A stretch of 64,000 nt of DNA from Minisyncoccota bacterium (GTDB taxonomy: Bacteria; Patescibacteriota; Minisyncoccia; Moranbacterales; GCA-2747515). The notes beneath the pieces were generated by a model. The model was not told where the DNA came from. It made no database searches and worked only from the letters and a program-made list of their open reading frames with translations. Position 1 is the first letter of the stretch. The number at the start of each line of letters is the position of its first letter. Shown piece by piece: positions 1 through 64,000 of the stretch. The position numbers were made by a program, and so were the translations under genes. The stretch spans positions 10,336-74,335 of the forward strand of contig CALDDM010000005.1 in NCBI GenBank assembly GCA_937936355.1. The letters are read 5' to 3'.

Positions 1-90
1 ATCCATAGCCACAACATGATGCTCTTTTTCTAAAAGTCGCAGAGTCATATTTTTTCCCATCTTCCCGAGTCCTATGAAGCCAATTTGCAT
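1..90 (-). CDS. gnd: 6-phosphogluconate dehydrogenase-like protein, N-terminal fragment (gene runs off left edge)
   Basis: Reverse translation from the ATG at 90-88 gives MQIGFIGLGKMGKNMTLRLLEKEHHVVAMD. This is the GxGxxG Rossmann N-terminus typical of 6PGDH/YqeC-type enzymes. It lies 90 nt downstream of zwf on the same strand. Confidence 0.6.
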   Translation of the reverse strand, partial: MQIGFIGLGKMGKNMTLRLLEKEHHVVAMD

Positions 91-179
91 AAGAATTTTA
101 ATTACTATAAGTTATCTACATTGTGCTTTTTATGTAAGTGAAGATCCACTGCATGAGTCCTCCACATGCGCGCGCACCA

Positions 180-1586
180 CTATTGGATCTCCTTTGGATC
201 AGCGCCCTTTTTATATACCACCGGATCTTTTTGCTGCCATTTTTCTAAAACTGGCATCATAACCTTCCACGCCGCGTGTACCTCCTGTGTGCTTGCAAAG
301 AGGACCTGATCGCCAATCACCGCGTCATATAAAACACGTTCATAGGCATCAATCTCATCAATCTCAACTTCTTCTTGGTGATAAGAGAATGTAAAATCTT
401 TGGGTGTAATTTTATTTTCGAATCCATGTATCTTGGCAAAGAATCGCACAGTTATCTTTTCACTGGGCTGTATATCAAAAATTATTTGATTATATTGACC
501 CTCAATATCGCTATCACACAAACACGGTAATGGCTCTTTCAACGTCACTGTTATACGCGTCGACTTTTCCCTCAAGGCCTTTCCGGCACTCAAAATGAAA
601 TCTGCCCCACGCCACTTATCACTATCAATCGTTCCATGTAAACGGAAGTACGTTTCAGTCTGTGAGTTGGCGCGCGCGCCCTCAATGCTCTTGTACCCCA
701 TGTACTGACCTTGTACAGATATTTCAGCATCTGCATCAAGAACAGTTCTCTCTAGTACGCTCCCACGTTGCTTGCGTACATGATGTGCGTCAAACACACC
801 TGGGTTATCCATCGCTACTAGCGAAAACATTTGCAAAAGATGATTTTGACCCACGTCTCGCAAAGCTCCAATGCCATCGTAGAACTTACCACGCGTGTCC
901 ACATCTATTGTTTCATGTAATTCTATCTCAATTTTTTTTATGTACTCACCATTCCATATTGGTGCAAAAAGAAGATTGGCAAATCGAAACATAATAATAT
1001 TCTGCACTGTCTCCTTTGCGAGATAGTGGTCTATGCGATAAATTTGCTCCTCCTTAAAGAGTCTCCCCAATAGGTCGTCAAGCTCTCTTGCACTTACCAG
1101 ATCGTTGCCGAATGGTTTTTCGATAAGTACGCGCGTCCAACCATTTTCGGAATCACAAGTCTGTGCCAGACCACTATTATGCAAGTGCTCTAAAAGTGAC
1201 TCATAGAATCGTGGTGACACACTCAGATGAAAGATTTTATTTGTACATTGACCAATGTCATCATCAATCTTTGCAAGCTCACTACGCAGTCCCGTATAGA
1301 GCTCTTTAGTATCGAAGGATCCTCGCACATAACGTACTAGTGATAAAAACTCATTTTTTTTATCATCCCCTCCAACAAGATGCTCTGACACAAGTTTACG
1401 AAATGATTCTTCCGTGTAGTCACTATGCGCTGCACCGACAACTGCAAACTGTTCTGGTAAACGATTTTTTTTGTAGAGGTCGAAAAGTGATGGAAAGAGC
1501 TTCTTCCTTGATAAATCGCCTGTTCCCCCAAAAATTACAAAGACAGTAGGAATATTAAACCGCTTTGACTTTTCATTGTTGTTCAT
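180..1586 (-). CDS. zwf: glucose-6-phosphate 1-dehydrogenase
   Basis: Motifs FVIFGGTGDLSRKKL (NADP site), EKPFG and RIDHYLAKETVQNI (G6PD active-site signature). The ORF track extends to 1625 via a TTG. The ATG at 1586 (MNNNEKSKRF...) is the likelier start. Confidence 0.9.
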   Translation of the reverse strand: MNNNEKSKRFNIPTVFVIFGGTGDLSRKKLFPSLFDLYKKNRLPEQFAVVGAAHSDYTEESFRKLVSEHLVGGDDKKNEFLSLVRYVRGSFDTKELYTGLRSELAKIDDDIGQCTNKIFHLSVSPRFYESLLEHLHNSGLAQTCDSENGWTRVLIEKPFGNDLVSARELDDLLGRLFKEEQIYRIDHYLAKETVQNIIMFRFANLLFAPIWNGEYIKKIEIELHETIDVDTRGKFYDGIGALRDVGQNHLLQMFSLVAMDNPGVFDAHHVRKQRGSVLERTVLDADAEISVQGQYMGYKSIEGARANSQTETYFRLHGTIDSDKWRGADFILSAGKALREKSTRITVTLKEPLPCLCDSDIEGQYNQIIFDIQPSEKITVRFFAKIHGFENKITPKDFTFSYHQEEVEIDEIDAYERVLYDAVIGDQVLFASTQEVHAAWKVMMPVLEKWQQKDPVVYKKGADPKEIQ

Positions 1587-1682
1587 AATACTTTCATTCA
1601 CTACCTTAATACCCTTACCTCGCAAGCTTCGTCATAAACACATCTTTACAACGCCCCTCTTTTTTTATGCTAACCCTTCGCA

Positions 1683-2324
1683 CTAGTCACTTGCATTTTC
1701 CGTTGCAATTGCCAGCTCGTGAATTGCACTCACAGGATCATCTGCTTGTGAAATCGCACTCCCGACGCCAGCAGCGTCCAGCTGCCTTGTGGCAACTTCC
1801 TTTATTGTCTTCATGTTAACGCCACCATCAACACTCACCCATATCTCTGTGCGCCGATCCCTTATGAAGGGTACTTTCTCAAGCATCTCCTCTATGAACG
1901 GTGCGCCCTGTTTCCCCGGCACGACTGTCATGATTTGCACAGCATCAATCTCATCCATATAGGTGTAAATCTCTTCAGGATGCGTCTGTGGCGCCAATGA
2001 AATACCCTTTGTAAAATCATACGGATCCATTGCGCGCAAGACCGCAGAAGGACTCTCCACTGCACCAAAAGAGAAGTATACGCGATCTGCGCCGATTGCA
2101 CTGCATGCATCAAAGTATTTCTCAGGATTTGTCGTCATGAGATGTACCTCAATTGCTAAGTCATCCAGCTCGCCCACCACATCCCCCAGATTAAATGTCT
2201 TAGCATCGGTCATTGTACCGTCCATCACATCGATCTGAATCCACGGCACAACACTGCGAATAGCCTCAATTTGCCTGACTGCGTCTTCGCTCTTTTTTGT
2301 CAATATCGCTGGTACAATTAGCAT
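1683..2324 (-). CDS. rpe: ribulose-phosphate 3-epimerase-like protein (divergent)
   Basis: 213 aa TIM-barrel pattern IDVMDG, HLM, MTVVPGKQGAPF and VDGGVN as in the Rpe family. Pentose-phosphate gene neighbourhood. Confidence 0.7.
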   Translation of the reverse strand: MLIVPAILTKKSEDAVRQIEAIRSVVPWIQIDVMDGTMTDAKTFNLGDVVGELDDLAIEVHLMTTNPEKYFDACSAIGADRVYFSFGAVESPSAVLRAMDPYDFTKGISLAPQTHPEEIYTYMDEIDAVQIMTVVPGKQGAPFIEEMLEKVPFIRDRRTEIWVSVDGGVNMKTIKEVATRQLDAAGVGSAISQADDPVSAIHELAIATENASD

Positions 2325-2345
2325 CTCTTTATCATAAGTATATTA

Positions 2346-3776
2346 TCACCCTCGTAATCCAAAAATATTTTTTACGAGATTTTTTTTACGTGCACTATAA
2401 CTTTTTGCACGGAACTGATCTGCACAGTTCCTTAGCCCATAGCTGTATGTTGGATATGCATGAATTGTATCAGAAAGCTTTGTTATAGAAATATTGTTTT
2501 GCATTGCAAGCGCAATTTCATTGATCATTTCGCCTGCTGGTCCACCCACAATCGTAGCTCCTACAATCAAGCCTTTCCGATTTGTGATTATGCGGAAGAA
2601 ACCCTCCTGGGCAACGTCTGTGATCGCACGATCTACAAAATCATACCCTTTGTCAAATACATAATGAGACTTAGGATCAAACACATTGTCCTGCGTGGAG
2701 ATTCCAATTGAAGCAACCTCCGGAGCCGTGAACGTCGCTCGAGGGATAACCTTACTCATCTTCGCTGGTATGTGAAAAATGATGTTTGTCAACGCCACCT
2801 TTCCCATATGATTTGCATAGTGTGTAAACTTCCACGGCGTTGCAACATCGCCTACCGCATATATATGCGTGACTGTTGTTTGTGTTTTCTCATTTACTTG
2901 TATTCCCTTTCTCACATCGTACTCTACACCTGCCTTTTCAAGACACAAATTCTCAACATTAGGCTGTCGTCCGACAGCAACAAGAATCTCGTCTGCTATA
3001 ATTTCTTGAGATTTATCTTCAGTATCATTCTTTATTGTGACAACTTTCTTGCCATCGCGCACAAACACTTCGCGTACTTCACTCTTGTAAAAAATATTGA
3101 TGCCATCGGACTTTAGAGACCTGTCAACAATTTCTCCAGCTTCTTTTTCATCACGTCCCAACACAACCTCATCACGCGTAATGATATTTACAGCAACTCC
3201 AAGTCGCGCAAATGCCTGTCCCAACTCACATCCAATTGGCCCACTCCCAATTATTGTAAGGGATTTAAATGTGTCAGCCTCAAAAATTGTACGATTTGTC
3301 TTTGGATTTACGGACGCAAGGCCTTTGATAGGCAGGTCGGCAGGTCGCGCTCCGGTTGCGATTACAATTTTTTTCCCACTAATATTTTTACCATTAACCT
3401 CTACAGTATGAGAGTTCACAAAACGAGCGAAGCCCATTTCAATGTCAACTCCATTTCTCTTGATCTCTTCTGGATCCTCAAATCGATTTTCAATATCTGC
3501 AACCACATTACGAACATGTGCCAGAACAGCGTGCACATCACAATCAGTATCTGACATAGAAGATAAGCCAACTTTTTCTCGTTCATTGCTGGCGTGCGCA
3601 ATATGCGCTGCTTTGATCAGCGCCTTTGACGGGATACATCCATAATGCGTGCAGTCACCCCCGAGCTTCTCTCCCTCTATCAGAATCACTCGCGCGCCAA
3701 TACCTGCAGCTCCGATTGCTGCTGTCAGTCCACCGCCCCCAGCTCCAATCACCACAATGTCATAGTCGTAAGCCAT
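2346..3776 (-). CDS. class-I pyridine nucleotide-disulfide oxidoreductase (Lpd/GR/MerA-like)
   Basis: N-terminal FAD fold VVIGAGGGG, redox-active GGDCTHYGCIPSK (CxxxxC), second Rossmann IIGSGPIGCE and C-terminal dimerisation motif IHAYPT. Substrate cannot be assigned. Confidence 0.8.
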   Translation of the reverse strand: MAYDYDIVVIGAGGGGLTAAIGAAGIGARVILIEGEKLGGDCTHYGCIPSKALIKAAHIAHASNEREKVGLSSMSDTDCDVHAVLAHVRNVVADIENRFEDPEEIKRNGVDIEMGFARFVNSHTVEVNGKNISGKKIVIATGARPADLPIKGLASVNPKTNRTIFEADTFKSLTIIGSGPIGCELGQAFARLGVAVNIITRDEVVLGRDEKEAGEIVDRSLKSDGINIFYKSEVREVFVRDGKKVVTIKNDTEDKSQEIIADEILVAVGRQPNVENLCLEKAGVEYDVRKGIQVNEKTQTTVTHIYAVGDVATPWKFTHYANHMGKVALTNIIFHIPAKMSKVIPRATFTAPEVASIGISTQDNVFDPKSHYVFDKGYDFVDRAITDVAQEGFFRIITNRKGLIVGATIVGGPAGEMINEIALAMQNNISITKLSDTIHAYPTYSYGLRNCADQFRAKSYSARKKNLVKNIFGLRG

Positions 3777-3805
3777 GTAATAATATTTTCTTTATAAGCC
3801 TGTGA

Positions 3806-3823
3806 TGTAAAGAATACTTTACA
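3806..3823 (-). promoter_or_regulatory. perfect palindrome TGTAAAG-AATA-CTTTACA overlapping the putative -35 (TTTACA) of the oxidoreductase gene
   Basis: Read directly. Lies 30-47 nt upstream of the ATG at 3776. Member of a 4-site motif family (see 10687, 36145, 46987). Confidence 0.5.
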
Positions 3824-3853
3824 TTTTAGAAATTTACAAGAGACCCTTCCTGG

Positions 3854-4672
3854 TTAACTATGCTCGTCATCATACTCCTGATAAATGATCGCACCGCACA
3901 TCTTGCAGTGCACTGCATTATAGTCATGGTACTTCAATCCGCATTTACCACATGTTATAGATTGCTTTCGCGAAGAAAGCATATATAAACGAATGAGCGA
4001 GCTAAGATAAATAGGGATCAGAAACAAGCTAGAGATAATTACGCCGACGATCAATAGCCTTCCCTGTGGCGTGACTGGCACGATGTCGCCGTATCCCACT
4101 GTTGTCATTGTTACAACAGCCAAATAGATCGCATCATCAAAGGAATCGACATCCTGATTCACTCCTTTTTCAAACGTATAAAGCAGAGAGGCCGCCATAT
4201 AAAGAAAGACAAGGAAAGATGCTACGATCTTAAAGATTAAGGCGAATTTTTTTGCCCTTATGCGATGCGGATACTTTTTGGTATAGCGATCCAGAAAACG
4301 AAACATCTTGAGCACACGAAATCCTCGTAAAAACTGCAATGAAGGCGCGCCGATAAAAAATGGAACGATAGCCAATACGTCAATGATGTTTGCAAGTGAA
4401 AAACTATACGCCAATCGCTTATGTGCATAGTAAATGCGTAGAAAAACTTCAATCACAAAAACTCCCATGATGAGTGTGTCAGCATGATGAATAATTTTCA
4501 ACAGATCCTCTGGCAACGGATATGTCTGCAACACAAAAAAGATTACACTTATCCCAATGAGGACTAGGAGTATGGTATCAAAAATTACATTGCCATAAGC
4601 ATCTCTGTCGTCACGGAAAAGCTGTGCAATATTTTTCTGACTAAAGAAACGTTTTGAGCGAAATTTCTTCAT
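3854..4672 (-). CDS. voltage-gated-type K+ channel with C-terminal zinc-ribbon
   Basis: Selectivity filter TTVGYGD, S4-like segment LRGFRVLKMFRFLDR with a basic residue every third position, and a six-TM layout. C-terminal CGKCG...HCKMCG four-Cys ribbon. Confidence 0.75.
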   Translation of the reverse strand: MKKFRSKRFFSQKNIAQLFRDDRDAYGNVIFDTILLVLIGISVIFFVLQTYPLPEDLLKIIHHADTLIMGVFVIEVFLRIYYAHKRLAYSFSLANIIDVLAIVPFFIGAPSLQFLRGFRVLKMFRFLDRYTKKYPHRIRAKKFALIFKIVASFLVFLYMAASLLYTFEKGVNQDVDSFDDAIYLAVVTMTTVGYGDIVPVTPQGRLLIVGVIISSLFLIPIYLSSLIRLYMLSSRKQSITCGKCGLKYHDYNAVHCKMCGAIIYQEYDDEHS

Positions 4673-4773
4673 GCAGTCATTATATCATTGGGTCAAAAAA
4701 ATAGAGAATGTCATTGCAATTACATTGCGGCGTTTGCATTAGAACTTGTAATCATCATAAAGAATAAATCATT

Positions 4774-5424
4774 TTATTGATCAATTTTTTTACCAATGTA
4801 GCTCAACACTACGAGACCAACGATACCCATGCCAAGTGTGATGGGACTCAGTGCACCCAGACCTTTACCCAGCACAACAAATGCAGCCGTGCCTGGTATC
4901 AGGCCGATAGCTGTGCCTAGGATGTAGTCTTTGGCACGGACACATGTAATGCCAAGTAAATAATTAATAATATTAAATGGAAAGACAGGAATAAGTCTGA
5001 TTGCGATTACAGTCAGCATGCCCTTTTTTGCTATCTTTTGGTCGAATTCCTTCACGCGTGGGTATTTCGGCAGTACCTTGTCACTCAAATATTCACGAAA
5101 TAGGTAGCGACCTATATAAAATGCAGCGACTGCCCCCAAAACATTACCAATCCACGCGATCGCAAGCGCAATGAGAAATTGCCCAAACCCTCCGGTGAAA
5201 ATACTCCCCGTGAGTAGCGTTAGAGGTGCTCCAGGCAAAAGAGTCACCGCACCTATAATTTTTGCACAAACCAGTGCCAGCGCTACAAGGAGCACATTTT
5301 CAGTAGCATTATTCTTTAAAAGGTCCAAGATACCCAATAGAGTCTCCTTATTGATTAATGCGCAGATAATTAGTCCAACCCAAAAAACTGCAGCAACCAC
5401 TTTCCTCATGTCTCTTTTTTGCAT
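4774..5424 (-). CDS. TVP38/TMEM64 family (DedA superfamily) membrane protein
   Basis: 216 aa polytopic. Motif LLPGAPLTLLTGSIFGGFGQF is typical of SNARE-associated/TVP38 proteins. Confidence 0.6.
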   Translation of the reverse strand: MQKRDMRKVVAAVFWVGLIICALINKETLLGILDLLKNNATENVLLVALALVCAKIIGAVTLLPGAPLTLLTGSIFTGGFGQFLIALAIAWIGNVLGAVAAFYIGRYLFREYLSDKVLPKYPRVKEFDQKIAKKGMLTVIAIRLIPVFPFNIINYLLGITCVRAKDYILGTAIGLIPGTAAFVVLGKGLGALSPITLGMGIVGLVVLSYIGKKIDQ

Positions 5425-5428
5425 TTTT

Positions 5429-5878
5429 TTAGCTTAACAAATCTTGTGCCTTTTTTATGCGTCTCGCATATTTTTCTTGGTCTGAGAAATCAATAATCAA
5501 AAAATGCTTAATGGCCTCGATAGCAGCATCATAATCAACGAATCGCGCACCTAGAGAAAGAATATTAGCGTCATTGTGCTCTCGTGCCAACTTTACAATC
5601 TTTATGTCATGACCATAGTACACACATGCACGACTGCCTCGCACTCGATTTGCCGCTATCGCTTCTCCCTGACCCGATCCGCCAAGAATAATGCCACGAC
5701 TACCAGGATTTGCCACAACCGCCTTAGTTGCGGGAACAACAAAGTCAGGATAATCATCTTGCGCCGCGTAAGCATAGGCACCAAAATCTTTCACTTGATG
5801 GTTATTGTCCAAAAGCCACTGCACAATTCTTTCCTTAAGCTCAAAGCCCGCATGGTCAGAACCAATATATATTTTCAT
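5429..5878 (-). CDS. rpiB: ribose-5-phosphate isomerase B
   Basis: MKIYIGSDHAGFELKE N-terminus and GIILGGSGQGEAIAANR are typical of RpiB/LacAB. Confidence 0.85.
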   Translation of the reverse strand: MKIYIGSDHAGFELKERIVQWLLDNNHQVKDFGAYAYAAQDDYPDFVVPATKAVVANPGSRGIILGGSGQGEAIAANRVRGSRACVYYGHDIKIVKLAREHNDANILSLGARFVDYDAAIEAIKHFLIIDFSDQEKYARRIKKAQDLLS

Positions 5879-5912
5879 TTTTTTGTATTAATACTTTTAT
5901 TATAGTAAATAA

Positions 5913-6371
5913 TCAGAGACTCTTTTTCTTCAACAGATATTTTTGATGATATTCCTCTGCAAGATAAAAATCTGAGATTGGCAATATTTCTGTTGCATAG
6001 AATACGCCATCCTTTTGCTCCCCAGCCTCTTTCAAGTCATGCGCGATCCTACGTTGCTCTTGATCCTCATAAAAAATAACGCTTCTGTATTGCGATCCCA
6101 CGTCTGGACCCTGTCGATTGACCTGCCAAGGATCATGCATTTTATAAAATGCATCTATAAGGTACTGCGTTGGCAGTAATGCAGTGTCGTAGAGTACACG
6201 CGCAACCTCCGCATGTCCAGTTTTTCCTGTGCAGACTTGTTCATATGTGGGATGAGCGATCATTCCTCCAGAGTAGCCTACATCTGTTTCTCTAACACCT
6301 TTGATTATCCGTATTTTTTCTTCAATACCCCAAAAGCAACCAGCGCCAAGAACGATTTTTTTTTCACTCAT
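5913..6371 (-). CDS. msrA: peptide-methionine (S)-S-oxide reductase MsrA (cytoplasmic form)
   Basis: GAGCFWGIEE catalytic motif and no signal peptide. The start is taken at the ATG at 6371 (MSEKKIV...), because the longer ORF to 6416 would overlap the upstream gene. Confidence 0.85.
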   Translation of the reverse strand: MSEKKIVLGAGCFWGIEEKIRIIKGVRETDVGYSGGMIAHPTYEQVCTGKTGHAEVARVLYDTALLPTQYLIDAFYKMHDPWQVNRQGPDVGSQYRSVIFYEDQEQRRIAHDLKEAGEQKDGVFYATEILPISDFYLAEEYHQKYLLKKKSL

Positions 6372-6388
6372 AGCAATTACGTAATACC

Positions 6389-7021
6389 TTACTCTTGTAA
6401 CAATTTTGATACCCACTCACTCATCTCTTGATAAGCACCTTCACCGAAATGCGTGTGTCGAATATTACCTTTTTTGTCAATGAGGTAATGTGCAGGCCAA
6501 TAACGATTATTGTAATTTCTCCATGTGGCAAAATCATTGTCCTGCGCGATGGGATATGTAAGGCCATGCCTCAGAACCTCTTTGCGCACATTCTCGATCT
6601 TTCTTTCATAGGCAAACTCTGGCGCATGTAATCCAAGGATCACAAACCCATCATTTCCATACTTCTCATATAAAGCCTGGACATGTGACAAAGTACGAAT
6701 ACAGTTTATGCAGCCATAAGTCCAGAAATCGATCAAAACAACCTCTCCCCTCAGCTCCTCAAGTGACAAAATTGGCTCACTATTTATCCAATTTGTTAAC
6801 CCGATAATTTCTGGCGCCCGTATTTGTGCAGACTGCATTGTATTGTCAACAGATTCCTCTGTGACCGAAGAATTTTCCACACTCTCCGAAGATTCTTCTC
6901 TGGCATCTTGTGCGCCATGGCTACCTTGAATATCTTGATTAGATTTCTCTTGCATAGCTCCATCAGCTGCTGCGCAACCCGAGATTATAATGAGCACTGT
7001 GATGATAAAAATGTTCTTCAT
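6389..7021 (-). CDS. exported thioredoxin-fold lipoprotein (DipZ C-terminal/redoxin-like)
   Basis: Lipobox IISGC after an N-terminal signal. WTYGCINC CxxC thioredoxin-fold motif followed by a redoxin-like region. Confidence 0.7.
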   Translation of the reverse strand: MKNIFIITVLIIISGCAAADGAMQEKSNQDIQGSHGAQDAREESSESVENSSVTEESVDNTMQSAQIRAPEIIGLTNWINSEPILSLEELRGEVVLIDFWTYGCINCIRTLSHVQALYEKYGNDGFVILGLHAPEFAYERKIENVRKEVLRHGLTYPIAQDNDFATWRNYNNRYWPAHYLIDKKGNIRHTHFGEGAYQEMSEWVSKLLQE

Positions 7022-7057
7022 AGAAAAATACTATTACTGCAACTGCACATTACTTTA

Positions 7058-7705
7058 TTAACTCTCTATGAGGTCGAGAAAGTGCTGTTGCGTAATATCC
7101 TGTCCGTGGAGTATTGAGTGCAGTGAACCATCGCGATTAATGAGGGCTTTTGTGTTTGTAAATCGAATGCCATAGTGGCGCGTCACAACATTGTCTTGCA
7201 TGACTAGAGAGAGTGTCGTTGGTCGGTTTTGCAGATATCTTCGCGTTGCCGCCTCAGAGTCAATCCCTATCAAAACAACTTCTACTTGATCGCCGTATTG
7301 CGCCTGTAATGCCTCCATTTTTGGGAGATTGCGACGACAATTCGGACAATGCTCTGCAAAGAAATCAACGATCACAGGCTTTACTTCACGAAAGTCAGAA
7401 AGTGTAAATACCTCTCCCGGACGGTCTAAGTGCGCAAGAGAGAAATCTGGCGCGTAATCAATCAATGGAGCTGCAGGAGTATTCTCAACCTCTACAATCT
7501 CTAGGCGTTCAGGGTTTTCTTGGATGCTATCATCAACGCCAAATCCGTTATTTTCTGTATCAGACACAGGAAGTGGTATTTTTTGGGAAAGATCATTTTT
7601 TTTTGCAGCGTCACTAGACATGACACGATCCCTGCTAATATAAAAACCAAGAGCAACAAAGCAAAGAATTAAAGAGCCAAGAAAGATGAAGATTTTTTTT
7701 CTCAT
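7058..7705 (-). CDS. membrane-anchored TlpA/ResA-like thiol-disulfide oxidoreductase
   Basis: N-terminal TM helix and a thioredoxin fold with FFAEHCPNCRR CxxC motif. Confidence 0.7.
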   Translation of the reverse strand: MRKKIFIFLGSLILCFVALGFYISRDRVMSSDAAKKNDLSQKIPLPVSDTENNGFGVDDSIQENPERLEIVEVENTPAAPLIDYAPDFSLAHLDRPGEVFTLSDFREVKPVIVDFFAEHCPNCRRNLPKMEALQAQYGDQVEVVLIGIDSEAATRRYLQNRPTTLSLVMQDNVVTRHYGIRFTNTKALINRDGSLHSILHGQDITQQHFLDLIES

Positions 7706-7721
7706 GTAATTTTTTCGTTTA

Positions 7722-8372
7722 TTACTCGACCACTAAACCTTCAGGATACTGCAAAGAAAATTCACCAAGAGTGCTAATGTCAAAAGGTAAAAAAGTGAGA
7801 TCTTTAGACAAAGCTTCATCAACAACAAGTTCCTTGCCAGATGCGCTCGCCCAAAACCTACTACCACCTCCTCTACTTTCCAGAACAAGAGCCCCATCCC
7901 ACAAAGCATCAGTCGCCTCAAAATAGACAGATGCTCCGCCAAGAACGCGACTTGCTATCACTGCCGTCTCACATGTCGCACAAAATGCCACAAGTATTGG
8001 CTGTCCACTTATGCTATCGTTGATAACCTCATACCTACTCAACAGATCAAATGAGTAAAAAAGATGGCGTGTGCCAGCAGAAGCAACAATACCTCGCTGT
8101 GAGGACTGTGATTCTGCTTGTGCGACACTGATTCGCGCTGGATAGTCTATAGATGAATCAAGCAAGCCTCCAACCACCTTCTTGCTGAGTTGTTCAGAAA
8201 GAACGGTAGAATCCATTCCACGATCGATCAACACTTGCTCAACGCTCACGTTTTGTGATTGATTAAAAGCAACAGCTAGGCCAAGTAATCCCACAAAAAG
8301 CAAGGCTATTACCCATTTTTTTTTCTGAAATATTTTCCACAGCATAGCAGTGAGCTTATTGAAACCTCGCAA
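7722..8372 (-). CDS. DUF3179-like exported protein (short form)
   Basis: N-terminal TM anchor. ILVAFCATCETAVIASR aligns with the Cys-x-x-Cys core of the neighbouring DUF3179 paralog. Confidence 0.5.
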   Translation of the reverse strand: MRGFNKLTAMLWKIFQKKKWVIALLFVGLLGLAVAFNQSQNVSVEQVLIDRGMDSTVLSEQLSKKVVGGLLDSSIDYPARISVAQAESQSSQRGIVASAGTRHLFYSFDLLSRYEVINDSISGQPILVAFCATCETAVIASRVLGGASVYFEATDALWDGALVLESRGGGSRFWASASGKELVVDEALSKDLTFLPFDISTLGEFSLQYPEGLVVE

Positions 8373-8395
8373 AAGCAGATAGAATCATAATACCA

Positions 8396-9403
8396 TTATT
8401 TATGTAAGTCAGTGTCAGGATGTATACTCACCCACGAGATCCAAAAACTCGGAATTGCTGTAAGCTGTATTTCTTTTACATCTGTTATGTCATAAAATTC
8501 TGCAATGCCCTTGCGAGCATTAAATGTTACACGTAATTTCCGATCGCCAATAACATCCTCAAATGATTGATCTCGCTCTAGAGCACTAACGAGATAAGCC
8601 TTTGACTTTCCACCAACAATCAATCCCAACACAATATCCGTTTTTTCCAAACGATCATCATCACCTGAAAATCGAAATATTGGCTCAATGTTTCTCAGAT
8701 CACCACCATATGGCACACTACTGTACCCAAAGATCTTTTTGTGATTCTCATCCCCTATAAGCACTTCGCCCTCTGGAAAATTTTCTACAAATTTCTTGTA
8801 CTGTGTAATATCAAACCGTACTATATCAAGCTTTTGCCCGGAAGCAGGTCCAACAACAGCCTCACCAAGTGCCTGTGACCACAGTGACTCTGGGTTACCC
8901 CTGTTATACATCAAGAGATTTGACTCCCACAACTTCCCTGATACACCAAATTCCTGCTTTGTGCCATCCACTTCTGGATCAAAAACAATACCTGTAAAAC
9001 ACAGTGGGCAATATGTAACAAGTAACGACTCACCTTCAAAGGTATCATTGACTATTTCATGAGAAACAAGAATCTGGTAGGGGTAAAATCGGGCTTTTCC
9101 ATTGCGCTCGATCACAATGCCATCACCATCTGCATTCATCCAATCTGGCACATCACTCACGAGCGCGTATGCAGGATTGTCAATTGGCTTGATGCCGTCT
9201 TTTGGTACGCCACCACTCAAAATCTCACTCAAGTCTATTGATGCGCGAACACCATCTTGCTCCAGAAGGTTATTTACTGAATTTGGTTCGTTGATATATA
9301 CATCGCCAGACACATCAGATTCAAGACTAATAGGCTCCGAAATAGTACTCGAACATCCCGATAATGTTGCAGTCACAAGCCCTACAAAAAATAATCCCCT
9401 CAT
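8396..9403 (-). CDS. DUF3179 family lipoprotein
   Basis: Lipobox LSGC. DGIKPIDNP...LLVTYCPLCFTGIVF...VSGKLWESNLLMYD-like pattern is characteristic of DUF3179. Confidence 0.65.
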   Translation of the reverse strand: MRGLFFVGLVTATLSGCSSTISEPISLESDVSGDVYINEPNSVNNLLEQDGVRASIDLSEILSGGVPKDGIKPIDNPAYALVSDVPDWMNADGDGIVIERNGKARFYPYQILVSHEIVNDTFEGESLLVTYCPLCFTGIVFDPEVDGTKQEFGVSGKLWESNLLMYNRGNPESLWSQALGEAVVGPASGQKLDIVRFDITQYKKFVENFPEGEVLIGDENHKKIFGYSSVPYGGDLRNIEPIFRFSGDDDRLEKTDIVLGLIVGGKSKAYLVSALERDQSFEDVIGDRKLRVTFNARKGIAEFYDITDVKEIQLTAIPSFWISWVSIHPDTDLHK

Positions 9404-9417
9404 AATCTCTATGCAAA

Positions 9418-10344
9418 CTAGTTACCAAACTTCTTGACATATTCATAAGCACTCAGCGTTGCCTTGATCGCATCCCCGACAGCAATATTATTCTGCTTAT
9501 ACAGCTCATCAGTTACGTCGCCAGCAGCATATATACCGTTCATACTTGTGGAAAATGTACGATGATCAACAATGATTTCTTCTCGATCATTTAGATCAAC
9601 AAGCCCTTTACACAACGAACTATTTGGAACAGTTCCAATCTCTACAAAAACACCCTGTACCGCCAGTTCTTTTTCTTCATTCGCTTCTTTGTCTTCGTAC
9701 AGCAAAGACTCTACCATTGCACTACCAGAGATCTTGAGAGTATTCGTCTTATAGAGAATCTCAACTTTTCCTGAATCACGAACAATTTTTTGTGTAATGG
9801 GATCTCCACGCAGTTCATCACGACGCGCTAGCAAATATACTTTCTTTGCATACGGTAGTAAATCAACAACACTCTCAAGTCCGCTATTGCCACCACCCAC
9901 AACTGCAACATCCTTATCACGAAAAAATGGTGCATCGCATGTTGCGCAGTACGCCACTCCCTTGCCATTGAAATCATCTTCTCCAGGCACGCCCAACTTT
10001 CGATGACGACCACCAGTGGTGACTATAACTGTTTTTGTTTTGTAGACATCTTTTTTTGTTTTCACCAAAAACATATCACCATCACGTTCAATGCTAGTCA
10101 CTGTATCTTGTAAAGATAAACTTATATCTTCTTTATATGACTCCAGGTGATCCTTGAGTTTCTTGGCTAACTCAGGTCCTGGTATTAGGATATCGCCAAT
10201 CCAATTTGCAATACCATCGGATACAACGCTTTGCCCACCTATCTGGTCCGCCACGAGCATCGCTTTCATTTGTTTGCGAGCAGCATACACGCCTGCAGCA
10301 ACTGCTGCTGGACCACCACCAACAATGATTGTGTCAAAAACCAT
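9418..10344 (-). CDS. trxB: thioredoxin-disulfide reductase
   Basis: IVGGGPAA FAD motif, redox-active CATCDAPFF, VVGGGNSG NADPH motif and GIYAAGDV. Confidence 0.85.
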   Translation of the reverse strand: MVFDTIIVGGGPAAVAAGVYAARKQMKAMLVADQIGGQSVVSDGIANWIGDILIPGPELAKKLKDHLESYKEDISLSLQDTVTSIERDGDMFLVKTKKDVYKTKTVIVTTGGRHRKLGVPGEDDFNGKGVAYCATCDAPFFRDKDVAVVGGGNSGLESVVDLLPYAKKVYLLARRDELRGDPITQKIVRDSGKVEILYKTNTLKISGSAMVESLLYEDKEANEEKELAVQGVFVEIGTVPNSSLCKGLVDLNDREEIIVDHRTFSTSMNGIYAAGDVTDELYKQNNIAVGDAIKATLSAYEYVKKFGN

Positions 10345-10389
10345 TCTAATTTTTATTACGTATTATGTTTCTAAACTACAAAGAGATGC

Positions 10390-10635
10390 TTAAAGTGAGA
10401 GAAGTTTTGTTAGTTTTTCTTGGTCAAAACCGACGACCACCTCTTCTGTTCCATCCTCTCTTTCAATCATGGTTACGGGCACACCCATTTGACCAGTCTT
10501 TTCAACCATTTGTGTCGCAGCTTCCTGACTCTCGGATATATCGATCTCCTTAAACTCCACTCCCTTTTCGAGAAGGAATTCTTTCTCCATTTTGCAATAA
10601 CCACATGATGGTGTTGAGTATACTGTTATATTCAT
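10390..10635 (-). CDS. NrdH/glutaredoxin-like small redoxin
   Basis: 81 aa with the STPSCGYCK CxxC motif near the N-terminus and a GVPVT motif. Confidence 0.75.
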   Translation of the reverse strand: MNITVYSTPSCGYCKMEKEFLLEKGVEFKEIDISESQEAATQMVEKTGQMGVPVTMIEREDGTEEVVVGFDQEKLTKLLSL

Positions 10636-10662
10636 ACGTTTAGATTTACATTTTATACATTC

Positions 10663-10704
10663 ATTATATAAGAATGTCTTCTATGATGTCAAGTAGACTT
10701 TACA
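10663..10704 (-). promoter_or_regulatory. sigma70-like promoter of the nrdH-trxB operon with upstream TGTAAAG element
   Basis: The minus strand reads TGTAAAG-TCTA-CTTGACA, then 18 nt, then TATAAT. On the plus strand the 18-bp element is 10687-10704, TGTCAAG-TAGA-CTTTACA. Confidence 0.5.
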
Positions 10705-10747
10705 TCTTATTATCCACAAGCACCTGCTCCTATGGGATCATTTGCGA

Positions 10748-10776
10748 TTGACAATATTCTTCTCAGACGTCATAAT
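10748..10776 (+). promoter_or_regulatory. sigma70-like promoter for tRNA-Arg
   Basis: TTGACA, 17 nt, CATAAT, ending 24 nt before the tRNA 5-prime end. Confidence 0.5.
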
Positions 10777-10799
10777 ACTGAAACGCCATTAAAAGCAAT

Positions 10800-10874
10800 G
10801 TACCCGTAGCTCAGTTGGATTAGAGCGTTTGGTTTCGGCCCAAAAGGTCGCAGGTTCGAGTCCTGCCGGGTACA
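10800..10874 (+). tRNA. tRNA-Arg (anticodon TCG)
   Basis: Hand-folded cloverleaf. Acceptor GTACCCG/CGGGTAC, D arm GCTC...GAGC, anticodon stem TTTGG/CCAAA with loop TTTCGGC, T arm GCAGG-TTCGAGT-CCTGC. No encoded CCA. Confidence 0.85.
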
Positions 10875-10988
10875 CAAGAACACGCCTCTCATTTTTTGAG
10901 GGCGTAGATAGCGCGCTCTATGGATGGCCTCGTCTCCCAGTATCTCACCAAGAGATTTTCACCTTAGAGCTCCTTGCTCTGGGATTTT

Positions 10989-11441
10989 TTACTCCTGAGA
11001 TTTTTGCTCGAATGGATTTTCTACCTCCGAGCTACTAGCAGTATTTTGTGGAGATGTATCTGCTTGACTCTCCTGCGCTGATTCACTAGAAATCACATCG
11101 TCTCCTTGCTTGCCACCAAAGAATATATCTTTCACTTGCGAACCTTTCTCAGAAAATTTTATCTCTCTTTGCTTAATCGTAAAGACAGCTTGTTCAAATT
11201 TATCTTCATTAAACTTGACTTTTGCCCTACGAACTTCCGCCTCCTGCTTCGCAGTCTCTGAGTCTTCATCTAGCTTATAGAGATTTTCATACCATATAGA
11301 AAATGCGTAGATAAGAGCAAGGAGAGCAAGAAGAGCTGCTACATATCGAAATATTTTTATCCACAACTTCCATACAATATCCATGACACCATGGATGCCT
11401 CTCCCCTTGAAATTCTCGATTATTTTTCGTATCTGTTGCAT
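10989..11441 (-). CDS. hypothetical single-pass membrane protein (last gene of the pilus cluster)
   Basis: One TM helix (YVAALLALLALIYAF) followed by a charged, low-complexity C-terminus. No recognisable family. Confidence 0.4.
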   Translation of the reverse strand: MQQIRKIIENFKGRGIHGVMDIVWKLWIKIFRYVAALLALLALIYAFSIWYENLYKLDEDSETAKQEAEVRRAKVKFNEDKFEQAVFTIKQREIKFSEKGSQVKDIFFGGKQGDDVISSESAQESQADTSPQNTASSSEVENPFEQKSQE

Positions 11442-11468
11442 AATAGTATACCTTTTCTTTTACAATCT

Positions 11469-12239
11469 TTACGCCTCTGACTCATCTTCATTCTTATCAT
11501 CTGACTCTGAATCTGAATCTGAGAAGTCATCCTTCTTGCTCTCAAGCAAGTTATCTAGGTAAATGGCAATCGTTAATTCTGAATCAATCAAATTTGTTCT
11601 GTCATCAGCATCTGCCTCCGTGTTCTGACGAATATCCCCAAACCTTCGCGCCTCTGCACTCGTACGCGTATCATCTCTTGCTGTCAGCGCTATTTGGGTA
11701 ATATCATTCTCGTAGTCAAAATTTTCGAGCTTTATGATAAAATCCATAAGATTCTGATACGTACCAGTCATTTGCATCACAAGAACTATGCTATAGTCCT
11801 CATCGACAGGATTTATTCTCCTTTCTTGTGGTTCATTCTCATCTGACTTTTCATCAGACTTTTTCTTTGGCTTTGGCTTTGGTGACTTCTTTTTTAGTGT
11901 GTATGTGAATGCAGAATGACCTGTTGAGCGAGCTATCTCCTCGATCCTTGTAAATACCTGGACTTTTTGGTTTGCATCATCTGCCAAGAGCACGTCCATA
12001 CTATCTCTTTGTGCCACTATGGTATCTTGCTGGCGGCGCAAATCTACCACGGACTGCAAGAAGTCTAAATTAATCTCTTGATCAATACGAATGCTCCGAG
12101 CTTCATTAACTTTCTCCTGCGTCATTGAAACAACAAAGCGAGCGCCAAATATAGCAAGTGGCACAAAAATGAATATGAATGCCCCTGCGGTAACTGCGAT
12201 TAGATTTTTTTTGATTATATCCATCATAGAATAAGACAC
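11469..12239 (-). CDS. PilO-like pilus assembly protein
   Basis: N-terminal TM, a coiled-coil segment, and a position directly after pilM-pilN with a 16-nt overlap. Contains an inserted K/E-rich linker. Confidence 0.5.
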   Translation of the reverse strand: MSYSMMDIIKKNLIAVTAGAFIFIFVPLAIFGARFVVSMTQEKVNEARSIRIDQEINLDFLQSVVDLRRQQDTIVAQRDSMDVLLADDANQKVQVFTRIEEIARSTGHSAFTYTLKKKSPKPKPKKKSDEKSDENEPQERRINPVDEDYSIVLVMQMTGTYQNLMDFIIKLENFDYENDITQIALTARDDTRTSAEARRFGDIRQNTEADADDRTNLIDSELTIAIYLDNLLESKKDDFSDSDSESDDKNEDESEA

Positions 12240-12793
12240 GTTTCCGGATTAACGGTGAATGTCATAATAAAATTTGCATCACTTTGCTGTACAAGATATT
12301 CATCCGGTATTTGAACATCGCTAAAGCACAGCTGGTCATCCCTACTAGCTTTGAGCATTTTATCTTTTAATACTACGAGTGCACTCGATGTGTCTGCTAC
12401 GCCAGTCAGAGTCACGACATAGTTCTGACTTGATAGTTTTTGTACGCGTATCTCAGGTGAAATCACATCATTTAGTACTGAGAGCATTGTACTCCAATGC
12501 ACACCTTTTGACTGCAGCATTTCAACCACTTTCACATGATCATTTGTCTTGGCAAAAAGTGCGTGCAATTTTAAAACTTCTCCATATTCTTCACGCTCAA
12601 TGATTTCGCGATTATTGTCATCATATACAGCAACTTGCTGTCTCACTAGCATGTAGATCGTTATCAAAACGCTCAGCAAAACCAAGGCGATAAAAAAAAT
12701 GATTAATTGTTGATTAATGAGCAAGTGAAAAATTTTCTGCTGGCGCAAAAGATTTTTATACTGTTCCGGAAGTAAATTTAATGTAATTTTCAT
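12224..12793 (-). CDS. pilN: PilN-like fimbrial assembly protein
   Basis: MKITLNLLPEQYK N-terminus (the INLLP motif of PilN), a single TM, and a position after pilM. Confidence 0.65.
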   Translation of the reverse strand: MKITLNLLPEQYKNLLRQQKIFHLLINQQLIIFFIALVLLSVLITIYMLVRQQVAVYDDNNREIIEREEYGEVLKLHALFAKTNDHVKVVEMLQSKGVHWSTMLSVLNDVISPEIRVQKLSSQNYVVTLTGVADTSSALVVLKDKMLKASRDDQLCFSDVQIPDEYLVQQSDANFIMTFTVNPETCLIL

Positions 12794-12798
12794 TTATA

Positions 12799-13857
12799 CT
12801 AATCTTGCGTCATGGATAAACCTATTGCTGTAGCGTACTGAATTGATGCCTCTTTGTTGATCGGAGGAAGATCTTTAAATTGTGCATTTGTCCATGGATC
12901 GCCTAAACGCACATCCATCCCAATACTGCGAGAGAGATAAGGAATTAGACCTTTTGTCTTTGATCCGCCTCCACACAAGATGATTTCGTCAACTGCCTGT
13001 GAATATCGTAAACCCGTGAGATAGAAATTGATAGACTTGCGAATCTCTTGCGCAAAACTGTCAACGATCGGCTTAACAGATTGAAAAATATGATCGTTTT
13101 TAAGAGCAGATCCAATTCCGTGCTCAATCTTCACTTTCTCAGCTTCCGCATGCGAAAGATTCATTGTTTTTGCGATCGCATCTGTAATCGACTCTGAGCT
13201 TAACGGTATACTGGAAGTGAAAACAGGAATGCCCCTTGTAACGACCAGAAAACTGGTTCTCCGATCACCGATATCTACGATCATTGTAGTTCGTTGATGA
13301 TCGAGAGATAACAAACTCCTAACCTGCGAAAGAGACTCAATCTCAAACCCGTGCACCTTATAATTCGCATCTTCTAAAACAGCCATAAATTGATCAACTA
13401 CACCGCGTGCAACTGCGACCACAAGCACACTCATCTTACCAGCATCTCCCTGCAGATGCTCAGGCAAAATCTGCCAATCATAATAGACCTGGTCGATCGT
13501 CATGGGAATATTTGCTTCCATCTCCCATTTGATTGCTTCACCAGCCTCTTCACTTGTCATTTGGGGAATTGAGATAATACGCAAAAATGCTTTCGTTTCA
13601 GGCAATGAGCAAACAACATGCTTTGTGGTAATGTTGGCTCGTAGACAAGCTGCTTGAATTGCGCTACCAACAGCCTCTGCGTTCAAAATGCCTCCATCAG
13701 CGACGGAACCTTTTGGCAATGACTCAGCACCTGCTAGGACATTGTGCATGTATTTTCCACGCACGTCTACCTGCACAACCTTAATCGATAAATCACTTAT
13801 ATCCAAACCAAAAAAATCTGGGTTCGGATCAAGGAATTTTTTCTGTAGTAATGACAT
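12799..13857 (-). CDS. pilM: type IV pilus assembly protein PilM (actin-like ATPase fold)
   Basis: 352 aa. FFGLDISDLSIKVVQV N-terminus and IILCGGGSKTKGL are typical of PilM/FtsA-like proteins. Confidence 0.85.
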   Translation of the reverse strand: MSLLQKKFLDPNPDFFGLDISDLSIKVVQVDVRGKYMHNVLAGAESLPKGSVADGGILNAEAVGSAIQAACLRANITTKHVVCSLPETKAFLRIISIPQMTSEEAGEAIKWEMEANIPMTIDQVYYDWQILPEHLQGDAGKMSVLVVAVARGVVDQFMAVLEDANYKVHGFEIESLSQVRSLLSLDHQRTTMIVDIGDRRTSFLVVTRGIPVFTSSIPLSSESITDAIAKTMNLSHAEAEKVKIEHGIGSALKNDHIFQSVKPIVDSFAQEIRKSINFYLTGLRYSQAVDEIILCGGGSKTKGLIPYLSRSIGMDVRLGDPWTNAQFKDLPPINKEASIQYATAIGLSMTQD

Positions 13858-14020
13858 TATTTTCTTTTTGAGGCTCAGTCACGGTAAAAATTGGCATTAC
13901 CATTTATCATTTCTGTAGAAAAAATGACCTTTCTTTTGCGCAAATTATACTAAGCCTTACAGTATATTTTACATTACAACTTCTATATTGCAAAATCAAG
14001 AATCCTTAATCGCTCACATA

Positions 14021-15457
14021 CTACTCCTTTTCTTGCCATTGATCGATCACGTATGAGCTGCCTGTCGGAAAAAACGGGGGCGCATTGAAAAGAAAGTTGC
14101 TATCGTAGTTTATCTCCACAGATGTTGTGTCTTCAAACCCAAAATCTTGATACGTGGCTACGGCGCCTAGGATCTCAACTGCAGCAAGTGTGTTACCGTA
14201 TGCACTGCGGCCAACGCGTCCTGTTTGTGCAAGTAGTGCAGCGTGTATATTTAACACACCATCCCCTCCCAAAGCAGGGTCTGCAATGACCTCCACGTTA
14301 TTCTCAGCCGCTATACCCAAGATTGTTCCCGATACTTGATCTTCGTAAACAATGTCGCCATTGATATAGACATCATGGTTTCGTCCATCGCCATTGTGGT
14401 GGGCAGCGATTGTCACTTGCTTTCCGCTGTCTATGACACCCTCCACCCAAATGTCATTGCGTACATAGATTGCATTGGTGTCAGCAAGGGTCAACGTCTC
14501 CTCAAATTCATAGTCCTTATTCTTATAACTTATCTCCTTGGTTGTGTTGTTGTACTTTTTTACCCAGTATAGGTCGGCGGTACCGTCATCTTGAAAAATC
14601 AGATGCCAACCTTGGCCCCCAGCTTTTGTTGGCAAATTAAATTGCGCGTTAGATGCTGACTGAATCTGAGTAAATGCTACAACAACACTATTAAAGTCCT
14701 GCGTAGGTACTGGAAAGGCCTTGCCTCCGACAAAAACATCACCTTCCACGCCATTAGTCCATACCCCATCCTTCGTCACACCTCCATAGTCGTAGCTAGA
14801 AACAGAACTTGATGACAATCCATTGATCATACCCTCTGCACGTAAGCCGTTATTTGCATGCACACCACCATCTACACTCGTTCCCGATGCAATCTCAATA
14901 TCAGAGTGCGCAAGAATAGCAAACTCACTCCATGGCGGTCGTCGCAGACGCATGCTCACCGTACGTTTCTGATTTGGTTTTTTTTGTGTCCATCCTGTTG
15001 ACTCGACGAATGCTGTGGTAGTGCCGGTAGTTGGCAAAACAACACAAACACTATATGTTCCTTGAACACCATTTGCATCATAGTTTTCCTCATACCTCCC
15101 AGCATCATCCGCTGTATCACAAATACCATCAGGACCCGCACTCCCACGCGGAGGATTTACAGGATCATCCCAAAAGTCTGCAATCTGCTCGGCAGTCTTG
15201 CCATCTACATGATGAGCGATATACCAGCGATATGCATACAAACCAGACTCTGCAATCTGCAGCGCTCCTTCTCGTGGTTGAGCAGATAAACTGTAGCGAA
15301 TGCTCGAGGCGACAAATGTAATTAGACCACTAAAGATAATTGCAACCACAGCCAAAACAGCTAGAGCATAGACAAGTCCTCCACCGTTAGCTTTTTTTTG
15401 AATAGTTGTTTGCAATTTCATAGTCTCAATTTTATTGCTAAGACGGTGCTTGGCCAA
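14021..15457 (-). CDS. large pilus-associated protein (PilX-like, N-terminal hydrophobic helix without Glu5)
   Basis: GGGLVYALAVLAVVAIIFSGLITFV pilin-like helix, then about 430 aa of beta-rich sequence. Overlaps the upstream minor pilin gene by 20 nt. Confidence 0.45.
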   Translation of the reverse strand: MAKHRLSNKIETMKLQTTIQKKANGGGLVYALAVLAVVAIIFSGLITFVASSIRYSLSAQPREGALQIAESGLYAYRWYIAHHVDGKTAEQIADFWDDPVNPPRGSAGPDGICDTADDAGRYEENYDANGVQGTYSVCVVLPTTGTTTAFVESTGWTQKKPNQKRTVSMRLRRPPWSEFAILAHSDIEIASGTSVDGGVHANNGLRAEGMINGLSSSSVSSYDYGGVTKDGVWTNGVEGDVFVGGKAFPVPTQDFNSVVVAFTQIQSASNAQFNLPTKAGGQGWHLIFQDDGTADLYWVKKYNNTTKEISYKNKDYEFEETLTLADTNAIYVRNDIWVEGVIDSGKQVTIAAHHNGDGRNHDVYINGDIVYEDQVSGTILGIAAENNVEVIADPALGGDGVLNIHAALLAQTGRVGRSAYGNTLAAVEILGAVATYQDFGFEDTTSVEINYDSNFLFNAPPFFPTGSSYVIDQWQEKE

Positions 15458-16061
15458 AGTCAGATAAATTACGTATAACGGATTTTGACTTTATACGCAC
15501 ATTGTTTGGAGCCTTAATCTGATCAACATTTACAAAAAGTAATATCTCAACGAGAGTGATCATATTTGTACTGCCCCCATAGGCAAGCAGATTATTTGAC
15601 CTGTCGTAATAGGCAAAAATTGGCTCTCCAGCTCCGTCGTTTACAACATAATTTGCAACATTTGAAAGAACCTCATCGTTATCTGGATCATACGTCAAAG
15701 GCGAGCCGGACGGCTCCGTGACACCCCTCTTGAATTCATCATTTGTATCTACAAAGTATCGCAAACGCTCAACTACATCGTCACCATCATAATCTGAGTA
15801 GAAGATAATCTCATACTCGCTCGCACTCTCCAATGGGAAAGAGCCATCCTCTGCATGTGTCGCCTTACGCAGTTCCCGCACAACTTCGCGTACACCCTTA
15901 TCTGCAACACGTGATGCAATACCTGTCTCTATTGTAAAACTATTTGCGATCAGTACACGTGAAATCAGATATGTAAAACCAATCATCACAACAGAAAGGA
16001 TGAGTATTGTTATGAGCGTCTCAACGAGAGACACTCCACGTAATTTTGTTTTAAATCCCAT
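15438..16061 (-). CDS. prepilin-type N-terminal cleavage/methylation domain protein (minor pilin)
   Basis: KLRG|VSLVETLITILILSVV is a class-III signal with Glu5. Confidence 0.65.
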   Translation of the reverse strand: MGFKTKLRGVSLVETLITILILSVVMIGFTYLISRVLIANSFTIETGIASRVADKGVREVVRELRKATHAEDGSFPLESASEYEIIFYSDYDGDDVVERLRYFVDTNDEFKRGVTEPSGSPLTYDPDNDEVLSNVANYVVNDGAGEPIFAYYDRSNNLLAYGGSTNMITLVEILLFVNVDQIKAPNNVRIKSKSVIRNLSDFGQAPS

Positions 16062-16075
16062 TAATTTATGTCATT

Positions 16076-17518
16076 TTATGAGCCAACGAGTGTCACATCC
16101 AACTGCTCAAGACCACTGACGACCACCGAGGAGATATAGTCAGTATATCCATCACCACGAACGCGTATGTCATACTCCTGACCTGCCACCAATGATTCTA
16201 TTGCATTTTCTGGGAAGTAAACTGTGCCGTATTTATCTGTCTGCACTTCGACACTATACCCAAGACTTGCGTTTTGCAGACGCACATAAGCGTCAGGAAC
16301 AACTGCACCTGTGTCAGAATCAGTTACTGTAATGAAGACACTGTCTACAGCGGACTCCATGAGCACTATATTACAGTCAAAGACAGCGCCCTCATTAACC
16401 TCTGTTGCGTACCGATTAACGTCATCACCAGGCAATAGCCTCCAAAATACATTTGTGCCATCTGCATGTTCGATTGTGTAGAAACCAGAGCTCTCTACGT
16501 ATCCCGCCACAGAATCCATATCCACTTGTCCTGATGCATCAGTTGTTGTACTCAATAATGATAGAGAGCCATTTATATATACAGGATCTCCGTCTGTTGT
16601 TGAGCCGATGATACGACCACCTTCCAGATTAAATGCGACATTGCCAATGCTGTTACAAAATGGATCTGTTGAATTAAATTCCAAGTCAGGGATGAGCCCA
16701 GTTTCTAGCGTTAGTGATGTTACAGTACCAGCAATCGCGGTAAGATCGACATAACTCGGGTAAAATGATGAGATTGGATAATCTGGATATGTTTGTACAA
16801 CTTCATATCCATCACTACCAGAGCCAACTGTTACTCTGTAGATTTTTTCGCCAACTGGAACTGACGCAAAAATTACGTTACCGAATGCGTCTGTCGTACT
16901 TGTACCTGAATAATCTGGTGCAGTCACCCCATTTGTATCGTTTAGTGCAACAGTGATCCCTGATACTGGACCATTCTCGTCGAGTACATTTATCGATACT
17001 ACGCCGTCACTTACACCCAACTCATTACCGCTAGGTGGCACGAAGTACGAAGACAAAACAACACTTTGCCTCTCATTTGAGACATCACTGAGACCTTCTC
17101 CCCACAAGACAGTAATAATCACATTTTTGTAGTCTTGTGGATAAAGATCTGTAGGGTGCACCCCATCTTCCGCATCATCTATATAATAAATTTCTCGTAG
17201 AATTCTATATGTAGCTCCTCCGACAACCGTCGTAGAATCATACAATATCGTTCCAGGCCCGACAGATCCGGTTGGCGGAGTGGGCGTCAAAGCAAGAGAC
17301 AGGTCGACGTATGGTGTATTTCTAAAGACCTCTAGCTCTTGGTTTGCAATTTCGACAGCTGCAAGCCTTTGTTTTGAATCAATAATATTTACAATAACCA
17401 TACCGTAAAGCTGGTAAAAGCTCAGGGTCATCACAGAAAAAATAACCAAAACCACAAGCGCCTCTACGAAAGTAAAGCCCTTCATCGATGGTTTGTTTTT
17501 TTTCAATAATGTATTCAT
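16076..17518 (-). CDS. giant prepilin-type protein with two carboxypeptidase-regulatory-like beta-sandwich segments
   Basis: MKG|FTFVEALVVLVIFSVMTL class-III signal. Segments INVLDENGPVSGITVAL...DAFGNVIF and ITVTDSDTGAVVPDAYVRL...DKYGTVYF resemble CarboxypepD_reg repeats. Confidence 0.7.
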   Translation of the reverse strand: MNTLLKKNKPSMKGFTFVEALVVLVIFSVMTLSFYQLYGMVIVNIIDSKQRLAAVEIANQELEVFRNTPYVDLSLALTPTPPTGSVGPGTILYDSTTVVGGATYRILREIYYIDDAEDGVHPTDLYPQDYKNVIITVLWGEGLSDVSNERQSVVLSSYFVPPSGNELGVSDGVVSINVLDENGPVSGITVALNDTNGVTAPDYSGTSTTDAFGNVIFASVPVGEKIYRVTVGSGSDGYEVVQTYPDYPISSFYPSYVDLTAIAGTVTSLTLETGLIPDLEFNSTDPFCNSIGNVAFNLEGGRIIGSTTDGDPVYINGSLSLLSTTTDASGQVDMDSVAGYVESSGFYTIEHADGTNVFWRLLPGDDVNRYATEVNEGAVFDCNIVLMESAVDSVFITVTDSDTGAVVPDAYVRLQNASLGYSVEVQTDKYGTVYFPENAIESLVAGQEYDIRVRGDGYTDYISSVVVSGLEQLDVTLVGS

Positions 17519-17557
17519 ATACTTATTCTACAATATACTTTTGAATATATTGCACTT

Positions 17558-18781
17558 TTATTGAATATTTTCCAACACACTGTACATTGGCTGCAACATA
17601 GCAATTGCAAAAAATCCAACACCCGTACCAATGACAATCATAAGAACTGGCTCAATGATTGAACTCATGTTCTTTGTGATCTGGGACACCTCAGCCTCGT
17701 AGAACTCTGCAATCTTCATGAGCATTTGTTCGGTCTGACCAGTTTCTTCACCGACCTTAACCATCTGTGCAAGGATTACCGGAAACAGCTTTGGGTACTC
17801 CTCAATTACGACAGACATCTCAACGCCTTTCTGAATTTTATCACGGCCACTGTGGATCGCCTCTTTATAGTATTCATTGGCGAGAGTATCTGCCACGATA
17901 TCCAATGCTCCGATCACACTCACACCACTACGTAAGAGCGAGCTGTAGATTCGTGCAAATCGTGCAGAATTAACCTTGATCACAATATTCTTAATAGCTG
18001 GGAGATGCAGTACCAAGAAGCTCAATGCACGTTTCCCCATCTTTGTTGTCAGGAAAAACTTCAATCCAAATCCGCCAAAGACAAAGAGGATTGCAATAAT
18101 CACACTATGTTCCCGCAGCGCATCTGACATTGAGATAAGAATCAACGTCATCTTTGGAAGTGTCACGTCCATATCAACAAAAACACCTGTGATTTGTGGC
18201 AAGATATATGTCAGCATCAAAACACCTACAGCTGTCATAGCAAAAACGATTACCGCAGGATAGATCATTGCACCACGCACTTTTGACCGCAAATCGTTTT
18301 CTTTCTCTATTTGTATCGTCAGAATGCCAAGTGATTCCTCCAAGGATCCACCAACCTCACCAACACGTACCATATTTACAAAAAGATCATCGAATGCCGA
18401 TGGGTGCTTTGCAAGAGCATCACTGACTGACATACCCTTTTGCACATCAAGGTACGCTGTTTGAAGAATTTTCTGAAATTTTTTGTCAGTTGTTTGCAAT
18501 GAAAGATTATTTAGAGCTCTACCAACCGACAACCCTGAAGAGATCATCACCGCGAGGTTACGTGTAAAGAACAGTTTCTCTTTGAGAGGAATTTTTGAAA
18601 ATCGATCCATGATGCTGATCGACTTCTTCTTTGTGGTCTCTTGATCGACCATCCGCATTGACGTCACCAAAAAACCTTCGCTGCGCAACTGCGCGGCAAG
18701 TTCTTGCTCACTACTAGCAATCACCTCACCACTCTTTGGTGATCCATCTGCTGCTTTGGCTGTAAAGAGATACTTCGGCAT
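17558..18781 (-). CDS. pilC: type IV pilus platform protein PilC (GspF family)
   Basis: 407 aa with duplicated T2SSF domains and three TM segments. Follows pilB. Confidence 0.9.
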   Translation of the reverse strand: MPKYLFTAKAADGSPKSGEVIASSEQELAAQLRSEGFLVTSMRMVDQETTKKKSISIMDRFSKIPLKEKLFFTRNLAVMISSGLSVGRALNNLSLQTTDKKFQKILQTAYLDVQKGMSVSDALAKHPSAFDDLFVNMVRVGEVGGSLEESLGILTIQIEKENDLRSKVRGAMIYPAVIVFAMTAVGVLMLTYILPQITGVFVDMDVTLPKMTLILISMSDALREHSVIIAILFVFGGFGLKFFLTTKMGKRALSFLVLHLPAIKNIVIKVNSARFARIYSSLLRSGVSVIGALDIVADTLANEYYKEAIHSGRDKIQKGVEMSVVIEEYPKLFPVILAQMVKVGEETGQTEQMLMKIAEFYEAEVSQITKNMSSIIEPVLMIVIGTGVGFFAIAMLQPMYSVLENIQ

Positions 18782-18813
18782 ACTATAATTCTGGAAACTT
18801 AATTTATGGATCC

Positions 18814-20538
18814 CTACTCTTTCGTTACACGCAAGACTTCCTCAATTGTTGTAACTCCACCAATCACCTTGTAAAAACCATCTTCCACCATCGTGACCAT
18901 GCCATTTTTGCGAGCTTGCTGCTCCATTTCATCTGCAGTTGCCTTTTGGACAATGAGTTTTTCAATGTTTTCTTGAATCTCAAATACTTCATAGATACCG
19001 CGACGGCCTTTGTATCCAAGGCCACCACATTCTGAGCAGCCTTTTTTTCTATATAGCGGAACATCTGACCATTCCTGTGCTTTTTTCATCGCACCAAGAC
19101 GTACCATCACTTCTTTGATATTGTCGAGATTATAACTATTGCTGAGAGTGTCGACTTCTTTTGGGGTCATTTTGTAGGATTCGCGACACTCGTCACAGAG
19201 CTTTCGCACAAGTCGTTGACCGATCACCATGTTTGTCGTTGATGCAAGCAGAAAAGGCTCCGCGTCCATATCTACCATACGTGGGATCGCGCCAGCAGCT
19301 GAGTTAGTGTGCAGTGTAGAGAGAACGAGATGACCGGTCATCGCTGCATGCACAGCGATTTCAAGTGTCTCACCATCTCGAATCTCACCAACCATGATCA
19401 TGTCAGGATCCTGACGCAACAGAGAGCGCAGTCCAGCAGCAAAGGTCATTCCAATTTTTGCATGCACCTGTGTCTGATTCACATTTTCCATTCGATACTC
19501 CACCGGATCCTCAATTGTCGAGATGTTCACCTCTGGCTGATTTAATATATCAAGCACAGTATAGAGCGTTGTTGTTTTACCAGAACCTGTTGGCCCGGTA
19601 ACTAGAATCATTCCATTTGGCTTATTGATTTCGCGCTGAATTGCTTCAAGCGCCTCACCAAAGAGACCCATTTTTTCTAACGTGAGACCCTGCGATCCCT
19701 CATCGAGCAAACGCATAACGATTTTCTCTCCATCAAACACTGGAAGGATACTCACACGAAAGGAGATTTTATATTCATCTGTTTCAAGCTTAAAGCGACC
19801 ATCTTGCGGCAAGCGGTGCTCATCTAGTTTCAAGCTTGCAAGGACCTTGATACGCGCTACAATACCTGCTCCTGTTGTTTTTGGAAGGCTCATCGCCTGA
19901 CGCAACATACCATCGACGCGATAGCGAACGATGATTGTTTTTTCGAGTGGTTCAATATGAATATCGGATGCACCCTGCAAAATCGCATGCTTCACAAGCG
20001 TGTCTACAATGCGTACAATCGGTAAATCTTCCGCAATCTGTGCCAAGTCCTCATCGCCTTGTGCATCTGACTCGCCCTGGAGCAGGTCACCAAACTCTGC
20101 ATTGATGTCTTTTTGGTATTGCTGTAATATTTCACGAATATCAGATGCGGTTGCAATATGCACGACGATTTTTAGGCCAGTTTTTTTGCGCAAAAAATCG
20201 ATTGTTTGCAAATCTTCTGGATTGACCATTGCCACACTTAGCTCTTTGCCTTTTTTGGCAAAAGCAACAACATTTGCCTTCTTTGCTATTTGCTCTGGTA
20301 CAATTTGTAGAGTTTTTTCAAGGATGTCTGTTTTGGACAAGTCAATAAATGCAAAGCCAAACATCTGCGCTTTTGCACTTGTCAAGTCAGCCTCTGATAA
20401 GATACCTTCTTTCAGGAGAATATCAGCGAGCTGAATGTTTGTTTTCTGTGCTTGCGAGAAAAGAGGCTTAAGCGTTGCCTCATCAATCACCTTATTGTTA
20501 CGCAAGTAATCATAAAGCTGCGTATTATCAACTTTCAT
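18814..20538 (-). CDS. pilB: type IV pilus assembly ATPase PilB (GspE family)
   Basis: Walker A GPTGSGKTT, Asp box, Walker B MVGEIRD, His box LVLSTLHTN and the tetracysteine CxxC...CxxC motif. Confidence 0.9.
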   Translation of the reverse strand: MKVDNTQLYDYLRNNKVIDEATLKPLFSQAQKTNIQLADILLKEGILSEADLTSAKAQMFGFAFIDLSKTDILEKTLQIVPEQIAKKANVVAFAKKGKELSVAMVNPEDLQTIDFLRKKTGLKIVVHIATASDIREILQQYQKDINAEFGDLLQGESDAQGDEDLAQIAEDLPIVRIVDTLVKHAILQGASDIHIEPLEKTIIVRYRVDGMLRQAMSLPKTTGAGIVARIKVLASLKLDEHRLPQDGRFKLETDEYKISFRVSILPVFDGEKIVMRLLDEGSQGLTLEKMGLFGEALEAIQREINKPNGMILVTGPTGSGKTTTLYTVLDILNQPEVNISTIEDPVEYRMENVNQTQVHAKIGMTFAAGLRSLLRQDPDMIMVGEIRDGETLEIAVHAAMTGHLVLSTLHTNSAAGAIPRMVDMDAEPFLLASTTNMVIGQRLVRKLCDECRESYKMTPKEVDTLSNSYNLDNIKEVMVRLGAMKKAQEWSDVPLYRKKGCSECGGLGYKGRRGIYEVFEIQENIEKLIVQKATADEMEQQARKNGMVTMVEDGFYKVIGGVTTIEEVLRVTKE

Positions 20539-20699
20539 TGTACGTCATTATGACAAGGATACTGCTTAAGTACTTCCACTCAACCATCATCTTGTCTTTT
20601 AATTTTTGTATCTATAATGTATTTATATTATACACCATAAATATCCTCTTAATATAGAAAAATGCCGCACATTGTTGTGTGCGACATTTCAACAGAATT

Positions 20700-20917
20700 T
20701 TACACACACTCCTCTACTGCGTGTGCATAGGTGTCTTGGCGTTCGTCAATAGATAAATACTGATCACTTCCGATCTTGATTTGGAACTTCCTATCTTTTC
20801 GTACTAATTTACCTGTTCTTGGTCCAACCCATCGGGTTGGGCTCTGTACCTCGAACCGACATATGATCCAGTGCTTATACGTAACTTTTCTTTGCCATAA
20901 AAGTTAAACTTAGCCAT
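20700..20917 (-). pseudogene. small ORF split over two frames (about 72 codons if joined)
   Basis: GGAGACCAAG-ATG at 20917 opens a 37-codon frame (MAKFNFYGKEKLRISTGSYVGSRYRAQPDGLDQEQVN). A second frame is open from 20903 to 20700 and reads ...VGPRTGKLVRKDRKFQIKIGSDQYLSIDERQDTYAHAVEECV, but it lacks any ATG/GTG/TTG start. Confidence 0.3.
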
Positions 20918-20982
20918 CTTGGTCTCCAGCTGGTAAATATCGTTTTTGAAGTGAATTGCTCACCGTAGTACATAAAATTAAT

Positions 20983-21008
20983 CAGGGCAGCCCATTTGGA
21001 CCGCCCTG
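20983..21008 (-). terminator. hairpin terminator after the 21037-22014 gene
   Basis: CAGGGC...GCCCTG stem, extendable with wobble pairs, followed on the minus strand by ATTAATTTTAT. Confidence 0.5.
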
Positions 21009-21036
21009 ATATTCACTACTCCCTACCTCGTTTGAC

Positions 21037-22014
21037 CTATTTACTGATCACTTCCTCCTGCGTAGCGTTGTCAGTCTCAACTTTTTTTGCTGTAGCCGGA
21101 CTGAGACTCAACAGAGATGCGCAGACCAAAATTGCCAATCCAACTTTTACATAGGATTGTAACGTTACGGTAGACATTTCGACATCTTCTAAATTTGCCT
21201 CCATGATCTTCTTTGCGCTATCCTGATCCAGATCGCTTAAACTCACCTCTTCTCCGGCGAATACCTTATTTCCAAAATGGAATAGAATTCGTATCGCACC
21301 AAGGAGAATGGTCGCAGCGATGGCTGCCATACACATGTATGTCACCAATCCTTGACCTTCGCCACCGGTAATTGCAGCTCCACCAATTACAGCTGCAAAT
21401 AATGCCACACCAAGAAACGCCAGATCTGCGGCGAAAACTATCGTTGTCTTCATGCAGTCATCTTTTGTTTTTTGCAACAAGTCTTTGCCAAAGAACTTTT
21501 GATGCGCAATTGCAAAGAAAACGATAATTACTTGTGCCATGAGGCCGATCAGCATTGCTTGAGACCACTTCATTTGTACCATAAGAGTTCCGCCAGCTAT
21601 CATGCCAGATATAATCAATTGGACAGACTCAATGATACCGACACCATCTTTCCCAGCTTTGACTGCCGCACTTGTTGATTGATTTGTTAGTGTAAATCGG
21701 TCTACGCACAAGAGTACGAGTAACAAGTAGCCAATAGCAAGTATGGCAATCAGCGGGAGCAGAACGCTATTGACCAGGCCGCTACCCCACGCACAGAGTA
21801 TGATTATGCACCAGGCAACAAATAAACCCCCTAGCCGATGAGACCATGCTCGATTCCCACCGCTTATGTCAGCGAAAATAGTTTTTGCGCTTTCCGGCAG
21901 AACTTCTTGCATACCACCTTTTTTCTTGATGAAAAATAGTGCGATTGCGATAACCGCCGCCATGCCCAAAATTGGCGATACGGATATAAAAAGGTATATA
22001 ATACCGTTCAACAT
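21037..22014 (-). CDS. orphan polytopic membrane protein
   Basis: About 8 hydrophobic segments. The start at ATG 22014 is preferred because AGGAG lies 9 nt upstream. The ORF track extends to 22077. No family recognised. Confidence 0.55.
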   Translation of the reverse strand: MLNGIIYLFISVSPILGMAAVIAIALFFIKKKGGMQEVLPESAKTIFADISGGNRAWSHRLGGLFVAWCIIILCAWGSGLVNSVLLPLIAILAIGYLLLVLLCVDRFTLTNQSTSAAVKAGKDGVGIIESVQLIISGMIAGGTLMVQMKWSQAMLIGLMAQVIIVFFAIAHQKFFGKDLLQKTKDDCMKTTIVFAADLAFLGVALFAAVIGGAAITGGEGQGLVTYMCMAAIAATILLGAIRILFHFGNKVFAGEEVSLSDLDQDSAKKIMEANLEDVEMSTVTLQSYVKVGLAILVCASLLSLSPATAKKVETDNATQEEVISK

Positions 22015-22110
22015 TATTGGTAATCTCCTGTTAAGTTGCTGTTGCGTTTTTGTCGGATGACAGTTTATTTGCAACACTTATTTATACATTATTAATAAAA
22101 CTTTGTCAAA

Positions 22111-22143
22111 TTAAAAAGCCCCTCCCTGGTTTAGGGTGGGGCT
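22111..22143 (-). terminator. rho-independent terminator
   Basis: AGCCCCTCCCT-ggttt-AGGGTGGGGCT, an 11-bp stem. The plus-strand A-run gives a T-tail on the minus strand. Confidence 0.65.
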
Positions 22144-22147
22144 CGTT

Positions 22148-22237
22148 TTAGATAACGATCAAGAGAATGGCAGTGAGCACAAATACTGCAAGTACTCCGC
22201 GCAAAAAGTGAGCCAAGAACCATAGCACACTCCTCAC
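22148..22237 (-). CDS. candidate 29-aa hydrophobic micropeptide
   Basis: Its GTG overlaps the TGA of the upstream gene (tcGTGA). The product (M)RSVLWFLAHFLRGVLAVFVLTAILLIVI is a single TM helix. The stop is 5 nt before the terminator hairpin. It is below the ORF-track size cutoff. Confidence 0.3.
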   Translation of the reverse strand: MRSVLWFLAHFLRGVLAVFVLTAILLIVI

Positions 22238-23163
22238 GACTGCTTACTACGATTTTCTAATCGCAGACGGATTGCTTCCAAGGCGATAACCTTGATTTCA
22301 TTGCGCCTTGGCTCAGTCTTTTCCCACCACGCCTTCACGTGTATGGGGGTCACGGATGCAAAGATCGACATAATCGCGGAAACAAAAGCTACTCGCGGTC
22401 GTTTGACCTTCTTCCACAAAAACTTCACCGATCGTGCAACAACCTGCTTCGTAAAAAGAATTTTGAAAATACCCTCTACGATAAAGTACACGATTAACAC
22501 TGGCAAAATTTGCATAATGATGATGAGTGATAGCAAGCAGTCAATAACGCCCCACTTTAGCCATGCTACAAACATAGCCTTTGGGCGCATCTTTGCCCAT
22601 GCTTTCACCGACTCTCTCTGCTCTTTGAGCCAACTGTTTTCTGCCTCTAGCTTGTTATAACTAGCAAGGGCAGATGCAATGGTAATTGTTTTCACAGAAG
22701 TTCCAAGGAACACAATTTTTGCAACAGTCCAGATCGTGCTAATCGATGCCTTTAGCAAGACAAAGATCTTACTCAGGAAGACGAGAATTCCTCCTGATGA
22801 CAGCAAACTAATTACACCAAGAATCGGTGCAATCAGTGCAAAGGTTTTGCCATACGATTGCATGACCTTTTCCCAGTAAATGAGAAAGTAAACCATCTCA
22901 GCGCCAAGGATCAGCAGGATGCGAAAGCGTCGTGGCTGGATAAATCCAGCCGTCGCCACAACAACCCTACTCTCTATAGCGCGCCAGCGTAACAATAAAC
23001 CGCCAAGGATCCAAAGTGCTATACTCATGATGAGATCTAGCAATTCTTCAAATCCATGTGCAATCAATAGGTATAGCCAGCCAAGAGCAGCGCTCAGTAA
23101 ATCACGCGCTGCCTCATACAGTTCTCCACAGTACGCAGAGATCTTATTCTTGCTACTATCCAC
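22234..23163 (-). CDS. orphan polytopic membrane protein with basic amphipathic C-terminus
   Basis: 309 aa with multiple TM segments. Architecture and several short motifs loosely resemble the 25896-26864 product. Confidence 0.55.
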   Translation of the reverse strand: MDSSKNKISAYCGELYEAARDLLSAALGWLYLLIAHGFEELLDLIMSIALWILGGLLLRWRAIESRVVVATAGFIQPRRFRILLILGAEMVYFLIYWEKVMQSYGKTFALIAPILGVISLLSSGGILVFLSKIFVLLKASISTIWTVAKIVFLGTSVKTITIASALASYNKLEAENSWLKEQRESVKAWAKMRPKAMFVAWLKWGVIDCLLSLIIIMQILPVLIVYFIVEGIFKILFTKQVVARSVKFLWKKVKRPRVAFVSAIMSIFASVTPIHVKAWWEKTEPRRNEIKVIALEAIRLRLENRSKQS

Positions 23164-23183
23164 ATAAATCTCCTTATGTTGTG

Positions 23184-23813
23184 TTATGTTTCGACATCGC
23201 TTACGTCAGCTGACTTTTTACCCATCACTCTCTCATAAATTTCCTTCATTTTTTTGTAGAAAATTATAAGTGGGCCGTCTATTCCAGACCGATCTAGCTC
23301 TCTACCCTGATTTCGCAGAGAAAATACCAAGCCTTCAAACCAACTCCATGCCGGCATGATCTCTGGCTTGAGGCGATCTTTTACCACTTGAACTCTTGGA
23401 TGATTCCACTTGAAATAAAGCAATGTAATTGCTGTGAGAATAACAGTGTATATAACAAACTTCAACTTGTTGTCGAGTGCCCACAGAGTCGAGTAGTATA
23501 TCGCTGCACCCAGGATCGGCCAACAGACTATCCCATACAGTATCTTACGCAAACGAAAATTAAACATATTTTGCCATAGGCCACGAACTGACCACTTAAC
23601 ATCTTGCCAGACGGTCATGTTAATATTTGGTTGCATCTTGGAACGTACTTGCTTGGCTTTTTCAACTTCACCTCGCTTCATTAATTCTCCATATTCATCC
23701 ATCTGGTTTTCAAGGTCTTTTTTTGCCTCAACACCAAATTGAACCAATGGAAGTTTCAAAATCGTGCCAGCAACTTTTATAAAAACGAGAGCTTGGCCAA
23801 CATTTAGAGCCAT
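23184..23813 (-). CDS. orphan membrane protein
   Basis: Start at ATG 23813 with AGGAGA 8 nt upstream. Two central TM helices flanked by charged segments. Lies 20 nt from the next gene. Confidence 0.5.
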   Translation of the reverse strand: MALNVGQALVFIKVAGTILKLPLVQFGVEAKKDLENQMDEYGELMKRGEVEKAKQVRSKMQPNINMTVWQDVKWSVRGLWQNMFNFRLRKILYGIVCWPILGAAIYYSTLWALDNKLKFVIYTVILTAITLLYFKWNHPRVQVVKDRLKPEIMPAWSWFEGLVFSLRNQGRELDRSGIDGPLIIFYKKMKEIYERVMGKKSADVSDVET

Positions 23814-23930
23814 AATTTTTCTCCTGATATTATTGTTAAACAACAGATGTTCATATTCGAACTATATATTATATCACAAATTTTTAAATAAAGCAAGGGT
23901 CTGCAGCAATGCTACAGACCCCATTTACGT

Positions 23931-24815
23931 CTATTTTACAAGAGTTCCATCAGGACACTTAAATCCCTGGAAATCAAATCCCTCTTCTGTTTTTATAGTG
24001 ATGATAGGAACCTCTTGGCCTACGGATATACCATCGAGACATGTTGGTGGCTTAATTTTTTCGTACCGCACGACCTTTGGCTGGAAACCCCAATCAACAT
24101 CGTACCACTTACCGACTTCCCATGTATAGCTCCCGAAAGGAGCATTTTCAATCCCTTGCATCTGCTCTGGTTTATCAACTTTCCCGAGAAAAGTCCATAG
24201 TCGTGAGCGAGGGATGTCGATAACCACGTCTTCACTATTACGCTCAACAGTAAACGAAGCTTCTGCCGTCGTAAAAGTACTTTTTGTTATGGCCCCAGGT
24301 GGATTGTAGTGCTTTTGCTGCAAAACTGGCAATGTCATTCTTGCTGGTTGGATGAGTGATATTACAACCATCAATGCTGTAGCAACATACCAAAGGTGTG
24401 TATTTGCAGCAAGTCTTTTGTCGATTTGAGAGTTCTGCAGACCTTTCACAAATGGCCACGTTCTTAGCTTCAACCAATATGCACAAATAATGCCACACAC
24501 AGCTAACGCAAAACCAATAATTCCAAGCGGCTTGGTGAAAAGACTCATAACCCACGCCAAACCAAATGTCAACACAGTTACAACGATAATTCTGTGCAAA
24601 TATGGCACAAATATTGCCGCAGCAATCACTGCAGCAATCAACGCCACAAGATCTAAGACCTGAGGCAGTAGTAGCCACTTTGCTATAAGCGAGTAGGCTG
24701 CCATTGACAGCAAAATGAGAGCTGCAAATCCGATCTGCTTCCAGTCGAATTTTTTCTTCAAATCTGTTACCTTCTGTGTTGCTTTCTGTGTCGCCTTCTG
24801 TGTTATACCTTTCAT
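23931..24815 (-). CDS. orphan membrane protein with TQKA x3 N-terminal repeat and soluble C-terminal domain
   Basis: 294 aa. Five or so TM helices, then a domain of about 130 aa with two Cys. Confidence 0.5.
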   Translation of the reverse strand: MKGITQKATQKATQKVTDLKKKFDWKQIGFAALILLSMAAYSLIAKWLLLPQVLDLVALIAAVIAAAIFVPYLHRIIVVTVLTFGLAWVMSLFTKPLGIIGFALAVCGIICAYWLKLRTWPFVKGLQNSQIDKRLAANTHLWYVATALMVVISLIQPARMTLPVLQQKHYNPPGAITKSTFTTAEASFTVERNSEDVVIDIPRSRLWTFLGKVDKPEQMQGIENAPFGSYTWEVGKWYDVDWGFQPKVVRYEKIKPPTCLDGISVGQEVPIITIKTEEGFDFQGFKCPDGTLVK

Positions 24816-24979
24816 TCGACCTCCCGGTCTGTAAATTATTGGTGAAATATCACGTAATAATGCAAATTGAAAATGCTATCTTTCTTATTAGGAGTACACT
24901 GTAAAATCACTTTGTTAAAGTTCAAAATATTTATATCATACTTTATATTTATTGTCAAATACAATATGAAAATGTAAAT

Positions 24980-25008
24980 TTGACTTTATCTATATTGTGT
25001 GTTATAAT
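24980..25008 (+). promoter_or_regulatory. sigma70-like promoter of the 25057 gene
   Basis: TTGACT, 17 nt, TATAAT. GGGGA Shine-Dalgarno before the ATG. Confidence 0.55.
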
Positions 25009-25056
25009 TAATTTGAGTATTTTAAAAATTCTATATCCAAATATCAGGGGAAACTT

Positions 25057-25785
25057 ATGGGATACGACTTTAGCTTTTTTGGCATTGTGAAATTGTTGTT
25101 CACAAACCCAATGGCTTTGGTACTTGTTATACTTGTGATGCTGGCTGTCTACCTCTATTTTGATGAGGCGATCAAATCAGTCATCGCACATATTTTTGGC
25201 TTTCTAGATAAGCTGCTTGGGCCAATGCTTTCTGAAGTAGGCAAACGCTTGAGAGAGCTTTTCACTAGTTGGCGGCGCATCGGCGCCTTGGCGCTCGCAT
25301 TGCTGCTCGCTTTTGGAGGATATACCTTCATCACCAACAAACCTGCACGTATGGCAACAGCACAGGACAATCTCATTGAGTCCGTCTACAAGATGGCAAG
25401 CAGTGATGGATGTGTTGTCACAGTTGATCCGTATGATGACGGTGAAGACAGGACGTTTCATACGCGTATCACCTCTACGAGTAGCGGTGATAAACAGTCG
25501 TTCTCAGTTGACCTGTTCACACCCAGAGAAGGTGCCATCGCATTTGCCGACAAAGAGAACCGTGAGGAGAAATTCTCACTCACAAAAGCTGATGACGGCA
25601 ACTGGAAGATTTCCGGTGCAAAAGAAGCATTTGCGATCTCTGTTTTGGAGAGAAGCGTTGGACAGGAATGCCAGGTCATCAAGGAAGAATCTGTGAAGGG
25701 AGCGGACTCACAAGATACACCTTTTGATAATACACCTGGCACATTTACTCGAATTAAGGAAAGAGTAAAGTTCTGGGGTAAATAA
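25057..25785 (+). CDS. orphan membrane-anchored protein
   Basis: 242 aa. Two to three N-terminal TM helices followed by a soluble beta-rich domain. It is the only plus-strand gene of the block. Confidence 0.5.
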   Translation: MGYDFSFFGIVKLLFTNPMALVLVILVMLAVYLYFDEAIKSVIAHIFGFLDKLLGPMLSEVGKRLRELFTSWRRIGALALALLLAFGGYTFITNKPARMATAQDNLIESVYKMASSDGCVVTVDPYDDGEDRTFHTRITSTSSGDKQSFSVDLFTPREGAIAFADKENREEKFSLTKADDGNWKISGAKEAFAISVLERSVGQECQVIKEESVKGADSQDTPFDNTPGTFTRIKERVKFWGK

Positions 25786-25801
25786 ACCCCACTCGCCCAC
25801 A

Positions 25802-25829
25802 GGGCTACGTACATGTACGTAGCCCTTTT
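25802..25829 (+). terminator. rho-independent terminator
   Basis: 24-nt perfect palindrome GGGCTACGTACATGTACGTAGCCC followed by TTTT. Confidence 0.65.
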
Positions 25830-25873
25830 GCTTTGCGACGTGGCACGTAGCTGATTTTTTGTGGCATTAAAAG

Positions 25874-25908
25874 AGACCCTTCCAATTGAAGGGTCTTAGT
25901 TTTTTTTG
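25874..25908. terminator. bidirectional terminator hairpin
   Basis: AGACCCTTC-caatt-GAAGGGTCT, flanked by AAAAG on one side and TAGTTTTTTTT on the other. It abuts the stop codon of the 25896 gene. Confidence 0.6.
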
Positions 25909-26864
25909 GACGATGCAATATATGCCCGCCACTTTTCCTGTACGATGGTCGGGATGATCTTGGTAGCGTAGACGCGCACTGGATTCTTGCGCTTGCGAAA
26001 GTACTTATACATCCTTGCCTTTACGATGCGCAAAAGTAATCTGCCGTAGTAGACGCGCGCATCATGAATTACATATGGCACCATGACACGCGTGATAAAC
26101 TCACTCACTTTACCCATGGCCACAATGAGCGCATTTGGCACAAAGTGCAAAATCACAGGTAAGATCAGGCGCCATGCCCAGGCAATCACTGAGAAAGCCT
26201 TCAAGACTACCTCCCACACAAGATCAAAAAGCAAAATATAGATGCCGAGCTTATAATGCCCAAAGAGGACAAGTATGACACACAAGATGAGTCCATACAC
26301 AAGCCTCTTTGCTCGCTCACCCGCTCTGCTCCACCACTTTATAGAACGGTCTACAATGTGAATCTGACGAATATAGCTCTGCACGACAAGTGGTAGTTGT
26401 CGCAAGATTTTGCGCTCAACACCACGAAAGAGCGTACCTATAAAAGCTATGAAAACACGTTTCGCTGCTTGTGTCAGGAAGAATCGTGTGACTAACCGAC
26501 CAGATTTTTTGAAAATCCACACTTTTGCCTCACCAAAGAGATGGTGAATGCCTGTCAGTAGGATCACGTTTTTCACACCTGAGATGATCACACCACTAAA
26601 ACCAACCACTAAGGATTTACCTGCTACGAGCATCTTCAAAGCATACGCCACAAACGGATCAATGAGTGCGAATTTAAATGCTGCAATAACCTTCATGATT
26701 GGTGCAACGATTACGTCTGCCCCTACAGCCTGCATTAGCACAGCAGACAAGGCGCAGCACATAACCACAAACCACAATTTCCAGAAAAGGAAAAGTGCGA
26801 TGTAGACTACCTCAGATATAAACCACACACTCCTCTGGAGTGTGTTTGCTATTTTTTTAAACAC
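25896..26864 (-). CDS. orphan polytopic membrane protein with basic C-terminus
   Basis: 322 aa with many TM segments. Possible distant paralog of the 22234-23163 product. Confidence 0.55.
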   Translation of the reverse strand: MFKKIANTLQRSVWFISEVVYIALFLFWKLWFVVMCCALSAVLMQAVGADVIVAPIMKVIAAFKFALIDPFVAYALKMLVAGKSLVVGFSGVIISGVKNVILLTGIHHLFGEAKVWIFKKSGRLVTRFFLTQAAKRVFIAFIGTLFRGVERKILRQLPLVVQSYIRQIHIVDRSIKWWSRAGERAKRLVYGLILCVILVLFGHYKLGIYILLFDLVWEVVLKAFSVIAWAWRLILPVILHFVPNALIVAMGKVSEFITRVMVPYVIHDARVYYGRLLLRIVKARMYKYFRKRKNPVRVYATKIIPTIVQEKWRAYIASSKKN

Positions 26865-26894
26865 TATAACCTCCAGAAATCAGTTTAATGAACT

Positions 26895-26913
26895 TTGTGA
26901 CAAAATGTCACAA
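26895..26913. promoter_or_regulatory. perfect inverted repeat TTGTGAC-AAAAT-GTCACAA (operator-like)
   Basis: Read directly. It sits between the predicted -10 box and the GGAGG Shine-Dalgarno of the 25896-26864 gene. Confidence 0.45.
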
Positions 26914-26916
26914 TAT

Positions 26917-26945
26917 ATTATAGTATGAATATTTAAATATGTCAA
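26917..26945 (-). promoter_or_regulatory. consensus sigma70-like promoter
   Basis: The minus strand reads TTGACA, 17 nt, TATAAT. Confidence 0.6.
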
Positions 26946-26961
26946 TTATATATTTATGTCA

Positions 26962-26993
26962 ATAAAAGGACAGTAGGTTTTTACCTACTGTCC
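26962..26993 (-). terminator. rho-independent terminator after the rhomboid gene
   Basis: GGACAGTAGG-ttttta-CCTACTGTCC, a 10-bp stem with a T-tail on the minus strand. Confidence 0.65.
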
Positions 26994-27010
26994 CATACAA
27001 CGAAACCTCT

Positions 27011-27799
27011 TTACTCCTGACTTTTCCGCAGCCTTATCACGCCACACACAGACTCACAAAAAAATACAATCAGACCAGCGAGAGCGCCATAAGCATGGGC
27101 CCATTTTCCAATTATTTTACCAGAAGCTGTTTGCTGTGAATCAGGTGTTGGCAATCCATAGAACAGACCCTTAAATGCATCTGCAAGTACAGATAGATCT
27201 AGCTCGTTTCCAGGCATGCCATTATGTATCACATCTTGATAGACGACAAACAAAACAAAAGTGATGATCATGATAGACACCTTCTTGCGAAGCAAAGACC
27301 TTTTCACCTCTATGTATTGACTGGTCTTTAGCGCAATGTATAGCTCAAGGTTAAAAACAACCTTCAGCGGTATATAGACAAAAAGTCCAAATATCACAGC
27401 ACTCGCACCAACTATAACCACATTGGAATATCCCCACCAGATAAATGTCCCCGACATGAGTGCAATCCACAACAAGACTCTCTTGAAGTCGTTGGAAACA
27501 TATCCAAGCAGAACCAATAAGCTAAACAGAAATGGCACATTGCCATAAAAGTGCGACTGCTCATCATGAGCAAAATGCATCAAGAAAATGCCAGGCACAC
27601 CCCCAAAAAAATCACGTGATACTAAGTAGAAAATCTTAAAAAATCCCTCGTAACCCCCAGTTGATTCGAGCAGCTTGAATACAACAAACATTATGCCGAT
27701 CAGAACTGCTTTTGCATAGATTTCCTCATCATCCACCACGCCCTTGAATGACATGGCTTGTAGTTGAGCCGTACCACTATCTGTACTTTTATAGTTCAC
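27011..27799 (-). CDS. rhomboid family intramembrane serine protease
   Basis: FAHDEQSHFYGN matches rhomboid FxHxxxxHxxxN. GASAVIFG matches the GxSxxxxG catalytic Ser motif. AHAYGALAG matches the catalytic His HxxGxxxG motif. Six or more TM segments. GTG start with GGGGTG Shine-Dalgarno. Confidence 0.75.
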   Translation of the reverse strand: MNYKSTDSGTAQLQAMSFKGVVDDEEIYAKAVLIGIMFVVFKLLESTGGYEGFFKIFYLVSRDFFGGVPGIFLMHFAHDEQSHFYGNVPFLFSLLVLLGYVSNDFKRVLLWIALMSGTFIWWGYSNVVIVGASAVIFGLFVYIPLKVVFNLELYIALKTSQYIEVKRSLLRKKVSIMIITFVLFVVYQDVIHNGMPGNELDLSVLADAFKGLFYGLPTPDSQQTASGKIIGKWAHAYGALAGLIVFFCESVCGVIRLRKSQE

Positions 27800-27860
27800 T
27801 ATCTTGTCACCCCTTGTAAGTAGCTGTAAACGATCAGAATGTTAGAAAAACTAACATCTC

Positions 27861-27889
27861 ATATTATCATAAAAATAACTATTTGTCAA
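27861..27889 (-). promoter_or_regulatory. sigma70-like promoter of the rhomboid gene
   Basis: The minus strand reads TTGACA, 17 nt, TAATAT. Confidence 0.5.
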
Positions 27890-27953
27890 TATATTTTTAA
27901 TATCATAGAATGCACGATAATCTATAAAAAATGATCATGTGTGAGATCCAGCA

Positions 27954-27983
27954 AACAAAAAGCCCCGCGGTAATCGCGAGGCT
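27954..27983 (-). terminator. rho-independent terminator after groEL
   Basis: AGCCTCGCG-attac-CGCGGGGCT hairpin followed by TTTTTG on the minus strand. Confidence 0.6.
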
Positions 27984-28038
27984 TTCTTACTTGCTCTTTT
28001 TTTGCTTGCTCTATAGATTAAGCAGGCCGAGGATTGGA

Positions 28039-29774
<1,736 letters not shown>

Positions 29775-29788
29775 TTACTTCTTCACTT

Positions 29789-29816
29789 ATTGTACTGCTC
29801 TAACAAAAACTGTCAA
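29789..29816 (-). promoter_or_regulatory. sigma70-like promoter of groEL
   Basis: The minus strand reads TTGACA, 16 nt, TACAAT, immediately upstream of CIRCE. Confidence 0.6.
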
Positions 29817-29875
29817 GACTTTACCTATAAAATCCCTCCCTTCATTTTGACCCTGTTGTCAGACCTCATTTTTCG

Positions 29876-30475
29876 TTAGTTATTTAGCATGTTTTTTTCT
29901 AGCATTCTATGTGCGTTTTTCTTTCTGTACACACCAATCATCACAATCGTTGCACAGGCTACGCCACCTATCAGCCAGCCAGCCCATGAAATATACTGAG
30001 CAATTTTCTCAAAGGCAGCACCAAAAAAGTATCCCACACACACCAGAAATGTTGTCCAAAAAATCCCACCCAAGAAGGCGGCTCCTAGAAATTTCTTGAG
30101 TGGCATATGCACCATGCCAGCTACAATAAATGTCGCCAGACATAAGCCTGTTGTAGATTTTGCTGCCAAGACGGCCCTACTCCCATGGCGATGAAAAGTT
30201 TTTTGAACCTTATGGATAAGATCTTCTGATACGCCGATATACCGTCCATACCGCAAAATAAAGGTGCGTCCCCATTGCCTGCCAATGCCATACCATAGCA
30301 CATCCCCCGCGAGGTCACCTACAACAGACAAAGCGAACACCCATCCAAGCGAAAAGTGTCCAAGCGATGCGAGAAAAGCCGCTGCAAGTGTCACAATCGG
30401 CCCCTCGATGATCATCATGAAAAACATGATGACATAACCGTATTCAATCAGAGCGCTTATCAGTTCATTGTTCAT
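29876..30475 (-). CDS. DedA family membrane protein
   Basis: Motifs MIIEGPIVTLAAAF and GRQWGRTFILRYGRY are typical of DedA. Start at ATG 30475 (MNNELIS). The ORF track extends to 30517. Confidence 0.7.
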   Translation of the reverse strand: MNNELISALIEYGYVIMFFMMIIEGPIVTLAAAFLASLGHFSLGWVFALSVVGDLAGDVLWYGIGRQWGRTFILRYGRYIGVSEDLIHKVQKTFHRHGSRAVLAAKSTTGLCLATFIVAGMVHMPLKKFLGAAFLGGIFWTTFLVCVGYFFGAAFEKIAQYISWAGWLIGGVACATIVMIGVYRKKNAHRMLEKNMLNN

Positions 30476-30626
30476 CCACCTATTGTAGCAAAAAATACCA
30501 CACTTCACCGCGCTCACTCCTTATCGTTTACCAACTACAGAGCAGATGCTATACTAGGCACACATAATTCATTACACTTGTGTTGCTGGTAGTTCACATA
30601 TCAGTTTCACGTTACGTACCCACCCT

Positions 30627-31382
30627 ATGATTCAGCTACAAGATTTTACCGTCAAAGTCGCCGAGGAAGGCGTCCGTAAAACCATCCTGAGTGATGTAAA
30701 CTTCACATTTAAGCCGGGACACATCTACGCAGTCATGGGCCCAAATGGTTCTGGCAAATCAACGCTTGCGCGCACCATCATGGGTGATCCTGCATTCAAA
30801 CTTGCGAGCAAGTCCAAGCTCATGCTCACAGAAGAAGAAAAGAAGCGTAACATCAAAAACCTTGCTCCTAATGAGCGGGCAGGACATGGCATCTTTCTCT
30901 CAATGCAATCCCCTTTAGAAATACCTGGCGTGACAGTATTTGGTCTTTTGCGAGCCGCTACCAAGGATCGCTCAGATTTTGCAGACGTTTCAGCGCGCGA
31001 TCTCAAAAAACGTATCGATGTCATCGCTGGAGAACTCAACATTCCAGAAGAGCTTCTCAAGCGATCTCTCAATGAAGGCTTAAGTGGAGGTGAGCGAAAG
31101 AAGATAGAAGTTTTACAGATGGCAATCCTTGATCCGCGCTATATCCTTCTCGATGAGATTGATACTGGTGTAGATGTTGATGCCCTCAAGACGATTGCGT
31201 CTTTCTTGAAGAAGTTTATCAAAAATACAGATAAAACGATCATCATGATCACACACTATAATCGTATCTTGAAATACCTAAAACCCGATGAGACAATCAT
31301 TATCAAAGAAGGTACAGTTGCTGCGACGGGTGATGCGACACTTGCCAAAAGAATTGAGAAAGAAGGCTTTGAGAAAATCTAA
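30627..31382 (+). CDS. sufC: Fe-S cluster assembly ATPase SufC
   Basis: Walker A GPNGSGKST, ABC signature LSGGERKK, Walker B ILLDEIDTG and H-loop ITHY. Confidence 0.9.
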   Translation: MIQLQDFTVKVAEEGVRKTILSDVNFTFKPGHIYAVMGPNGSGKSTLARTIMGDPAFKLASKSKLMLTEEEKKRNIKNLAPNERAGHGIFLSMQSPLEIPGVTVFGLLRAATKDRSDFADVSARDLKKRIDVIAGELNIPEELLKRSLNEGLSGGERKKIEVLQMAILDPRYILLDEIDTGVDVDALKTIASFLKKFIKNTDKTIIMITHYNRILKYLKPDETIIIKEGTVAATGDATLAKRIEKEGFEKI

Positions 31383-31418
31383 TTCTACTGCAACCGCAAA
31401 TAACCTCAGTAGATTTTG

Positions 31419-31446
31419 CCGCTAGCGCTGAGCTAGTGGTTTTTTA
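31419..31446 (+). terminator. rho-independent terminator after sufC
   Basis: CCGCTAGC-gctga-GCTAGTGG followed by TTTTTT. Confidence 0.55.
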
Positions 31447-31458
31447 TTAGTCACCTCC

Positions 31459-31863
31459 TTATTGTGCACCGAAGGAATTTTTTATAATTTTTTCTAAGAC
31501 TTTCGCATCAACCTTCTCAAAATCTGTGATGTAAATACAACTCACAGAAGACCGCACATTACCGAGTTGCGCAACCAATTTCTTGAAGTCTTTGGTGCAT
31601 GGCACACTGTAGATTACTAGCGCAGATTTTCGTGGTGAAAAACCAACTGCAAACCATTCATATTTCTTCCCAGTTGAACGTTTATACGTGTATGTCCCAA
31701 ATCCAACAATACTCTCACCCCATATCACACCCTTCTCACCCGTGATTTTCTTCATCAGATCATAAACCATCTGTGCGTCACGACGCCGACGATCATTCCC
31801 CACTTCTGCGATGAGTTTTGTGATGCTCCTGTTCTTGTTGGGCTTCGTTTTTAAATCAGACAT
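31459..31863 (-). CDS. DUF1801 domain protein
   Basis: 134 aa. The pattern WGESIVGFGTYTYKRSTGKKYEWFAVGFSPRKSALVIY matches the conserved core of DUF1801 (YdhG-like) proteins. Confidence 0.65.
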   Translation of the reverse strand: MSDLKTKPNKNRSITKLIAEVGNDRRRRDAQMVYDLMKKITGEKGVIWGESIVGFGTYTYKRSTGKKYEWFAVGFSPRKSALVIYSVPCTKDFKKLVAQLGNVRSSVSCIYITDFEKVDAKVLEKIIKNSFGAQ

Positions 31864-31981
31864 ATGTATTTTCTTTAATCCTCATAGATTTATTATGCCA
31901 CATCCTCACACCTTGTAGATTCTGGATAAAGAACTTAATACGTGATAAAATGCTTCTACTCATTCCTTTTAGCACTACCGT

Positions 31982-33385
31982 ATGCCACCACGACTTGATA
32001 CGACCAAGCTGACACCGGATAAGCATAGCTTTGCAATGCCAGAGGTTTTTGACGTGAAAACAGATCGCGGCCTTAATCGAGAAACTGTTGAGGCCATCTC
32101 TTCCTACAAGAAAGAGAAGGCATGGATTCGTAATTTCCGCCTGAAAGCATATGACACATTCCTGGAAAAAGAGATGCCGCAATGGGGCGCAGATCTCAGC
32201 ATGATTGACTTTGATGATATCGTCTACTTCCTCCGCGCCACCAAAGAACAAGGGCGGTCATGGGAGGATCTTCCCACAGAAATTAAGGAGACCTATGACC
32301 GTATCGGCGTCCCAGAGCATGAAAAAAATTGGCTTGCAGGCGTTAGCGCTCAATACGAAAGTGAGGTTGTCTATGAAAGTGTACAGAAAGAGCTCACCAA
32401 ACAAGGTGTTATTTTTTGTGATATGGACACGGCAGTCAAGAAGTATCCAAAGCTTGTCAAAGAATACTTTGCGACGGTCATACCAGCAAGTGACAATAAG
32501 TTTGCGGCTCTTAATAGCGCTGTATGGAGTGGTGGCTCATTTGTTTACGTGCCCAAAGGTGTTACCGTATCCATGCCTCTACAAGCATACTTCCGCATCA
32601 ACACAGAACGCTTTGGTCAGTTTGAGAGAACGCTCATTATCGCAGAGGAAGGCAGCAATGTACATTATATGGAGGGCTGCACAGCACCAATTTACTCGAC
32701 GAATTCCCTTCATAGTGCTGTTGTAGAGGTTATTGCCAAAAAAGGTGCAACTGTTCGCTACACAACAGTGCAAAATTGGAGTACCAATATTTATAACCTC
32801 GTTACCAAAAGAGCAATCGCACATGAAGATGCTCGTGTAGAGTGGGTTGATTGCAATATTGGATCTGGGGTTACGATGAAATATCCAGCAGTTCATCTCG
32901 TTGGAAAGGGCGCATCTGGCGAAGTGCTCTCCATCGCTATGGCTGGCAAAAACCAAGTACAAGATGCAGGTAGTAAAATGCTGCACTTGGCACCCAATAC
33001 GACATCTCGCGTCATTTCCAAATCGATTGCAATGAATACTGGCACCAGTAGCTACCGAGGCCTTGTGCATATCGCACCGGGAGCTCATGGATCCAAAAGC
33101 TATGTGCAATGTGATGCTCTTCTACTAGATGATGTTTCTGAGTCAGATACATTTCCGACGATCACCGTCCAAGAGAAAGAGACACAAACCGAGCATGAGG
33201 CAAGTGTTGAAAAAATCGATGAGGCCAAGCTCTTTACACTAATGAGTCGCGGTCTCAATGAAGCCCAGGCACGTGGTATGATCGTCAATGGGTTCATTGA
33301 TGAGGTCACCAAAGAAATCCCTCTCGAATACTCACTCGAGCTTTATCGTCTTGTGAATATGGAAATGGAAGATAGTATCGGCTAG
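31982..33385 (+). CDS. sufB: Fe-S cluster assembly scaffold SufB
   Basis: 467 aa. SufB signature regions GGSFVYVPKGV, MEGCTAP and TKRAIAHEDARVEW. Confidence 0.9.
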   Translation: MPPRLDTTKLTPDKHSFAMPEVFDVKTDRGLNRETVEAISSYKKEKAWIRNFRLKAYDTFLEKEMPQWGADLSMIDFDDIVYFLRATKEQGRSWEDLPTEIKETYDRIGVPEHEKNWLAGVSAQYESEVVYESVQKELTKQGVIFCDMDTAVKKYPKLVKEYFATVIPASDNKFAALNSAVWSGGSFVYVPKGVTVSMPLQAYFRINTERFGQFERTLIIAEEGSNVHYMEGCTAPIYSTNSLHSAVVEVIAKKGATVRYTTVQNWSTNIYNLVTKRAIAHEDARVEWVDCNIGSGVTMKYPAVHLVGKGASGEVLSIAMAGKNQVQDAGSKMLHLAPNTTSRVISKSIAMNTGTSSYRGLVHIAPGAHGSKSYVQCDALLLDDVSESDTFPTITVQEKETQTEHEASVEKIDEAKLFTLMSRGLNEAQARGMIVNGFIDEVTKEIPLEYSLELYRLVNMEMEDSIG

Positions 33386-33435
33386 AAGAATAATGCTGAT
33401 TAGAAGTTATATCACAGAAATCACATATCACTGCA

Positions 33436-34008
33436 ATGCACTACCACAATATCACAAATAGCAAGAAAAAAAACTTTCGCATCACCTCTCCAGGTGTGCA
33501 TGTTTATTATTTTACAAATATCTCTGCAGAATTTTCTTTTACTGTTGCCCATGAAAAGGCAGAGGTCTATGTATATGGTCTCTATACTGGCAAGGACCAG
33601 GATATCTATAGACTTACCACAAAACAAAAACATACAGCTCCAGGTGCGCAAAGTCACATCATGATTAAGGGCGTTTTTAATGACGCATCACGTTTTTATT
33701 ACGAAGGCATGATTCACCTCATCAAGAAAGCAACCAGAACTGATGCCTCACTAGAAAGCCGCAACATCCTCCTCTCAGACCATGCACATGTCACGGCACG
33801 ACCTCAACTAGAAATTCTTCCTGCGGATGTGCGATGCACTCACGCAGCAACTATTGCGCACATTAACAAAGAGCATACTGACTTCCTTATGTCCCGTGGC
33901 CTCAGTATAGAAAATGCACAAAACCTCCTTGTTCATGGCTTCCTTGAGGACCTCCGCACGCAATTACAAGAAAAAGTACCAAAAGCAGATTGCACATTCA
34001 CGCTCTAG
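33436..34008 (+). CDS. sufD: short SufD-like protein (beta-helix core and C-terminus only)
   Basis: 190 aa. RPQLEILPADVRCTHAATIAHINKEHTDFLMSRGLS matches the SufB/D C-terminal signature. About half the usual SufD length. Confidence 0.7.
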   Translation: MHYHNITNSKKKNFRITSPGVHVYYFTNISAEFSFTVAHEKAEVYVYGLYTGKDQDIYRLTTKQKHTAPGAQSHIMIKGVFNDASRFYYEGMIHLIKKATRTDASLESRNILLSDHAHVTARPQLEILPADVRCTHAATIAHINKEHTDFLMSRGLSIENAQNLLVHGFLEDLRTQLQEKVPKADCTFTL

Positions 34009-34031
34009 CTATTTCAGTATAAAGCTAAGAT

Positions 34032-34064
34032 AAAACACTCAACTTTACAAAAGTTGAGTGTTTT
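34032..34064 (+). terminator. rho-independent terminator after sufD
   Basis: AAAACACTCAACTT-tacaa-AAGTTGAGTGTTTT. Confidence 0.7.
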
Positions 34065-34250
34065 AGTAAGAACTTCTTTGTGATAATATGCAGTAGATTT
34101 TACTACCGAGTCACACACTTAATTGTGGAATTTCTTTGGCGACATAGGATGAAGAGTCATTCATTCTTGCAACGCGTTCAACAGGCAACCCTACCTTAGC
34201 TAGGTCAAACTCTTCAAAAGATTTACCGATACTCCACACAACAAGAAATG

Positions 34251-34281
34251 AAAAAAAACTCCGCATATGCGGAGTTTTTTT
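34251..34281. terminator. bidirectional terminator
   Basis: A8-CTCCGC-atat-GCGGAG-T7. The same stem sequence recurs at 63401-63416. Confidence 0.7.
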
Positions 34282-34313
34282 GAGATGAAACTAAAGTTAA
34301 ACGATTTGTTTAT

Positions 34314-34763
34314 TTAGTTTGCAGAATGTCCATCTGCATCCATCATTTTTTCACCAGTCTTTTCCATAGCATCACCAGTTGCTTCCATAGCTTCACCGGT
34401 CTTGTCCATTGCTGCACCTGCAGCGTCTACTGCTGTGTCAGCTACTGCTCCAGCAGCGTCTCCTGCTACATCAGCTGTCGCTTCCATCGCGTCTCCCGCT
34501 GTATCTACTACCGCTCCAGCAACATCACCAGTTGCTTCTACAGCGTCTCCTGCTACATCAGCTACACCACCAGCTACATCAGCTGTTGTGTCCATTGCTG
34601 CACCTGCAGCGTCTCCTGCTACATCAGCTGTTGCCTCTACAGCGTCTCCCGCTGTCTCAACAACTGCTCCAGCAGCGTCTCCTGCTACATCTGCAGCCTG
34701 ATCAACTGCACCACAGCCAGCCAAGACAACGACTGTCAAAAGAGCCATAAATGACTTCTTCAT
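34314..34763 (-). CDS. repetitive acidic Ala/Asp/Gly/Val-rich lipoprotein
   Basis: Signal peptide with lipobox LAGC. The mature part is almost entirely degenerate repeats of ADVAGDAAGAVVxTAGDAVEAT. Both plus- and minus-strand frames are open here because of the repeat composition. Confidence 0.6.
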   Translation of the reverse strand: MKKSFMALLTVVVLAGCGAVDQAADVAGDAAGAVVETAGDAVEATADVAGDAAGAAMDTTADVAGGVADVAGDAVEATGDVAGAVVDTAGDAMEATADVAGDAAGAVADTAVDAAGAAMDKTGEAMEATGDAMEKTGEKMMDADGHSAN

Positions 34764-34853
34764 ATTTTTTTCTCTAACGATTTAATGGCATAATCATACC
34801 ATACTCGACACAAAAAGTACAATTGTAATTCTCACCGCCTTCATATCGCTCAC

Positions 34854-36092
34854 CTAGCGGAAGAGGTCAGTGAAATTCCCATATCCTTGTGCCTCTAGCT
34901 CTGATACAGGCACAAAACGCAGTGCCGCGCTATTCATGCAGTGTCGAATCCGATCATTCCATTCTGGTCCATCTAATATGATATGCCCGATGTGATTATC
35001 AGCGATTGCACTGCGAATTTCTGTCCGCACCTCCCACGGCAGTTTCCGGTCTTCATGTTCCGTCACAACACCCTCTGCAATTGGTTTATAAAAGCTTGGC
35101 CAGCCTGTGCCAGAATCATACTTATCTTTTGAGGAGTATAGCGGTTCTCCAGAAATAATGTCCACATAAATACCTGGTTCCTTGTTATCCCAGTATGGGT
35201 TGTGAAAAGGTCTTTCTGTACCCTCGTGACGCGTTACTTTGTACTGCACATCAGTTAATTTCTCACGCATCTCGTCGTCGGAAGGTTCTTTGTAGTTTGT
35301 ATAGTCAAGTGAAAAAACGGGTTTGTCTCGTCCTTCTATATAGTATGGATTTTTTTTCTTGCTCATTTGCTTGTTTTTCATCAGATCTTTTTTTGCCATA
35401 TTGCCGCCTGCATGCGCTTGTGCTCTTACAAGCTCGTTACCCCACACGTCCTCGACATATCGATCTCTCCCAGATGCACCACGGTATATCTTATAGCGTG
35501 ATGGATTTTTCAGATAGTAATCTTGATGGTAGTCTTCTGCTACGTAAAAGATCTTCTCTTGCTCAATAATCGTTTCGATTGGTGCGCCTAAATTCGACTC
35601 ATTACTAAGATCGCGAATCGACCCCTCAATGATGTCTTTTTGCAAGGTGTCTTTGTAGTATACAGCGCTTGCATACTGTGGACCGCGATCACCAAATGAG
35701 CCCCCTGCATCACGTGGATCATGATGACGCCAAAAAACATCTAGTAGCTGTTTGTATTTTACTATGTCAGGATCATAGTAGACTTGCACTGCCTCGCGGT
35801 GTCCGGTGGTACCCGTATTAGACTCTTCATATGTTGGATTTACTGTGTGCCCACCTGTGTAGCCACTAATCGCCTCAATCACTCCATCTGTTTTTTCAAA
35901 ATCTGCTTCCGTACACCAAAAGCATCCGCCAGAAAAAATTGCTGTTTCGTAGGAACTCAAATCAAGATCCCTCTTCTCCTGTAGTGTCACATCCTTGGTT
36001 CCAGAAAACTTAGAAGCAAACTCACTGTATAGTGTGAATGTCACAAGGCCACCAAGTATCCCCAGAACGAGATATGCCGCTTTTCTCTTCAT
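34854..36092 (-). CDS. msrAB: membrane-anchored bifunctional methionine sulfoxide reductase MsrA-MsrB
   Basis: N-terminal TM helix, MsrA motif GGCFWCTEADF, and MsrB motifs GTGWPSF and RHCMNSAALRF. Confidence 0.85.
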   Translation of the reverse strand: MKRKAAYLVLGILGGLVTFTLYSEFASKFSGTKDVTLQEKRDLDLSSYETAIFSGGCFWCTEADFEKTDGVIEAISGYTGGHTVNPTYEESNTGTTGHREAVQVYYDPDIVKYKQLLDVFWRHHDPRDAGGSFGDRGPQYASAVYYKDTLQKDIIEGSIRDLSNESNLGAPIETIIEQEKIFYVAEDYHQDYYLKNPSRYKIYRGASGRDRYVEDVWGNELVRAQAHAGGNMAKKDLMKNKQMSKKKNPYYIEGRDKPVFSLDYTNYKEPSDDEMREKLTDVQYKVTRHEGTERPFHNPYWDNKEPGIYVDIISGEPLYSSKDKYDSGTGWPSFYKPIAEGVVTEHEDRKLPWEVRTEIRSAIADNHIGHIILDGPEWNDRIRHCMNSAALRFVPVSELEAQGYGNFTDLFR

Positions 36093-36144
36093 AAAATAAT
36101 ACTTACTATATCAATATACATATTTTAGCAATATCACCTCATAA

Positions 36145-36162
36145 TGTAAAGTCTACTTTACA
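36145..36162. promoter_or_regulatory. palindrome TGTAAAG-TCTA-CTTTACA in the msrAB/sufS divergent region
   Basis: Read directly. On the minus strand it is followed by 17 nt and TAAAT-type -10 (TAAAAT at 36127-36122). Confidence 0.5.
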
Positions 36163-36181
36163 AATTCATCATCATCTTCCA

Positions 36182-36210
36182 TTGACAGGAGGTGTTATGC
36201 GCAATATAGT
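36182..36210 (+). promoter_or_regulatory. sigma70-like promoter of sufS
   Basis: TTGACA, 17 nt, TATAGT, ending only 9 nt before the sufS ATG. This implies a near-leaderless transcript if correct. Confidence 0.4.
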
Positions 36211-36219
36211 GCACTATAT

Positions 36220-37479
36220 ATGAATACGAAACTTTCTCATTACTTTCCGCAGTGTACACATGACCCGACGCTGATCTATCTGGATACCGCTGCAACATCG
36301 CTCACACCCACAAATGTTCTGGTATCGATGGAAAGATATTATACGCAATATCGCAGTAACGTCTCTCGTGGTATTTACAGCAATGCCGAGACTGCGACCA
36401 AAGTGTATGAGGCTGTGCGCGAGAAGTGCCGTGCATTGATTGGTGCTCAAGATGTCCAAGAGATTATCTTTACAGCAGGTACAACGCACAGCATCAACAT
36501 GATTAGTAGTAGCATCTCTACACTGACTGATGATATAAATCGTGCGCACGGACCTCATATTGTTGTGACAGCAATGGATCATCATGCGAACTTTGTGCCT
36601 TGGCAACACGTTATTACACACTATCCAGAAGGTACTTTCTCTGTCATTGATCTTTCAGATGATTACACCCTCAATCTCACACATCTTACGGAGATACTGA
36701 CAGAGAAGACAACTATTCTGGCCCTACCCTACATCTCAAATGTATTGGGGACAATTAATCCAGTACGCGAAATAATTGCAATAGCACGTGATATCAACCC
36801 AGACATTATAATTGTTGTTGATGCAGCACAAGCTGCTGCTCATGTACCAATCGATGTTTTACAGCTTGATTGTGATTTCCTCGCTTTTAGTGGTCATAAA
36901 ATATACGGGCCTACTGGTACTGGTATACTGTGGGGTAAGCGCAAACACCTAGAGAAGGTAGAGCCATTTTTGTTTGGTGGTGAGATGATCGCAGAGGTTA
37001 CACATGAACAGACGATATACAAAGATCTTCCGCAGAGACTTGAAGCAGGTACTCCAAATATCGCTGGTGTGATTGGCATGGGTTCAGCGATTGACTTTAT
37101 TCAGTCTATAGGATTTAGTACAATTACTGATCATGAGAAAGAGCTCACAAAATATGCTTTAGAACAATTAAAATTGATAGATGATCTGACAATATATGGA
37201 CCTCAGGATGAAAAGATCCGTACAGGTGTTATAAGCTTTACCGTCGATAATATGCATCCACATGATATCGCAAGCATTCTAAGCACTGAGAAAAACATTG
37301 CTCTGCGCGCAGGCAATCACTGTGCCATGCCACTGCACATCCAACACATGGATGTCCCAGCTACCGCGCGCATAAGCATTGGACTGCACAATACGAGAGA
37401 AGACATTGATCATCTTGTGGATGGGCTCGAGATCGCACGAAAAATACTTTGCAAACCATCCAAAGGACAAAAAGTATGA
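36220..37479 (+). CDS. sufS: cysteine desulfurase SufS (class II aminotransferase V)
   Basis: 419 aa. PLP-lysine motif FSGHKIYGPTG, active-site RAGNHCAMPL and SUF context. Confidence 0.9.
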   Translation: MNTKLSHYFPQCTHDPTLIYLDTAATSLTPTNVLVSMERYYTQYRSNVSRGIYSNAETATKVYEAVREKCRALIGAQDVQEIIFTAGTTHSINMISSSISTLTDDINRAHGPHIVVTAMDHHANFVPWQHVITHYPEGTFSVIDLSDDYTLNLTHLTEILTEKTTILALPYISNVLGTINPVREIIAIARDINPDIIIVVDAAQAAAHVPIDVLQLDCDFLAFSGHKIYGPTGTGILWGKRKHLEKVEPFLFGGEMIAEVTHEQTIYKDLPQRLEAGTPNIAGVIGMGSAIDFIQSIGFSTITDHEKELTKYALEQLKLIDDLTIYGPQDEKIRTGVISFTVDNMHPHDIASILSTEKNIALRAGNHCAMPLHIQHMDVPATARISIGLHNTREDIDHLVDGLEIARKILCKPSKGQKV

Positions 37480-37856
37480 ACATCTATCAAGAAGAAATAC
37501 TCGCGCACTATCATGAGCCATCTAACAATGGCGAACTTAAAGACCCAACACATACGCACTGCGGATTCAATCCGACGTGTGGAGATAAGATCTGCATCGA
37601 TCTCATCATCGACCATGACACGATCACAGACATCTCCTTTCATGGACAAGGTTGCGCTATATCACAAGCCGCTGCATCTATGCTCACGGAACATGTAAAG
37701 GGAAAACCTGCCAACACTTTGAAAAACCTCACAAAAGATGATATTCTAGAAATACTCGGCGTAGAGCTAAGCATGAATCGCATGAAATGTGGCCTACTTG
37801 CGCTTGAAACAGCGCATCGAGCATACTATAAAAATATCGACGAATCTAAATCTTAA
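37476..37856 (+). CDS. sufU: SufU/IscU-type sulfur acceptor scaffold
   Basis: ATGA overlap with the sufS stop. Conserved Cys ligands are NPTCGD, GQGCAIS and KCGLLA. Confidence 0.85.
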   Translation: MNIYQEEILAHYHEPSNNGELKDPTHTHCGFNPTCGDKICIDLIIDHDTITDISFHGQGCAISQAAASMLTEHVKGKPANTLKNLTKDDILEILGVELSMNRMKCGLLALETAHRAYYKNIDESKS

Positions 37857-38126
37857 ATGAAAATCATGACTCAACTACTCGAAGAAGCAAACCCATCAGG
37901 ACCAGTACAAGTAAATGATATCGAAATCACGATTGATCGTGACGTGTGTATCGGAGCAAGTGCATGCATCCCCCCAGCAGACAAGACATTTACTTTGGAT
38001 GACGAAGGGAAAGCTATTGTCCAAGCAACAGCAAGTGAAGAAGATGAGGCAAACATCATCGATGCAGCTCGCGCATGTCCCGTACAAGCGATCAAGGTAA
38101 AGCGCGGTGAGGAACAAATCGTCTAA
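37857..38126 (+). CDS. small ferredoxin (single-cluster type)
   Basis: 89 aa. CIGASAC...ACPVQAI cysteine pattern. The start abuts the sufU stop. Confidence 0.7.
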   Translation: MKIMTQLLEEANPSGPVQVNDIEITIDRDVCIGASACIPPADKTFTLDDEGKAIVQATASEEDEANIIDAARACPVQAIKVKRGEEQIV

Positions 38127-38173
38127 CAGAGAACATCTCAGACAGTCCCAATGTTAGCCACCTCCCACATACT

Positions 38174-38497
38174 ATGGAACAAGACACCCTCCCGAAGCTG
38201 ACCAGAGACCCTTCACTCATACAAGCACTCAGTGTCATTAATGATCCAGAGATTCATGTTCCGATCACCGAGATGGGTTTGATTTATGGCGCTCATAAGA
38301 AAAACGCAACTGTTTTTATTACCATGACTCTCACAACAATTGGTTGCCCATTATTTGATGTCATCAAAAAGGATATTGAAACAGAACTTAAGAAGATTGA
38401 CGGCGTACGAGATATTTCTATCGACCTCACATTTGATCCGCCGTGGCACACAGGCATGATGAGTGAGGAGACGCAACTAGAACTTGGCCTGATGTAG
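38174..38497 (+). CDS. sufT: DUF59 (SufT/MIP18-like) Fe-S assembly protein
   Basis: 107 aa. VNDPEIHVPITEMGLIY and TLTTIGCPL are typical of DUF59. Confidence 0.75.
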   Translation: MEQDTLPKLTRDPSLIQALSVINDPEIHVPITEMGLIYGAHKKNATVFITMTLTTIGCPLFDVIKKDIETELKKIDGVRDISIDLTFDPPWHTGMMSEETQLELGLM

Positions 38498-38517
38498 CTC
38501 ACTATCTATAATGTGAC

Positions 38518-39147
38518 ATGACACAATTCATCATCTCTTTCTCAATATTGTATATATCACTCTACCTACCAGTCGCCTGGATGGCGTACTTTGTACCCTG
38601 GTATACATACAATACGACAGCACAAATATCATCTTACCTTGGCGCAGAAACAGTCACCGTAGCACATTACAACCTCACTAACTTTTTTCGACACGCAGAC
38701 AGTCTTCACGAAGACTTTTGGAGCAAAAAAGAAATTCTCCATATGTATGATGTGCGCATGATCTACGACTGCGCCTTTTTTATCTTTGTGGCCTGCATAG
38801 CCATCATTCTTTGTCTGACTTTCTGGAGTAATCATACTGACCCTCAAGCGCAGCGTGGAGGCATACGATCTATAAACCGCTCAGCACGATACAATCTTTT
38901 TCTTATACCACTCTTCTTCTTACTTATCCCCGTGTTTCCTTCTTTTTGGGCGCATATCTTTCACGATGTGCTCTTTACTAATGACCTTTGGCTTATGCTG
39001 CCGAGCGACCTCTCCTATCACCTCTTTCCACTGTCATTTTTTGTGAATAGCCTTCTCCTTCTCATCGTGACAGCATTTCTCATTAATATTGCCATCTTTG
39101 TCGTCACGAGAAGAATCATTTTTCAAAGAGCTAAGCCTGCGAGCTAG
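38518..39147 (+). CDS. integral membrane protein (possibly TIGR01906/DUF1461-like)
   Basis: Four TM helices. The EILHMYDVRMIYD segment resembles the HM-x-DV motif of that family. Weak assignment. Confidence 0.35.
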   Translation: MTQFIISFSILYISLYLPVAWMAYFVPWYTYNTTAQISSYLGAETVTVAHYNLTNFFRHADSLHEDFWSKKEILHMYDVRMIYDCAFFIFVACIAIILCLTFWSNHTDPQAQRGGIRSINRSARYNLFLIPLFFLLIPVFPSFWAHIFHDVLFTNDLWLMLPSDLSYHLFPLSFFVNSLLLLIVTAFLINIAIFVVTRRIIFQRAKPAS

Positions 39148-39281
39148 ATGAGAGACCAAAAAACTGCTCCCAGTACTTATTACTGAGAGCAGTCGCTTTC
39201 CACGATCACCAGCTGCTTCTGCTGAAGCCGCATCATATTTTTACCTAGAACTACTATTTTCCCTGCCTCCGCTTCTAGAGA

Positions 39282-39806
39282 CTACGAACTAATCGAAATT
39301 ATTTCTAGACTTGAAATAGTGATATTACCTCGATACAGCACATGCTGTGAATATGCGAAAAGAAAAGGATCTTCATTGCTTTCTTGATTCTCTTTCAAGT
39401 ATCTCCTCATTTGACACGACACTTCCCTCTCAAGATCACTCACTCTAAACGGAGAGAAATCCTGCGGTGTCGGTAATTTCATTTGTGGCTGCAACAGGCA
39501 CAGTGCAGATAAATCAAGACTCCTTACTGGAACCTGGAAATAGTCACCGCTAAGATTGAAGCCATACGCAGCAAATGTATCGACGAGAACGCGCGGATGA
39601 ATTGACGTCATAAAAATCACGTCACCCCACAGACAGTCAAGATAGGGTATTGTGACTAATTCTAACTCTTGCCTGCTTTCGTACTTCCTTCGCTGGACAT
39701 CATAAATCTCAGGGGCTTTTTCTCTTAATGTACTAAGCGGTAAGAGTTGGCTTCCGTATATTGGTTGTTGAGGTACTCTGTGGTATACACATATATTCAT
39801 GCACAT
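39282..39806 (-). CDS. hypothetical cytoplasmic protein
   Basis: 174-aa ORF with its own AT-rich upstream region. No motif recognised. Confidence 0.4.
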   Translation of the reverse strand: MCMNICVYHRVPQQPIYGSQLLPLSTLREKAPEIYDVQRRKYESRQELELVTIPYLDCLWGDVIFMTSIHPRVLVDTFAAYGFNLSGDYFQVPVRSLDLSALCLLQPQMKLPTPQDFSPFRVSDLEREVSCQMRRYLKENQESNEDPFLFAYSQHVLYRGNITISSLEIISISS

Positions 39807-39861
39807 CTCCCATTTCTGAATGAATATATTTTAGCATAAATTATGCTATCTGTAAATATAC

Positions 39862-39888
39862 AAAATCCACCTAAACTGGTGGATTTTT
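39862..39888. terminator. bidirectional terminator
   Basis: AAAATCCACC-taaact-GGTGGATTTTT. Confidence 0.65.
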
Positions 39889-39906
39889 ATACAGCGCTCT
39901 GCTTGC

Positions 39907-42324
39907 TTACTCAACATGCCATGCAATGCCTTCGTATACCCAGTTTGGATCGTTTTGCTGTACACTATTTCTCTCTGAGAGACTCGCCGTAAAGAAATGG
40001 CTACGATAAATTGGACTCCAGAATCGGTAGACTGCCTTCGTTCCAGGTGAGGCTTGTGGGTGGACGTACCATCCTATGCGCTCATATGACCAGTTTGGAT
40101 CATTTTGGATGAGCCGATCCCTCTCTGTGAGGGAGATAGTGTAGAAGTGACTGCGGTACGCTGCACTCCAGAATCGGTAGACTGGCACCAAGCCGCTTTT
40201 CTGTGTGACGCTGGCATCATAGACAACACCTTCGTATGTCCAGTTCGGATCATTTTGGATTAAACTATCCCTCTCTGTGAGGGAGATAGTGTAAAAGTGA
40301 CTACGATAGACTGGACTCCAGAAACGGTAGACTGGGTCGTCAAGCGTGATTGGTGCGCGCGTTGTCACGGAAAGTGGGAAAGCATTAGCCTCTGTGTCAA
40401 AATCACGCGTGTAGTCTGTAGACCGAAGGATTACAGATACCATATAATCCCCTACGGTTGTCAGAAAGAGATCGTGCGTAATCGTCGTAGTCTGACCCTG
40501 TGCCAAATTTATAGTCGTTGGATGCTCGCTTTGTGATACATAATTTCCATTTACATCATTGATGACATAGATTACACGAAAGGGATCGCTACCTGTGCCA
40601 GTGACATTTGTGATCCTTGTTGGGACAGCAACAACATTTCCCACATTTTGTGGACCTTCTGGCACAATGATTGTTGGGTCAATAATCTCTGGGTCTGTAT
40701 TGTACTGTGGAGGTAAGACAATGACTTGCTTAATAGTTGATGCACTGTAGCCCGTTGAAGACGTAACCGTCAATGTAACATTGTATGTGCCCGCTGCAGC
40801 GTAAGTATGCGTAGGATTGATGCTTGTTGCAGTGTTACCATCTCCGAAATCCCATGCGTATGTCAGTGATGCATTTCCCAAGATGGTTGAATTACTACCA
40901 TCAAACTCTATCGTTAACGCTGAGCCAAAAACGATTTGATCCACAATCACTGGGATCGGGTTTTGTGGTGAGTACACAATGCGCTTCAGTGCTCCTGGAA
41001 AAATATTAAGGTAATATACGAGTCCATCTGGACCAGTCACGAACTCAACAGGCAGGATTGATTCGTTTGCATCTTCTGTGGCAAGATTTGTCACACCAGA
41101 AGCGGCAATTGGTCCTGGTGCACTTGCATCAAAGTAATTGATCTCCTTGAAGATGTAATCACCAAAAACATACTTCCCAAGAATTGACGCTGGGTATCCA
41201 GGATCAGTTGCGAAAGCGCCGCCAGTCACTGCTCCCTGCCCATTGCTGTCATGTGCATAGACATAATACGGGCTTGCAAAGTCCGCCTGTTGCGCAGCAG
41301 TTAGAGGACATCCTGATAGATTCTCATAGCCGTTACTTGCAACTATCCCACCTTCATAGCAGGGCCAGCCAAAGTTATCGCCTGGCTCTATGCGATTGAC
41401 CTGTTCATATTGGTACCACCCCACATTGCCTCCAAATAGTGCATTTGTTCCTGGTTGAAAATTGAAACGATATGGATTGCGCATACCATAAGCATATACC
41501 TTTGACCGATTATCGTTTGCATTACCCGTAAAAAATGGATTGTCAGAGGGTCCTGTTCCATCGGTGTTTATGCGTAGAATTTTGCCACTCAAATGATCCA
41601 AGTCCTGCGCACGAAAAGCATGTGTGTCAGGAGCGAAGAATCCCGCTCCATCGCCTGTTGCGACGTATAATTTTCCGTCTGCACCAAATCGTATACCGCC
41701 GATCGAATGACTCCCAGAGTCTGACGCTATACAATCATCAACACCTGGATAATCAGCACATGATGGCTGCGATGGCGTCCCAGCAACCGAACCGAGAATG
41801 GTCAACTTGGAGCTCAGAGGCGCTATGTCTCCCGTAGCTGTCACACGCACAACGCGAGCGGTCTTCTTTGCGATATCGTAGCAATTAGGATCAAATGGGA
41901 CGGGTGATCCACTTGTACATGCAGGCAAGCTTGGGTCAAATGTGTAGCCGTTTGGCTGCGATGGATCAACTTCGTATGTATATGCGAGATATACGTAGCC
42001 ATTAGTGGCAAAAGCAGGATCAACAGCAATACCGATCAGCCCGCGATCCTCTGCTGCATTGACATCATCGAGCGTGATAAAAGGTGTCGGCAAAAGGGTG
42101 CCTGATGCATCGATGATGCGTACAACACCATCTTTTTCTGCAATCAGTGTACGACCGTCTGGCGTAAAGGCAACAGCAGTTGGAAAATTTAATCCCACTG
42201 CAACTGTCTCAATACCAAATCCTGCCGGTAATCCTGCTACAGCCTGTGTGGAGCTCGTACCAAAGACAAAACACAATACGAAAGCAAGAAAAAAGGAAAT
42301 ACTTTTTACGATATTCATAGTCAC
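39907..42324 (-). CDS. secreted PQQ-dependent sugar (glucose/sorbosone) dehydrogenase-like beta-propeller with PKD domain and triple C-terminal repeat
   Basis: Signal peptide. GSDH motifs RGLIGIAVDP, HSIGGIRFGADGKLY, GKILRIN and YAYGMRNPYRF...NFGWPCYEG. PKD motif YAWDFGDGNTATSINPTHTYAAAGTYNVTLTV. Confidence 0.8.
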   Translation of the reverse strand: MTMNIVKSISFFLAFVLCFVFGTSSTQAVAGLPAGFGIETVAVGLNFPTAVAFTPDGRTLIAEKDGVVRIIDASGTLLPTPFITLDDVNAAEDRGLIGIAVDPAFATNGYVYLAYTYEVDPSQPNGYTFDPSLPACTSGSPVPFDPNCYDIAKKTARVVRVTATGDIAPLSSKLTILGSVAGTPSQPSCADYPGVDDCIASDSGSHSIGGIRFGADGKLYVATGDGAGFFAPDTHAFRAQDLDHLSGKILRINTDGTGPSDNPFFTGNANDNRSKVYAYGMRNPYRFNFQPGTNALFGGNVGWYQYEQVNRIEPGDNFGWPCYEGGIVASNGYENLSGCPLTAAQQADFASPYYVYAHDSNGQGAVTGGAFATDPGYPASILGKYVFGDYIFKEINYFDASAPGPIAASGVTNLATEDANESILPVEFVTGPDGLVYYLNIFPGALKRIVYSPQNPIPVIVDQIVFGSALTIEFDGSNSTILGNASLTYAWDFGDGNTATSINPTHTYAAAGTYNVTLTVTSSTGYSASTIKQVIVLPPQYNTDPEIIDPTIIVPEGPQNVGNVVAVPTRITNVTGTGSDPFRVIYVINDVNGNYVSQSEHPTTINLAQGQTTTITHDLFLTTVGDYMVSVILRSTDYTRDFDTEANAFPLSVTTRAPITLDDPVYRFWSPVYRSHFYTISLTERDSLIQNDPNWTYEGVVYDASVTQKSGLVPVYRFWSAAYRSHFYTISLTERDRLIQNDPNWSYERIGWYVHPQASPGTKAVYRFWSPIYRSHFFTASLSERNSVQQNDPNWVYEGIAWHVE
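39910..40335 (-). repeat. three tandem copies of a domain of about 45-50 aa (VYRFWSxxYRSHFYTxSLxERxxxxQNDPNWxYEG)
   Basis: Copies 1 and 2 are near-identical at DNA level over about 65 nt (compare 40100-40165 with 40255-40320). The motif resembles the YRF-x-HFYT repeat class (DUF5648-like). Confidence 0.7.
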
Positions 42325-42365
42325 ATTATTAACTGGAAAAATATATAGTCTCTCATTTAATTATA

Positions 42366-43613
42366 CTACAGACTTTTCCACGTAGCACTCCGATCCACGT
42401 CTATAACGTGGAGCCATATCTGTCCTGGGACAAAGCGAATCTTCTCACCGTTTGTATGATAAAAATCGAATTGCGCTGAAGCACTCTTTTGCTTTTTCCA
42501 GCTTCCCTCGAAGGCCTCTCCATCCATGTAAAAGGTAGCAGGCCCGCCAAAGTTAGTATCAAACCATGGATCACCTAATGCAAAATTTGGATATGCTCCA
42601 GAAGCGCTATCTCTCTGCTGCGCATCAATACCGTCCCATGGATTTATAAGACCTCGCGCGAGGTAGCTACCGTTTGCATAAAACGTTCCTTTTTCAGCAC
42701 GAATAACGATGACATTTTTTGGTGCGACACGCTTGCGTATGTTTGCATCGTATTCTTCCCGACCCTCGAAAAACCGTTCATACGCATTACTTTCACGATC
42801 ATACTGATAACGGACACGGAAGCCTTGCTGCAGGTTGATTGATAAATCACCAGTCAATGGACGCTTCGCAAGTGGTGCATCGCCTTGATGCTCGTATCCG
42901 CCAAAATTATTGCTTGTACGATAACCAAGTGTTTTAGCCTGCTGCAATAAACCTACAGCACTTGAGAAAGCACGATCTTCACCTGCGAGTGGCACATCTC
43001 TTGTAGATCGCCGAAAGCATGACTGCGCATTACCACCCGGGTACACCTCTCCATTACAATCAATATGATCTACAACGCCTTTCTTAAGGAGGCTTTTGGA
43101 TGTGCTATCCCCTCCCCATGGTACGTAGATTGCATCAAATGCACTTGCAACGTTTACAAAATCAACCCGACCACTGCGCATCGGGCCCACAAACTGTGGT
43201 CGCTCACAGTCAAATACCCCCATTACGCGGGTTCCTCCATGCGTGTAGCGATGATCCATTTCTACAACAAAAGAAGCTGCAGTAATCCCTGCGAAGTATG
43301 GTCGTGTTTCCACGTCCCCTGAATACACAATTGCAAGTGATCGCTCACTGGCTTGGGCACACGGCTGCCCTGTAATGCGACTTGCATTCCCTGCTTTCAC
43401 ATAGACCTCCTCCACCTCCTCGTCTTCCTGAATGACTTCTTGCTTTTGCTCTGTAGGAGAAACAGAAGGTGCAGAGAGCAATTTCTCACCTGATGACTCC
43501 ACACCTACTTTAGGACGCGCATCTTGACCAAAAAAATAATAAACCCCCACAAAAGCACCTATAAGCAGGAGCGCTAGAAGAAGTCGGATAATCATACCTA
43601 GAGATATTTTCAT
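42366..43613 (-). CDS. DUF3048-like exported protein (YerB-like), paralog 1
   Basis: N-terminal TM/signal. The core LAIVYSGDVETRPYFAGITAASFVVEM...GGTRVMGVF fits the DUF3048 N-domain pattern. Clearly paralogous to the next gene. Confidence 0.5.
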   Translation of the reverse strand: MKISLGMIIRLLLALLLIGAFVGVYYFFGQDARPKVGVESSGEKLLSAPSVSPTEQKQEVIQEDEEVEEVYVKAGNASRITGQPCAQASERSLAIVYSGDVETRPYFAGITAASFVVEMDHRYTHGGTRVMGVFDCERPQFVGPMRSGRVDFVNVASAFDAIYVPWGGDSTSKSLLKKGVVDHIDCNGEVYPGGNAQSCFRRSTRDVPLAGEDRAFSSAVGLLQQAKTLGYRTSNNFGGYEHQGDAPLAKRPLTGDLSINLQQGFRVRYQYDRESNAYERFFEGREEYDANIRKRVAPKNVIVIRAEKGTFYANGSYLARGLINPWDGIDAQQRDSASGAYPNFALGDPWFDTNFGGPATFYMDGEAFEGSWKKQKSASAQFDFYHTNGEKIRFVPGQIWLHVIDVDRSATWKSL

Positions 43614-43646
43614 AGACTATAGTTTTCTACTAATTGAAGCTATTAT

Positions 43647-44891
43647 TTAGAGCCACCGAAATGTTCGTGATGGCTCAAGTACATGCATCCAAATCTGACC
43701 TGGTACAAATCGTATCTGCTCTCCAGAACCATTGTAAAATTCCAAAGGCGCACGTGGATCTTCGATTGCACGACGCCACGAACCAATGATTTCTTGACCA
43801 TCAACGTAAAAGTGCGCCCATCCACTATTGGACGTGTCAAACCATGCATCACCAAGTTCAAAATTTGCGTAACGACTATCCTCTTCAAAACGCACTGCTT
43901 CAGATAGGCCGGTCCATGGATCACGTAAACCTTCTGCGACATAGTCCCTCTGTGTAGTCAGTGGCTCGTAGGCTGCCTTGAGAACAATCACGTTGCGTGG
44001 AGCAACGCGTCGTCCTGTAATAACATCAAATTCAGGTTCCCCTGCAAAAAATCGTTCGTAACGATTAAATCGCTGATCGTATACGTAGGTCACATCAAAA
44101 CCTTCCTGATACTCAATCTCGAGCACGCCGTCAACAGGTCGTGAATCTCGTGGTCGGTCAGAGCTATGGAGAAAAATTTGCTCCCGTTGCAGTGTCGACG
44201 CATCACGCTCTAGTGTGTATCCTACATCTCTTGCCTGCCCCTGCAAACGCAGTGTGTTTGCAAAAGGTCGCGAGGATGTTGTCCCGTCTAAAGCCTCTAC
44301 ATCATCGCGTACAAAGCATGACTCATCAGAGCCAGCAGGCGCATACAGTCCCGCACAGTCGATATGGTTTTGCACGCCTTCCGTCAAGAGACTGCCAGTA
44401 ATCTGATCTCCTCCAGAAGGAACATAGATTGCATCAAATGAACGTGCAATACTCAGAAAATCTACTCGACCGGAACCAAGTGGACCTACGAGAAATGGTT
44501 TCTCACAATCAAAGACACCCATCAGCTGCGTTGCACCACTTGGGTAGCGGTGCGCCATCTCTACAACAAAGCTTGCATCTGTGATGCCAGCAGTTAGACT
44601 CCGTGAGCTTGGTAGGCCATCGTACATAATTGCGAGTGGTCGCACATTATAATCATCGCACGGCATACCGGTAATGCCGCTAGCTGTGGCCCCTGGTACA
44701 TATGGACGATTTGCAAGGAGGTCTGCATCATCATCAAAAAGCCCATCCGCATCTGATAGGTTAAGCGATGCTGCGCGGTTGTCTTGTAACCAAAAAATTG
44801 CACCCACCATCAGAAAAAGGCTGATCGCCAAGAGTGACAGTGAGATTGATCGAGGATTGTTTCGAAAAAATTGAATCACCATTGATTCCAT
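43647..44891 (-). CDS. DUF3048-like exported protein, paralog 2
   Basis: Collinear similarity to 42366-43613. For example FVVEMAHRY...LMGVFDCEKP...GSGRVDF...FDAIYVPSGGD, and the shared C-terminus IRFVPGQIWxHV. Confidence 0.5.
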   Translation of the reverse strand: MESMVIQFFRNNPRSISLSLLAISLFLMVGAIFWLQDNRAASLNLSDADGLFDDDADLLANRPYVPGATASGITGMPCDDYNVRPLAIMYDGLPSSRSLTAGITDASFVVEMAHRYPSGATQLMGVFDCEKPFLVGPLGSGRVDFLSIARSFDAIYVPSGGDQITGSLLTEGVQNHIDCAGLYAPAGSDESCFVRDDVEALDGTTSSRPFANTLRLQGQARDVGYTLERDASTLQREQIFLHSSDRPRDSRPVDGVLEIEYQEGFDVTYVYDQRFNRYERFFAGEPEFDVITGRRVAPRNVIVLKAAYEPLTTQRDYVAEGLRDPWTGLSEAVRFEEDSRYANFELGDAWFDTSNSGWAHFYVDGQEIIGSWRRAIEDPRAPLEFYNGSGEQIRFVPGQIWMHVLEPSRTFRWL

Positions 44892-44957
44892 AGTACCCTA
44901 TTTTATAGGCAAACCATATTTGTTTGAACTCCTTTTATTATACATTATAATAAGCTA

Positions 44958-46124
44958 ATGCAGAGCAAACACATCATACTCGTCGGTGGAGGGCATACAC
45001 ATGTCTTGACAGTGAACGCTTTGAAAAAAAATCTACCCCCTCATGTAACTGTTACTCTCATCGAGCCGCAAACAGAGGTTCCTTACACTGGCATGCTGCC
45101 TGGGCTCATTGCAGGCCATTACACATCACATGATATTTCTATAAATATGCGTGATCTCTGTGGCACAGACACGAAAATCACCCATATACAAGATCGCGTT
45201 GTTGCAGTGCGCCCACACGAAAATAGCATCGTACTTGCCTCTGGGCAGTCACTTCGCTATGATGCCGCATCGTTTGATATCGGCATCCACACAGAAGCAT
45301 CATCCATCAAAGGATTTACTGATCATGCTACACCAGTCAAGCCACTTGGAGAATTTGCAAGAACGTGGCAGCAATATGTTGCGCGTAGCAATGAGTCTGT
45401 CGGCACAAAAAATCATTATATAGCAATTATCGGTGGTGGGCTCGCAGGTGTCGAAACTGCCCTTGCTATGGCACATAGAATTCATACCCCTCCACTCGCG
45501 TCGCACGACCCACATACAGATTCATCACACATCACTCTTATCGATCAAGGGAGGATTCTCTCCACACTCGGTCAAAGAGCACGAAAATTTCTCCTGGAGG
45601 AACTGCAACGCTACAACATCCACATATATGAAAATGTTGCGGTTTCACAAATCACCCGCACACATGTACACCTTGAGACGAATAAAAAAATTCCTGCTCA
45701 TTTCGTCCTCGGAGCAACAGGGGCTCAGCCATACACATGGCTCAGAGAAACCAACATACCTCTTGAGGAAGGTTTTATCAGTGTAAATGAACACCTCCAG
45801 AGTACGGGCTTTGAAAATATTTTTGCCACAGGTGATTGCACCTCTTTTATCGCGAAACCCCTTCCAAAGGCAGGTGTTTATGCAGTGCGTCAAGCACCAA
45901 CCCTTACACATAACCTCCTTTGCACGCTACAGCAAAAGCCATTGAAAATCTTCACACCACAAAAGCACTACCTCAAACTCATCTCCCTCGGAGAAAAAAG
46001 AGCGTGCGCAGATAAGTGGGGACTCTGTGTTCATGGAAAACCTTTGTGGTTCCTTAAAGACTTTATTGATCGGCAATTTGTCTCGCAGTTCACCGATCAA
46101 AAACAGGATCAAAAAAACCTCTGA
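44958..46124 (+). CDS. FAD-dependent pyridine nucleotide-disulfide oxidoreductase (NDH-2/SQR-like)
   Basis: ILVGGGHTH and IIGGGLAGVE dinucleotide folds and a GDC motif near the C-terminus. Substrate unknown. Confidence 0.65.
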   Translation: MQSKHIILVGGGHTHVLTVNALKKNLPPHVTVTLIEPQTEVPYTGMLPGLIAGHYTSHDISINMRDLCGTDTKITHIQDRVVAVRPHENSIVLASGQSLRYDAASFDIGIHTEASSIKGFTDHATPVKPLGEFARTWQQYVARSNESVGTKNHYIAIIGGGLAGVETALAMAHRIHTPPLASHDPHTDSSHITLIDQGRILSTLGQRARKFLLEELQRYNIHIYENVAVSQITRTHVHLETNKKIPAHFVLGATGAQPYTWLRETNIPLEEGFISVNEHLQSTGFENIFATGDCTSFIAKPLPKAGVYAVRQAPTLTHNLLCTLQQKPLKIFTPQKHYLKLISLGEKRACADKWGLCVHGKPLWFLKDFIDRQFVSQFTDQKQDQKNL

Positions 46125-46145
46125 TCACATCTCAGAGGTTTTTTC
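46111..46145. terminator. bidirectional terminator
   Basis: A7-CCTCTGA-tcacatc-TCAGAGG-T7. The stop codon of the upstream gene lies in the left arm. Confidence 0.7.
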
Positions 46146-46193
46146 TTCTTAAACATGGCAATTCCCAATCTTGTATACGACTACACGTGGCAT

Positions 46194-46928
46194 CTAGTTG
46201 CCAAGTGCTTGCTCAATGAGGGCTGTTAGCTGCGCCTCAGGTACCGCACCGTTGACTGGGATTTTTTCATCTCCTGCAAGGATTACGCTGTATGGTGTTC
46301 CCTGTCCACCTGCACGCTGTGCCTGCGCAAGCTGATCTTTGACCTTTTCAGCCATTTTTGGATCTTTACGGCACTCTTCAAATGCAGCAGCGTTAATACC
46401 TAGCTTCGTTGCTTCTGCAGTCACCTCATCAGCAGCTTGTGAGATAAAAAGCTCGTCGAGATAGCTCCAGAAAGCATCATTACCAGCAAGCTTGCCGACG
46501 CATTCAGTTGCAATTGCCTTTGCCTCAGCCTCTGGATGAAGCTGTGCGAGTGGCAAGTGTCGATACACCCAGTTAATCTGACCGTCGTACTTCTCTAATG
46601 CTGTCTTCATTGTGTCATGAAAGCGACCGCAAAAAGGGCAGTCGATATCTGAAAACTCTATCACGCTGACTTTGGCATTACGATCGCCCCGTACCCAATC
46701 GTCTTTTGTCACATCTTCTACAACGATCTCTTGTGGCTCTGCCTCAGCAGGAGGATACGCACCACCCGGCTCTCCAGCAACTCCAGCCGGTGCTCCACCA
46801 CCCGCTACACGTGCAGACTCTCCTATTGCTACCTTACCCATTGCCATGCCGATAAAAAGTCCGAGGAAAACTGTTGCAAATGCAGTCATCGCTCCTAACC
46901 AGAAAACCTGATTACTGAGAATTTTCAT
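46194..46928 (-). CDS. membrane-anchored DsbA/BdbD-like thiol-disulfide oxidoreductase
   Basis: N-terminal TM, a Pro/Gly/Ala linker, and a thioredoxin fold with DCPFCGRFH. Confidence 0.75.
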   Translation of the reverse strand: MKILSNQVFWLGAMTAFATVFLGLFIGMAMGKVAIGESARVAGGGAPAGVAGEPGGAYPPAEAEPQEIVVEDVTKDDWVRGDRNAKVSVIEFSDIDCPFCGRFHDTMKTALEKYDGQINWVYRHLPLAQLHPEAEAKAIATECVGKLAGNDAFWSYLDELFISQAADEVTAEATKLGINAAAFEECRKDPKMAEKVKDQLAQAQRAGGQGTPYSVILAGDEKIPVNGAVPEAQLTALIEQALGN

Positions 46929-46962
46929 ATATCCTTATGTCATGAATTATTTACGTTACGTC

Positions 46963-47004
46963 ATTATATCAAACACTTTAAAAAATTGTCAAACAGACTT
47001 TACA
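46963..47004 (-). promoter_or_regulatory. sigma70-like promoter of the dsbA-like gene with upstream TGTAAAG element
   Basis: The minus strand reads TGTAAAG-TCTG-TTTGACA, 18 nt, TATAAT. On the plus strand the element is 46987-47004, TGTCAAA-CAGA-CTTTACA. Confidence 0.5.
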
Positions 47005-47127
47005 TATTAAAGATTTTATCTTTTTATAGTTTTCATGGTCTATGGTATTATTATGAACATATTATAATTATCTTTGCTTGACTTAGTGTTGCGTAGCATC
47101 ATAAGTCTAATGCTACCACTATATATC

Positions 47128-47910
47128 ATGAATCTTTTTTCACTACTCGACAGCATTACAGAAAAAGAAAAAGGTGCTGCGATCGACGATCTTATCAGCG
47201 ACTCTTCACCTAATGCGCCGTTCTTTTTTCTCGTGATTCTTTCTACCGTTATGGCGACACTCGGGATCATTGCAGAAAATGCATCTGTCGTCATCGGATC
47301 AATGCTGATAGCACCGATCCTCTCACCAATCCTCTCATTGTCGCTTGGAACAGTTATGTCAGATAGCAAGCTCATGAAATGGTCTGCCGTTACGATCATC
47401 AAATCAACACTCTTTGCACTTGGATCTGCTGGTGTTGCTACACTCTTTTTTTCTAAAGGATTCAATGTCACAGAAAGTAATGTGGAAATTGCATCTCGCA
47501 TCCAGCCAGAGATCATCTACCTGATGATCGCGATTGTTGCTGGTGCTGCAACTGCATATGCACGTGTCAAATCTGAGCTCAACGAAGCCCTCCCAGGCAC
47601 AGCAATCGCAGTGGCACTTGTACCCCCACTTGCAGTTTCTGGCATCGGCATCGCTACCCTCAACCCCATCATAGCTGTCGGTGCATTACAGATGTTTGCA
47701 CTGAACCTCATTGGAATTGTTGTTGCATCGATGGTCATGTTCTCACTCATGAACCTCTACCCCAAGAGGGGCATGGCAGAGCGTGCACAGGAAAGAGAGG
47801 ACCGCAAGCTAGAGCGCGAGAAAGCCAAGGCAGAGAAAGCCAAAGAAGAAGACGAGAAAAAGAAGGTAAAGAAAACGAAAAAGACGACGAAGACTACAAA
47901 GAAAAAATAG
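47128..47910 (+). CDS. DUF389 (TIGR00341) membrane protein with Lys-rich tail
   Basis: GSMLIAPILSPI and VALVPPLAVSGI motifs. The C-terminal 50 aa are K/E-rich. The ORF track starts at TTG 47074, but a TATAAT at 47063-47068 argues for a downstream ATG (47110 or 47128). Confidence 0.6.
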   Translation: MNLFSLLDSITEKEKGAAIDDLISDSSPNAPFFFLVILSTVMATLGIIAENASVVIGSMLIAPILSPILSLSLGTVMSDSKLMKWSAVTIIKSTLFALGSAGVATLFFSKGFNVTESNVEIASRIQPEIIYLMIAIVAGAATAYARVKSELNEALPGTAIAVALVPPLAVSGIGIATLNPIIAVGALQMFALNLIGIVVASMVMFSLMNLYPKRGMAERAQEREDRKLEREKAKAEKAKEEDEKKKVKKTKKTTKTTKKK

Positions 47911-47922
47911 ACCCACCAAAAA

Positions 47923-47953
47923 CTGCCTACACTTATATATAGGCAGTTTTTTT
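47923..47953 (+). terminator. rho-independent terminator
   Basis: CTGCCTA-cacttatata-TAGGCAG followed by T7. Confidence 0.65.
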
Positions 47954-47965
47954 GATATAAAAAAA

Positions 47966-47992
47966 CTCCTACCCCGCTATGCGGGATAGGAG
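47966..47992 (-). repeat. 27-nt hairpin CTCCTACCCCGCTATGCGGGATAGGAG, copy 1 (terminator-like)
   Basis: Exact second copy at 51279-51305. An A-run on the plus strand gives a T-tail on the minus strand after gene 48006-50138. Confidence 0.7.
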
Positions 47993-48005
47993 CAACTTGC
48001 CCCCT

Positions 48006-50138
48006 CTACTCGAGGCGCCACACCTCTGATCCACTTTCGATCGTCTTTGCATCGACATAGATGTGCTCTTTTGTGGGAAGTATCGTATTTGCTTTGGTGA
48101 TCACTTCATCTCCAAAGTCAACTGTCACCACCTCGTTTCCTGAGATGCGTAGCAGATCATTATTTACTGCAACATACAACACCTCTTTCCACTCCGTGAG
48201 AGCGCGAAAGTTTGTAGCTGAATTTAAAAGACCTACAATCTCGGTCGTGCCACCTCGCAAAACATGGAGCGTCCCAATACCATCAAGTTGATTATAGCTT
48301 GGCATATAGACATCGCTACCAACGTTCATCGCAGATGATATGAGAGCCCTACTGTCTTGTGTGAAGTTCTTGCTTTTGCTGGGATTGTTGATATCATAGA
48401 TTGTCATGCCAAACTTGCCATACAAGAACAATCGCTCCCCTGCTAGAACCATGCGATTAGTCAAAGGCGCAAGATCTCTCAAGTACCGTGAGTGCGTACC
48501 GTCTGTCCACCACAATTCACTATGACCACTCACTCCATTAAACGTACTCAGTGTGAAGTAGATCCTGCCATTATAAATCACAAAGGCATCGATCGTACTA
48601 GCAAATGAACCAACACTACCGTCAAGTGGCAGAATCCTTGCCTGACTTAGTGAGGTGCGATCAATAAAAAAGAGCGACCTACCATAATCATCTAAGGATG
48701 AGCGCACAACGATCTGATCTCCATACAACGAGATGTCAGTAGTTGGCACAAACTGAATCGGTGATATGTCATCGAGTGGTCTCATAGTAAATATCTGACC
48801 GAAACCACTTGGCACATACAGACTCTTACCTCCAGTATGTAGCGCAATTGCAATTAACTGATCGTCGACAACCTGTAGCGACTCAATACCTTGAACGATA
48901 CCTTGCAATGCATGCGTAGAAAGAAATGCCTGAGTAACCTGACTGCCAAATATACGGTAGACACTGCGGAATCCATTGTCACCAGCAAGGAAAAAAATGC
49001 CTTCTGTGGTCTCAACTATATCTCCTACATTTTCCAAGCCGATTGACGAAGCCCAGATGTTTGGATTCTGCGCTTCACCGGTCAGAAATGACTGATCGAC
49101 AACATAGCCCTGAAACGACAATACTCCTCCACGCGATGCGCTCATCACCACCTCACTTCCTATTTCTACAACCTGACGCGTGCGAGCATCATCAAATAGA
49201 AAGTCTGTCATCTTCTGCGGTGTTGGAGCATCTCCATACCCTGCGACGGCAAAGATGTCATCGACGATACTGTCCCTCAACTCAGGTATCTGCATATACC
49301 GCTTAAACCCGTGACAATAGACCGACTTCAATACTGTGAATGACGTTGCATCATCACATGCCCCACCACCCGTTACAGGCGTATTGGCGGGCAGCCCATC
49401 TGGTATTGCCTTAATCACATCACGGTAATTCGTTGTATACCGTTTTTGTGTAGCAATATCAAACGATGGCTCTATCCGGTCACTGGGAACAGCCACGCCG
49501 ACAAGTCCCAAGATATTCGAAATCTCGTTGCCTGCATAGGCCAGATACAGGGCATTACCAAGCCAATTGCCCTGCGAATGATCCACAAGAATCACTTTTT
49601 GTGCACCATGAACACCTACTAGTTCAGAGATCGCTGGTAAATATGCAGATACAAAAGCATCAATCTGTAAATCTGCTTCTGTTGTCGAGATGATTCTGTC
49701 AGAAATTTTTATACCAAAGACTTCTGCAACATCAGGTGTTATAAATGCATCCACAGTCTCTTCAAAGGTATCCGCGACCTTCACCACGAATCGCCATAGC
49801 GGATTCCATTGCTCTTGCTGAATCCCGAGCTCCACAGACTCAATGAGGTCATTAGCTAAACCGTATGAGTCGTTATAGAACTGAGAAACGAAGAAGCATT
49901 GCTCATTCAAACTAAGTGAACGAACTCGACTAGCAATAATCGATTCCAAAAAGTATCTTGATTTCTGCGTCTCCTCGTCAGATGTTGTGATGCCATTTAC
50001 AAAAATTACTGCAACCCTTTGCTCGTCGCAAGATCCAAATGGATCAGTAAATGACAAGTCTTGCGCATATAACGCTTTACTACTCAACAATCCAATAACC
50101 AAGTAAAAAAATACACCAAACAGTTGCATATTTTTCAC
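48006..50138 (-). CDS. secreted protein: N-terminal alpha/beta-hydrolase-like domain plus ELWxxDGT-type beta-propeller
   Basis: Signal peptide. VAVIFVNGI and the nucleophile-elbow-like VDHSQGN. C-terminal SELWWTDGT and GSEVWRLE repeats. Confidence 0.55.
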   Translation of the reverse strand: MKNMQLFGVFFYLVIGLLSSKALYAQDLSFTDPFGSCDEQRVAVIFVNGITTSDEETQKSRYFLESIIASRVRSLSLNEQCFFVSQFYNDSYGLANDLIESVELGIQQEQWNPLWRFVVKVADTFEETVDAFITPDVAEVFGIKISDRIISTTEADLQIDAFVSAYLPAISELVGVHGAQKVILVDHSQGNWLGNALYLAYAGNEISNILGLVGVAVPSDRIEPSFDIATQKRYTTNYRDVIKAIPDGLPANTPVTGGGACDDATSFTVLKSVYCHGFKRYMQIPELRDSIVDDIFAVAGYGDAPTPQKMTDFLFDDARTRQVVEIGSEVVMSASRGGVLSFQGYVVDQSFLTGEAQNPNIWASSIGLENVGDIVETTEGIFFLAGDNGFRSVYRIFGSQVTQAFLSTHALQGIVQGIESLQVVDDQLIAIALHTGGKSLYVPSGFGQIFTMRPLDDISPIQFVPTTDISLYGDQIVVRSSLDDYGRSLFFIDRTSLSQARILPLDGSVGSFASTIDAFVIYNGRIYFTLSTFNGVSGHSELWWTDGTHSRYLRDLAPLTNRMVLAGERLFLYGKFGMTIYDINNPSKSKNFTQDSRALISSAMNVGSDVYMPSYNQLDGIGTLHVLRGGTTEIVGLLNSATNFRALTEWKEVLYVAVNNDLLRISGNEVVTVDFGDEVITKANTILPTKEHIYVDAKTIESGSEVWRLE

Positions 50139-50189
50139 GTTCCTTCTCCTCTAATTTCTGTGTGTAGAATGTGCAATCTATAAGAGAGC

Positions 50190-51101
50190 CTATAAATCAC
50201 TCAGGTTAAATGTACAAAACCGCCCTCGATCTTCAAGCCTTGCATCTGGCCGCCCCCTAAATGGGAATGCCTCCTCCATGCGAGCGCCAGCCTCCAGCCT
50301 ACCTTTGCCGCGTGCACGACTCTGCCCAAAAAAGGCCGCTTCTATTTCCCTGCTAATATCATGTGACTCCCAAATATCTATACCCTCAACCACTTGAGTT
50401 GTGTAATCCAGACATCTATTTGACTCACTCATAGCATCAAAAACTTCTACCAACTTCTCCGGCTCGGCATCAAGATTACGAACAACATCTTGCATTGCCA
50501 TCACCATTTGCACTGCTGCCTGTCGGACAACTGTGGACCCATCAGCAGATGCAGCAGCCTCTTGCACGATCAGCTCCGCATCATCCCAAATCCCATTGCC
50601 ATCACTGTCGATTGCAGCCATTTCAGGATCAAGGTCTGCATCAGGATTTCGTCCACTACCACCTATTGTCAACACAAGTGGTATACGGCCAATCTCATCA
50701 TCACATGTCTCACTTTCTTTTTTGCATATGAGCAGATTGCCCTCCACAATTTCTGACTCAGCACCATCGGAGATGCCTAGGTCTATAACTATGTTCCTAT
50801 ACCGCGTACCAGGACCCTGCGACTGAGCATTATGCAACCTTACATCTGTCACATAGGACTCAAGAGCCCCTATAACTCTCATAAATCTACCTTGCGGCAC
50901 TTGATCTCTGAGTACTTGCACGATGATTTGAACATCCTCGCCACGACTTCCCTCTGAAGTTACTCGATCAACTTGTATTTCATCGAGAAAAAAATCGATT
51001 GCCTCTACATTTTTATTACTTCCAGCAATAGAGATCGTACTTGCGACGAGCGCAAATAATCCTACAGCCAGTGAAATGAGCATTGCCTTTTTTGATTTCA
51101 T
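50190..51101 (-). CDS. secreted hypothetical protein with EF-hand-like Ca-binding loop
   Basis: Signal peptide MKSKKAMLISLAVGLFALVAS. DSDGNGIWDDAE loop. Confidence 0.45.
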   Translation of the reverse strand: MKSKKAMLISLAVGLFALVASTISIAGSNKNVEAIDFFLDEIQVDRVTSEGSRGEDVQIIVQVLRDQVPQGRFMRVIGALESYVTDVRLHNAQSQGPGTRYRNIVIDLGISDGAESEIVEGNLLICKKESETCDDEIGRIPLVLTIGGSGRNPDADLDPEMAAIDSDGNGIWDDAELIVQEAAASADGSTVVRQAAVQMVMAMQDVVRNLDAEPEKLVEVFDAMSESNRCLDYTTQVVEGIDIWESHDISREIEAAFFGQSRARGKGRLEAGARMEEAFPFRGRPDARLEDRGRFCTFNLSDL

Positions 51102-51278
51102 GATATGTCTCCTGTTGAGTTTATACTGTCATTATACAGCAACTTTTACTCCTTACATTTTTTAAATGTACTACACTGTTGAAAAAATCAACTAATAACG
51201 GTATCAACTTTAGATACTTATGTCAAATGAGCTTATTTGAAAATGCACGGGGGAAATTCTTTTTTCATATTTAAAAAT

Positions 51279-51305
51279 CTCCTACCCCGCTATGCGGGAT
51301 AGGAG
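51279..51305 (-). repeat. 27-nt hairpin CTCCTACCCCGCTATGCGGGATAGGAG, copy 2
   Basis: Identical to 47966-47992. Lies after gene 51342-51770 and before gene 50190-51101. Confidence 0.7.
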
Positions 51306-51341
51306 TTGCATGTCTTTTGAGACGTACGTATTTCAGCATTG

Positions 51342-51770
51342 TTATATTTTTTTTACTTTGTCTGAAACTCTTTGACTGAATTCAGGTCGAGCTCGATCTG
51401 TAGCAGACTTCACTGCAGCATCATCATCCTGATCTTGATCCTCATCTGTCTGATCAGATTTTTCTGCGTCCTGCTTTTCGGTCGGTGGATGTTGTGAAGG
51501 ATTGTTGTTTTGCTCTATAAACTGTGCACGTATGCGTGCGATTACTTCATCAATCGCATCACTTGACAGCTTGCCGCTTTTTGAAAGCACCTCTCGTTTC
51601 AAGACGAGATGTCTTTCTTGCTCGTCGGTGAGTGTATCGTCTTTTGGTGAAGGCTCATCTTGATTGTCTTGCTTACCTTGCTCACTTTTTTTGCTCCCTT
51701 GATATAAGGTGTACGCGGCAACCGCAGCAACTGCACCAAACGCTAAAACTCTCGCTAATAACACGGTCAT
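51342..51770 (-). CDS. small membrane-anchored acidic protein
   Basis: N-terminal TM (VLAFGAVAAVAAYTLY) followed by a D/E/Q-rich, probably disordered, region. Confidence 0.4.
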   Translation of the reverse strand: MTVLLARVLAFGAVAAVAAYTLYQGSKKSEQGKQDNQDEPSPKDDTLTDEQERHLVLKREVLSKSGKLSSDAIDEVIARIRAQFIEQNNNPSQHPPTEKQDAEKSDQTDEDQDQDDDAAVKSATDRARPEFSQRVSDKVKKI

Positions 51771-51972
51771 TTATTGACTCCTTTTGTGTCGACATATATA
51801 TTATACATCATTACTGGTATATTGTAAAATTTTCTATTATTTGTGTATGATATTTATCCTTCCCCAATTTTTGCGCAACGATGATTATATTGTTCCTTGA
51901 AAAAAAGAAGCTCGCTTCAGAAGTTTTACCTTCTTCCACGAGCTTGCTCTCAGATGAGAGTCGAACTATTAT

Positions 51973-53967
51973 CTACCAACCACCAGACGCGCCGCCGCCG
52001 CCGAAATTGCCGCCGCCGAAGTTATTTGTCGGCGGTGGACTTGATGGCTCACTACTGTAGTTGGATGCAGAGTATGCAGAAGAGCGCCTTGCGCGAGCTT
52101 TTTTCCTTTTATCTTTAGCTTTTTTTACTTCCTGCTTTGCCGCTTTTATGGAGTCTTTAGAGCTGGATATTACTTCGTCCAACTGATCTGCATATGTCGA
52201 CCAGTCAAACAACCCACCATCCTCGCCACCAGCAACTAATGAAGAGATAATAGCTAGATCTGCAGCAGTGCCGCTGACACTCAGCTTGTTCTCCTCACTA
52301 ACGTCACTGTTACGAACAGCACTACGAGCTTTCTGAACTGCAGACTCAGCCTCACGTAACTTCTGCGAGCAAGATCCGCGTGCTTTTTCAAATTCCTCGT
52401 ACACGCGGCTCAACTGCCTACGTAAGGACTGTATTTCATTCAAGTGTGCTCTCGCTTCTTCAACTGCTTTACGAGCATGCGCAAAATCCTGCACTTCCAT
52501 ACTCACCTTACTCTCAGCGATTTCCAACTTTCTCGCAACCAAGTCTTCGGCTTGTGACTTGAGTGATTCTAGCTTTTTTGAAAAGGACTGCCATACGCTT
52601 GGCACCGCATTTTCTTTTAAGTATCTTACCTTTCCCTGCAGATCAGGGTCGTGGTCAGCAATTGATTCGGTTGTCTCCCTCATCTCCTGTATTTCACGAT
52701 TGACATAGTCTCGATCTGCGGCTAAGCCATTGAGACTGTCAAGTAAATCACTTAATTCATTTGCAATGTGTTGCGCGGTTTGACCAATCTCATCACTTTC
52801 GTCCTCTACGTCACCCGTCAGACGTGTAGCAACCCCTTGCTGATTTGCAGCAACTACTCTAGTGCAGTCTTCAAATGAAGACTTCATACCTCCAAGATTA
52901 AACCCCTCAGCCATCAACTTCTCATAACGCATAGCCACTTCTTCAAGTAGATTTTGTGCCTCTTGGGATGCCTGACGGACATCACCCTGAAACTCTTCAA
53001 TCTGTTGGTCTGTAGAATCTAACTGATCAATGTACTGATCTGCCCTCTTTAGTTCATGTAAAGCCTGTGAAACGTCTTCATTTGACTGATCTGGATCGTT
53101 CGTGATCCCATCTTTAGCTTTACCGATCAAACTTTCAGCATTTTTGATGCTTTGATCAAGTTGACCTCTCCGAGCATCATAGCTTTCTCTGATCCACGTT
53201 GGCAAACCTTCTCTACCATTAATTTCAGCTACCTGCACCTTTCGGTCATTGAGTCGCTTTTCTGTTTTTTGAATTTCACTTGCGACCTTAATTCGCAAAC
53301 TCGCCTTTCTTTTTCTCTCAGCCTTTTTCTTGAAAAAAGATTTGATAGCAAAGAAAATTGCAGTAAGCAGAGCAATCAAGAAAGATACAAAACCCACACC
53401 TTTAACCATGTTCTTCCTTTTTTGTGACCTAGCTCGACTTTCCTCAGCTGCGCGAGTTTTAAATGCTCGCATTATACCCAACCGCTCCTGCTCACTTGCA
53501 TGACCAATACTGTCTGTCACATCTGCCAGCAGATTGTTGATACCTCGAGCGTAGTCCCGCTCTTTAAATGCTCCTGGCAAATGTTTCTCAAGCAGTTTTT
53601 TTGACTGAGAATCTGACAAGAAGAACTCAAGACCTTCGCCGACAGCTATTGCAAACCGTCTGTCAGCTAGAGCAATAGCAATAACAACACCATTATCTCT
53701 ATCTGCCTTGCCAACGCCCCATTCATTGCCCAGATTGGTTGCCCATCTGTGAATGTCTTGGCCATGTGTTGTTTGCACTGTGACTACGGCAATTTCGGCA
53801 GATGTCTGCACTTCATAATCGTGAAGTGTTCTTTCCATTAATAGCTCCTCCGCAGAACTCAACATCATTGCTGAGTCACTGACATAGCCATCTTGCTCGA
53901 GCCCGTAGGCTTTCGTTATTGCAAAGAAAATACACACAAAAAAAGTAAAGTGTCGAAATTTCTGCAT
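51973..53967 (-). CDS. giant TPM-domain protein (TPM phosphatase fold, TM, about 400-aa coiled coil, Gly-rich C-terminus)
   Basis: Signal peptide. TPM pattern YVSDSAMMLS...AEIAVVTVQT...WGVGKADRDNGVVIAIALADRRFAIAVGEGLE. One TM helix, heptad-rich helical region and a terminal GGGNFGGGGASGGW. Confidence 0.65.
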   Translation of the reverse strand: MQKFRHFTFFVCIFFAITKAYGLEQDGYVSDSAMMLSSAEELLMERTLHDYEVQTSAEIAVVTVQTTHGQDIHRWATNLGNEWGVGKADRDNGVVIAIALADRRFAIAVGEGLEFFLSDSQSKKLLEKHLPGAFKERDYARGINNLLADVTDSIGHASEQERLGIMRAFKTRAAEESRARSQKRKNMVKGVGFVSFLIALLTAIFFAIKSFFKKKAERKRKASLRIKVASEIQKTEKRLNDRKVQVAEINGREGLPTWIRESYDARRGQLDQSIKNAESLIGKAKDGITNDPDQSNEDVSQALHELKRADQYIDQLDSTDQQIEEFQGDVRQASQEAQNLLEEVAMRYEKLMAEGFNLGGMKSSFEDCTRVVAANQQGVATRLTGDVEDESDEIGQTAQHIANELSDLLDSLNGLAADRDYVNREIQEMRETTESIADHDPDLQGKVRYLKENAVPSVWQSFSKKLESLKSQAEDLVARKLEIAESKVSMEVQDFAHARKAVEEARAHLNEIQSLRRQLSRVYEEFEKARGSCSQKLREAESAVQKARSAVRNSDVSEENKLSVSGTAADLAIISSLVAGGEDGGLFDWSTYADQLDEVISSSKDSIKAAKQEVKKAKDKRKKARARRSSAYSASNYSSEPSSPPPTNNFGGGNFGGGGASGGW

Positions 53968-54194
53968 TAAGAATGCTCCTGTTGGTTTTTATTAAAGTAC
54001 TCTTAGCTCTTGTCTGAGCTGGTACAACGATATGTCAAAATTTATTATATACTAAAATTAATTTAATGTCAATTTCTCTTACTCTTTCTACATTTCCACA
54101 TTATATATACACGCAAATCATTTTTATATATTTGACATTCTTTTCTGCTATGGTATCTTGTGACAGTTCACATATCATACACAGTGAGAGCGTT

Positions 54195-54770
54195 ATGCCT
54201 TCTTTAAGAATCAAAGAAATTGCTCGTTGTTTATCTGCAACTCAGCGATTGACGTTTTCGGGACTGCTGCTCGGCTACTCCTACGAAAACATTGCGCTAC
54301 TTCGTGAGCGAAGCATTGGCACGATAAAAATCCACACTCGCGTTATCAGAGAGCATCTTCCTTCCCTAGATGGATCTGATGATCCAATAAGACTCAAAGA
54401 TGTACCCTCTCGGATTCAATCATTACATACAGCGTCCAACAAAAATCTTGTCCCGCTGATCATGATAGAGGATCGTATTCCTTCTGTGTTACGAGGAATT
54501 TCAACACACGGCCACATCGATGATAAAATGCATTCTCATGCAGCATGTCAGACATTATTGGAAATTGCTCAAGGTAAAACAGAACAAGAAATTCTTACAC
54601 ATCTTCAAAATGACACTGAACTTAGTGTTGTGGGGTACGCCTTTGAGAAAAGGCATGTTCTTGAGTATATGCTTGCCATTGCACTTATACTCTACAGCGA
54701 AGGCTGTACTGATGTCTCACTTAATCAGCTCAGACAGCACATTTACATGGACCCTCGTCAAGACAGCTAA
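54195..54770 (+). CDS. LuxR/GerE-type helix-turn-helix protein with uncharacterised C-terminal domain
   Basis: LSATQRLTFSGLLLGYSYENIALLRERSIGTIKIHTRVIREHL fits the GerE HTH. The ORF track starts at 54066. Alternative ATGs are at 54150 and 54195. Confidence 0.5.
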   Translation: MPSLRIKEIARCLSATQRLTFSGLLLGYSYENIALLRERSIGTIKIHTRVIREHLPSLDGSDDPIRLKDVPSRIQSLHTASNKNLVPLIMIEDRIPSVLRGISTHGHIDDKMHSHAACQTLLEIAQGKTEQEILTHLQNDTELSVVGYAFEKRHVLEYMLAIALILYSEGCTDVSLNQLRQHIYMDPRQDS

Positions 54771-54890
54771 AACAAGCTCACCAAAAATACAACGCACCAT
54801 GCAAGGCATGGTGCGTCTTTTTATTTACTACACAATAAGGTAAAAATGAAAGAGCCACATAGAGGCGCTCCTCCATGTGGCTCATAGCTA

Positions 54891-55250
54891 TCAAAATAGG
54901 TATGAGAACATACCTTTTACGTTTTTTTCTGTTTCGCATGTCCCGTCACATGCTCCGATAATGTTTTCATATAAGTGTCGGCCACCGATTGGCTGCACAG
55001 TACCGTCAACCACCTCGTTCCAGACTGTTACCATACTTTCTGCATGATGGATGCCATCACAGCCGTAGAGCGTCTCAGCTCTACTGCCATCGCCCCCAAT
55101 CTCTCCCATCTCTATCTTGTACGCTTCAAAGCTTCTGTATGTCAGCCCGAGAGAGCTGGCCAAAGAATCGTTTGCTGCGCGCGTTGCATCGATCGCGTCA
55201 TGATCTGCATCAAGATTTGCGTACTCTGCAGCCTCATTTGTACCTGACAT
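54891..55250 (-). CDS. hypothetical protein
   Basis: 119-aa ORF with no recognisable motif. Confidence 0.35.
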   Translation of the reverse strand: MSGTNEAAEYANLDADHDAIDATRAANDSLASSLGLTYRSFEAYKIEMGEIGGDGSRAETLYGCDGIHHAESMVTVWNEVVDGTVQPIGGRHLYENIIGACDGTCETEKNVKGMFSYLF

Positions 55251-55406
55251 TCAGTATCTCCGTTCTTGTTCTAAGGAAAAAAACACCATACCAATATAAC
55301 ATTTTTTGTATTATTTGTCAATATTATGTTGACAATAAAATTGTGTTGTTGTAGCCTTTGTATATCTTGACGACTCCCGTCAGGCACAAACAGACAGAGG
55401 CTCATA

Positions 55407-55772
55407 ATGGCTGATGTAAGTATAGAAAGCGTCGTAGAAAATATACTTGAGAAATTACTCAATGATGATCTCAGTGTGGCAGAGATTGCACCTGACCTCA
55501 CAGATCTCATATTTCTTTCAAAGAGGTGTAGTGCAGATCTTGATATGGCAAAAAATGAGCTCGAAGAGGCTCTTAAGGAAAAAGCTCATGCAGAGTCACT
55601 AGCTGCAGATCTACGCAGTAGCATTGATCACCTTAAAAATAACAAGCTGGATTCTGAAATACAACTTCGCGCGTTGCATGATTTAGTCCAATCTGCGCGG
55701 AAAAAAACTCGAATTAACAAGGGTGACCTTAATGATATAAGTGTCATCACAGCTTCTCTGACCTCGCAGTAG
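55407..55772 (+). CDS. hypothetical coiled-coil protein
   Basis: 121 aa with a heptad-like charged helix pattern. Followed by a terminator. Confidence 0.4.
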   Translation: MADVSIESVVENILEKLLNDDLSVAEIAPDLTDLIFLSKRCSADLDMAKNELEEALKEKAHAESLAADLRSSIDHLKNNKLDSEIQLRALHDLVQSARKKTRINKGDLNDISVITASLTSQ

Positions 55773-55814
55773 TGAGAAAACTCACTTAAGTCTATCGATC
55801 ATACATCTCACGAT

Positions 55815-55844
55815 CCCGCCCCTTATTATGGAGGCGGGTTTTTT
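55815..55844 (+). terminator. rho-independent terminator
   Basis: CCCGCC-ccttattatgga-GGCGGG followed by TTTTTT. Confidence 0.65.
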
Positions 55845-56041
55845 ATACTCACCCATGCTTACACCTGGAGATCAGGCGTTTTTTATACAATTACCAAGAT
55901 GGTATGTCGAGTCTTGATTTGGTTATGTCTAGATAGAATTCCAGTCGGAGTTTCATGTTAGAGGGCTGATAATACATGAGCTCTACTCGAGTGACCCATT
56001 GCATAAATTACCGGAGGAGCGACTGCTACCAATAGCTTTTA

Positions 56042-56066
56042 TTGTGTTCTTGGTAGGAGTCGAACC
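56042..56066 (-). repeat. orphan copy of the tRNA-Arg(GCG) 3-prime end (T-loop half plus acceptor strand plus 3 nt of flank)
   Basis: 25 nt, TTGTGTTCTTGGTAGGAGTCGAACC, identical to 56145-56169. The upstream part cannot form a cloverleaf. The adjoining roughly 50 nt also resemble the real tRNA flank. Confidence 0.7.
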
Positions 56067-56147
56067 GCAGTTTATACTCGTAAGCGCTAGCATTGGGTGA
56101 CCTTTTGACTAATAGCCGGAGGTGCGACTACTCCCGATGTCTTGTTG

Positions 56148-56220
56148 TGTTCTTGGTAGGAGTCGAACCTACGACCTTTTGGACCGCAACCAAACGCTCT
56201 ATCCACTGAGCTACAAGAAC
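56148..56220 (-). tRNA. tRNA-Arg (anticodon GCG)
   Basis: Hand-folded. Acceptor GTTCTTG/CAAGAAC, D arm GCTC-AGTGGATA-GAGC, anticodon stem TTTGG/CCAAA with loop TTGCGGT, T arm GTAGG-TTCGACT-CCTAC, discriminator A. Confidence 0.8.
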
Positions 56221-56321
56221 ATATTGTGTTATGACAAATGATGGAAATCAAAACCATCAGATAATAAAGATCAGTATACAGGACCCATAATCTCGCGTCA
56301 ATGCTCATTTTGTATCCATCC

Positions 56322-56936
56322 CTAAATCTTGAGAAGGCGTTCCATCGTATCGACAAAAGTACGTTCTTGTCGCTTCTCTGGCATATACTCAAGTAGCGCC
56401 TCACGCACATCTACAGGGTCTAGCTCATGCAGTGGTACGTGTACATATGGGAAGAGATGCCCTTCGACATTTAGGCTGATGATACGTGTATGTGGCGGCT
56501 CGTAGAAAATCCAAAACGACTCAATTTCATCGTAGTAATACAGCTGATCACCAACAACAAAACCATCTTCGGTAATCGCATAGTCCAAAACACGTGGCGG
56601 CATGATGATATAAAGAAAACCAACTGCTCCTATAACAAGGAAAAGAATCGCAACGATATGACTGTTTGTCCATACAGAAAAAAGCACCATTCCAATGATA
56701 AAAGCGACTGAAATAAAATACCACCTTTTACTTTTGGGCAATACCTCGTACTCTGGACCTTGCCAGTACGCCACAACGCTCTCTGGGTTTTCTGCGATAT
56801 AAGAACTTCCCTCATATTGAAAATCAAATGACTGCTCTCCATACTCGTCGATCTCAATACCATCTTCAAGCTCGCGCTCCATGGTAGATCGTACACTGTC
56901 ATCTGTCGCTATTTTTTTGCCTGATCGTATATTCAT
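56322..56936 (-). CDS. two-TM membrane protein with possible bacterial PH-like C-terminal domain
   Basis: Two adjacent TM helices followed by a beta-rich domain of about 90 aa. Start at ATG 56936. Confidence 0.4.
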   Translation of the reverse strand: MNIRSGKKIATDDSVRSTMERELEDGIEIDEYGEQSFDFQYEGSSYIAENPESVVAYWQGPEYEVLPKSKRWYFISVAFIIGMVLFSVWTNSHIVAILFLVIGAVGFLYIIMPPRVLDYAITEDGFVVGDQLYYYDEIESFWIFYEPPHTRIISLNVEGHLFPYVHVPLHELDPVDVREALLEYMPEKRQERTFVDTMERLLKI

Positions 56937-57002
56937 GTATTTATTATACCTTATATTTACAATCACTCAATCACATGATATGATTGATCGTACAATTTGT
57001 AC

Positions 57003-57092
57003 GGAAGCGTGGCTGAGTGGTCGAAGGCGCCGGTCTTGAAAACCGTAGTCCCTTCACGGGGACCGAGGGTTCGAATCCCTCCGCTTCCTCCA
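57003..57092 (+). tRNA. tRNA-Ser (anticodon TGA), CCA encoded
   Basis: Acceptor GGAAGCG/CGCTTCC, anticodon loop CTTGAAA, long variable arm GTCCC-ttca-CGGGGAC, T arm GAGGG-TTCGAAT-CCCTC, then T-CCA. Confidence 0.85.
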
Positions 57093-57141
57093 AGATAATA
57101 AAAAGCAGAGCAACGTGCTCTGTTTTTTATTATCTTGGAGG
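57087..57141 (+). terminator. 26-bp hairpin beginning inside the tRNA-Ser 3-prime end
   Basis: CCTCCAAGATAATAAAAAGCAGAGCA-acg-TGCTCTGTTTTTTATTATCTTGGAGG. All 26 positions pair, one of them as G-T. Confidence 0.6.
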
Positions 57142-57360
57142 TGGGATTCGAACTGTGAAATTGGTTGGGAAAACGACAATTTTTTCTTGGAGAGGATTTG
57201 TGGGACCGTTGGTTTTGCAGAAGCGTTAGCGACGTGCCCTCTCCTACTTACTCTAACAAAATACCCTCGAGGGGTGTTTTTTGTATATTCCTAGGCACCG
57301 TGGATGCCATCACGTAGGCCGTGAAAAAATATCATTTAAAGAGCATGCTAAAATACTTAC

Positions 57361-57792
57361 ATGAAAACCATTGATTTTTATGATAATGAATACTACATGC
57401 TTAGCGCTTTTTCTGCGCACCGCGTAGAAATTTGGGATCATACCTTCCCCACTGCGGAACATGCATTTCATTGGAAAAAATTTGAAACTGCCAATCCGGA
57501 AATTGCGCTAGCAATACTCAACGCACCTAGTCCATTTGCAGCCAAAGTCATCGCTAAAGACAATAAACCCTATCGGCGTACAGATTGGTCCGGGGTCAAA
57601 GTGAGCTACATGGAAGAAATCTCCCGTGTAAAATGTCAACAACATACAGATGTCTCAGATGCTCTAACACAATCAGAAGATAGCAAGCTTGTAGAAGATG
57701 CGCCTCATGACTCATTCTGGGGCACAGGCGCAGATGGATCTGGCTCAAATCATATCGGAGAAATATGGATGCGTATTCGTAGCGATCGTTAG
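57361..57792 (+). CDS. NADAR (DUF1768/YbiA-like) family protein
   Basis: LSAFSAHRVEIWDHTFPTAEHAFHWKKF and EDAPHDSFWGTGADGSGSNHIGEIWMRIR match the NADAR core. Confidence 0.75.
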   Translation: MKTIDFYDNEYYMLSAFSAHRVEIWDHTFPTAEHAFHWKKFETANPEIALAILNAPSPFAAKVIAKDNKPYRRTDWSGVKVSYMEEISRVKCQQHTDVSDALTQSEDSKLVEDAPHDSFWGTGADGSGSNHIGEIWMRIRSDR

Positions 57793-57933
57793 AGAGTTTT
57801 TTTACTACATTGCTTGCTTATATGCCTTGTTAGCTATAAGGCACTTTACAAGAGTTCTCACTTATGCTATTGTATTTTCGTACACAAAGCTGTATTTTTT
57901 TACTCACCAACATTAATATAACGGGAATTGTAA

Positions 57934-58245
57934 GTGCATCTAAATGGTAAGAAAGTATCACGAGCAAGTAGATTCACCGCTATACATGCGGTCATTCTAC
58001 CAAAAACAAGAACGAAGCAAACGGAGACAAGAGTTCGAGAAGACATTCAACGTGCCCTTGATGATCATGCGGCAGGTAGAAATAATAGCGACCTCACGCT
58101 GAACATCAAAAAAATTCATCCACGCAGATTTGAGCTAAGCCTCTTTGGAAACGGAATCACGACCGCCCAAGTTGACGTGATTGAAGAGATGATCTTAGCG
58201 AAAACATGGGACTTTGCTGTTCGTGATGGACAGATTGTAGAGTAA
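57934..58245 (+). CDS. hypothetical protein (GTG start)
   Basis: 103-aa ORF only. No motif and no obvious Shine-Dalgarno. Confidence 0.3.
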   Translation: MHLNGKKVSRASRFTAIHAVILPKTRTKQTETRVREDIQRALDDHAAGRNNSDLTLNIKKIHPRRFELSLFGNGITTAQVDVIEEMILAKTWDFAVRDGQIVE

Positions 58246-58356
58246 AAATTTGTAGATTGTAGCTACATCAATACAAAAAGGCCCCGACAGTGATCGAGGC
58301 CTTTTTCTTTTGTGTAAAATTTGTCGTATACTACAACTAGATAGAGAAAAACCTTT

Positions 58357-60474
58357 ATGATAACTCTTGAAACCCTTTTGACTGACATCCCACGCATTCA
58401 GGCAAAGTACCACCCCAAGCTAGAAAAACTCAAACTCCGCACCGTTGGAGATCTTTTGCGTCACTTCCCTTCGCGTTATGATGACCTTGCTGAAACTATT
58501 CCTATTATTTCTGTCCGTGGTGATCGGTCCTGCACTATCATGGGCACTGTGGAAAAGGTCGCTAGCAAAACGATTCCTGGTAAACGCCTCACCATCACGA
58601 CAGCAACATTTTCTGATGATTCTGCGACGATCCGCGCGACGTGGTTTAATCAAAAATTCCTGGAGAAAAATCTTGTCGTTGGCAAGCAATTTCGTGTTAG
58701 TGGACGTACCAAAGTCGATAAATCTGGTGTTTTTTTCAGTGCGCCAGACATCGAGAATGCAACGAGTGACCCACGCTCCACAGGTCGTATCGTCCCGATT
58801 TATCCAGAGACTGCAGGCATTACATCCAAATGGCTTCGGTGGCAGATCAAGCTCGTCCTTGATTCTGATATAATATTGCCCGATATTCTCACTGGCGCCA
58901 CAGCCCAGAAATATGACTTCCCCACGCCACATGATGCCATGCGCGCAATCCATTTCCCTGACAATCCAGATCACCTTGAGAATGCGCAACGGCGCTTTGC
59001 CTTTGAAGACCTCTTCCTCCTCCAGGTCTACGCACTTACCTCTCAGGCCAAGCACACGGCGCAGTCAGCACATACCATCCCCTTTGACCAGCAGCTCATC
59101 ACACAATTTGTTGCAAACCTTCCCTTTGATTTGACCGATGCCCAGAGGAAAGCGAGCTTTCAAATTCTCAAAGACCTCGAAAAACCACGTCCTATGAATC
59201 GACTCCTCAATGGTGACGTTGGCGCAGGTAAGACACTTGTTGCCACCATCGCAGCTCTCCAAGTGGCTCATGATGCCTCGGCAAACAAAGAGGATCAGAA
59301 GAAGCAAGTTGCGCTCCTTGCGCCGACAGAGGTTCTTGCCTGCCAACATTTCTTTACATTTCTACGGGATCTTGAGGATTATGATTGCAACATCGCACTT
59401 CTCACTGGTGCATACAAAATCTATGGCACCTGTGAGCAGCTCGCACAAACTACAACGAAGACTAAGCTCCTCGAAAAAATTGCAGACGGATCAATTGATA
59501 TCATCATTGGGACGCATGCCCTCATTCAGGATACCGTCTCCTACAAGGATTTAGCTTTGGTGATTGTCGATGAACAGCAGCGCTTTGGTGTTGGCCAGCG
59601 GAGTGCACTGATCGACATGGCGCATGGAGCAAAAGATCACACAGTTCACGTCCCACATTTTCTTACGATGACAGCCACACCGATTCCCCGAACATTTGCC
59701 CTGGCAATCTTTGGTGACCTGAGCGTGTCTCTGCTTGATGAAAAACCCGCCAACCGCAAAGACATCAAAACAGCGATTGTCACGCCAAGTAAGCAAAAAA
59801 ATATCTATACCTTTATATCCGAGGAGCTGACAGCAGGCAGACAAGGTTATGTCATCCTACCGCTTGTCGAGAAAAGTGATGTTGGAACCATGGCACACGT
59901 CAAAGCAGCAAAGGAAGAACAAGAACGTTTACAAAAAGATGTCTTTCCTGACTACACAGTTGGACTCCTTCATGGCAAGATGAAGTCCGCCGAAAAAGAA
60001 AGGGTCATGAAAGAATTCAAAGAGCATAAAATCGATCTCTTGGTTGCAACGTCTGTTGTTGAAGTTGGTGTAGACGTACCAAATGCAACTGTCATGATTA
60101 TAGAAAATGCTGAGCGATTTGGCCTGTCACAGCTCCACCAGTTTCGTGGACGTATTGGACGTAGTGACCTCCAGTCATACTGCTTCCTCTTTACGGCAAA
60201 TCACCACAATGCGAGACTCAAAGCACTTGAGAAACACAATGACGGATTTGCCCTTGCTGAAATTGATCTTGACCTCAGGGGTCCAGGCGAGTTTATCGGT
60301 CGTAGACAAAGCGGGCTGCCAGATGGTGCCATGAAAAATATTGCAAATATTGCACTTGTCACACAGACGCGCGAAGCAGCACGTCACATGCTTATCACAG
60401 ACCCAGGCCTCAAGAATAATCCAGACCTCCGTGGGGCACTTATGCACTTCCGTACACGCATACACATGGAGTAA
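58357..60474 (+). CDS. recG: ATP-dependent DNA helicase RecG
   Basis: 705 aa. N-terminal wedge/OB region, helicase motifs GDVGAGKT, DEQQRFGV, MTATPIPRT, QLHQFRGRIGR, and the TRG-like motif RGPGEFIGRRQSG. Confidence 0.9.
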   Translation: MITLETLLTDIPRIQAKYHPKLEKLKLRTVGDLLRHFPSRYDDLAETIPIISVRGDRSCTIMGTVEKVASKTIPGKRLTITTATFSDDSATIRATWFNQKFLEKNLVVGKQFRVSGRTKVDKSGVFFSAPDIENATSDPRSTGRIVPIYPETAGITSKWLRWQIKLVLDSDIILPDILTGATAQKYDFPTPHDAMRAIHFPDNPDHLENAQRRFAFEDLFLLQVYALTSQAKHTAQSAHTIPFDQQLITQFVANLPFDLTDAQRKASFQILKDLEKPRPMNRLLNGDVGAGKTLVATIAALQVAHDASANKEDQKKQVALLAPTEVLACQHFFTFLRDLEDYDCNIALLTGAYKIYGTCEQLAQTTTKTKLLEKIADGSIDIIIGTHALIQDTVSYKDLALVIVDEQQRFGVGQRSALIDMAHGAKDHTVHVPHFLTMTATPIPRTFALAIFGDLSVSLLDEKPANRKDIKTAIVTPSKQKNIYTFISEELTAGRQGYVILPLVEKSDVGTMAHVKAAKEEQERLQKDVFPDYTVGLLHGKMKSAEKERVMKEFKEHKIDLLVATSVVEVGVDVPNATVMIIENAERFGLSQLHQFRGRIGRSDLQSYCFLFTANHHNARLKALEKHNDGFALAEIDLDLRGPGEFIGRRQSGLPDGAMKNIANIALVTQTREAARHMLITDPGLKNNPDLRGALMHFRTRIHME

Positions 60475-60498
60475 AGGCTGTGTAGAATGAAATCAAGG

Positions 60499-61650
60499 CT
60501 AGGCTTGTGCCAAAACATCCTCATAGACGCCGATCAGCTTCTGCGTGCAGGCAGCCACTGTAAAGTGGTCATGCGCGCGCGCAGACGCAGCACCTCTGAG
60601 CAGTGTGCGGTATTCATCGTCGTAGACAATCTTTTCTAGCGCGTATACAAAATCACTCCAATTCTCTTTGACCAGGATGCCACTTACGCCGTCCTCTACG
60701 ACATCTCGCACACCACTACTACGTACAGCGACAATTGGCACACCGCTATACATTGCCTCTGTCACAATTGTGCCCTGTGTTTCTGTTGTTGATGCATACA
60801 CAAAAACATCTGATGCAGCGAGGTAGTTTTTTACACTAGATCTCGATAGCTCTCCTGTAAAGATGACGCGGTGCATCAGATCCCCCTCATCAAAGAGCGC
60901 CTCCATGTCATTGCGCAAATCACCATCACCACAGATGAGAAAATATACGTCATCATGTGCACGCAGAAATCGCCGTACAGACCGCGCTAAAAATAAGACG
61001 TTCTTCTCTTGTGTGAGACGCGACACCGTTACCAGTAAACGAACACCCGCAGGGATGTTGTAGTATGTGCGAATCTGCTCGGGATCTGGGTCACGAAACA
61101 AATCCTCATCAACGCCAGATGGCACAATACTAATCTTTTGCTCATCCATGTCACCCCTATAAAGATCCGCAGCTGATTGCGTAGGAAAAATGATATGATC
61201 AGCGAGCGTCGCAAAGCTCTGTGCGTTATGCATGATCCACCTCGAAGCAATATTTTGTGGGATCAAGCTTGCATAGTGCGTGTAATGATCGTATCGAGAG
61301 TGCCACGTAAAGATCAGGGGCACTTTTTTCTTTTGGGCCCACCTGCGCGCTTGACCACCAAGAATATTTGGATGTTGCGTGTGGATCAGATCAAATGATT
61401 TTTCCTCTATAATCTTATCAATCTCAGGTGCGTACGGAAGAGCCAGAGAAAACGGCACCTTTGTCGGCACAGCAATTGATGGGTATCGATAGACACCTGG
61501 ACTCGCACACTCTTCGTCTTGTGGCCAATGCGGCGCAAATACGCTCACCTCGTGGCCCGCTGATTGCAAGCCACGATAAAAACCATCCACCGAGGTACTG
61601 ACACCGTACGGATTTGGGAGGTAATTATTCGTAAAAATTCCTATCTTCAT
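60499..61650 (-). CDS. GT4-family glycosyltransferase
   Basis: MKIGIFTNNYLPNPYGV N-terminus and the C-terminal E-x7-E region TETQGTIVTEAMYSGVPIV. The ORF track start at 61776 would overlap the upstream gene. Confidence 0.8.
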   Translation of the reverse strand: MKIGIFTNNYLPNPYGVSTSVDGFYRGLQSAGHEVSVFAPHWPQDEECASPGVYRYPSIAVPTKVPFSLALPYAPEIDKIIEEKSFDLIHTQHPNILGGQARRWAQKKKVPLIFTWHSRYDHYTHYASLIPQNIASRWIMHNAQSFATLADHIIFPTQSAADLYRGDMDEQKISIVPSGVDEDLFRDPDPEQIRTYYNIPAGVRLLVTVSRLTQEKNVLFLARSVRRFLRAHDDVYFLICGDGDLRNDMEALFDEGDLMHRVIFTGELSRSSVKNYLAASDVFVYASTTETQGTIVTEAMYSGVPIVAVRSSGVRDVVEDGVSGILVKENWSDFVYALEKIVYDDEYRTLLRGAASARAHDHFTVAACTQKLIGVYEDVLAQA

Positions 61651-61765
61651 AAAGAGATCATAGACAGCAGCATGAACTATACATAGAACCATTGTACAAA
61701 CATCGCCACACATAAGCAAACTAAAAAAAGACCCTGGCGAATACATCGCCAGAGTCATAACTTTT

Positions 61766-62575
61766 CTATAGCTCAACCAGCCGCGTCACTGCTTGACTGA
61801 TCTCATCTGTCGCGAGATTAAAGCCAATCGAGAAGTTGAAGTCTTCGTTTCCACACATGCCGTCCATACGGTCAATACCAACGCTAAATCCCTTTAAAAA
61901 GGCAAATCGCATACCAACCTTGTTGAAGGTTTCACTTGGCTCACATGGATCAGTGTCAGGATAAAAGTCTACCACAGGATGGTCCTGATACCGCTGGCCA
62001 CCCTTCAGGTAAACTGCCATATCCATACCATCAGTTACGGGAAAAATTGCTTGCGCTTCCCAGAAAACTAGATCCTGGCGCTGAATATCGGTCATGCTGT
62101 AATTTTCGTCCCAGACATTGCATCTGATATTACCCGTATCAGACCGCAGGCCGCCTCCAATACGGAAATACCCTGATGACTCGATGTCACCCTCAAGCCA
62201 CGCACGTGACTCAAAGCCAGAGTTCACACATGCAACATCAACTAGATTGTTGCCACGTGCAATCTCACGGGACGTCTGCATGTAGGACAGGTCAGCGCCG
62301 AAACGCATTGTTCTATCGACAGGAAAAATTTTCCCGAGGCCGATATTCCAATGGGCATCGTACTGGCCGTAGTCCGGGTGCGATGTCTGATTGAATCCAC
62401 CTCGGACTGTCAGATAGTCTGGCAGAACATCGTTGCGCATGCCAAGCTCTAGGCCAAACTGTCCGGAAGCGTTGGCACCTGCAGAATAACCCACACCCAG
62501 AGCCCCAAAATAATCGCTTGCCGTAGAGTGGCTGGAAAAAGCAAGTGCAGATAACACGCATAGTGTACGAATCAT
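61766..62575 (-). CDS. secreted beta-strand-rich protein (beta-barrel-like pattern)
   Basis: Signal peptide MIRTLCVLSALAFSSHSTA (start at 62575, with GGAGGA 7 nt upstream). About 10 short alternating hydrophobic/polar segments rich in Gly and aromatics. Confidence 0.45.
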   Translation of the reverse strand: MIRTLCVLSALAFSSHSTASDYFGALGVGYSAGANASGQFGLELGMRNDVLPDYLTVRGGFNQTSHPDYGQYDAHWNIGLGKIFPVDRTMRFGADLSYMQTSREIARGNNLVDVACVNSGFESRAWLEGDIESSGYFRIGGGLRSDTGNIRCNVWDENYSMTDIQRQDLVFWEAQAIFPVTDGMDMAVYLKGGQRYQDHPVVDFYPDTDPCEPSETFNKVGMRFAFLKGFSVGIDRMDGMCGNEDFNFSIGFNLATDEISQAVTRLVEL

Positions 62576-62744
62576 TGAGTGATCCTCCATTTTAGAAAAG
62601 GTACAAAATTCGTAAGCCTAGGCTTACACATATTAAAACATTTGTATTATACTATATTTATACCAATATGTCAATTATTTGTTCTTGCATACAAAAAGAC
62701 CACTATGATGTGGTCTTTGTCCTGCACTGCCTCTCCACCTCTCT

Positions 62745-63344
62745 TTATGAGCTTTGTGAACCTTGGTCGATAGCTGAGACATCGCCCTCATCTCCAGAGG
62801 ACGTCTCTGTTTCTACATCTGTGTCTGTATCTGCGCTTACTTCTACCACGACATCTTTCTGCGCTTGGATTGCTGCCTCGTCTGTCGCATCTCCTAATTC
62901 TCCTACTTCCTTTGCCTCTTGCTCTGCTTCGCTGACCTCCTGTGACTCATCTACCTGAACTCCCTCATCGGAAGCGTTAGCCTCAGCACCTTCTTGCAGA
63001 TTCTTTTCTCGCACTTCTTCTCGCACCTCCTCTTGTGCTTCTTCATGCACTTCTTCTGGCGTCTTTTGCGCATCTGGCGTTTCACCTTCCGCTTCACTTT
63101 CACTCGCCTGATTTTTAGTCTCCTGCGTATTCACTTCCTTAGCCGGTTCAGCAGATACACCTTCATCTGCTTCTTCCGCCTCATTTCCTCATATGGGATT
63201 ATCTACGGTAGACTCATCAGCAGTGGATACCTCACCTCTTTGATCCACAACCTCGTCACCCTTCTGCCAACCCCCCCCCTGTACACTCACTTGCGCTTCG
63301 TCATCAATCATGACTGTTGTAGACGCTTCATTTTTTTCTAGCAT
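62745..63344 (-). pseudogene. acidic low-complexity protein interrupted by one in-frame TGA (63191-63189) and containing a G9 tract
   Basis: ORFs 63189-63395 and 62745-63134 share one frame. The 18 codons between them (GNEAEEADEGVSAEPAKE) are open and compositionally continuous with both parts. Confidence 0.45.
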
Positions 63345-63393
63345 CTTTTGCGGATACAATCCTTTTCCACTACTTGCACACAAAGTTATACAC

Positions 63394-63422
63394 AAAAAAA
63401 CTCCGCTTAAGCGGAGTTTTTT
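63394..63422. terminator. bidirectional terminator
   Basis: A7-CTCCGC-ttaa-GCGGAG-T6. Confidence 0.7.
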
Positions 63423-63443
63423 GCCTCTTCTAGAGTATTTCTT

Positions 63444-64000
63444 CTATGATCGTGTGTAACGAAGACGAGTGATCAGCAGACCGCCACATACCAACATACT
63501 AGTTAAAACTGTCATCCCAATCCACAGGAGGAGATTTGTTCCAGTTTTTGCAAGTACATGCGCATCCCTGAGGAAACCAAAGTCTGTATCTGTGTCATGA
63601 TCACAGCGATGTGTTACCTGATCAATGCCATTGAGCGCAGTCATGTCTCCATCCTCGTTGGAGAGTGTGTAGCCACGCAGCTCTTTGTCACTTAGCTTTA
63701 TGTCAATTGTATACTTCCCTGGCGGATATTTGCCAAAGTCGTATTTTCCTTTTGAATTTGTTTCTGTTTGTGCAATCACAACGCCGTCCTCATCTAAGAG
63801 ATAGACCGTTACATTTTTTATACCATCTTCTCGATCATCTTTCTTGCCGTCACGATCTTTGTCGATGTAGATGTATCCCTCAATGTCTTCGTGTTCGGAT
63901 TCCTGGCATGACAACCCTGGGATCGTGACTTGTGATGTGTCGCCAATGACATCAGTGAATGGGTTGTCTGACACTCCCGCAAAATCAAGTTTCCCATCGC
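63444..64000 (-). CDS. cell-surface protein C-terminal part (SdrD B-like domain plus LPXTG-like sorting signal); gene continues beyond the right edge
   Basis: YIDKDRDGKKDDREDGIKNVTVYLLDEDGVVIAQTETNSKGKYDFGKYPPGKYTIDI fits the SD-repeat B-domain fold. The C-terminus is LAKTG, then a hydrophobic helix, then RLRYTRS. The frame stays open upstream of the listed GTG to position 64000. Confidence 0.65.
   Translation of the reverse strand, partial: DGKLDFAGVSDNPFTDVIGDTSQVTIPGLSCQESEHEDIEGYIYIDKDRDGKKDDREDGIKNVTVYLLDEDGVVIAQTETNSKGKYDFGKYPPGKYTIDIKLSDKELRGYTLSNEDGDMTALNGIDQVTHRCDHDTDTDFGFLRDAHVLAKTGTNLLLWIGMTVLTSMLVCGGLLITRLRYTRS

Follow-up and report, generated by a model that had tools for sequence, protein, structure and literature searches.

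The DUF3179 proteins encoded in a 64,000-nucleotide (64-kb) stretch of DNA from an uncultured member of the Patescibacteria (CPR), hereafter the window, are best read from their sequences and contexts as components or clients of an envelope thiol-reducing pathway. Comparison with ~170 loci elsewhere and with naturally fused genes strongly upholds this part of the original prediction through synteny, fusions and a reciprocal search from CcdA; the methionine-sulfoxide repair role proposed alongside it is not sustained. As a whole, the explanation we favor, with moderate confidence, is that DUF3179 would be the terminal acceptor and reductase of a relay encoded in one operon.

The eight minus-strand ORFs originally described are all present at the positions reported, and Pfam and NCBIfam back their family assignments; the genes, their motifs and their topology signals are observed directly. 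In transcription order they encode a glutaredoxin (Grx)-like redoxin, a TrxB-like flavoprotein, two DUF3179 proteins, two thioredoxin-fold proteins, MsrA and RpiB, with intergenic gaps of 45, 14, 23, 16, 36, 17 and 34 nt read off the sequence; the 23-nt gap becomes 50 nt if the short DUF3179 paralog begins at its ATG, and the 17-nt gap counts MsrA from the ATG at 6371. A consensus sigma-70-type promoter (10663..10692, minus strand; TTGACA-18 nt-TATAAT, 12/12 matches), the best site in an 8-kb scan, precedes the first gene by 27 nt; the pilus genes upstream are set apart from it by a tRNA-Arg encoded on the other strand (10800-10875). A sequence scan finds no credible internal terminator in the operon, and the whole locus may be a single transcription unit carrying the cytoplasmic input, extracytoplasmic relay and terminal acceptors of a thiol-reducing pathway. 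The co-directional run does not stop at rpiB: it goes on through genes for VTT/DedA and a K+ channel, followed by those for a class-I disulfide reductase, Rpe and G6PD. One relative has an identical 13-gene order, and its DUF3179 is 63% identical.

The first DUF3179 protein (8396..9403, minus strand; PF11376, 9e-66) is a full-length lipoprotein (L-type) of 335 residues with a CPLC motif and an LSGC lipobox. All four motif residues (C132, P133, L134 and C135) are among those invariant in 51 CPR homologs, as are H115, E116 and N119. Its AF2 model (pLDDT 89, pTM 0.87) puts CPLC in a beta-hairpin turn, and Foldseek returned no PDB relative at E<=1e-3. The second protein (7722..8345, minus strand; PF11376, 9e-16) is a short membrane-anchored form (S-type) with a CATC motif, 207 residues long from the ATG or 216 (7722-8372) if counted from a TTG at 8372. 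It had been recognized as a DUF3179-like transmembrane protein with CATC; what was missed is that it is a single-repeat half-domain, matching only profile positions 6-147 of 292, which correspond to the N-terminal, Cys-bearing repeat. Its model (pLDDT 78) has a transmembrane helix at residues 2-27 and one repeat. The S-type form is rare, with 4-5 clusters in a set of 1.84 billion representatives; an ortholog in locus L001 is 37% identical and retains CxxCETAVIA, and in L096 a lone S-type gene lies between those for TrxB and TlpA. Fusions of DUF3179 relatives to SLH, fn3 and Ig domains suggest a surface location.

Both thioredoxin-fold proteins are also predicted to lie at the surface. One is a TlpA/ResA-like, transmembrane-anchored protein of 215 residues with CPNC (7058..7705, minus strand; AhpC-TSA, Redoxin, Thioredoxin_8), which matches the ResA subfamily at 1.3e-14 and has thioredoxins, DsbE and ResA as its closest solved structures. 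The other is a 210-residue lipoprotein with CINC and an ISGC lipobox (6389..7021, minus strand; Redoxin, Thioredoxin_8), and its earlier description as DipZ-C-like is borne out by its best PDB match, the C-terminal domain of M. tuberculosis DipZ (2hyx, also 5cyy; E 3e-46).

The cytoplasmic redoxin at the head of the operon (10390..10635, minus strand; 81 residues, CGYC) matches Pfam Glutaredoxin at 5.7e-16. Among NCBIfam models it matches YruB best, at 83.6 bits slightly under the cutoff of 88.55; the NrdH-like label once given to it is not supported at family level (51 bits, cutoff 85.75), and it is Grx/YruB-like instead. The low-molecular-weight flavoprotein (9418..10344, minus strand; 308 residues, CATC; Pyr_redox_2 2.9e-42) resembles both TrxR and the C-terminal part of AhpF, scoring 289 and 320 bits respectively, each under its equivalog cutoff, and its closest solved structures are AhpF (1hyu, 1fl2) and TrxRs. 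MsrA (5913..6371 within an ORF at 5913-6416, minus strand; PMSR 3.8e-54) is a cytoplasmic protein of 152 residues from the ATG, with GCFWG at residues 11-15, a TIGR00401 score of 172.8 bits (over the cutoff) and no signal peptide in its sequence. RpiB (5429..5878, minus strand; LacAB_rpiB 1.1e-40) is joined downstream in the window by Rpe and G6PD, 6PGD lies just past the window start, and pentose-phosphate genes recur close to DUF3179 in other CPR loci. Four nt past rpiB is the VTT/DedA-family membrane protein gene (4774..5424, minus strand; VTT_dom 3.7e-25), co-conserved in this sublineage (L001, L007, L008, L094). The class-I pyridine-nucleotide disulfide oxidoreductase (2346..3776, minus strand; 476 residues, CTHYGC; Pyr_redox_2 and Pyr_redox_dim) is of the PRK06370 type (475 bits), scores 361 bits with MerA, below the MerA cutoff, and lacks a C-terminal Cys pair; its gene repeatedly adjoins DUF3179 and VTT genes.

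Synteny of DUF3179 with redoxins is found well outside this genome. Among 79 CPR species-representative loci, all phylogenetically related and with crude ORF calling, 77 have a thiol-redox gene <=3 genes from DUF3179. Within <=4 genes, TlpA-like genes occur in 62 loci, ArsR in 52, CcdA in 46, Grx-like in 42 and DsbA-like in 25, and the canonical order is ArsR-(Grx)-DUF3179-TlpA-CcdA with neighbors mostly on the same strand. When positions <=3 genes away are compared with those >=5 genes away in these 79 loci, the clustering is far beyond chance: odds ratios are 12 for TlpA-like genes (p 2e-20), 25 each for ArsR and Grx, and 4.2 for CcdA (p 1e-6). TrxB gives 1.8 in the same loci and is not significant; its association is lineage-specific. 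Msr genes are close to DUF3179 in 0-1/79 loci, which together with the cytoplasmic location of the operon MsrA argues against methionine-sulfoxide repair. Within the window a single Msr is exported, a transmembrane-anchored MsrA-MsrB fusion of 412 residues (34854..36092, minus strand; PMSR 8e-57, SelR 4e-41; N-terminal hydrophobic segment) located 24 kb from the operon, plausibly a second surface client of both TlpA-like proteins.

Such clustering could arise in a generic redox or stress island in which DUF3179 receives no electrons directly and its CxxC is a structural disulfide or zinc site. Small CPR genomes do gather DsbA-like, DUF3105, DoxX and pentose-phosphate genes in the same neighborhoods, and non-CPR contexts of DUF3179 are looser than CPR ones. 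This account is rendered very improbable by multiple independent fusions to TlpA-like and CcdA domains. Redoxin and DUF3179 are joined in both orders (P0132, P0206, P0221, P0127, P0145, P0196 and P0242, the last a cluster of 8 members), and there are also DsbD_TM+Redoxin+DUF3179 (P0269) and CcdA+DUF3179 (P0247) fusions; every domain retains CxxC, and one fusion is on an archaeal contig. Searching reciprocally from CcdA places DUF3179 at 7/8 metagenome loci with sufficient flank and a CcdA of the CPR type (>=55% identity), and at 0/~58 loci with other CcdA types. Specificity for a single CcdA clade is difficult to account for unless the proteins interact directly. Moreover, DUF3179 has just two conserved Cys where a Cys4 or Cys3His zinc site needs more, and a reducing pathway is no partner for a structural disulfide. 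Synteny and fusions are, like the motif conservation, direct observations, and the TlpA-like protein quite probably has DUF3179 as its direct redox partner or client.

CxxC is present in ~96% of 146 diverse DUF3179 representatives (141 motif-bearing domains). Exceptions are mostly CxxT, CxxG and CxxA; a haloarchaeal homolog has CPLT, and the CxxT variants match the UxxC/T forms under which DUF3179 appears in selenoprotein lists (PMC9312934, PMC13188914). This retention and the Thr and Sec variants favor a redox nucleophile over structural zinc, and the Cys pair is unlike a structural zinc site. In the model the motif occupies a beta-hairpin turn with the look of a zinc knuckle, whereas thioredoxin-fold oxidoreductases have CxxC at a helix N-terminus; this predicted placement counts against the redox-relay reading.

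The metal-flavored neighbors also count against that reading, and a metal-handling role is the first of two further alternatives. The CxxC would bind or chaperone a soft metal or metalloid such as Cu(I), Hg(II) or As(III), with the TlpA-like protein and CcdA keeping the ligand Cys reduced, as TlpA does for ScoI/CoxB, within an ArsR-controlled metal-stress module. An ArsR/SmtB regulator with two Cys conserved at >=90% lies directly upstream in 52/79 loci, in several CPR loci a MerT-like membrane protein with a CC motif comes after CcdA, and L004 has HTH-YHS, multicopper oxidase and LMW-PTP genes. Outside the CPR, a Deinococcus homolog lies beside ChrA and a P-type ATPase, a haloarchaeal one beside azurin and NosL, and others adjoin a GDCCVxC selenoprotein and arsenate reductase. 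The modeled hairpin knuckle would also suit a metal site, and metal binders are among the listed UxxC selenoproteins (PMC9312934, table). However, several members that keep the first Cys have Thr, Gly, Ala or Trp in place of the second, and UxxT Sec forms are published, changes that a bidentate metal site should not tolerate; H115 is not universal, being R, K or Y in ~15% of members; the ArsR family also senses thiol and persulfide stress (BigR match 4e-6); and there is no ArsR in the window. We regard a metal-binding module as unlikely, and put the narrower claim that DUF3179 is a reductase enzyme, not a metal-handling protein, at just about an even chance.

The other alternative is a non-redox envelope hydrolase or transferase in which C132 is the nucleophile with H115 and E116, and TlpA/CcdA shields the Cys from oxidation in the manner of E. 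coli DsbG/DsbD protecting L,D-transpeptidases. It accounts equally well for synteny and fusions, C132, H115, E116 and N119 resemble Cys-His-acid catalytic sets, and conservation is higher at the first Cys than at the second. Sec at the first Cys is, however, typical of redox catalysts, and is not known in hydrolases; a sizeable minority of members, the S-type paralog here among them, have Arg, Lys or Tyr where the His would be; and structure comparison found no likeness to known Cys hydrolase folds. A role of this kind appears improbable.

Under the preferred reading as relay end-point, electron transfer would begin with NADPH supplied through the same-strand pentose-phosphate genes and pass via the TrxB-like flavoprotein to the Grx-like redoxin, which may serve both the cytoplasmic MsrA and a CcdA-type membrane transporter. 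The transporter would reduce the CPNC and CINC proteins, and these in turn the CxxC motifs of both DUF3179 proteins, the lipoprotein and its single-repeat paralog. DUF3179 would then be a thiol-dependent reductase (selenol-dependent in some organisms) for an oxidized cell-surface substrate, with C132 the putative nucleophile and C135 the resolving residue; each transfer step and the catalytic role of C132 are what we infer from sequence. The CcdA gene adjoins DUF3179 in most relatives and would lie outside the window here. As originally noted, the window has no CcdA/DsbD: multi-transmembrane ORFs have no Pfam match to DsbD_TM, and a CPR-specific CcdA HMM run on six frames with filters off gives a best E of 0.87. 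The closest relatives (L001, L002, L006-L008, L094) likewise have no CcdA/DsbD at their loci, so the relay as seen is incomplete, and CcdA is presumably encoded elsewhere in this genome. The VTT/DedA protein was considered as a substitute and ruled out, as no Cys is conserved across its orthologs.

The large uncharacterized DUF3179 family thus gains a testable job as the candidate end-point of a CcdA-to-TlpA relay across the membrane. Pathways of this kind are already known, and DUF3179 would be a new client family. The homology of the CINC lipoprotein to the C-terminal domain of DipZ fits such a relay, since in M. tuberculosis that domain shares a polypeptide with a CcdA-like membrane domain.

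The redox operon is transcribed leftwards, and ORF listing and family scans place eight genes in it, all on the minus strand. It begins with an 81-residue glutaredoxin-family redoxin with a CGYC motif (10390-10635) and a low-Mr TrxR/AhpF-C-like flavoprotein with CATC (9418-10344), followed by a full-length DUF3179 lipoprotein (DUF3179-L; 8396-9403; CPLC, lipobox LSGC; PF11376 E-value 9e-66) and a short DUF3179 protein with an N-terminal transmembrane (TM) helix (DUF3179-S; 7722-8372/8345; CATC; PF11376 E-value 9e-16, covering only profile positions 6-147 of 292). Next are two proteins that match Redoxin, AhpC-TSA and Thioredoxin_8, one a TM-anchored TlpA/ResA-like redoxin with CPNC (7058-7705) and the other a thioredoxin-fold lipoprotein with CINC and lipobox ISGC (6389-7021), and the operon closes with MsrA (5913-6371), which read from its ATG lacks a signal peptide and is cytoplasmic, and RpiB (5429-5878). 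The intergenic gaps, read from the sequence in transcription order, are 45, 14, 23, 16, 36, 17 and 34 nt. A consensus sigma-70 promoter (12/12) is present on the minus strand at 10692-10663 directly ahead of the first gene, with an opposite-strand tRNA-Arg on its upstream side; an Rfam scan of the window returned three tRNAs only, and no leader RNA was found upstream of the operon. A type IV pilus cluster (PilM-like, T2SS E and F, N-methyl pilin-like; 10989-20538, minus strand) lies directly upstream, with the tRNA-Arg between.

The same-strand run goes on beyond rpiB with genes for VTT/DedA (after a 4-nt gap), a K+ channel, a class-I disulfide oxidoreductase, Rpe and G6PD, and in the flanking sequence covered (~1.6 kb beyond the window start, ~0.8 kb beyond its end) a 6PGD gene lies just past the window start. 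A 13-gene order is common to the window and a relative whose DUF3179 is 63% identical. The pentose-phosphate genes G6PD and Rpe (180-2324), RpiB and 6PGD share the strand of the redox operon. Elsewhere among the CPR loci, transaldolase, PGI and a G6PD-6PGD fusion turn up repeatedly around DUF3179 (e.g. L091, 19314-20228), and together these placements suggest a genomic coupling between the thiol system and the supply of NADPH. The class-I enzyme (476 residues, 2346-3776) was considered as a MerA and rejected, scoring 361 bits against a TIGR02053 cutoff of 454, lacking the C-terminal CC and having CTHYGC as its active site; it is of PRK06370 type, and the same type is found near DUF3179 in other CPR loci and haloarchaeal plasmids. 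Only the K+ channel gene separates it from VTT/DedA (4774-5424), and the two are directly adjacent in CPR loci L007 and L094.

The first two operon genes supply a reductase and a small dithiol carrier. The TrxB-like flavoprotein, with its CATC, aligns full length to TrxR, scores 289 bits against the TIGR01292 equivalog (cutoff 343) and 320 bits against the AhpF C-terminal part, which is below that model's cutoff, and is a member of the low-Mr TrxR/AhpF-C superfamily. The small redoxin had been described as NrdH-like, a label that does not hold: it scores 51 bits against TIGR02194 (cutoff 85.75), its nearest family is YruB (83.6 bits, cutoff 88.55), and no ribonucleotide reductase gene is seen among the neighbours examined in the window. 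It is YruB/Grx-like rather than NrdH. The two anchored or exported thioredoxin-fold proteins, with CPNC behind a TM anchor and CINC behind a lipobox, have ResA and StoA as their best NCBIfam matches, and the DipZ-C-like assignment of the CINC protein is borne out by a match to PDB 2hyx (E-value 3e-46). The eight-gene content of the original prediction stands, amended in that the small redoxin is not NrdH and the second DUF3179 protein has half a domain only. Elsewhere in the window are a homolog of Lit (lipoprotein intramolecular transacylase; 38518-39147, plus strand), consistent with lipoprotein processing in this organism, and, among a series of genes for membrane proteins, four ORFs with several TM segments, 242-322 residues long and unmatched in Pfam (22234-23163, 23931-24815, 25057-25785 and 25896-26864).

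The DUF3179 family is large, has no function assigned to it and is present in bacteria and archaea, with selenoproteins among its members. Against PF11376 (gathering threshold 27 bits) DUF3179-L scores 222.7 bits over positions 1-241 of 292 and DUF3179-S scores 58.6 bits over a segment that corresponds to one repeat. The core motif YP...[H]ExxND...CPLC(T) takes the form YP, HEIVND and CPLC in the former and YS, YEVIND and CATC in the latter, with the His replaced by Tyr. DUF3179-L has ~6,000 scored homologs, the nearest all from Patescibacteria, and C132-P-L-C135, H115, E116, N119 and Y107-P108 are invariant in 51 CPR sequences. Its AF2 model (pLDDT 89, pTM 0.87) is all-beta with short helices, and CPLC forms the turn of a beta-hairpin between strands 125-132 and 137-142. 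The secondary-structure pattern of residues 94-142 recurs at 257-306, and in many members of the family two separate stretches align to the query, the second of which keeps YP...ND and has no Cys; the domain is thus an internal duplication with the Cys pair in repeat 1 only. Two long family members, P0125 (1587 residues) and P0132 (1004 residues), have at least three and two complete DUF3179 domains respectively, together with fn3/Ig or TlpA domains.

Foldseek searches of the PDB with the models of both paralogs gave 0 matches at E≤1e-3, a profile-sequence search of the PDB found no DUF3179 relative, and no NCBIfam model matched the window DUF3179 proteins or two plasmid homologs. A Rieske-type likeness appeared in faint recurring Foldseek matches (TM ~0.46-0.48 on target, probability ≤0.41) and was set aside, since conservation extends to just two Cys and no more than one His. 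In the literature searched, 'DUF3179' and 'PF11376' return selenoproteome tables and gene lists only. Two prokaryotic selenoproteome reviews (PMC9312934, PMC13188914) list the family with a UxxC/T motif, and in the parts of these reviews that name it no function, partners or context are given.

The original prediction had set a redox role for the Cys pair against the binding of structural zinc, and the distribution of the motif argues for the former. Among 146 diverse representatives at 50% identity, CxxC is found in 141 motif-bearing domains, with CxxT, CxxG, CxxA, CxxW, SxxC and HxxS as single exceptions and SxxT occurring twice, and a Natronorubrum plasmid homolog has CPLT. The position of H115 is occupied by H in ~114 of the representatives, R in 9 and K in 3, and by Y in the short paralog. 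A zinc ribbon or knuckle with four Cys/His ligands does not fit the conservation, for there are just two conserved Cys, of which the second can give way to Thr, Gly or Ala, and one conserved His, which Arg, Lys or Tyr can replace. From the alignments, the first motif position appears to be a conserved nucleophile that can be Sec, whereas the second can be Thr, and this pattern is that of a thiol oxidoreductase active site and not of structural zinc. A catalytic reductase is favoured because Sec and CxxT variants exist; an enzyme with a protected Cys nucleophile is a remaining rival.

DUF3179-S is a rare form, confined to four to five clusters, and a word-index search with it matched itself alone, whereas 1,237 clusters at 50% identity are matched even by a half-domain query in an exhaustive HMMER search. 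It diverges faster than its partner (37% versus 62% identity for the short and full-length forms between the same two genomes) and keeps CxxCETAVIA. In L094 the gene order is S-TlpA-TlpA-RpiB-VTT-PNDR, and in another CPR locus, L096, a lone short form sits between TrxB and TlpA, so that the short form can fill the DUF3179 slot alone. The same single repeat is present in P0247, a family protein in which it is fused to CcdA.

We evaluated gene neighbourhoods in a scan of species-representative genomes, which returned 80 CPR loci, with counts over 79; ORFs were called and labelled by jackhmmer profiles seeded from the window and one Pfam-labelled relative. Within four genes of DUF3179 are TlpA-like genes in 62 loci, ArsR/HTH_5 in 52, CcdA in 46, Grx-like in 42, DsbA-like in 25 and TrxB-like in 18, and the commonest same-strand order is ArsR-(Grx)-DUF3179-TlpA-CcdA. 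The predicted synteny of DUF3179 with redoxins thus extends to other genomes, at least one thiol-redox gene lying within three genes in 77 of the 79 loci. Relative to genes at least five positions away in the same loci, TlpA (odds ratio 12, p 2e-20), ArsR (25), Grx (25), DsbA (9) and CcdA (4.2, p 1e-6) are enriched near DUF3179; TrxB enrichment is not significant, and Msr is absent. In the reciprocal direction, the CPR CcdA profile (55-77% identity to the first sequence) was searched against metagenome contigs, and DUF3179 is present at seven of the eight CcdA loci that reach 55% identity and have sufficient sequence upstream, as well as at a further locus, L133, and at none of ~58 loci with more distant CcdA types. 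Mere co-location of DUF3179 and redox genes is a remaining rival, to be weighed against these counts and the domain fusions.

As Rosetta-stone evidence, these fusions make the strongest case that DUF3179 may work directly with TlpA-like proteins and CcdA. Pfam was run on 20 proteins (DUF3179 family representatives plus one cluster member), 17 of them DUF3179 proteins of at least 459 residues, and eight of the 17 contain a fused TlpA-type Redoxin domain. It is N-terminal to DUF3179 in P0132, P0206, P0221, P0127 (adjoining fibrillarin on an archaeal contig), P0145 and P0269, and C-terminal in P0242 (a cluster of eight sequences from several sources) and P0196. P0269 (853 residues) joins DsbD_TM, Redoxin and DUF3179, and P0247 (437 residues) joins a CcdA-type domain, identified outside the Pfam run with our own CcdA HMM, to the single-repeat DUF3179. 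The CxxC is kept in each domain of every fusion. Other fusions add SLH, fn3 or Ig domains, consistent with a surface location.

The main rival to a catalytic reductase is a Sco-like role in handling soft metals, in favour of which stand the ArsR, MerT-like, YHS and Cu-oxidase genes nearby and the knuckle-like hairpin geometry of the CxxC, and against which we set the Sec and CxxT variants. The ArsR/SmtB proteins encoded directly upstream of DUF3179 (L006-L085) have two Cys that are at least 90% conserved, in the CV.D helix and in R.Gq..CY, and no His-rich alpha-5 site, and on these grounds resemble family members that sense thiols or soft metals; ArsR is absent from the window lineage. A membrane protein of 122-150 residues with an LCCFAP motif follows CcdA in several loci (L009, L010, L014, L028 and L068; e.g. 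L004 10949-11332) and matches MerT weakly (NCBIfam 1.6e-5, Pfam 0.003). Further recurrent neighbours are DUF3105 in 14 loci, usually before the DsbA-like gene, DoxX in nine, a dual-specificity/PTP-type phosphatase in nine and an unassigned TM protein of 120-150 residues in eight; L018 8880-9509, L029 970-1350 and L010 11201-11662 are examples from this group of neighbours. Plasmid contexts outside the CPR are looser and still redox or metal flavoured, with a DsbH/DsbD_N thioredoxin protein, DUF4395 and a GDCCVxC selenoprotein in Thiothrix, thioredoxin and a peroxiredoxin-like protein in Pseudanabaena, redoxin-domain proteins, class-I disulfide reductases, HTH regulators, azurin and NosL in haloarchaea, and ChrA and metal transporters in Deinococcus.

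A DsbD_TM/CcdA-family gene lies within four genes of DUF3179 in 46 of the 79 related loci, and its reported absence from the window is confirmed. Nine multi-TM window ORFs gave no Pfam match to DsbD_TM, VKOR or DsbB, and an HMM built from 66 CPR CcdA sequences, run on six frames with filters off, found only noise in the window (best E-value 0.87) and in the loci of its closest relatives, and a divergent CcdA concealed in the window is rejected. VTT/DedA was considered as a thiol-based substitute, being co-conserved in the sublineage, yet its orthologs share no Cys and it is rejected as the shuttle for that reason. Because the membrane transporter is missing from the window, its locus is a candidate member of a full CcdA/DsbD-TlpA pathway, and the operon raises the matter of the route by which this lineage would bring electrons to its surface. 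CcdA at 34 CPR loci is unusually well conserved, 55-77% identical to the first sequence of the alignment, with 70% mean column identity, the adjacent DUF3179 proteins being only ~40-45% identical.

The proposed link to methionine-sulfoxide repair is not sustained, as Msr is found near DUF3179 in 0-1 of the 79 loci, and the operon encodes no extracytoplasmic Msr with its surface thioredoxins, its MsrA being cytoplasmic. A TM-anchored MsrA-MsrB fusion of 412 residues is encoded outside the operon (34854-36092, minus strand), 24 kb from the TlpA-like genes; by sequence it is a putative surface methionine-sulfoxide reductase of PilB/MsrAB2 type, and plausibly a second client of the two TlpA-like proteins. 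The window also encodes a TM-anchored DsbA/MdbA-like thioredoxin with CxxC at residue 97 (46194-46928, minus strand), adjoining a divergent pyridine-nucleotide disulfide oxidoreductase-like gene (44958-46124, plus strand), with no VKOR or DsbB among the membrane ORFs tested in the window. An oxidising DsbA/MdbA-VKOR pair is mentioned in a paper on CPR protein families, and a term search of the text available from it found no TlpA, CcdA or DUF3179 module (PMC6744442).

Electrons would pass from NADPH through the TrxB-like protein to the Grx-like redoxin, from there to a CcdA that we propose is encoded elsewhere in this lineage, and then through the TlpA-like proteins (CPNC, CINC) to the CxxC of both DUF3179 proteins; the Grx-like protein may also serve the cytoplasmic MsrA. 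We infer every electron-transfer step of this route. Tentatively, and at somewhat less than an even chance, we read DUF3179 as a fold family not recognised before, made up of extracytoplasmic reductases that depend on a thiol or selenol. Its beta-rich repeat is duplicated, and repeat 1 would hold the catalytic CxxC/UxxC/CxxT. In cytochrome-less Patescibacteria the family would serve as main end acceptor for a CcdA-TlpA relay both dedicated and highly conserved, and fused versions are found in archaea and further lineages. In the variant that the window represents, the ArsR and CcdA next to DUF3179 would have been lost, a single-repeat anchored paralog and another redoxin, of DipZ type, gained, and the system tied firmly to TrxB and to genes that generate NADPH. 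CPR bacteria mostly lack c-type cytochromes, so that their retention of a very conserved CcdA (55-77% identity across lineages) had no obvious explanation, for which DUF3179 is now the best candidate. The evidence gives the family a concrete, testable hypothesis, that of a client or effector of a CcdA-TlpA reducing relay, and since no relative of the fold has been solved, a structure together with an activity would establish a new class among the redox proteins of the envelope.

Compared with the CcdA-ResA and CcdA-StoA systems of Bacillus subtilis, the module shares a cytoplasmic thioredoxin-type donor, an anchored or lipoprotein CxxC thioredoxin-fold reductase, an adjacent CcdA in the related CPR loci and a dedicated extracytoplasmic CxxC client. 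It differs in that the client is DUF3179 rather than apocytochrome c or a spore protein, and the window has no CcdA, an 81-residue Grx-like donor in place of a classical Trx, two TlpA-like proteins and two DUF3179 paralogs. In Mycobacterium tuberculosis DipZ the C-terminal domain is fused to a CcdA-like membrane domain. The CINC protein is homologous to this thioredoxin-like domain (PDB 2hyx, 5cyy) but is a free lipoprotein, with no CcdA in the window. The CcdA1/2-Etrx1/2-MsrAB2 system of surface methionine-sulfoxide repair in Streptococcus pneumoniae (PMC3914529) is alike in having a pair of thioredoxin-family proteins at the surface, of which one is a lipoprotein, an operon that includes an Msr gene, an anchored MsrA-MsrB fusion in the genome and a Gram-positive-like envelope, whereas in the window the operon MsrA is cytoplasmic, a distance of 24 kb separates the anchored MsrAB from the operon, and the conserved partner in CPR loci is DUF3179 and not Msr. 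The DUF3179 selenoproteins of marine metagenomes, as listed in PMC9312934 and PMC13188914, share PF11376 and the motif position, with Cys or Thr as the second residue, whereas the window proteins are Cys forms. In Bradyrhizobium TlpA-ScoI/CoxB and Caulobacter ScsB-TlpA-PprX (PMC3322552), a TlpA-type reductase passes electrons to a Cys-pair metal chaperone (ScoI) or an envelope peroxiredoxin (PprX), the two mechanistic models considered for DUF3179, which differs from both in having no thioredoxin fold or solved structural relative and in carrying its CxxC in a beta-hairpin. By analogy with ResA/StoA, Etrx-MsrAB2, TlpA-ScoI and ScsB-TlpA-PprX, the functional type would be that of a CcdA-TlpA reducing pathway, a kind already known, and what is new is the structurally unclassified client family.

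Follow-up and report, generated by a model that had tools for sequence, protein, structure and literature searches.

CylR2 and CylR1 control the cytolysin promoter of Enterococcus faecalis (Haas 2002 and Rumpel 2004, both as cited in review PMC3709268), and in the account given by that review CylR2 is an experimentally established repressor, induction needing the membrane protein CylR1. The cyl operator, whose sequence was read here from plasmid NZ_CP124896, lies in the promoter between cylL-L and cylR1 as TTGTCAAGTGTCACTTGACAA, that is, TGTCAAG-N5-CTTGACA; on the cylL strand, TATAAT comes 15-16 nt after its TTGACA half. A preprint reports that GakR, a homologous regulator of broadly the same type, acts positively and raises bacteriocin production (bioRxiv 10.64898/2026.09.04.749385). 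The kind of system, an XRE/CylR2-type repressor with a membrane partner, is known; what appears to be new at the locus described here is a 4-nt-spacer operator, the breadth of its occurrence across phyla and a role in thiol/methionine redox control in bacteria of the candidate phyla radiation (CPR). With a probability of roughly three in four, four palindromes in the window (the whole 64-kb stretch of DNA that was analysed) are operators of a CylR2-like repressor governing an envelope and cytoplasmic thiol/methionine redox regulon. A description of this regulon or of its operator was not found in the literature searched. Studies of XRE regulators in S. mutans (SMU.405c) and C. thermocellum (DAP-seq) were also considered and have no bearing on the window element.

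Exact matches to TGTMAARNNNNCTTTACA occur in the 64 kb at 3806-3823, 10687-10704, 36145-36162 and 46987-47004, with 0.01 expected by chance, which bears out the original prediction of four sites that share architecture and spacing and overlap the -35 box. The dyad has the form TGTAAAG-N4-CTT(T/G)ACA (n=4), and the promoters that it serves all lie on the minus strand. Perfect palindromes occur at 3806 and 36145, where the pattern is matched on either strand. In the minus-strand reading, all four conform to TGTAAAGT-NNN-YTTKACA, a pattern for which a search allowing up to one mismatch returned no further match in the window (0.08 expected). N4 is the only central spacer enriched in the window, N3 giving 0 matches and N5 giving 2, the chance level. 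The last six bases of each operator are the -35 hexamer (TTGACA or TTTACA), and the -35 to -10 distance, read from the sequence, is 17-18 nt at each of them. A -10 box at this distance had been proposed for three of the sites, with a weaker one at 3806; the spacing holds for all four, and the -10 at 3806 reads AAATAT.

Operator 3 (TGTAAAGTAGACTTTACA, 36145..36162, minus strand), whose sequence is also present on Logan contig L001 from the same organism, is a perfect 7+7 dyad that contains the -35 (TTTACA, 36150-36145) of the msrAB promoter; the -10, TAAAAT, follows 17 nt after it (36122..36127, minus strand). It stands in front of msrAB (34854..36092, minus strand), a gene divergent from sufS-sufU that encodes an exported, N-terminally anchored fusion of methionine sulfoxide reductases A and B with a CFWC motif (Pfam PMSR+SelR; NCBIfam). 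Operator 4 (TGTAAAGTCTGTTTGACA, 46987..47004, minus strand) contains the -35 TTGACA (46992-46987), followed 18 nt later by the -10 TATAAT (46963..46968, minus strand) of a dsbA-like promoter; the gene behind it (46194..46928, minus strand) encodes a membrane-anchored DsbA-like thioredoxin-fold protein with a CPFC motif (Pfam, NCBIfam and motif).

Operator 2 (TGTAAAGTCTACTTGACA, 10687..10704, minus strand) has the same arrangement, with a -35 TTGACA (10692-10687) and, 18 nt after it, the -10 TATAAT of the nrdH-trxB promoter (10663..10668, minus strand). The putative operon behind it (3854..10635, minus strand), delimited from Pfam, NCBIfam, a terminator scan and synteny with L151, a relative that was fetched via its disulfide reductase (71% identity), comprises genes for an nrdH-like (NrdH/YruB-type) glutaredoxin, TrxB, two DUF3179 proteins, two TlpA/ResA-like proteins, MsrA, RpiB, a DedA/VTT protein and an ion channel. 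Its 3' end is uncertain: the genes are closely spaced, and the terminator scan, uninformative for bounding operons, yielded no convincing candidate.

Operator 1 (TGTAAAGTATTCTTTACA, 3806..3823, minus strand) is again a perfect dyad, with its -35 TTTACA at 3811-3806. The weak -10 of its promoter, AAATAT (3783..3788, minus strand), is separated by 17 nt from the -35 upstream of it and by 6 nt from the ATG downstream, and an overlapping -10 variant spaced by 18 nt is also present; the transcript behind operator 1 looks leaderless. The putative operon (180..3776, minus strand; Pfam, NCBIfam and L151 gene order) encodes a class-I FAD disulfide oxidoreductase (CTHYGC), Rpe and Zwf, and gnd is expected past the start of the window, judging from the synteny with L151 (PNDR-rpe-zwf-gnd). 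A degenerate fifth copy of the element, proposed at 1633-1650 in front of zwf-gnd, does not stand: it has 3 mismatches, a level at which 9 sites were found and 3.5 expected, and there is no operator in the rpe-zwf spacer of L151. The NADPH-supply genes zwf and gnd would thus belong to the regulon by way of the operon behind 3806 and not via the 1633 site. The redox products behind all four operators carry CxxC or CxxxxC, and the gene calls made earlier are upheld by Pfam and NCBIfam.

A consensus was built from 15 sites, the four in the window and 11 that had not been selected by motif, and reads A-TGTAAAG-T-n-T-A-C-TT-(G/T)-ACA-T. C is found at -36 in 10 of the 15, and the flanking A/T lengthens the dyad symmetry; the palindrome measures 18-20 bp. 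The G/T position reflects a trade-off between a perfect dyad and a perfect -35. Judged by this base composition, the second half of the element is selected too and the element is a true dyad.

A survey of the window listed every TTGACA-N16-18-TATAAT-like site, of which ~17 are intergenic. Within this set of strong intergenic promoter-like sites, TGTAAAGT was found at -47 to -40 of redox promoters only. The tRNA, groEL, sufS and other strong promoters of the window are without the element, which is therefore not a generic UP element. The idea that the dyad is an extended -35 or UP-like promoter feature with no dedicated regulator draws on the fact that the element always overlaps the -35 and on partial look-alikes before groEL and before the ORF at 25057; set against the restriction to redox promoters, its absence from the tRNA, groEL and sufS promoters and the strictly N4 spacing, it merits next to no credence. 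The variants of shorter spacing noted earlier at groEL (29811-29825) and at 24974 turned out to be single half-sites abutting a -35, not operators. A true CIRCE element lies at 29748-29774, after the groEL promoter.

The nearest genomes, as judged by TrxB, are those of uncultured Patescibacteria, the closest being a 'Candidatus Pacebacteria' MAG (71% identical), and exact copies of the window proteins were found on metagenome contigs only, among them the short Logan contigs L001 and L139 of sample ERR9287626. The element is kept in relatives. In L002, where the tRNA-Arg / nrdH-trxB synteny is maintained and TrxB is 71% identical, the longest identical block of the nrdH spacer is ATGTAAAGTCTAyTTGACA. 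L126, with NrdH and TrxB ~81% identical, retains the operator upstream of nrdH. L151 has the same gene order as the window from nrdH to gnd and carries operators before nrdH and before the disulfide reductase (at 8092), the remaining spacer sequence being unalignable. No motif was found at the trxB loci of more distant CPR genomes (L003-L014; 52-57% identity), and membership of nrdH-trxB in the regulon is therefore clade-limited; these loci are uninformative as to conservation. The sites are thus real, non-random and conserved: generic occurrence was looked for at ~17 intergenic promoters and the element proved confined to redox ones, and its conservation was looked for in relatives and found in L002, L126 and L151. 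These two outcomes speak for a real and dedicated element, in agreement with the thiol-redox/NADPH regulon that had been proposed.

A metagenome collection was scanned for the motif together with a promoter, TGTAAAGTNNNYTTKACA-N16-18-TANAAT, which gave an arbitrary sample of at least 120 loci from many phyla, with GC contents of 25-68%. The central spacer is 4 nt in all 120 loci listed. In 83 of the 120 loci listed, tblastn located a gene for a CylR2-like HTH_3 protein of 65-75 aa no more than 1.5 kb from the motif, and the remaining loci are mostly on contigs that end near the motif. In 36 of the 120 loci listed the first downstream ORF is itself a CylR2-like protein of 64-80 aa, with the signature ...LR...G.TQE.LA...GVSRQTI..(I/L)E.G.Y.PS..., and in ~30 of those 36 the palindrome is present a second time, after the -10 and ahead of the start codon. 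The association of motif and regulator gene extends across genomes and includes autoregulatory sites. Other genes behind the motif encode an anchored thioredoxin-like protein (WCPxC, Met-rich linker) in 11 of the loci listed, an NrdH 81% identical to that of the window in one and a CcdA-TlpA fusion in another.

These results bear on the suggestion, made in the original prediction, that TGTAAAG at about -45 is a cis element comparable to that of Spx. In Bacillus subtilis, Spx activates trxA/trxB in connection with a short AGCA motif at -44, and it is not known to bind DNA as a dimer on a dyad. On this account an RNAP-bound Spx-like activator would read TGTAAAG as a monopartite element and the palindrome would be a by-product, TGTAAA being the reverse complement of a TTTACA -35; the left half is indeed invariant, the right half is TTTACA or TTGACA, and the targets (thioredoxin system, Msr, NADPH supply) resemble the Spx regulon, with a conserved element upstream of the -35 in both cases. 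In the window, however, the -35 is covered by a full dyad, and this dyad is linked to a family of XRE repressors. In ~30 of the loci listed the full dyad recurs past the -10, at a place that calls for no -35; C at -36 and the flanking A/T lengthen the symmetry; and the motif goes together with an XRE DNA-binding protein in 83 of the 120 loci listed. There is no AGCA-type element at -44, the stretch from -47 to -40 reading TGTAAAGT, half of the dyad, and no ArsC/Spx-family Pfam match was obtained among the scanned window ORFs. Since the near-consensus -35 and -10 also argue against dependence on an activator, an Spx-like mechanism is disfavoured, and we regard it as extremely unlikely.

The CylR2-like regulator could be characterized from CPR loci. 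It is assigned to HTH_3 by Pfam (small XRE type), and among proteins of solved structure it is closest to a 'PbsX family' regulator (9k3w) and to E. faecalis CylR2 (1utx; E = 1.4e-11 in a phmmer search of the PDB), sharing with the latter 48% identity across all 66 residues (BLASTP); an example sequence is MREIISNKVYELRSKAGITQEALAEAIGVTRQTIIAIEKGNYTPSVILALKIAKYFKKSVEDIFQIKYEK. A protein search with the regulator of locus L081 brought up over 2,400 relatives (E <= 1e-8), and those with names come from Roizmanbacteria, Kaiserbacteria and 'Patescibacteria group'. In L081 the operator is followed by a regulator of 69-70 aa, a four-helix membrane protein of ~120 aa and a CcdA-TlpA fusion; in L091 the same operator, regulator and membrane protein precede NrdH, a second operator, and Trx-like, CcdA and TlpA-like genes. 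Five further CPR loci (L140, L142, L144, L146 and L148) were fetched by the regulator protein and not by the motif. All five have the order regulator, 4-TM partner of 121-129 aa, (MsrA), Trx-like, DsbD_TM/CcdA, TlpA-like, (MsrA/MsrB), and all five carry an operator with 0-1 mismatch before the Trx-like gene; an operator with 2-3 mismatches stands 59-99 nt before the regulator start in four of the five. The background in shuffled sequence is 0.075 sites with <=2 mismatches per 20 kb. In three other loci (L028, L086 and L097) the MsrA/B, DsbA-like and TlpA-like genes form a single operator-controlled operon, whereas the same functions are distributed over separate operator-controlled units in the window, and the regulon is therefore conserved despite operon rearrangement. 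L084 contains a CPR target operon without an adjacent regulator.

The membrane partner adjoins the regulator in every CPR regulator locus examined and has no Pfam match. It has ~125 aa and four predicted TM helices, with an invariant cytoplasmic loop, W-x-E-x3-DERE-x2-H-x4-GR, and short, Met-containing outer loops. Alignments of regulator and partner contain no conserved cysteines, and the sequences give no indication of a redox-sensing chemistry. The partner was also compared with CylR1: homology is not demonstrable, the hhalign probability of 1.2% being not significant and the aligned part being only a DER motif after a TM helix.

Taken together, these sequence comparisons link the motif to the CylR2-like regulator family, establish the regulator as a homologue of CylR2 and connect regulator, partner and redox genes. 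The resemblance to the cyl system extends to a 66-70-aa HTH_3 regulator, 48% identical to the CPR version, to an inverted repeat with TGT(C/A)AAG half-sites, of which the promoter-proximal one is the -35 (TTGACA in cyl), and to the pairing with a small multi-pass membrane protein without a phosphorelay. There are also differences. A central spacer of 5 nt separates the half-sites in cyl, and one of 4 nt those in the window; the gene order is cylR1-cylR2 in cyl but regulator-partner in the CPR; CylR1 has 3 TM helices and 94 aa, whereas the CPR partner has four predicted ones and ~125 aa; and the cyl regulon is a lantibiotic one that responds to the CylLS'' peptide, a cyl feature, whereas that of the window is concerned with thiol/methionine redox repair.

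No CylR2-like regulator or partner gene was found in the 64-kb window by tblastn with six regulator and two partner queries, nor was either gene found in L002 or in 19.5 kb of L151. A Pfam scan of ~60 window ORFs, many of which have no Pfam match, revealed no transcription-factor domain. That the regulator of the window genome has not been seen would leave room for a protein of another family (Rex, Crp/Fnr, MarR, Rrf2, ArsR and so on) binding the dyad here, the CylR2 link found elsewhere being irrelevant. Rex is a redox-sensing repressor whose operator, TTGTGAA-N4-TTCACAA, controls NADH-recycling genes, and it shares with the present case an 18-bp dyad, a TGTnAA half-site (the Rex half-site TGTGAA being superficially similar) and the repression of redox-related genes by overlapping their promoters. 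The hexamer spacing is the same in the two, the Rex box being TGTGAA-N6-TTCACA and the window core TGTAAA-N6-TTTACA. However, the half-site, TGTAAAG, departs from the Rex consensus TGTGAA; the register also differs, and the targets are thiol repair genes rather than NADH-recycling ones. No Rex gene was found next to the motif in the annotated CPR loci examined. Whenever a regulator adjoins orthologous targets in CPR relatives, it is CylR2-like, and no other HTH gene recurs in those loci, which makes a regulator of another family very unlikely. The earlier statement that the sequence matches none of the Rex, PerR, OhrR and CIRCE boxes is upheld.

We thus return to a CylR2-like repressor as the preferred explanation. 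The regulator would be a homodimeric XRE/HTH_3 protein of ~70 aa, whose gene we infer to lie elsewhere in the genome of this uncultured CPR bacterium (Patescibacteria). The promoter-proximal half-site doubles as the -35 hexamer of a sigma-70-type promoter that is otherwise near-consensus, and because of this coincidence the bound dimer would exclude sigma region 4 and so repress transcription in the manner of CylR2. Derepression would probably be triggered by the small 4-TM membrane partner reporting an envelope signal, a proposal based on the analogy with CylR1/CylR2 and on the invariant CPR gene pair; by the same analogy, the CPR partner is likely to be a sensor or an anti-repressor. The regulon would then comprise nrdH-trxB with the exported DUF3179, TlpA-like and MsrA proteins, the exported MsrAB, the DsbA-like protein, and the cytoplasmic disulfide reductase together with rpe-zwf(-gnd) as a source of NADPH.

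The sign of regulation deserves separate consideration. The same CylR2-like protein might activate in a class-II-like manner from a site centred near -39: the dyad centre is close to the position of a class II activator, and GakR, of the same broad type, is reported to raise bacteriocin output. Activator-dependent promoters, however, do not look like those of the window, where the -35 is consensus or 5/6, the -10 good and the spacers 17-18 nt. The downstream half-site coincides with the -35, which would put regulator and sigma in competition for identical bases; in other phyla the transcription start is covered by a second operator; and CylR2 itself is a repressor. Activation is accordingly judged unlikely. 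Repression is favoured because the promoters look strong unaided and because of that second operator, and it is the more likely of the two; where the second copy lies downstream of the -10, as in other phyla, only repression is possible.

To our knowledge, almost nothing is known about transcriptional control in CPR bacteria, which have few regulators and are not growable alone. The present analysis offers a concrete regulon with a defined operator, a regulator family of solved structure, a conserved membrane partner and coherent targets. The target set, made up of the thioredoxin system, exported TlpA, DsbA and Msr proteins and the NADPH of the oxidative pentose-phosphate pathway, suggests how CPR bacteria may answer oxygen or oxidant at the envelope. 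Protein and motif searches also show a wide distribution of the CylR2 family, which is known from a single virulence operon. Since its operator hardly varies among genomes with a GC content of 25-68%, many 'hypothetical XRE plus membrane protein' pairs are opened to functional study.

A companion 9-mer, TTATCCACA (10710..10718, plus strand), lies 5 nt upstream of operator 2 and reads TGTGGATAA in the direction of transcription; it matches the DnaA-box consensus perfectly. The same 9-mer stands next to the nrdH operator in L126, L084 and L151 and, with 1 mismatch, in L002. Over all fetched loci, a perfect or 1-mismatch copy adjoins 20 of 188 non-redundant operators, with ~2.5 expected, and nearly all the operators that bear it stand, in CPR loci, before genes for Trx-like or NrdH proteins. 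The nearest analogue is provided by the DnaA boxes of the nrdAB promoter in E. coli. The likeness consists in a consensus TTATCCACA just upstream of a promoter serving ribonucleotide reduction (nrdH-trxB); the CPR 9-mer, a putative DnaA box, differs in being found also before exported Trx-like operons and at a fixed 4-7 nt from the operator of another regulator. The 9-mer was not seen at any regulator's own promoter examined. A broader proposal can be framed on this basis, in which repressor and 4-TM partner would form a two-gene, phosphorelay-free CPR sensor for phylum-wide envelope thiol/methionine repair, and the target promoters, not the sensor's own, would be co-regulated through a consensus DnaA box 4-7 nt upstream; we consider it doubtful, though deserving of some weight. 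If true, it would tie the replication initiator, or another factor reading TTATCCACA, to redox homeostasis in reduced genomes. The distances are fixed for each orientation, TTATCCACA-N7-operator in the forward one and TGTGGATAA-N4/5-operator in the inverted one, and in L142 and L107 the 9-mer is present on both sides of the operator, giving a palindrome of ~50 bp.

A 9-mer matching the DnaA-box consensus, TTATCCACA, lies beside the operator upstream of nrdH-trxB (window positions 10710–10718, plus strand; sequence match). In loci of the candidate phyla radiation (CPR), this 9-mer occupies a fixed position 4–7 nt upstream of the operator in promoters of Trx-like and NrdH operons. Besides the window, it is found in L028, L072, L091 (2511), L097, L142, L144 (10846), L148 (7257), L126, L084 and L151 (869), the last being a syntenic relative. 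Overall, 20 of the 188 operators adjoin such a 9-mer, where about 2.5 would be expected. It was not detected at window sites 1, 3 and 4 or at any examined promoter of the gene for the proposed CylR2-like regulator. Some CPR loci (L142, 10990–11060; L107, 1–70) carry a longer palindrome, TTATCCACA-N7-operator-N7-TGTGGAT(AA), which encloses the operator, an indication that a larger complex forms there or that a second symmetric factor binds.

The degenerate fifth operator copy that the original prediction placed before zwf (1633–1650) does not hold up: it contains three mismatches, is accompanied by no usable −10 hexamer and is not matched by any site between rpe and zwf in L151. Co-transcription of zwf from the site at 3806 is more likely. 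As for the signal, Trx-like proteins encoded behind CPR operators contain Met-rich linkers with repeated AMMEK-like motifs (L091, 1785–2441; L028; L084, 2380–2937), and two regulator loci have cupredoxin, HMA and P-type ATPase genes in their vicinity (L144, 263–7005; L148, 4180–4665); the signal could be copper or hypochlorite.

In some low-GC metagenome contigs (L037, 640–700; L108; L018), the same dyad occurs in a promoter region that precedes dnaK by 135–190 nt; L030 has it before a DnaJ-like gene. The regulon may extend to chaperones in some lineages. In the window, the groEL promoter (−35 at 29816–29811) is immediately followed on its 3′ side by a CIRCE element with one mismatch, TTAGCACTC-N9-GACTGCTAA as read on the gene strand (29748–29774; sequence match), an arrangement that implies HrcA control.

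Adjoining the dsbA-like gene is a pyridine nucleotide-disulfide oxidoreductase gene of the 'N-terminal to SelD' type (44958–46124, plus strand; TIGR03169, E = 2e-116), which has no operator of its own. Another palindrome, TGTCAATATTATGTTGACA (55316–55334), comprises two back-to-back TTGACA motifs between divergent small ORFs that both lack Pfam matches (54891–55250, minus strand; 55407–55772, plus strand); its N5 spacing is CylR2-like, yet its count is at chance level. In the window, nrdH, msrAB and the dsbA-like gene have no recognisable Shine-Dalgarno sequence. The disulfide reductase and sufS genes look leaderless from their promoter spacing, the −10 to ATG distance being 6 nt in the former (3774–3788) and the sufS ATG (36220) lying 9 nt past TATAGT (36205–36210; region 36205–36222).
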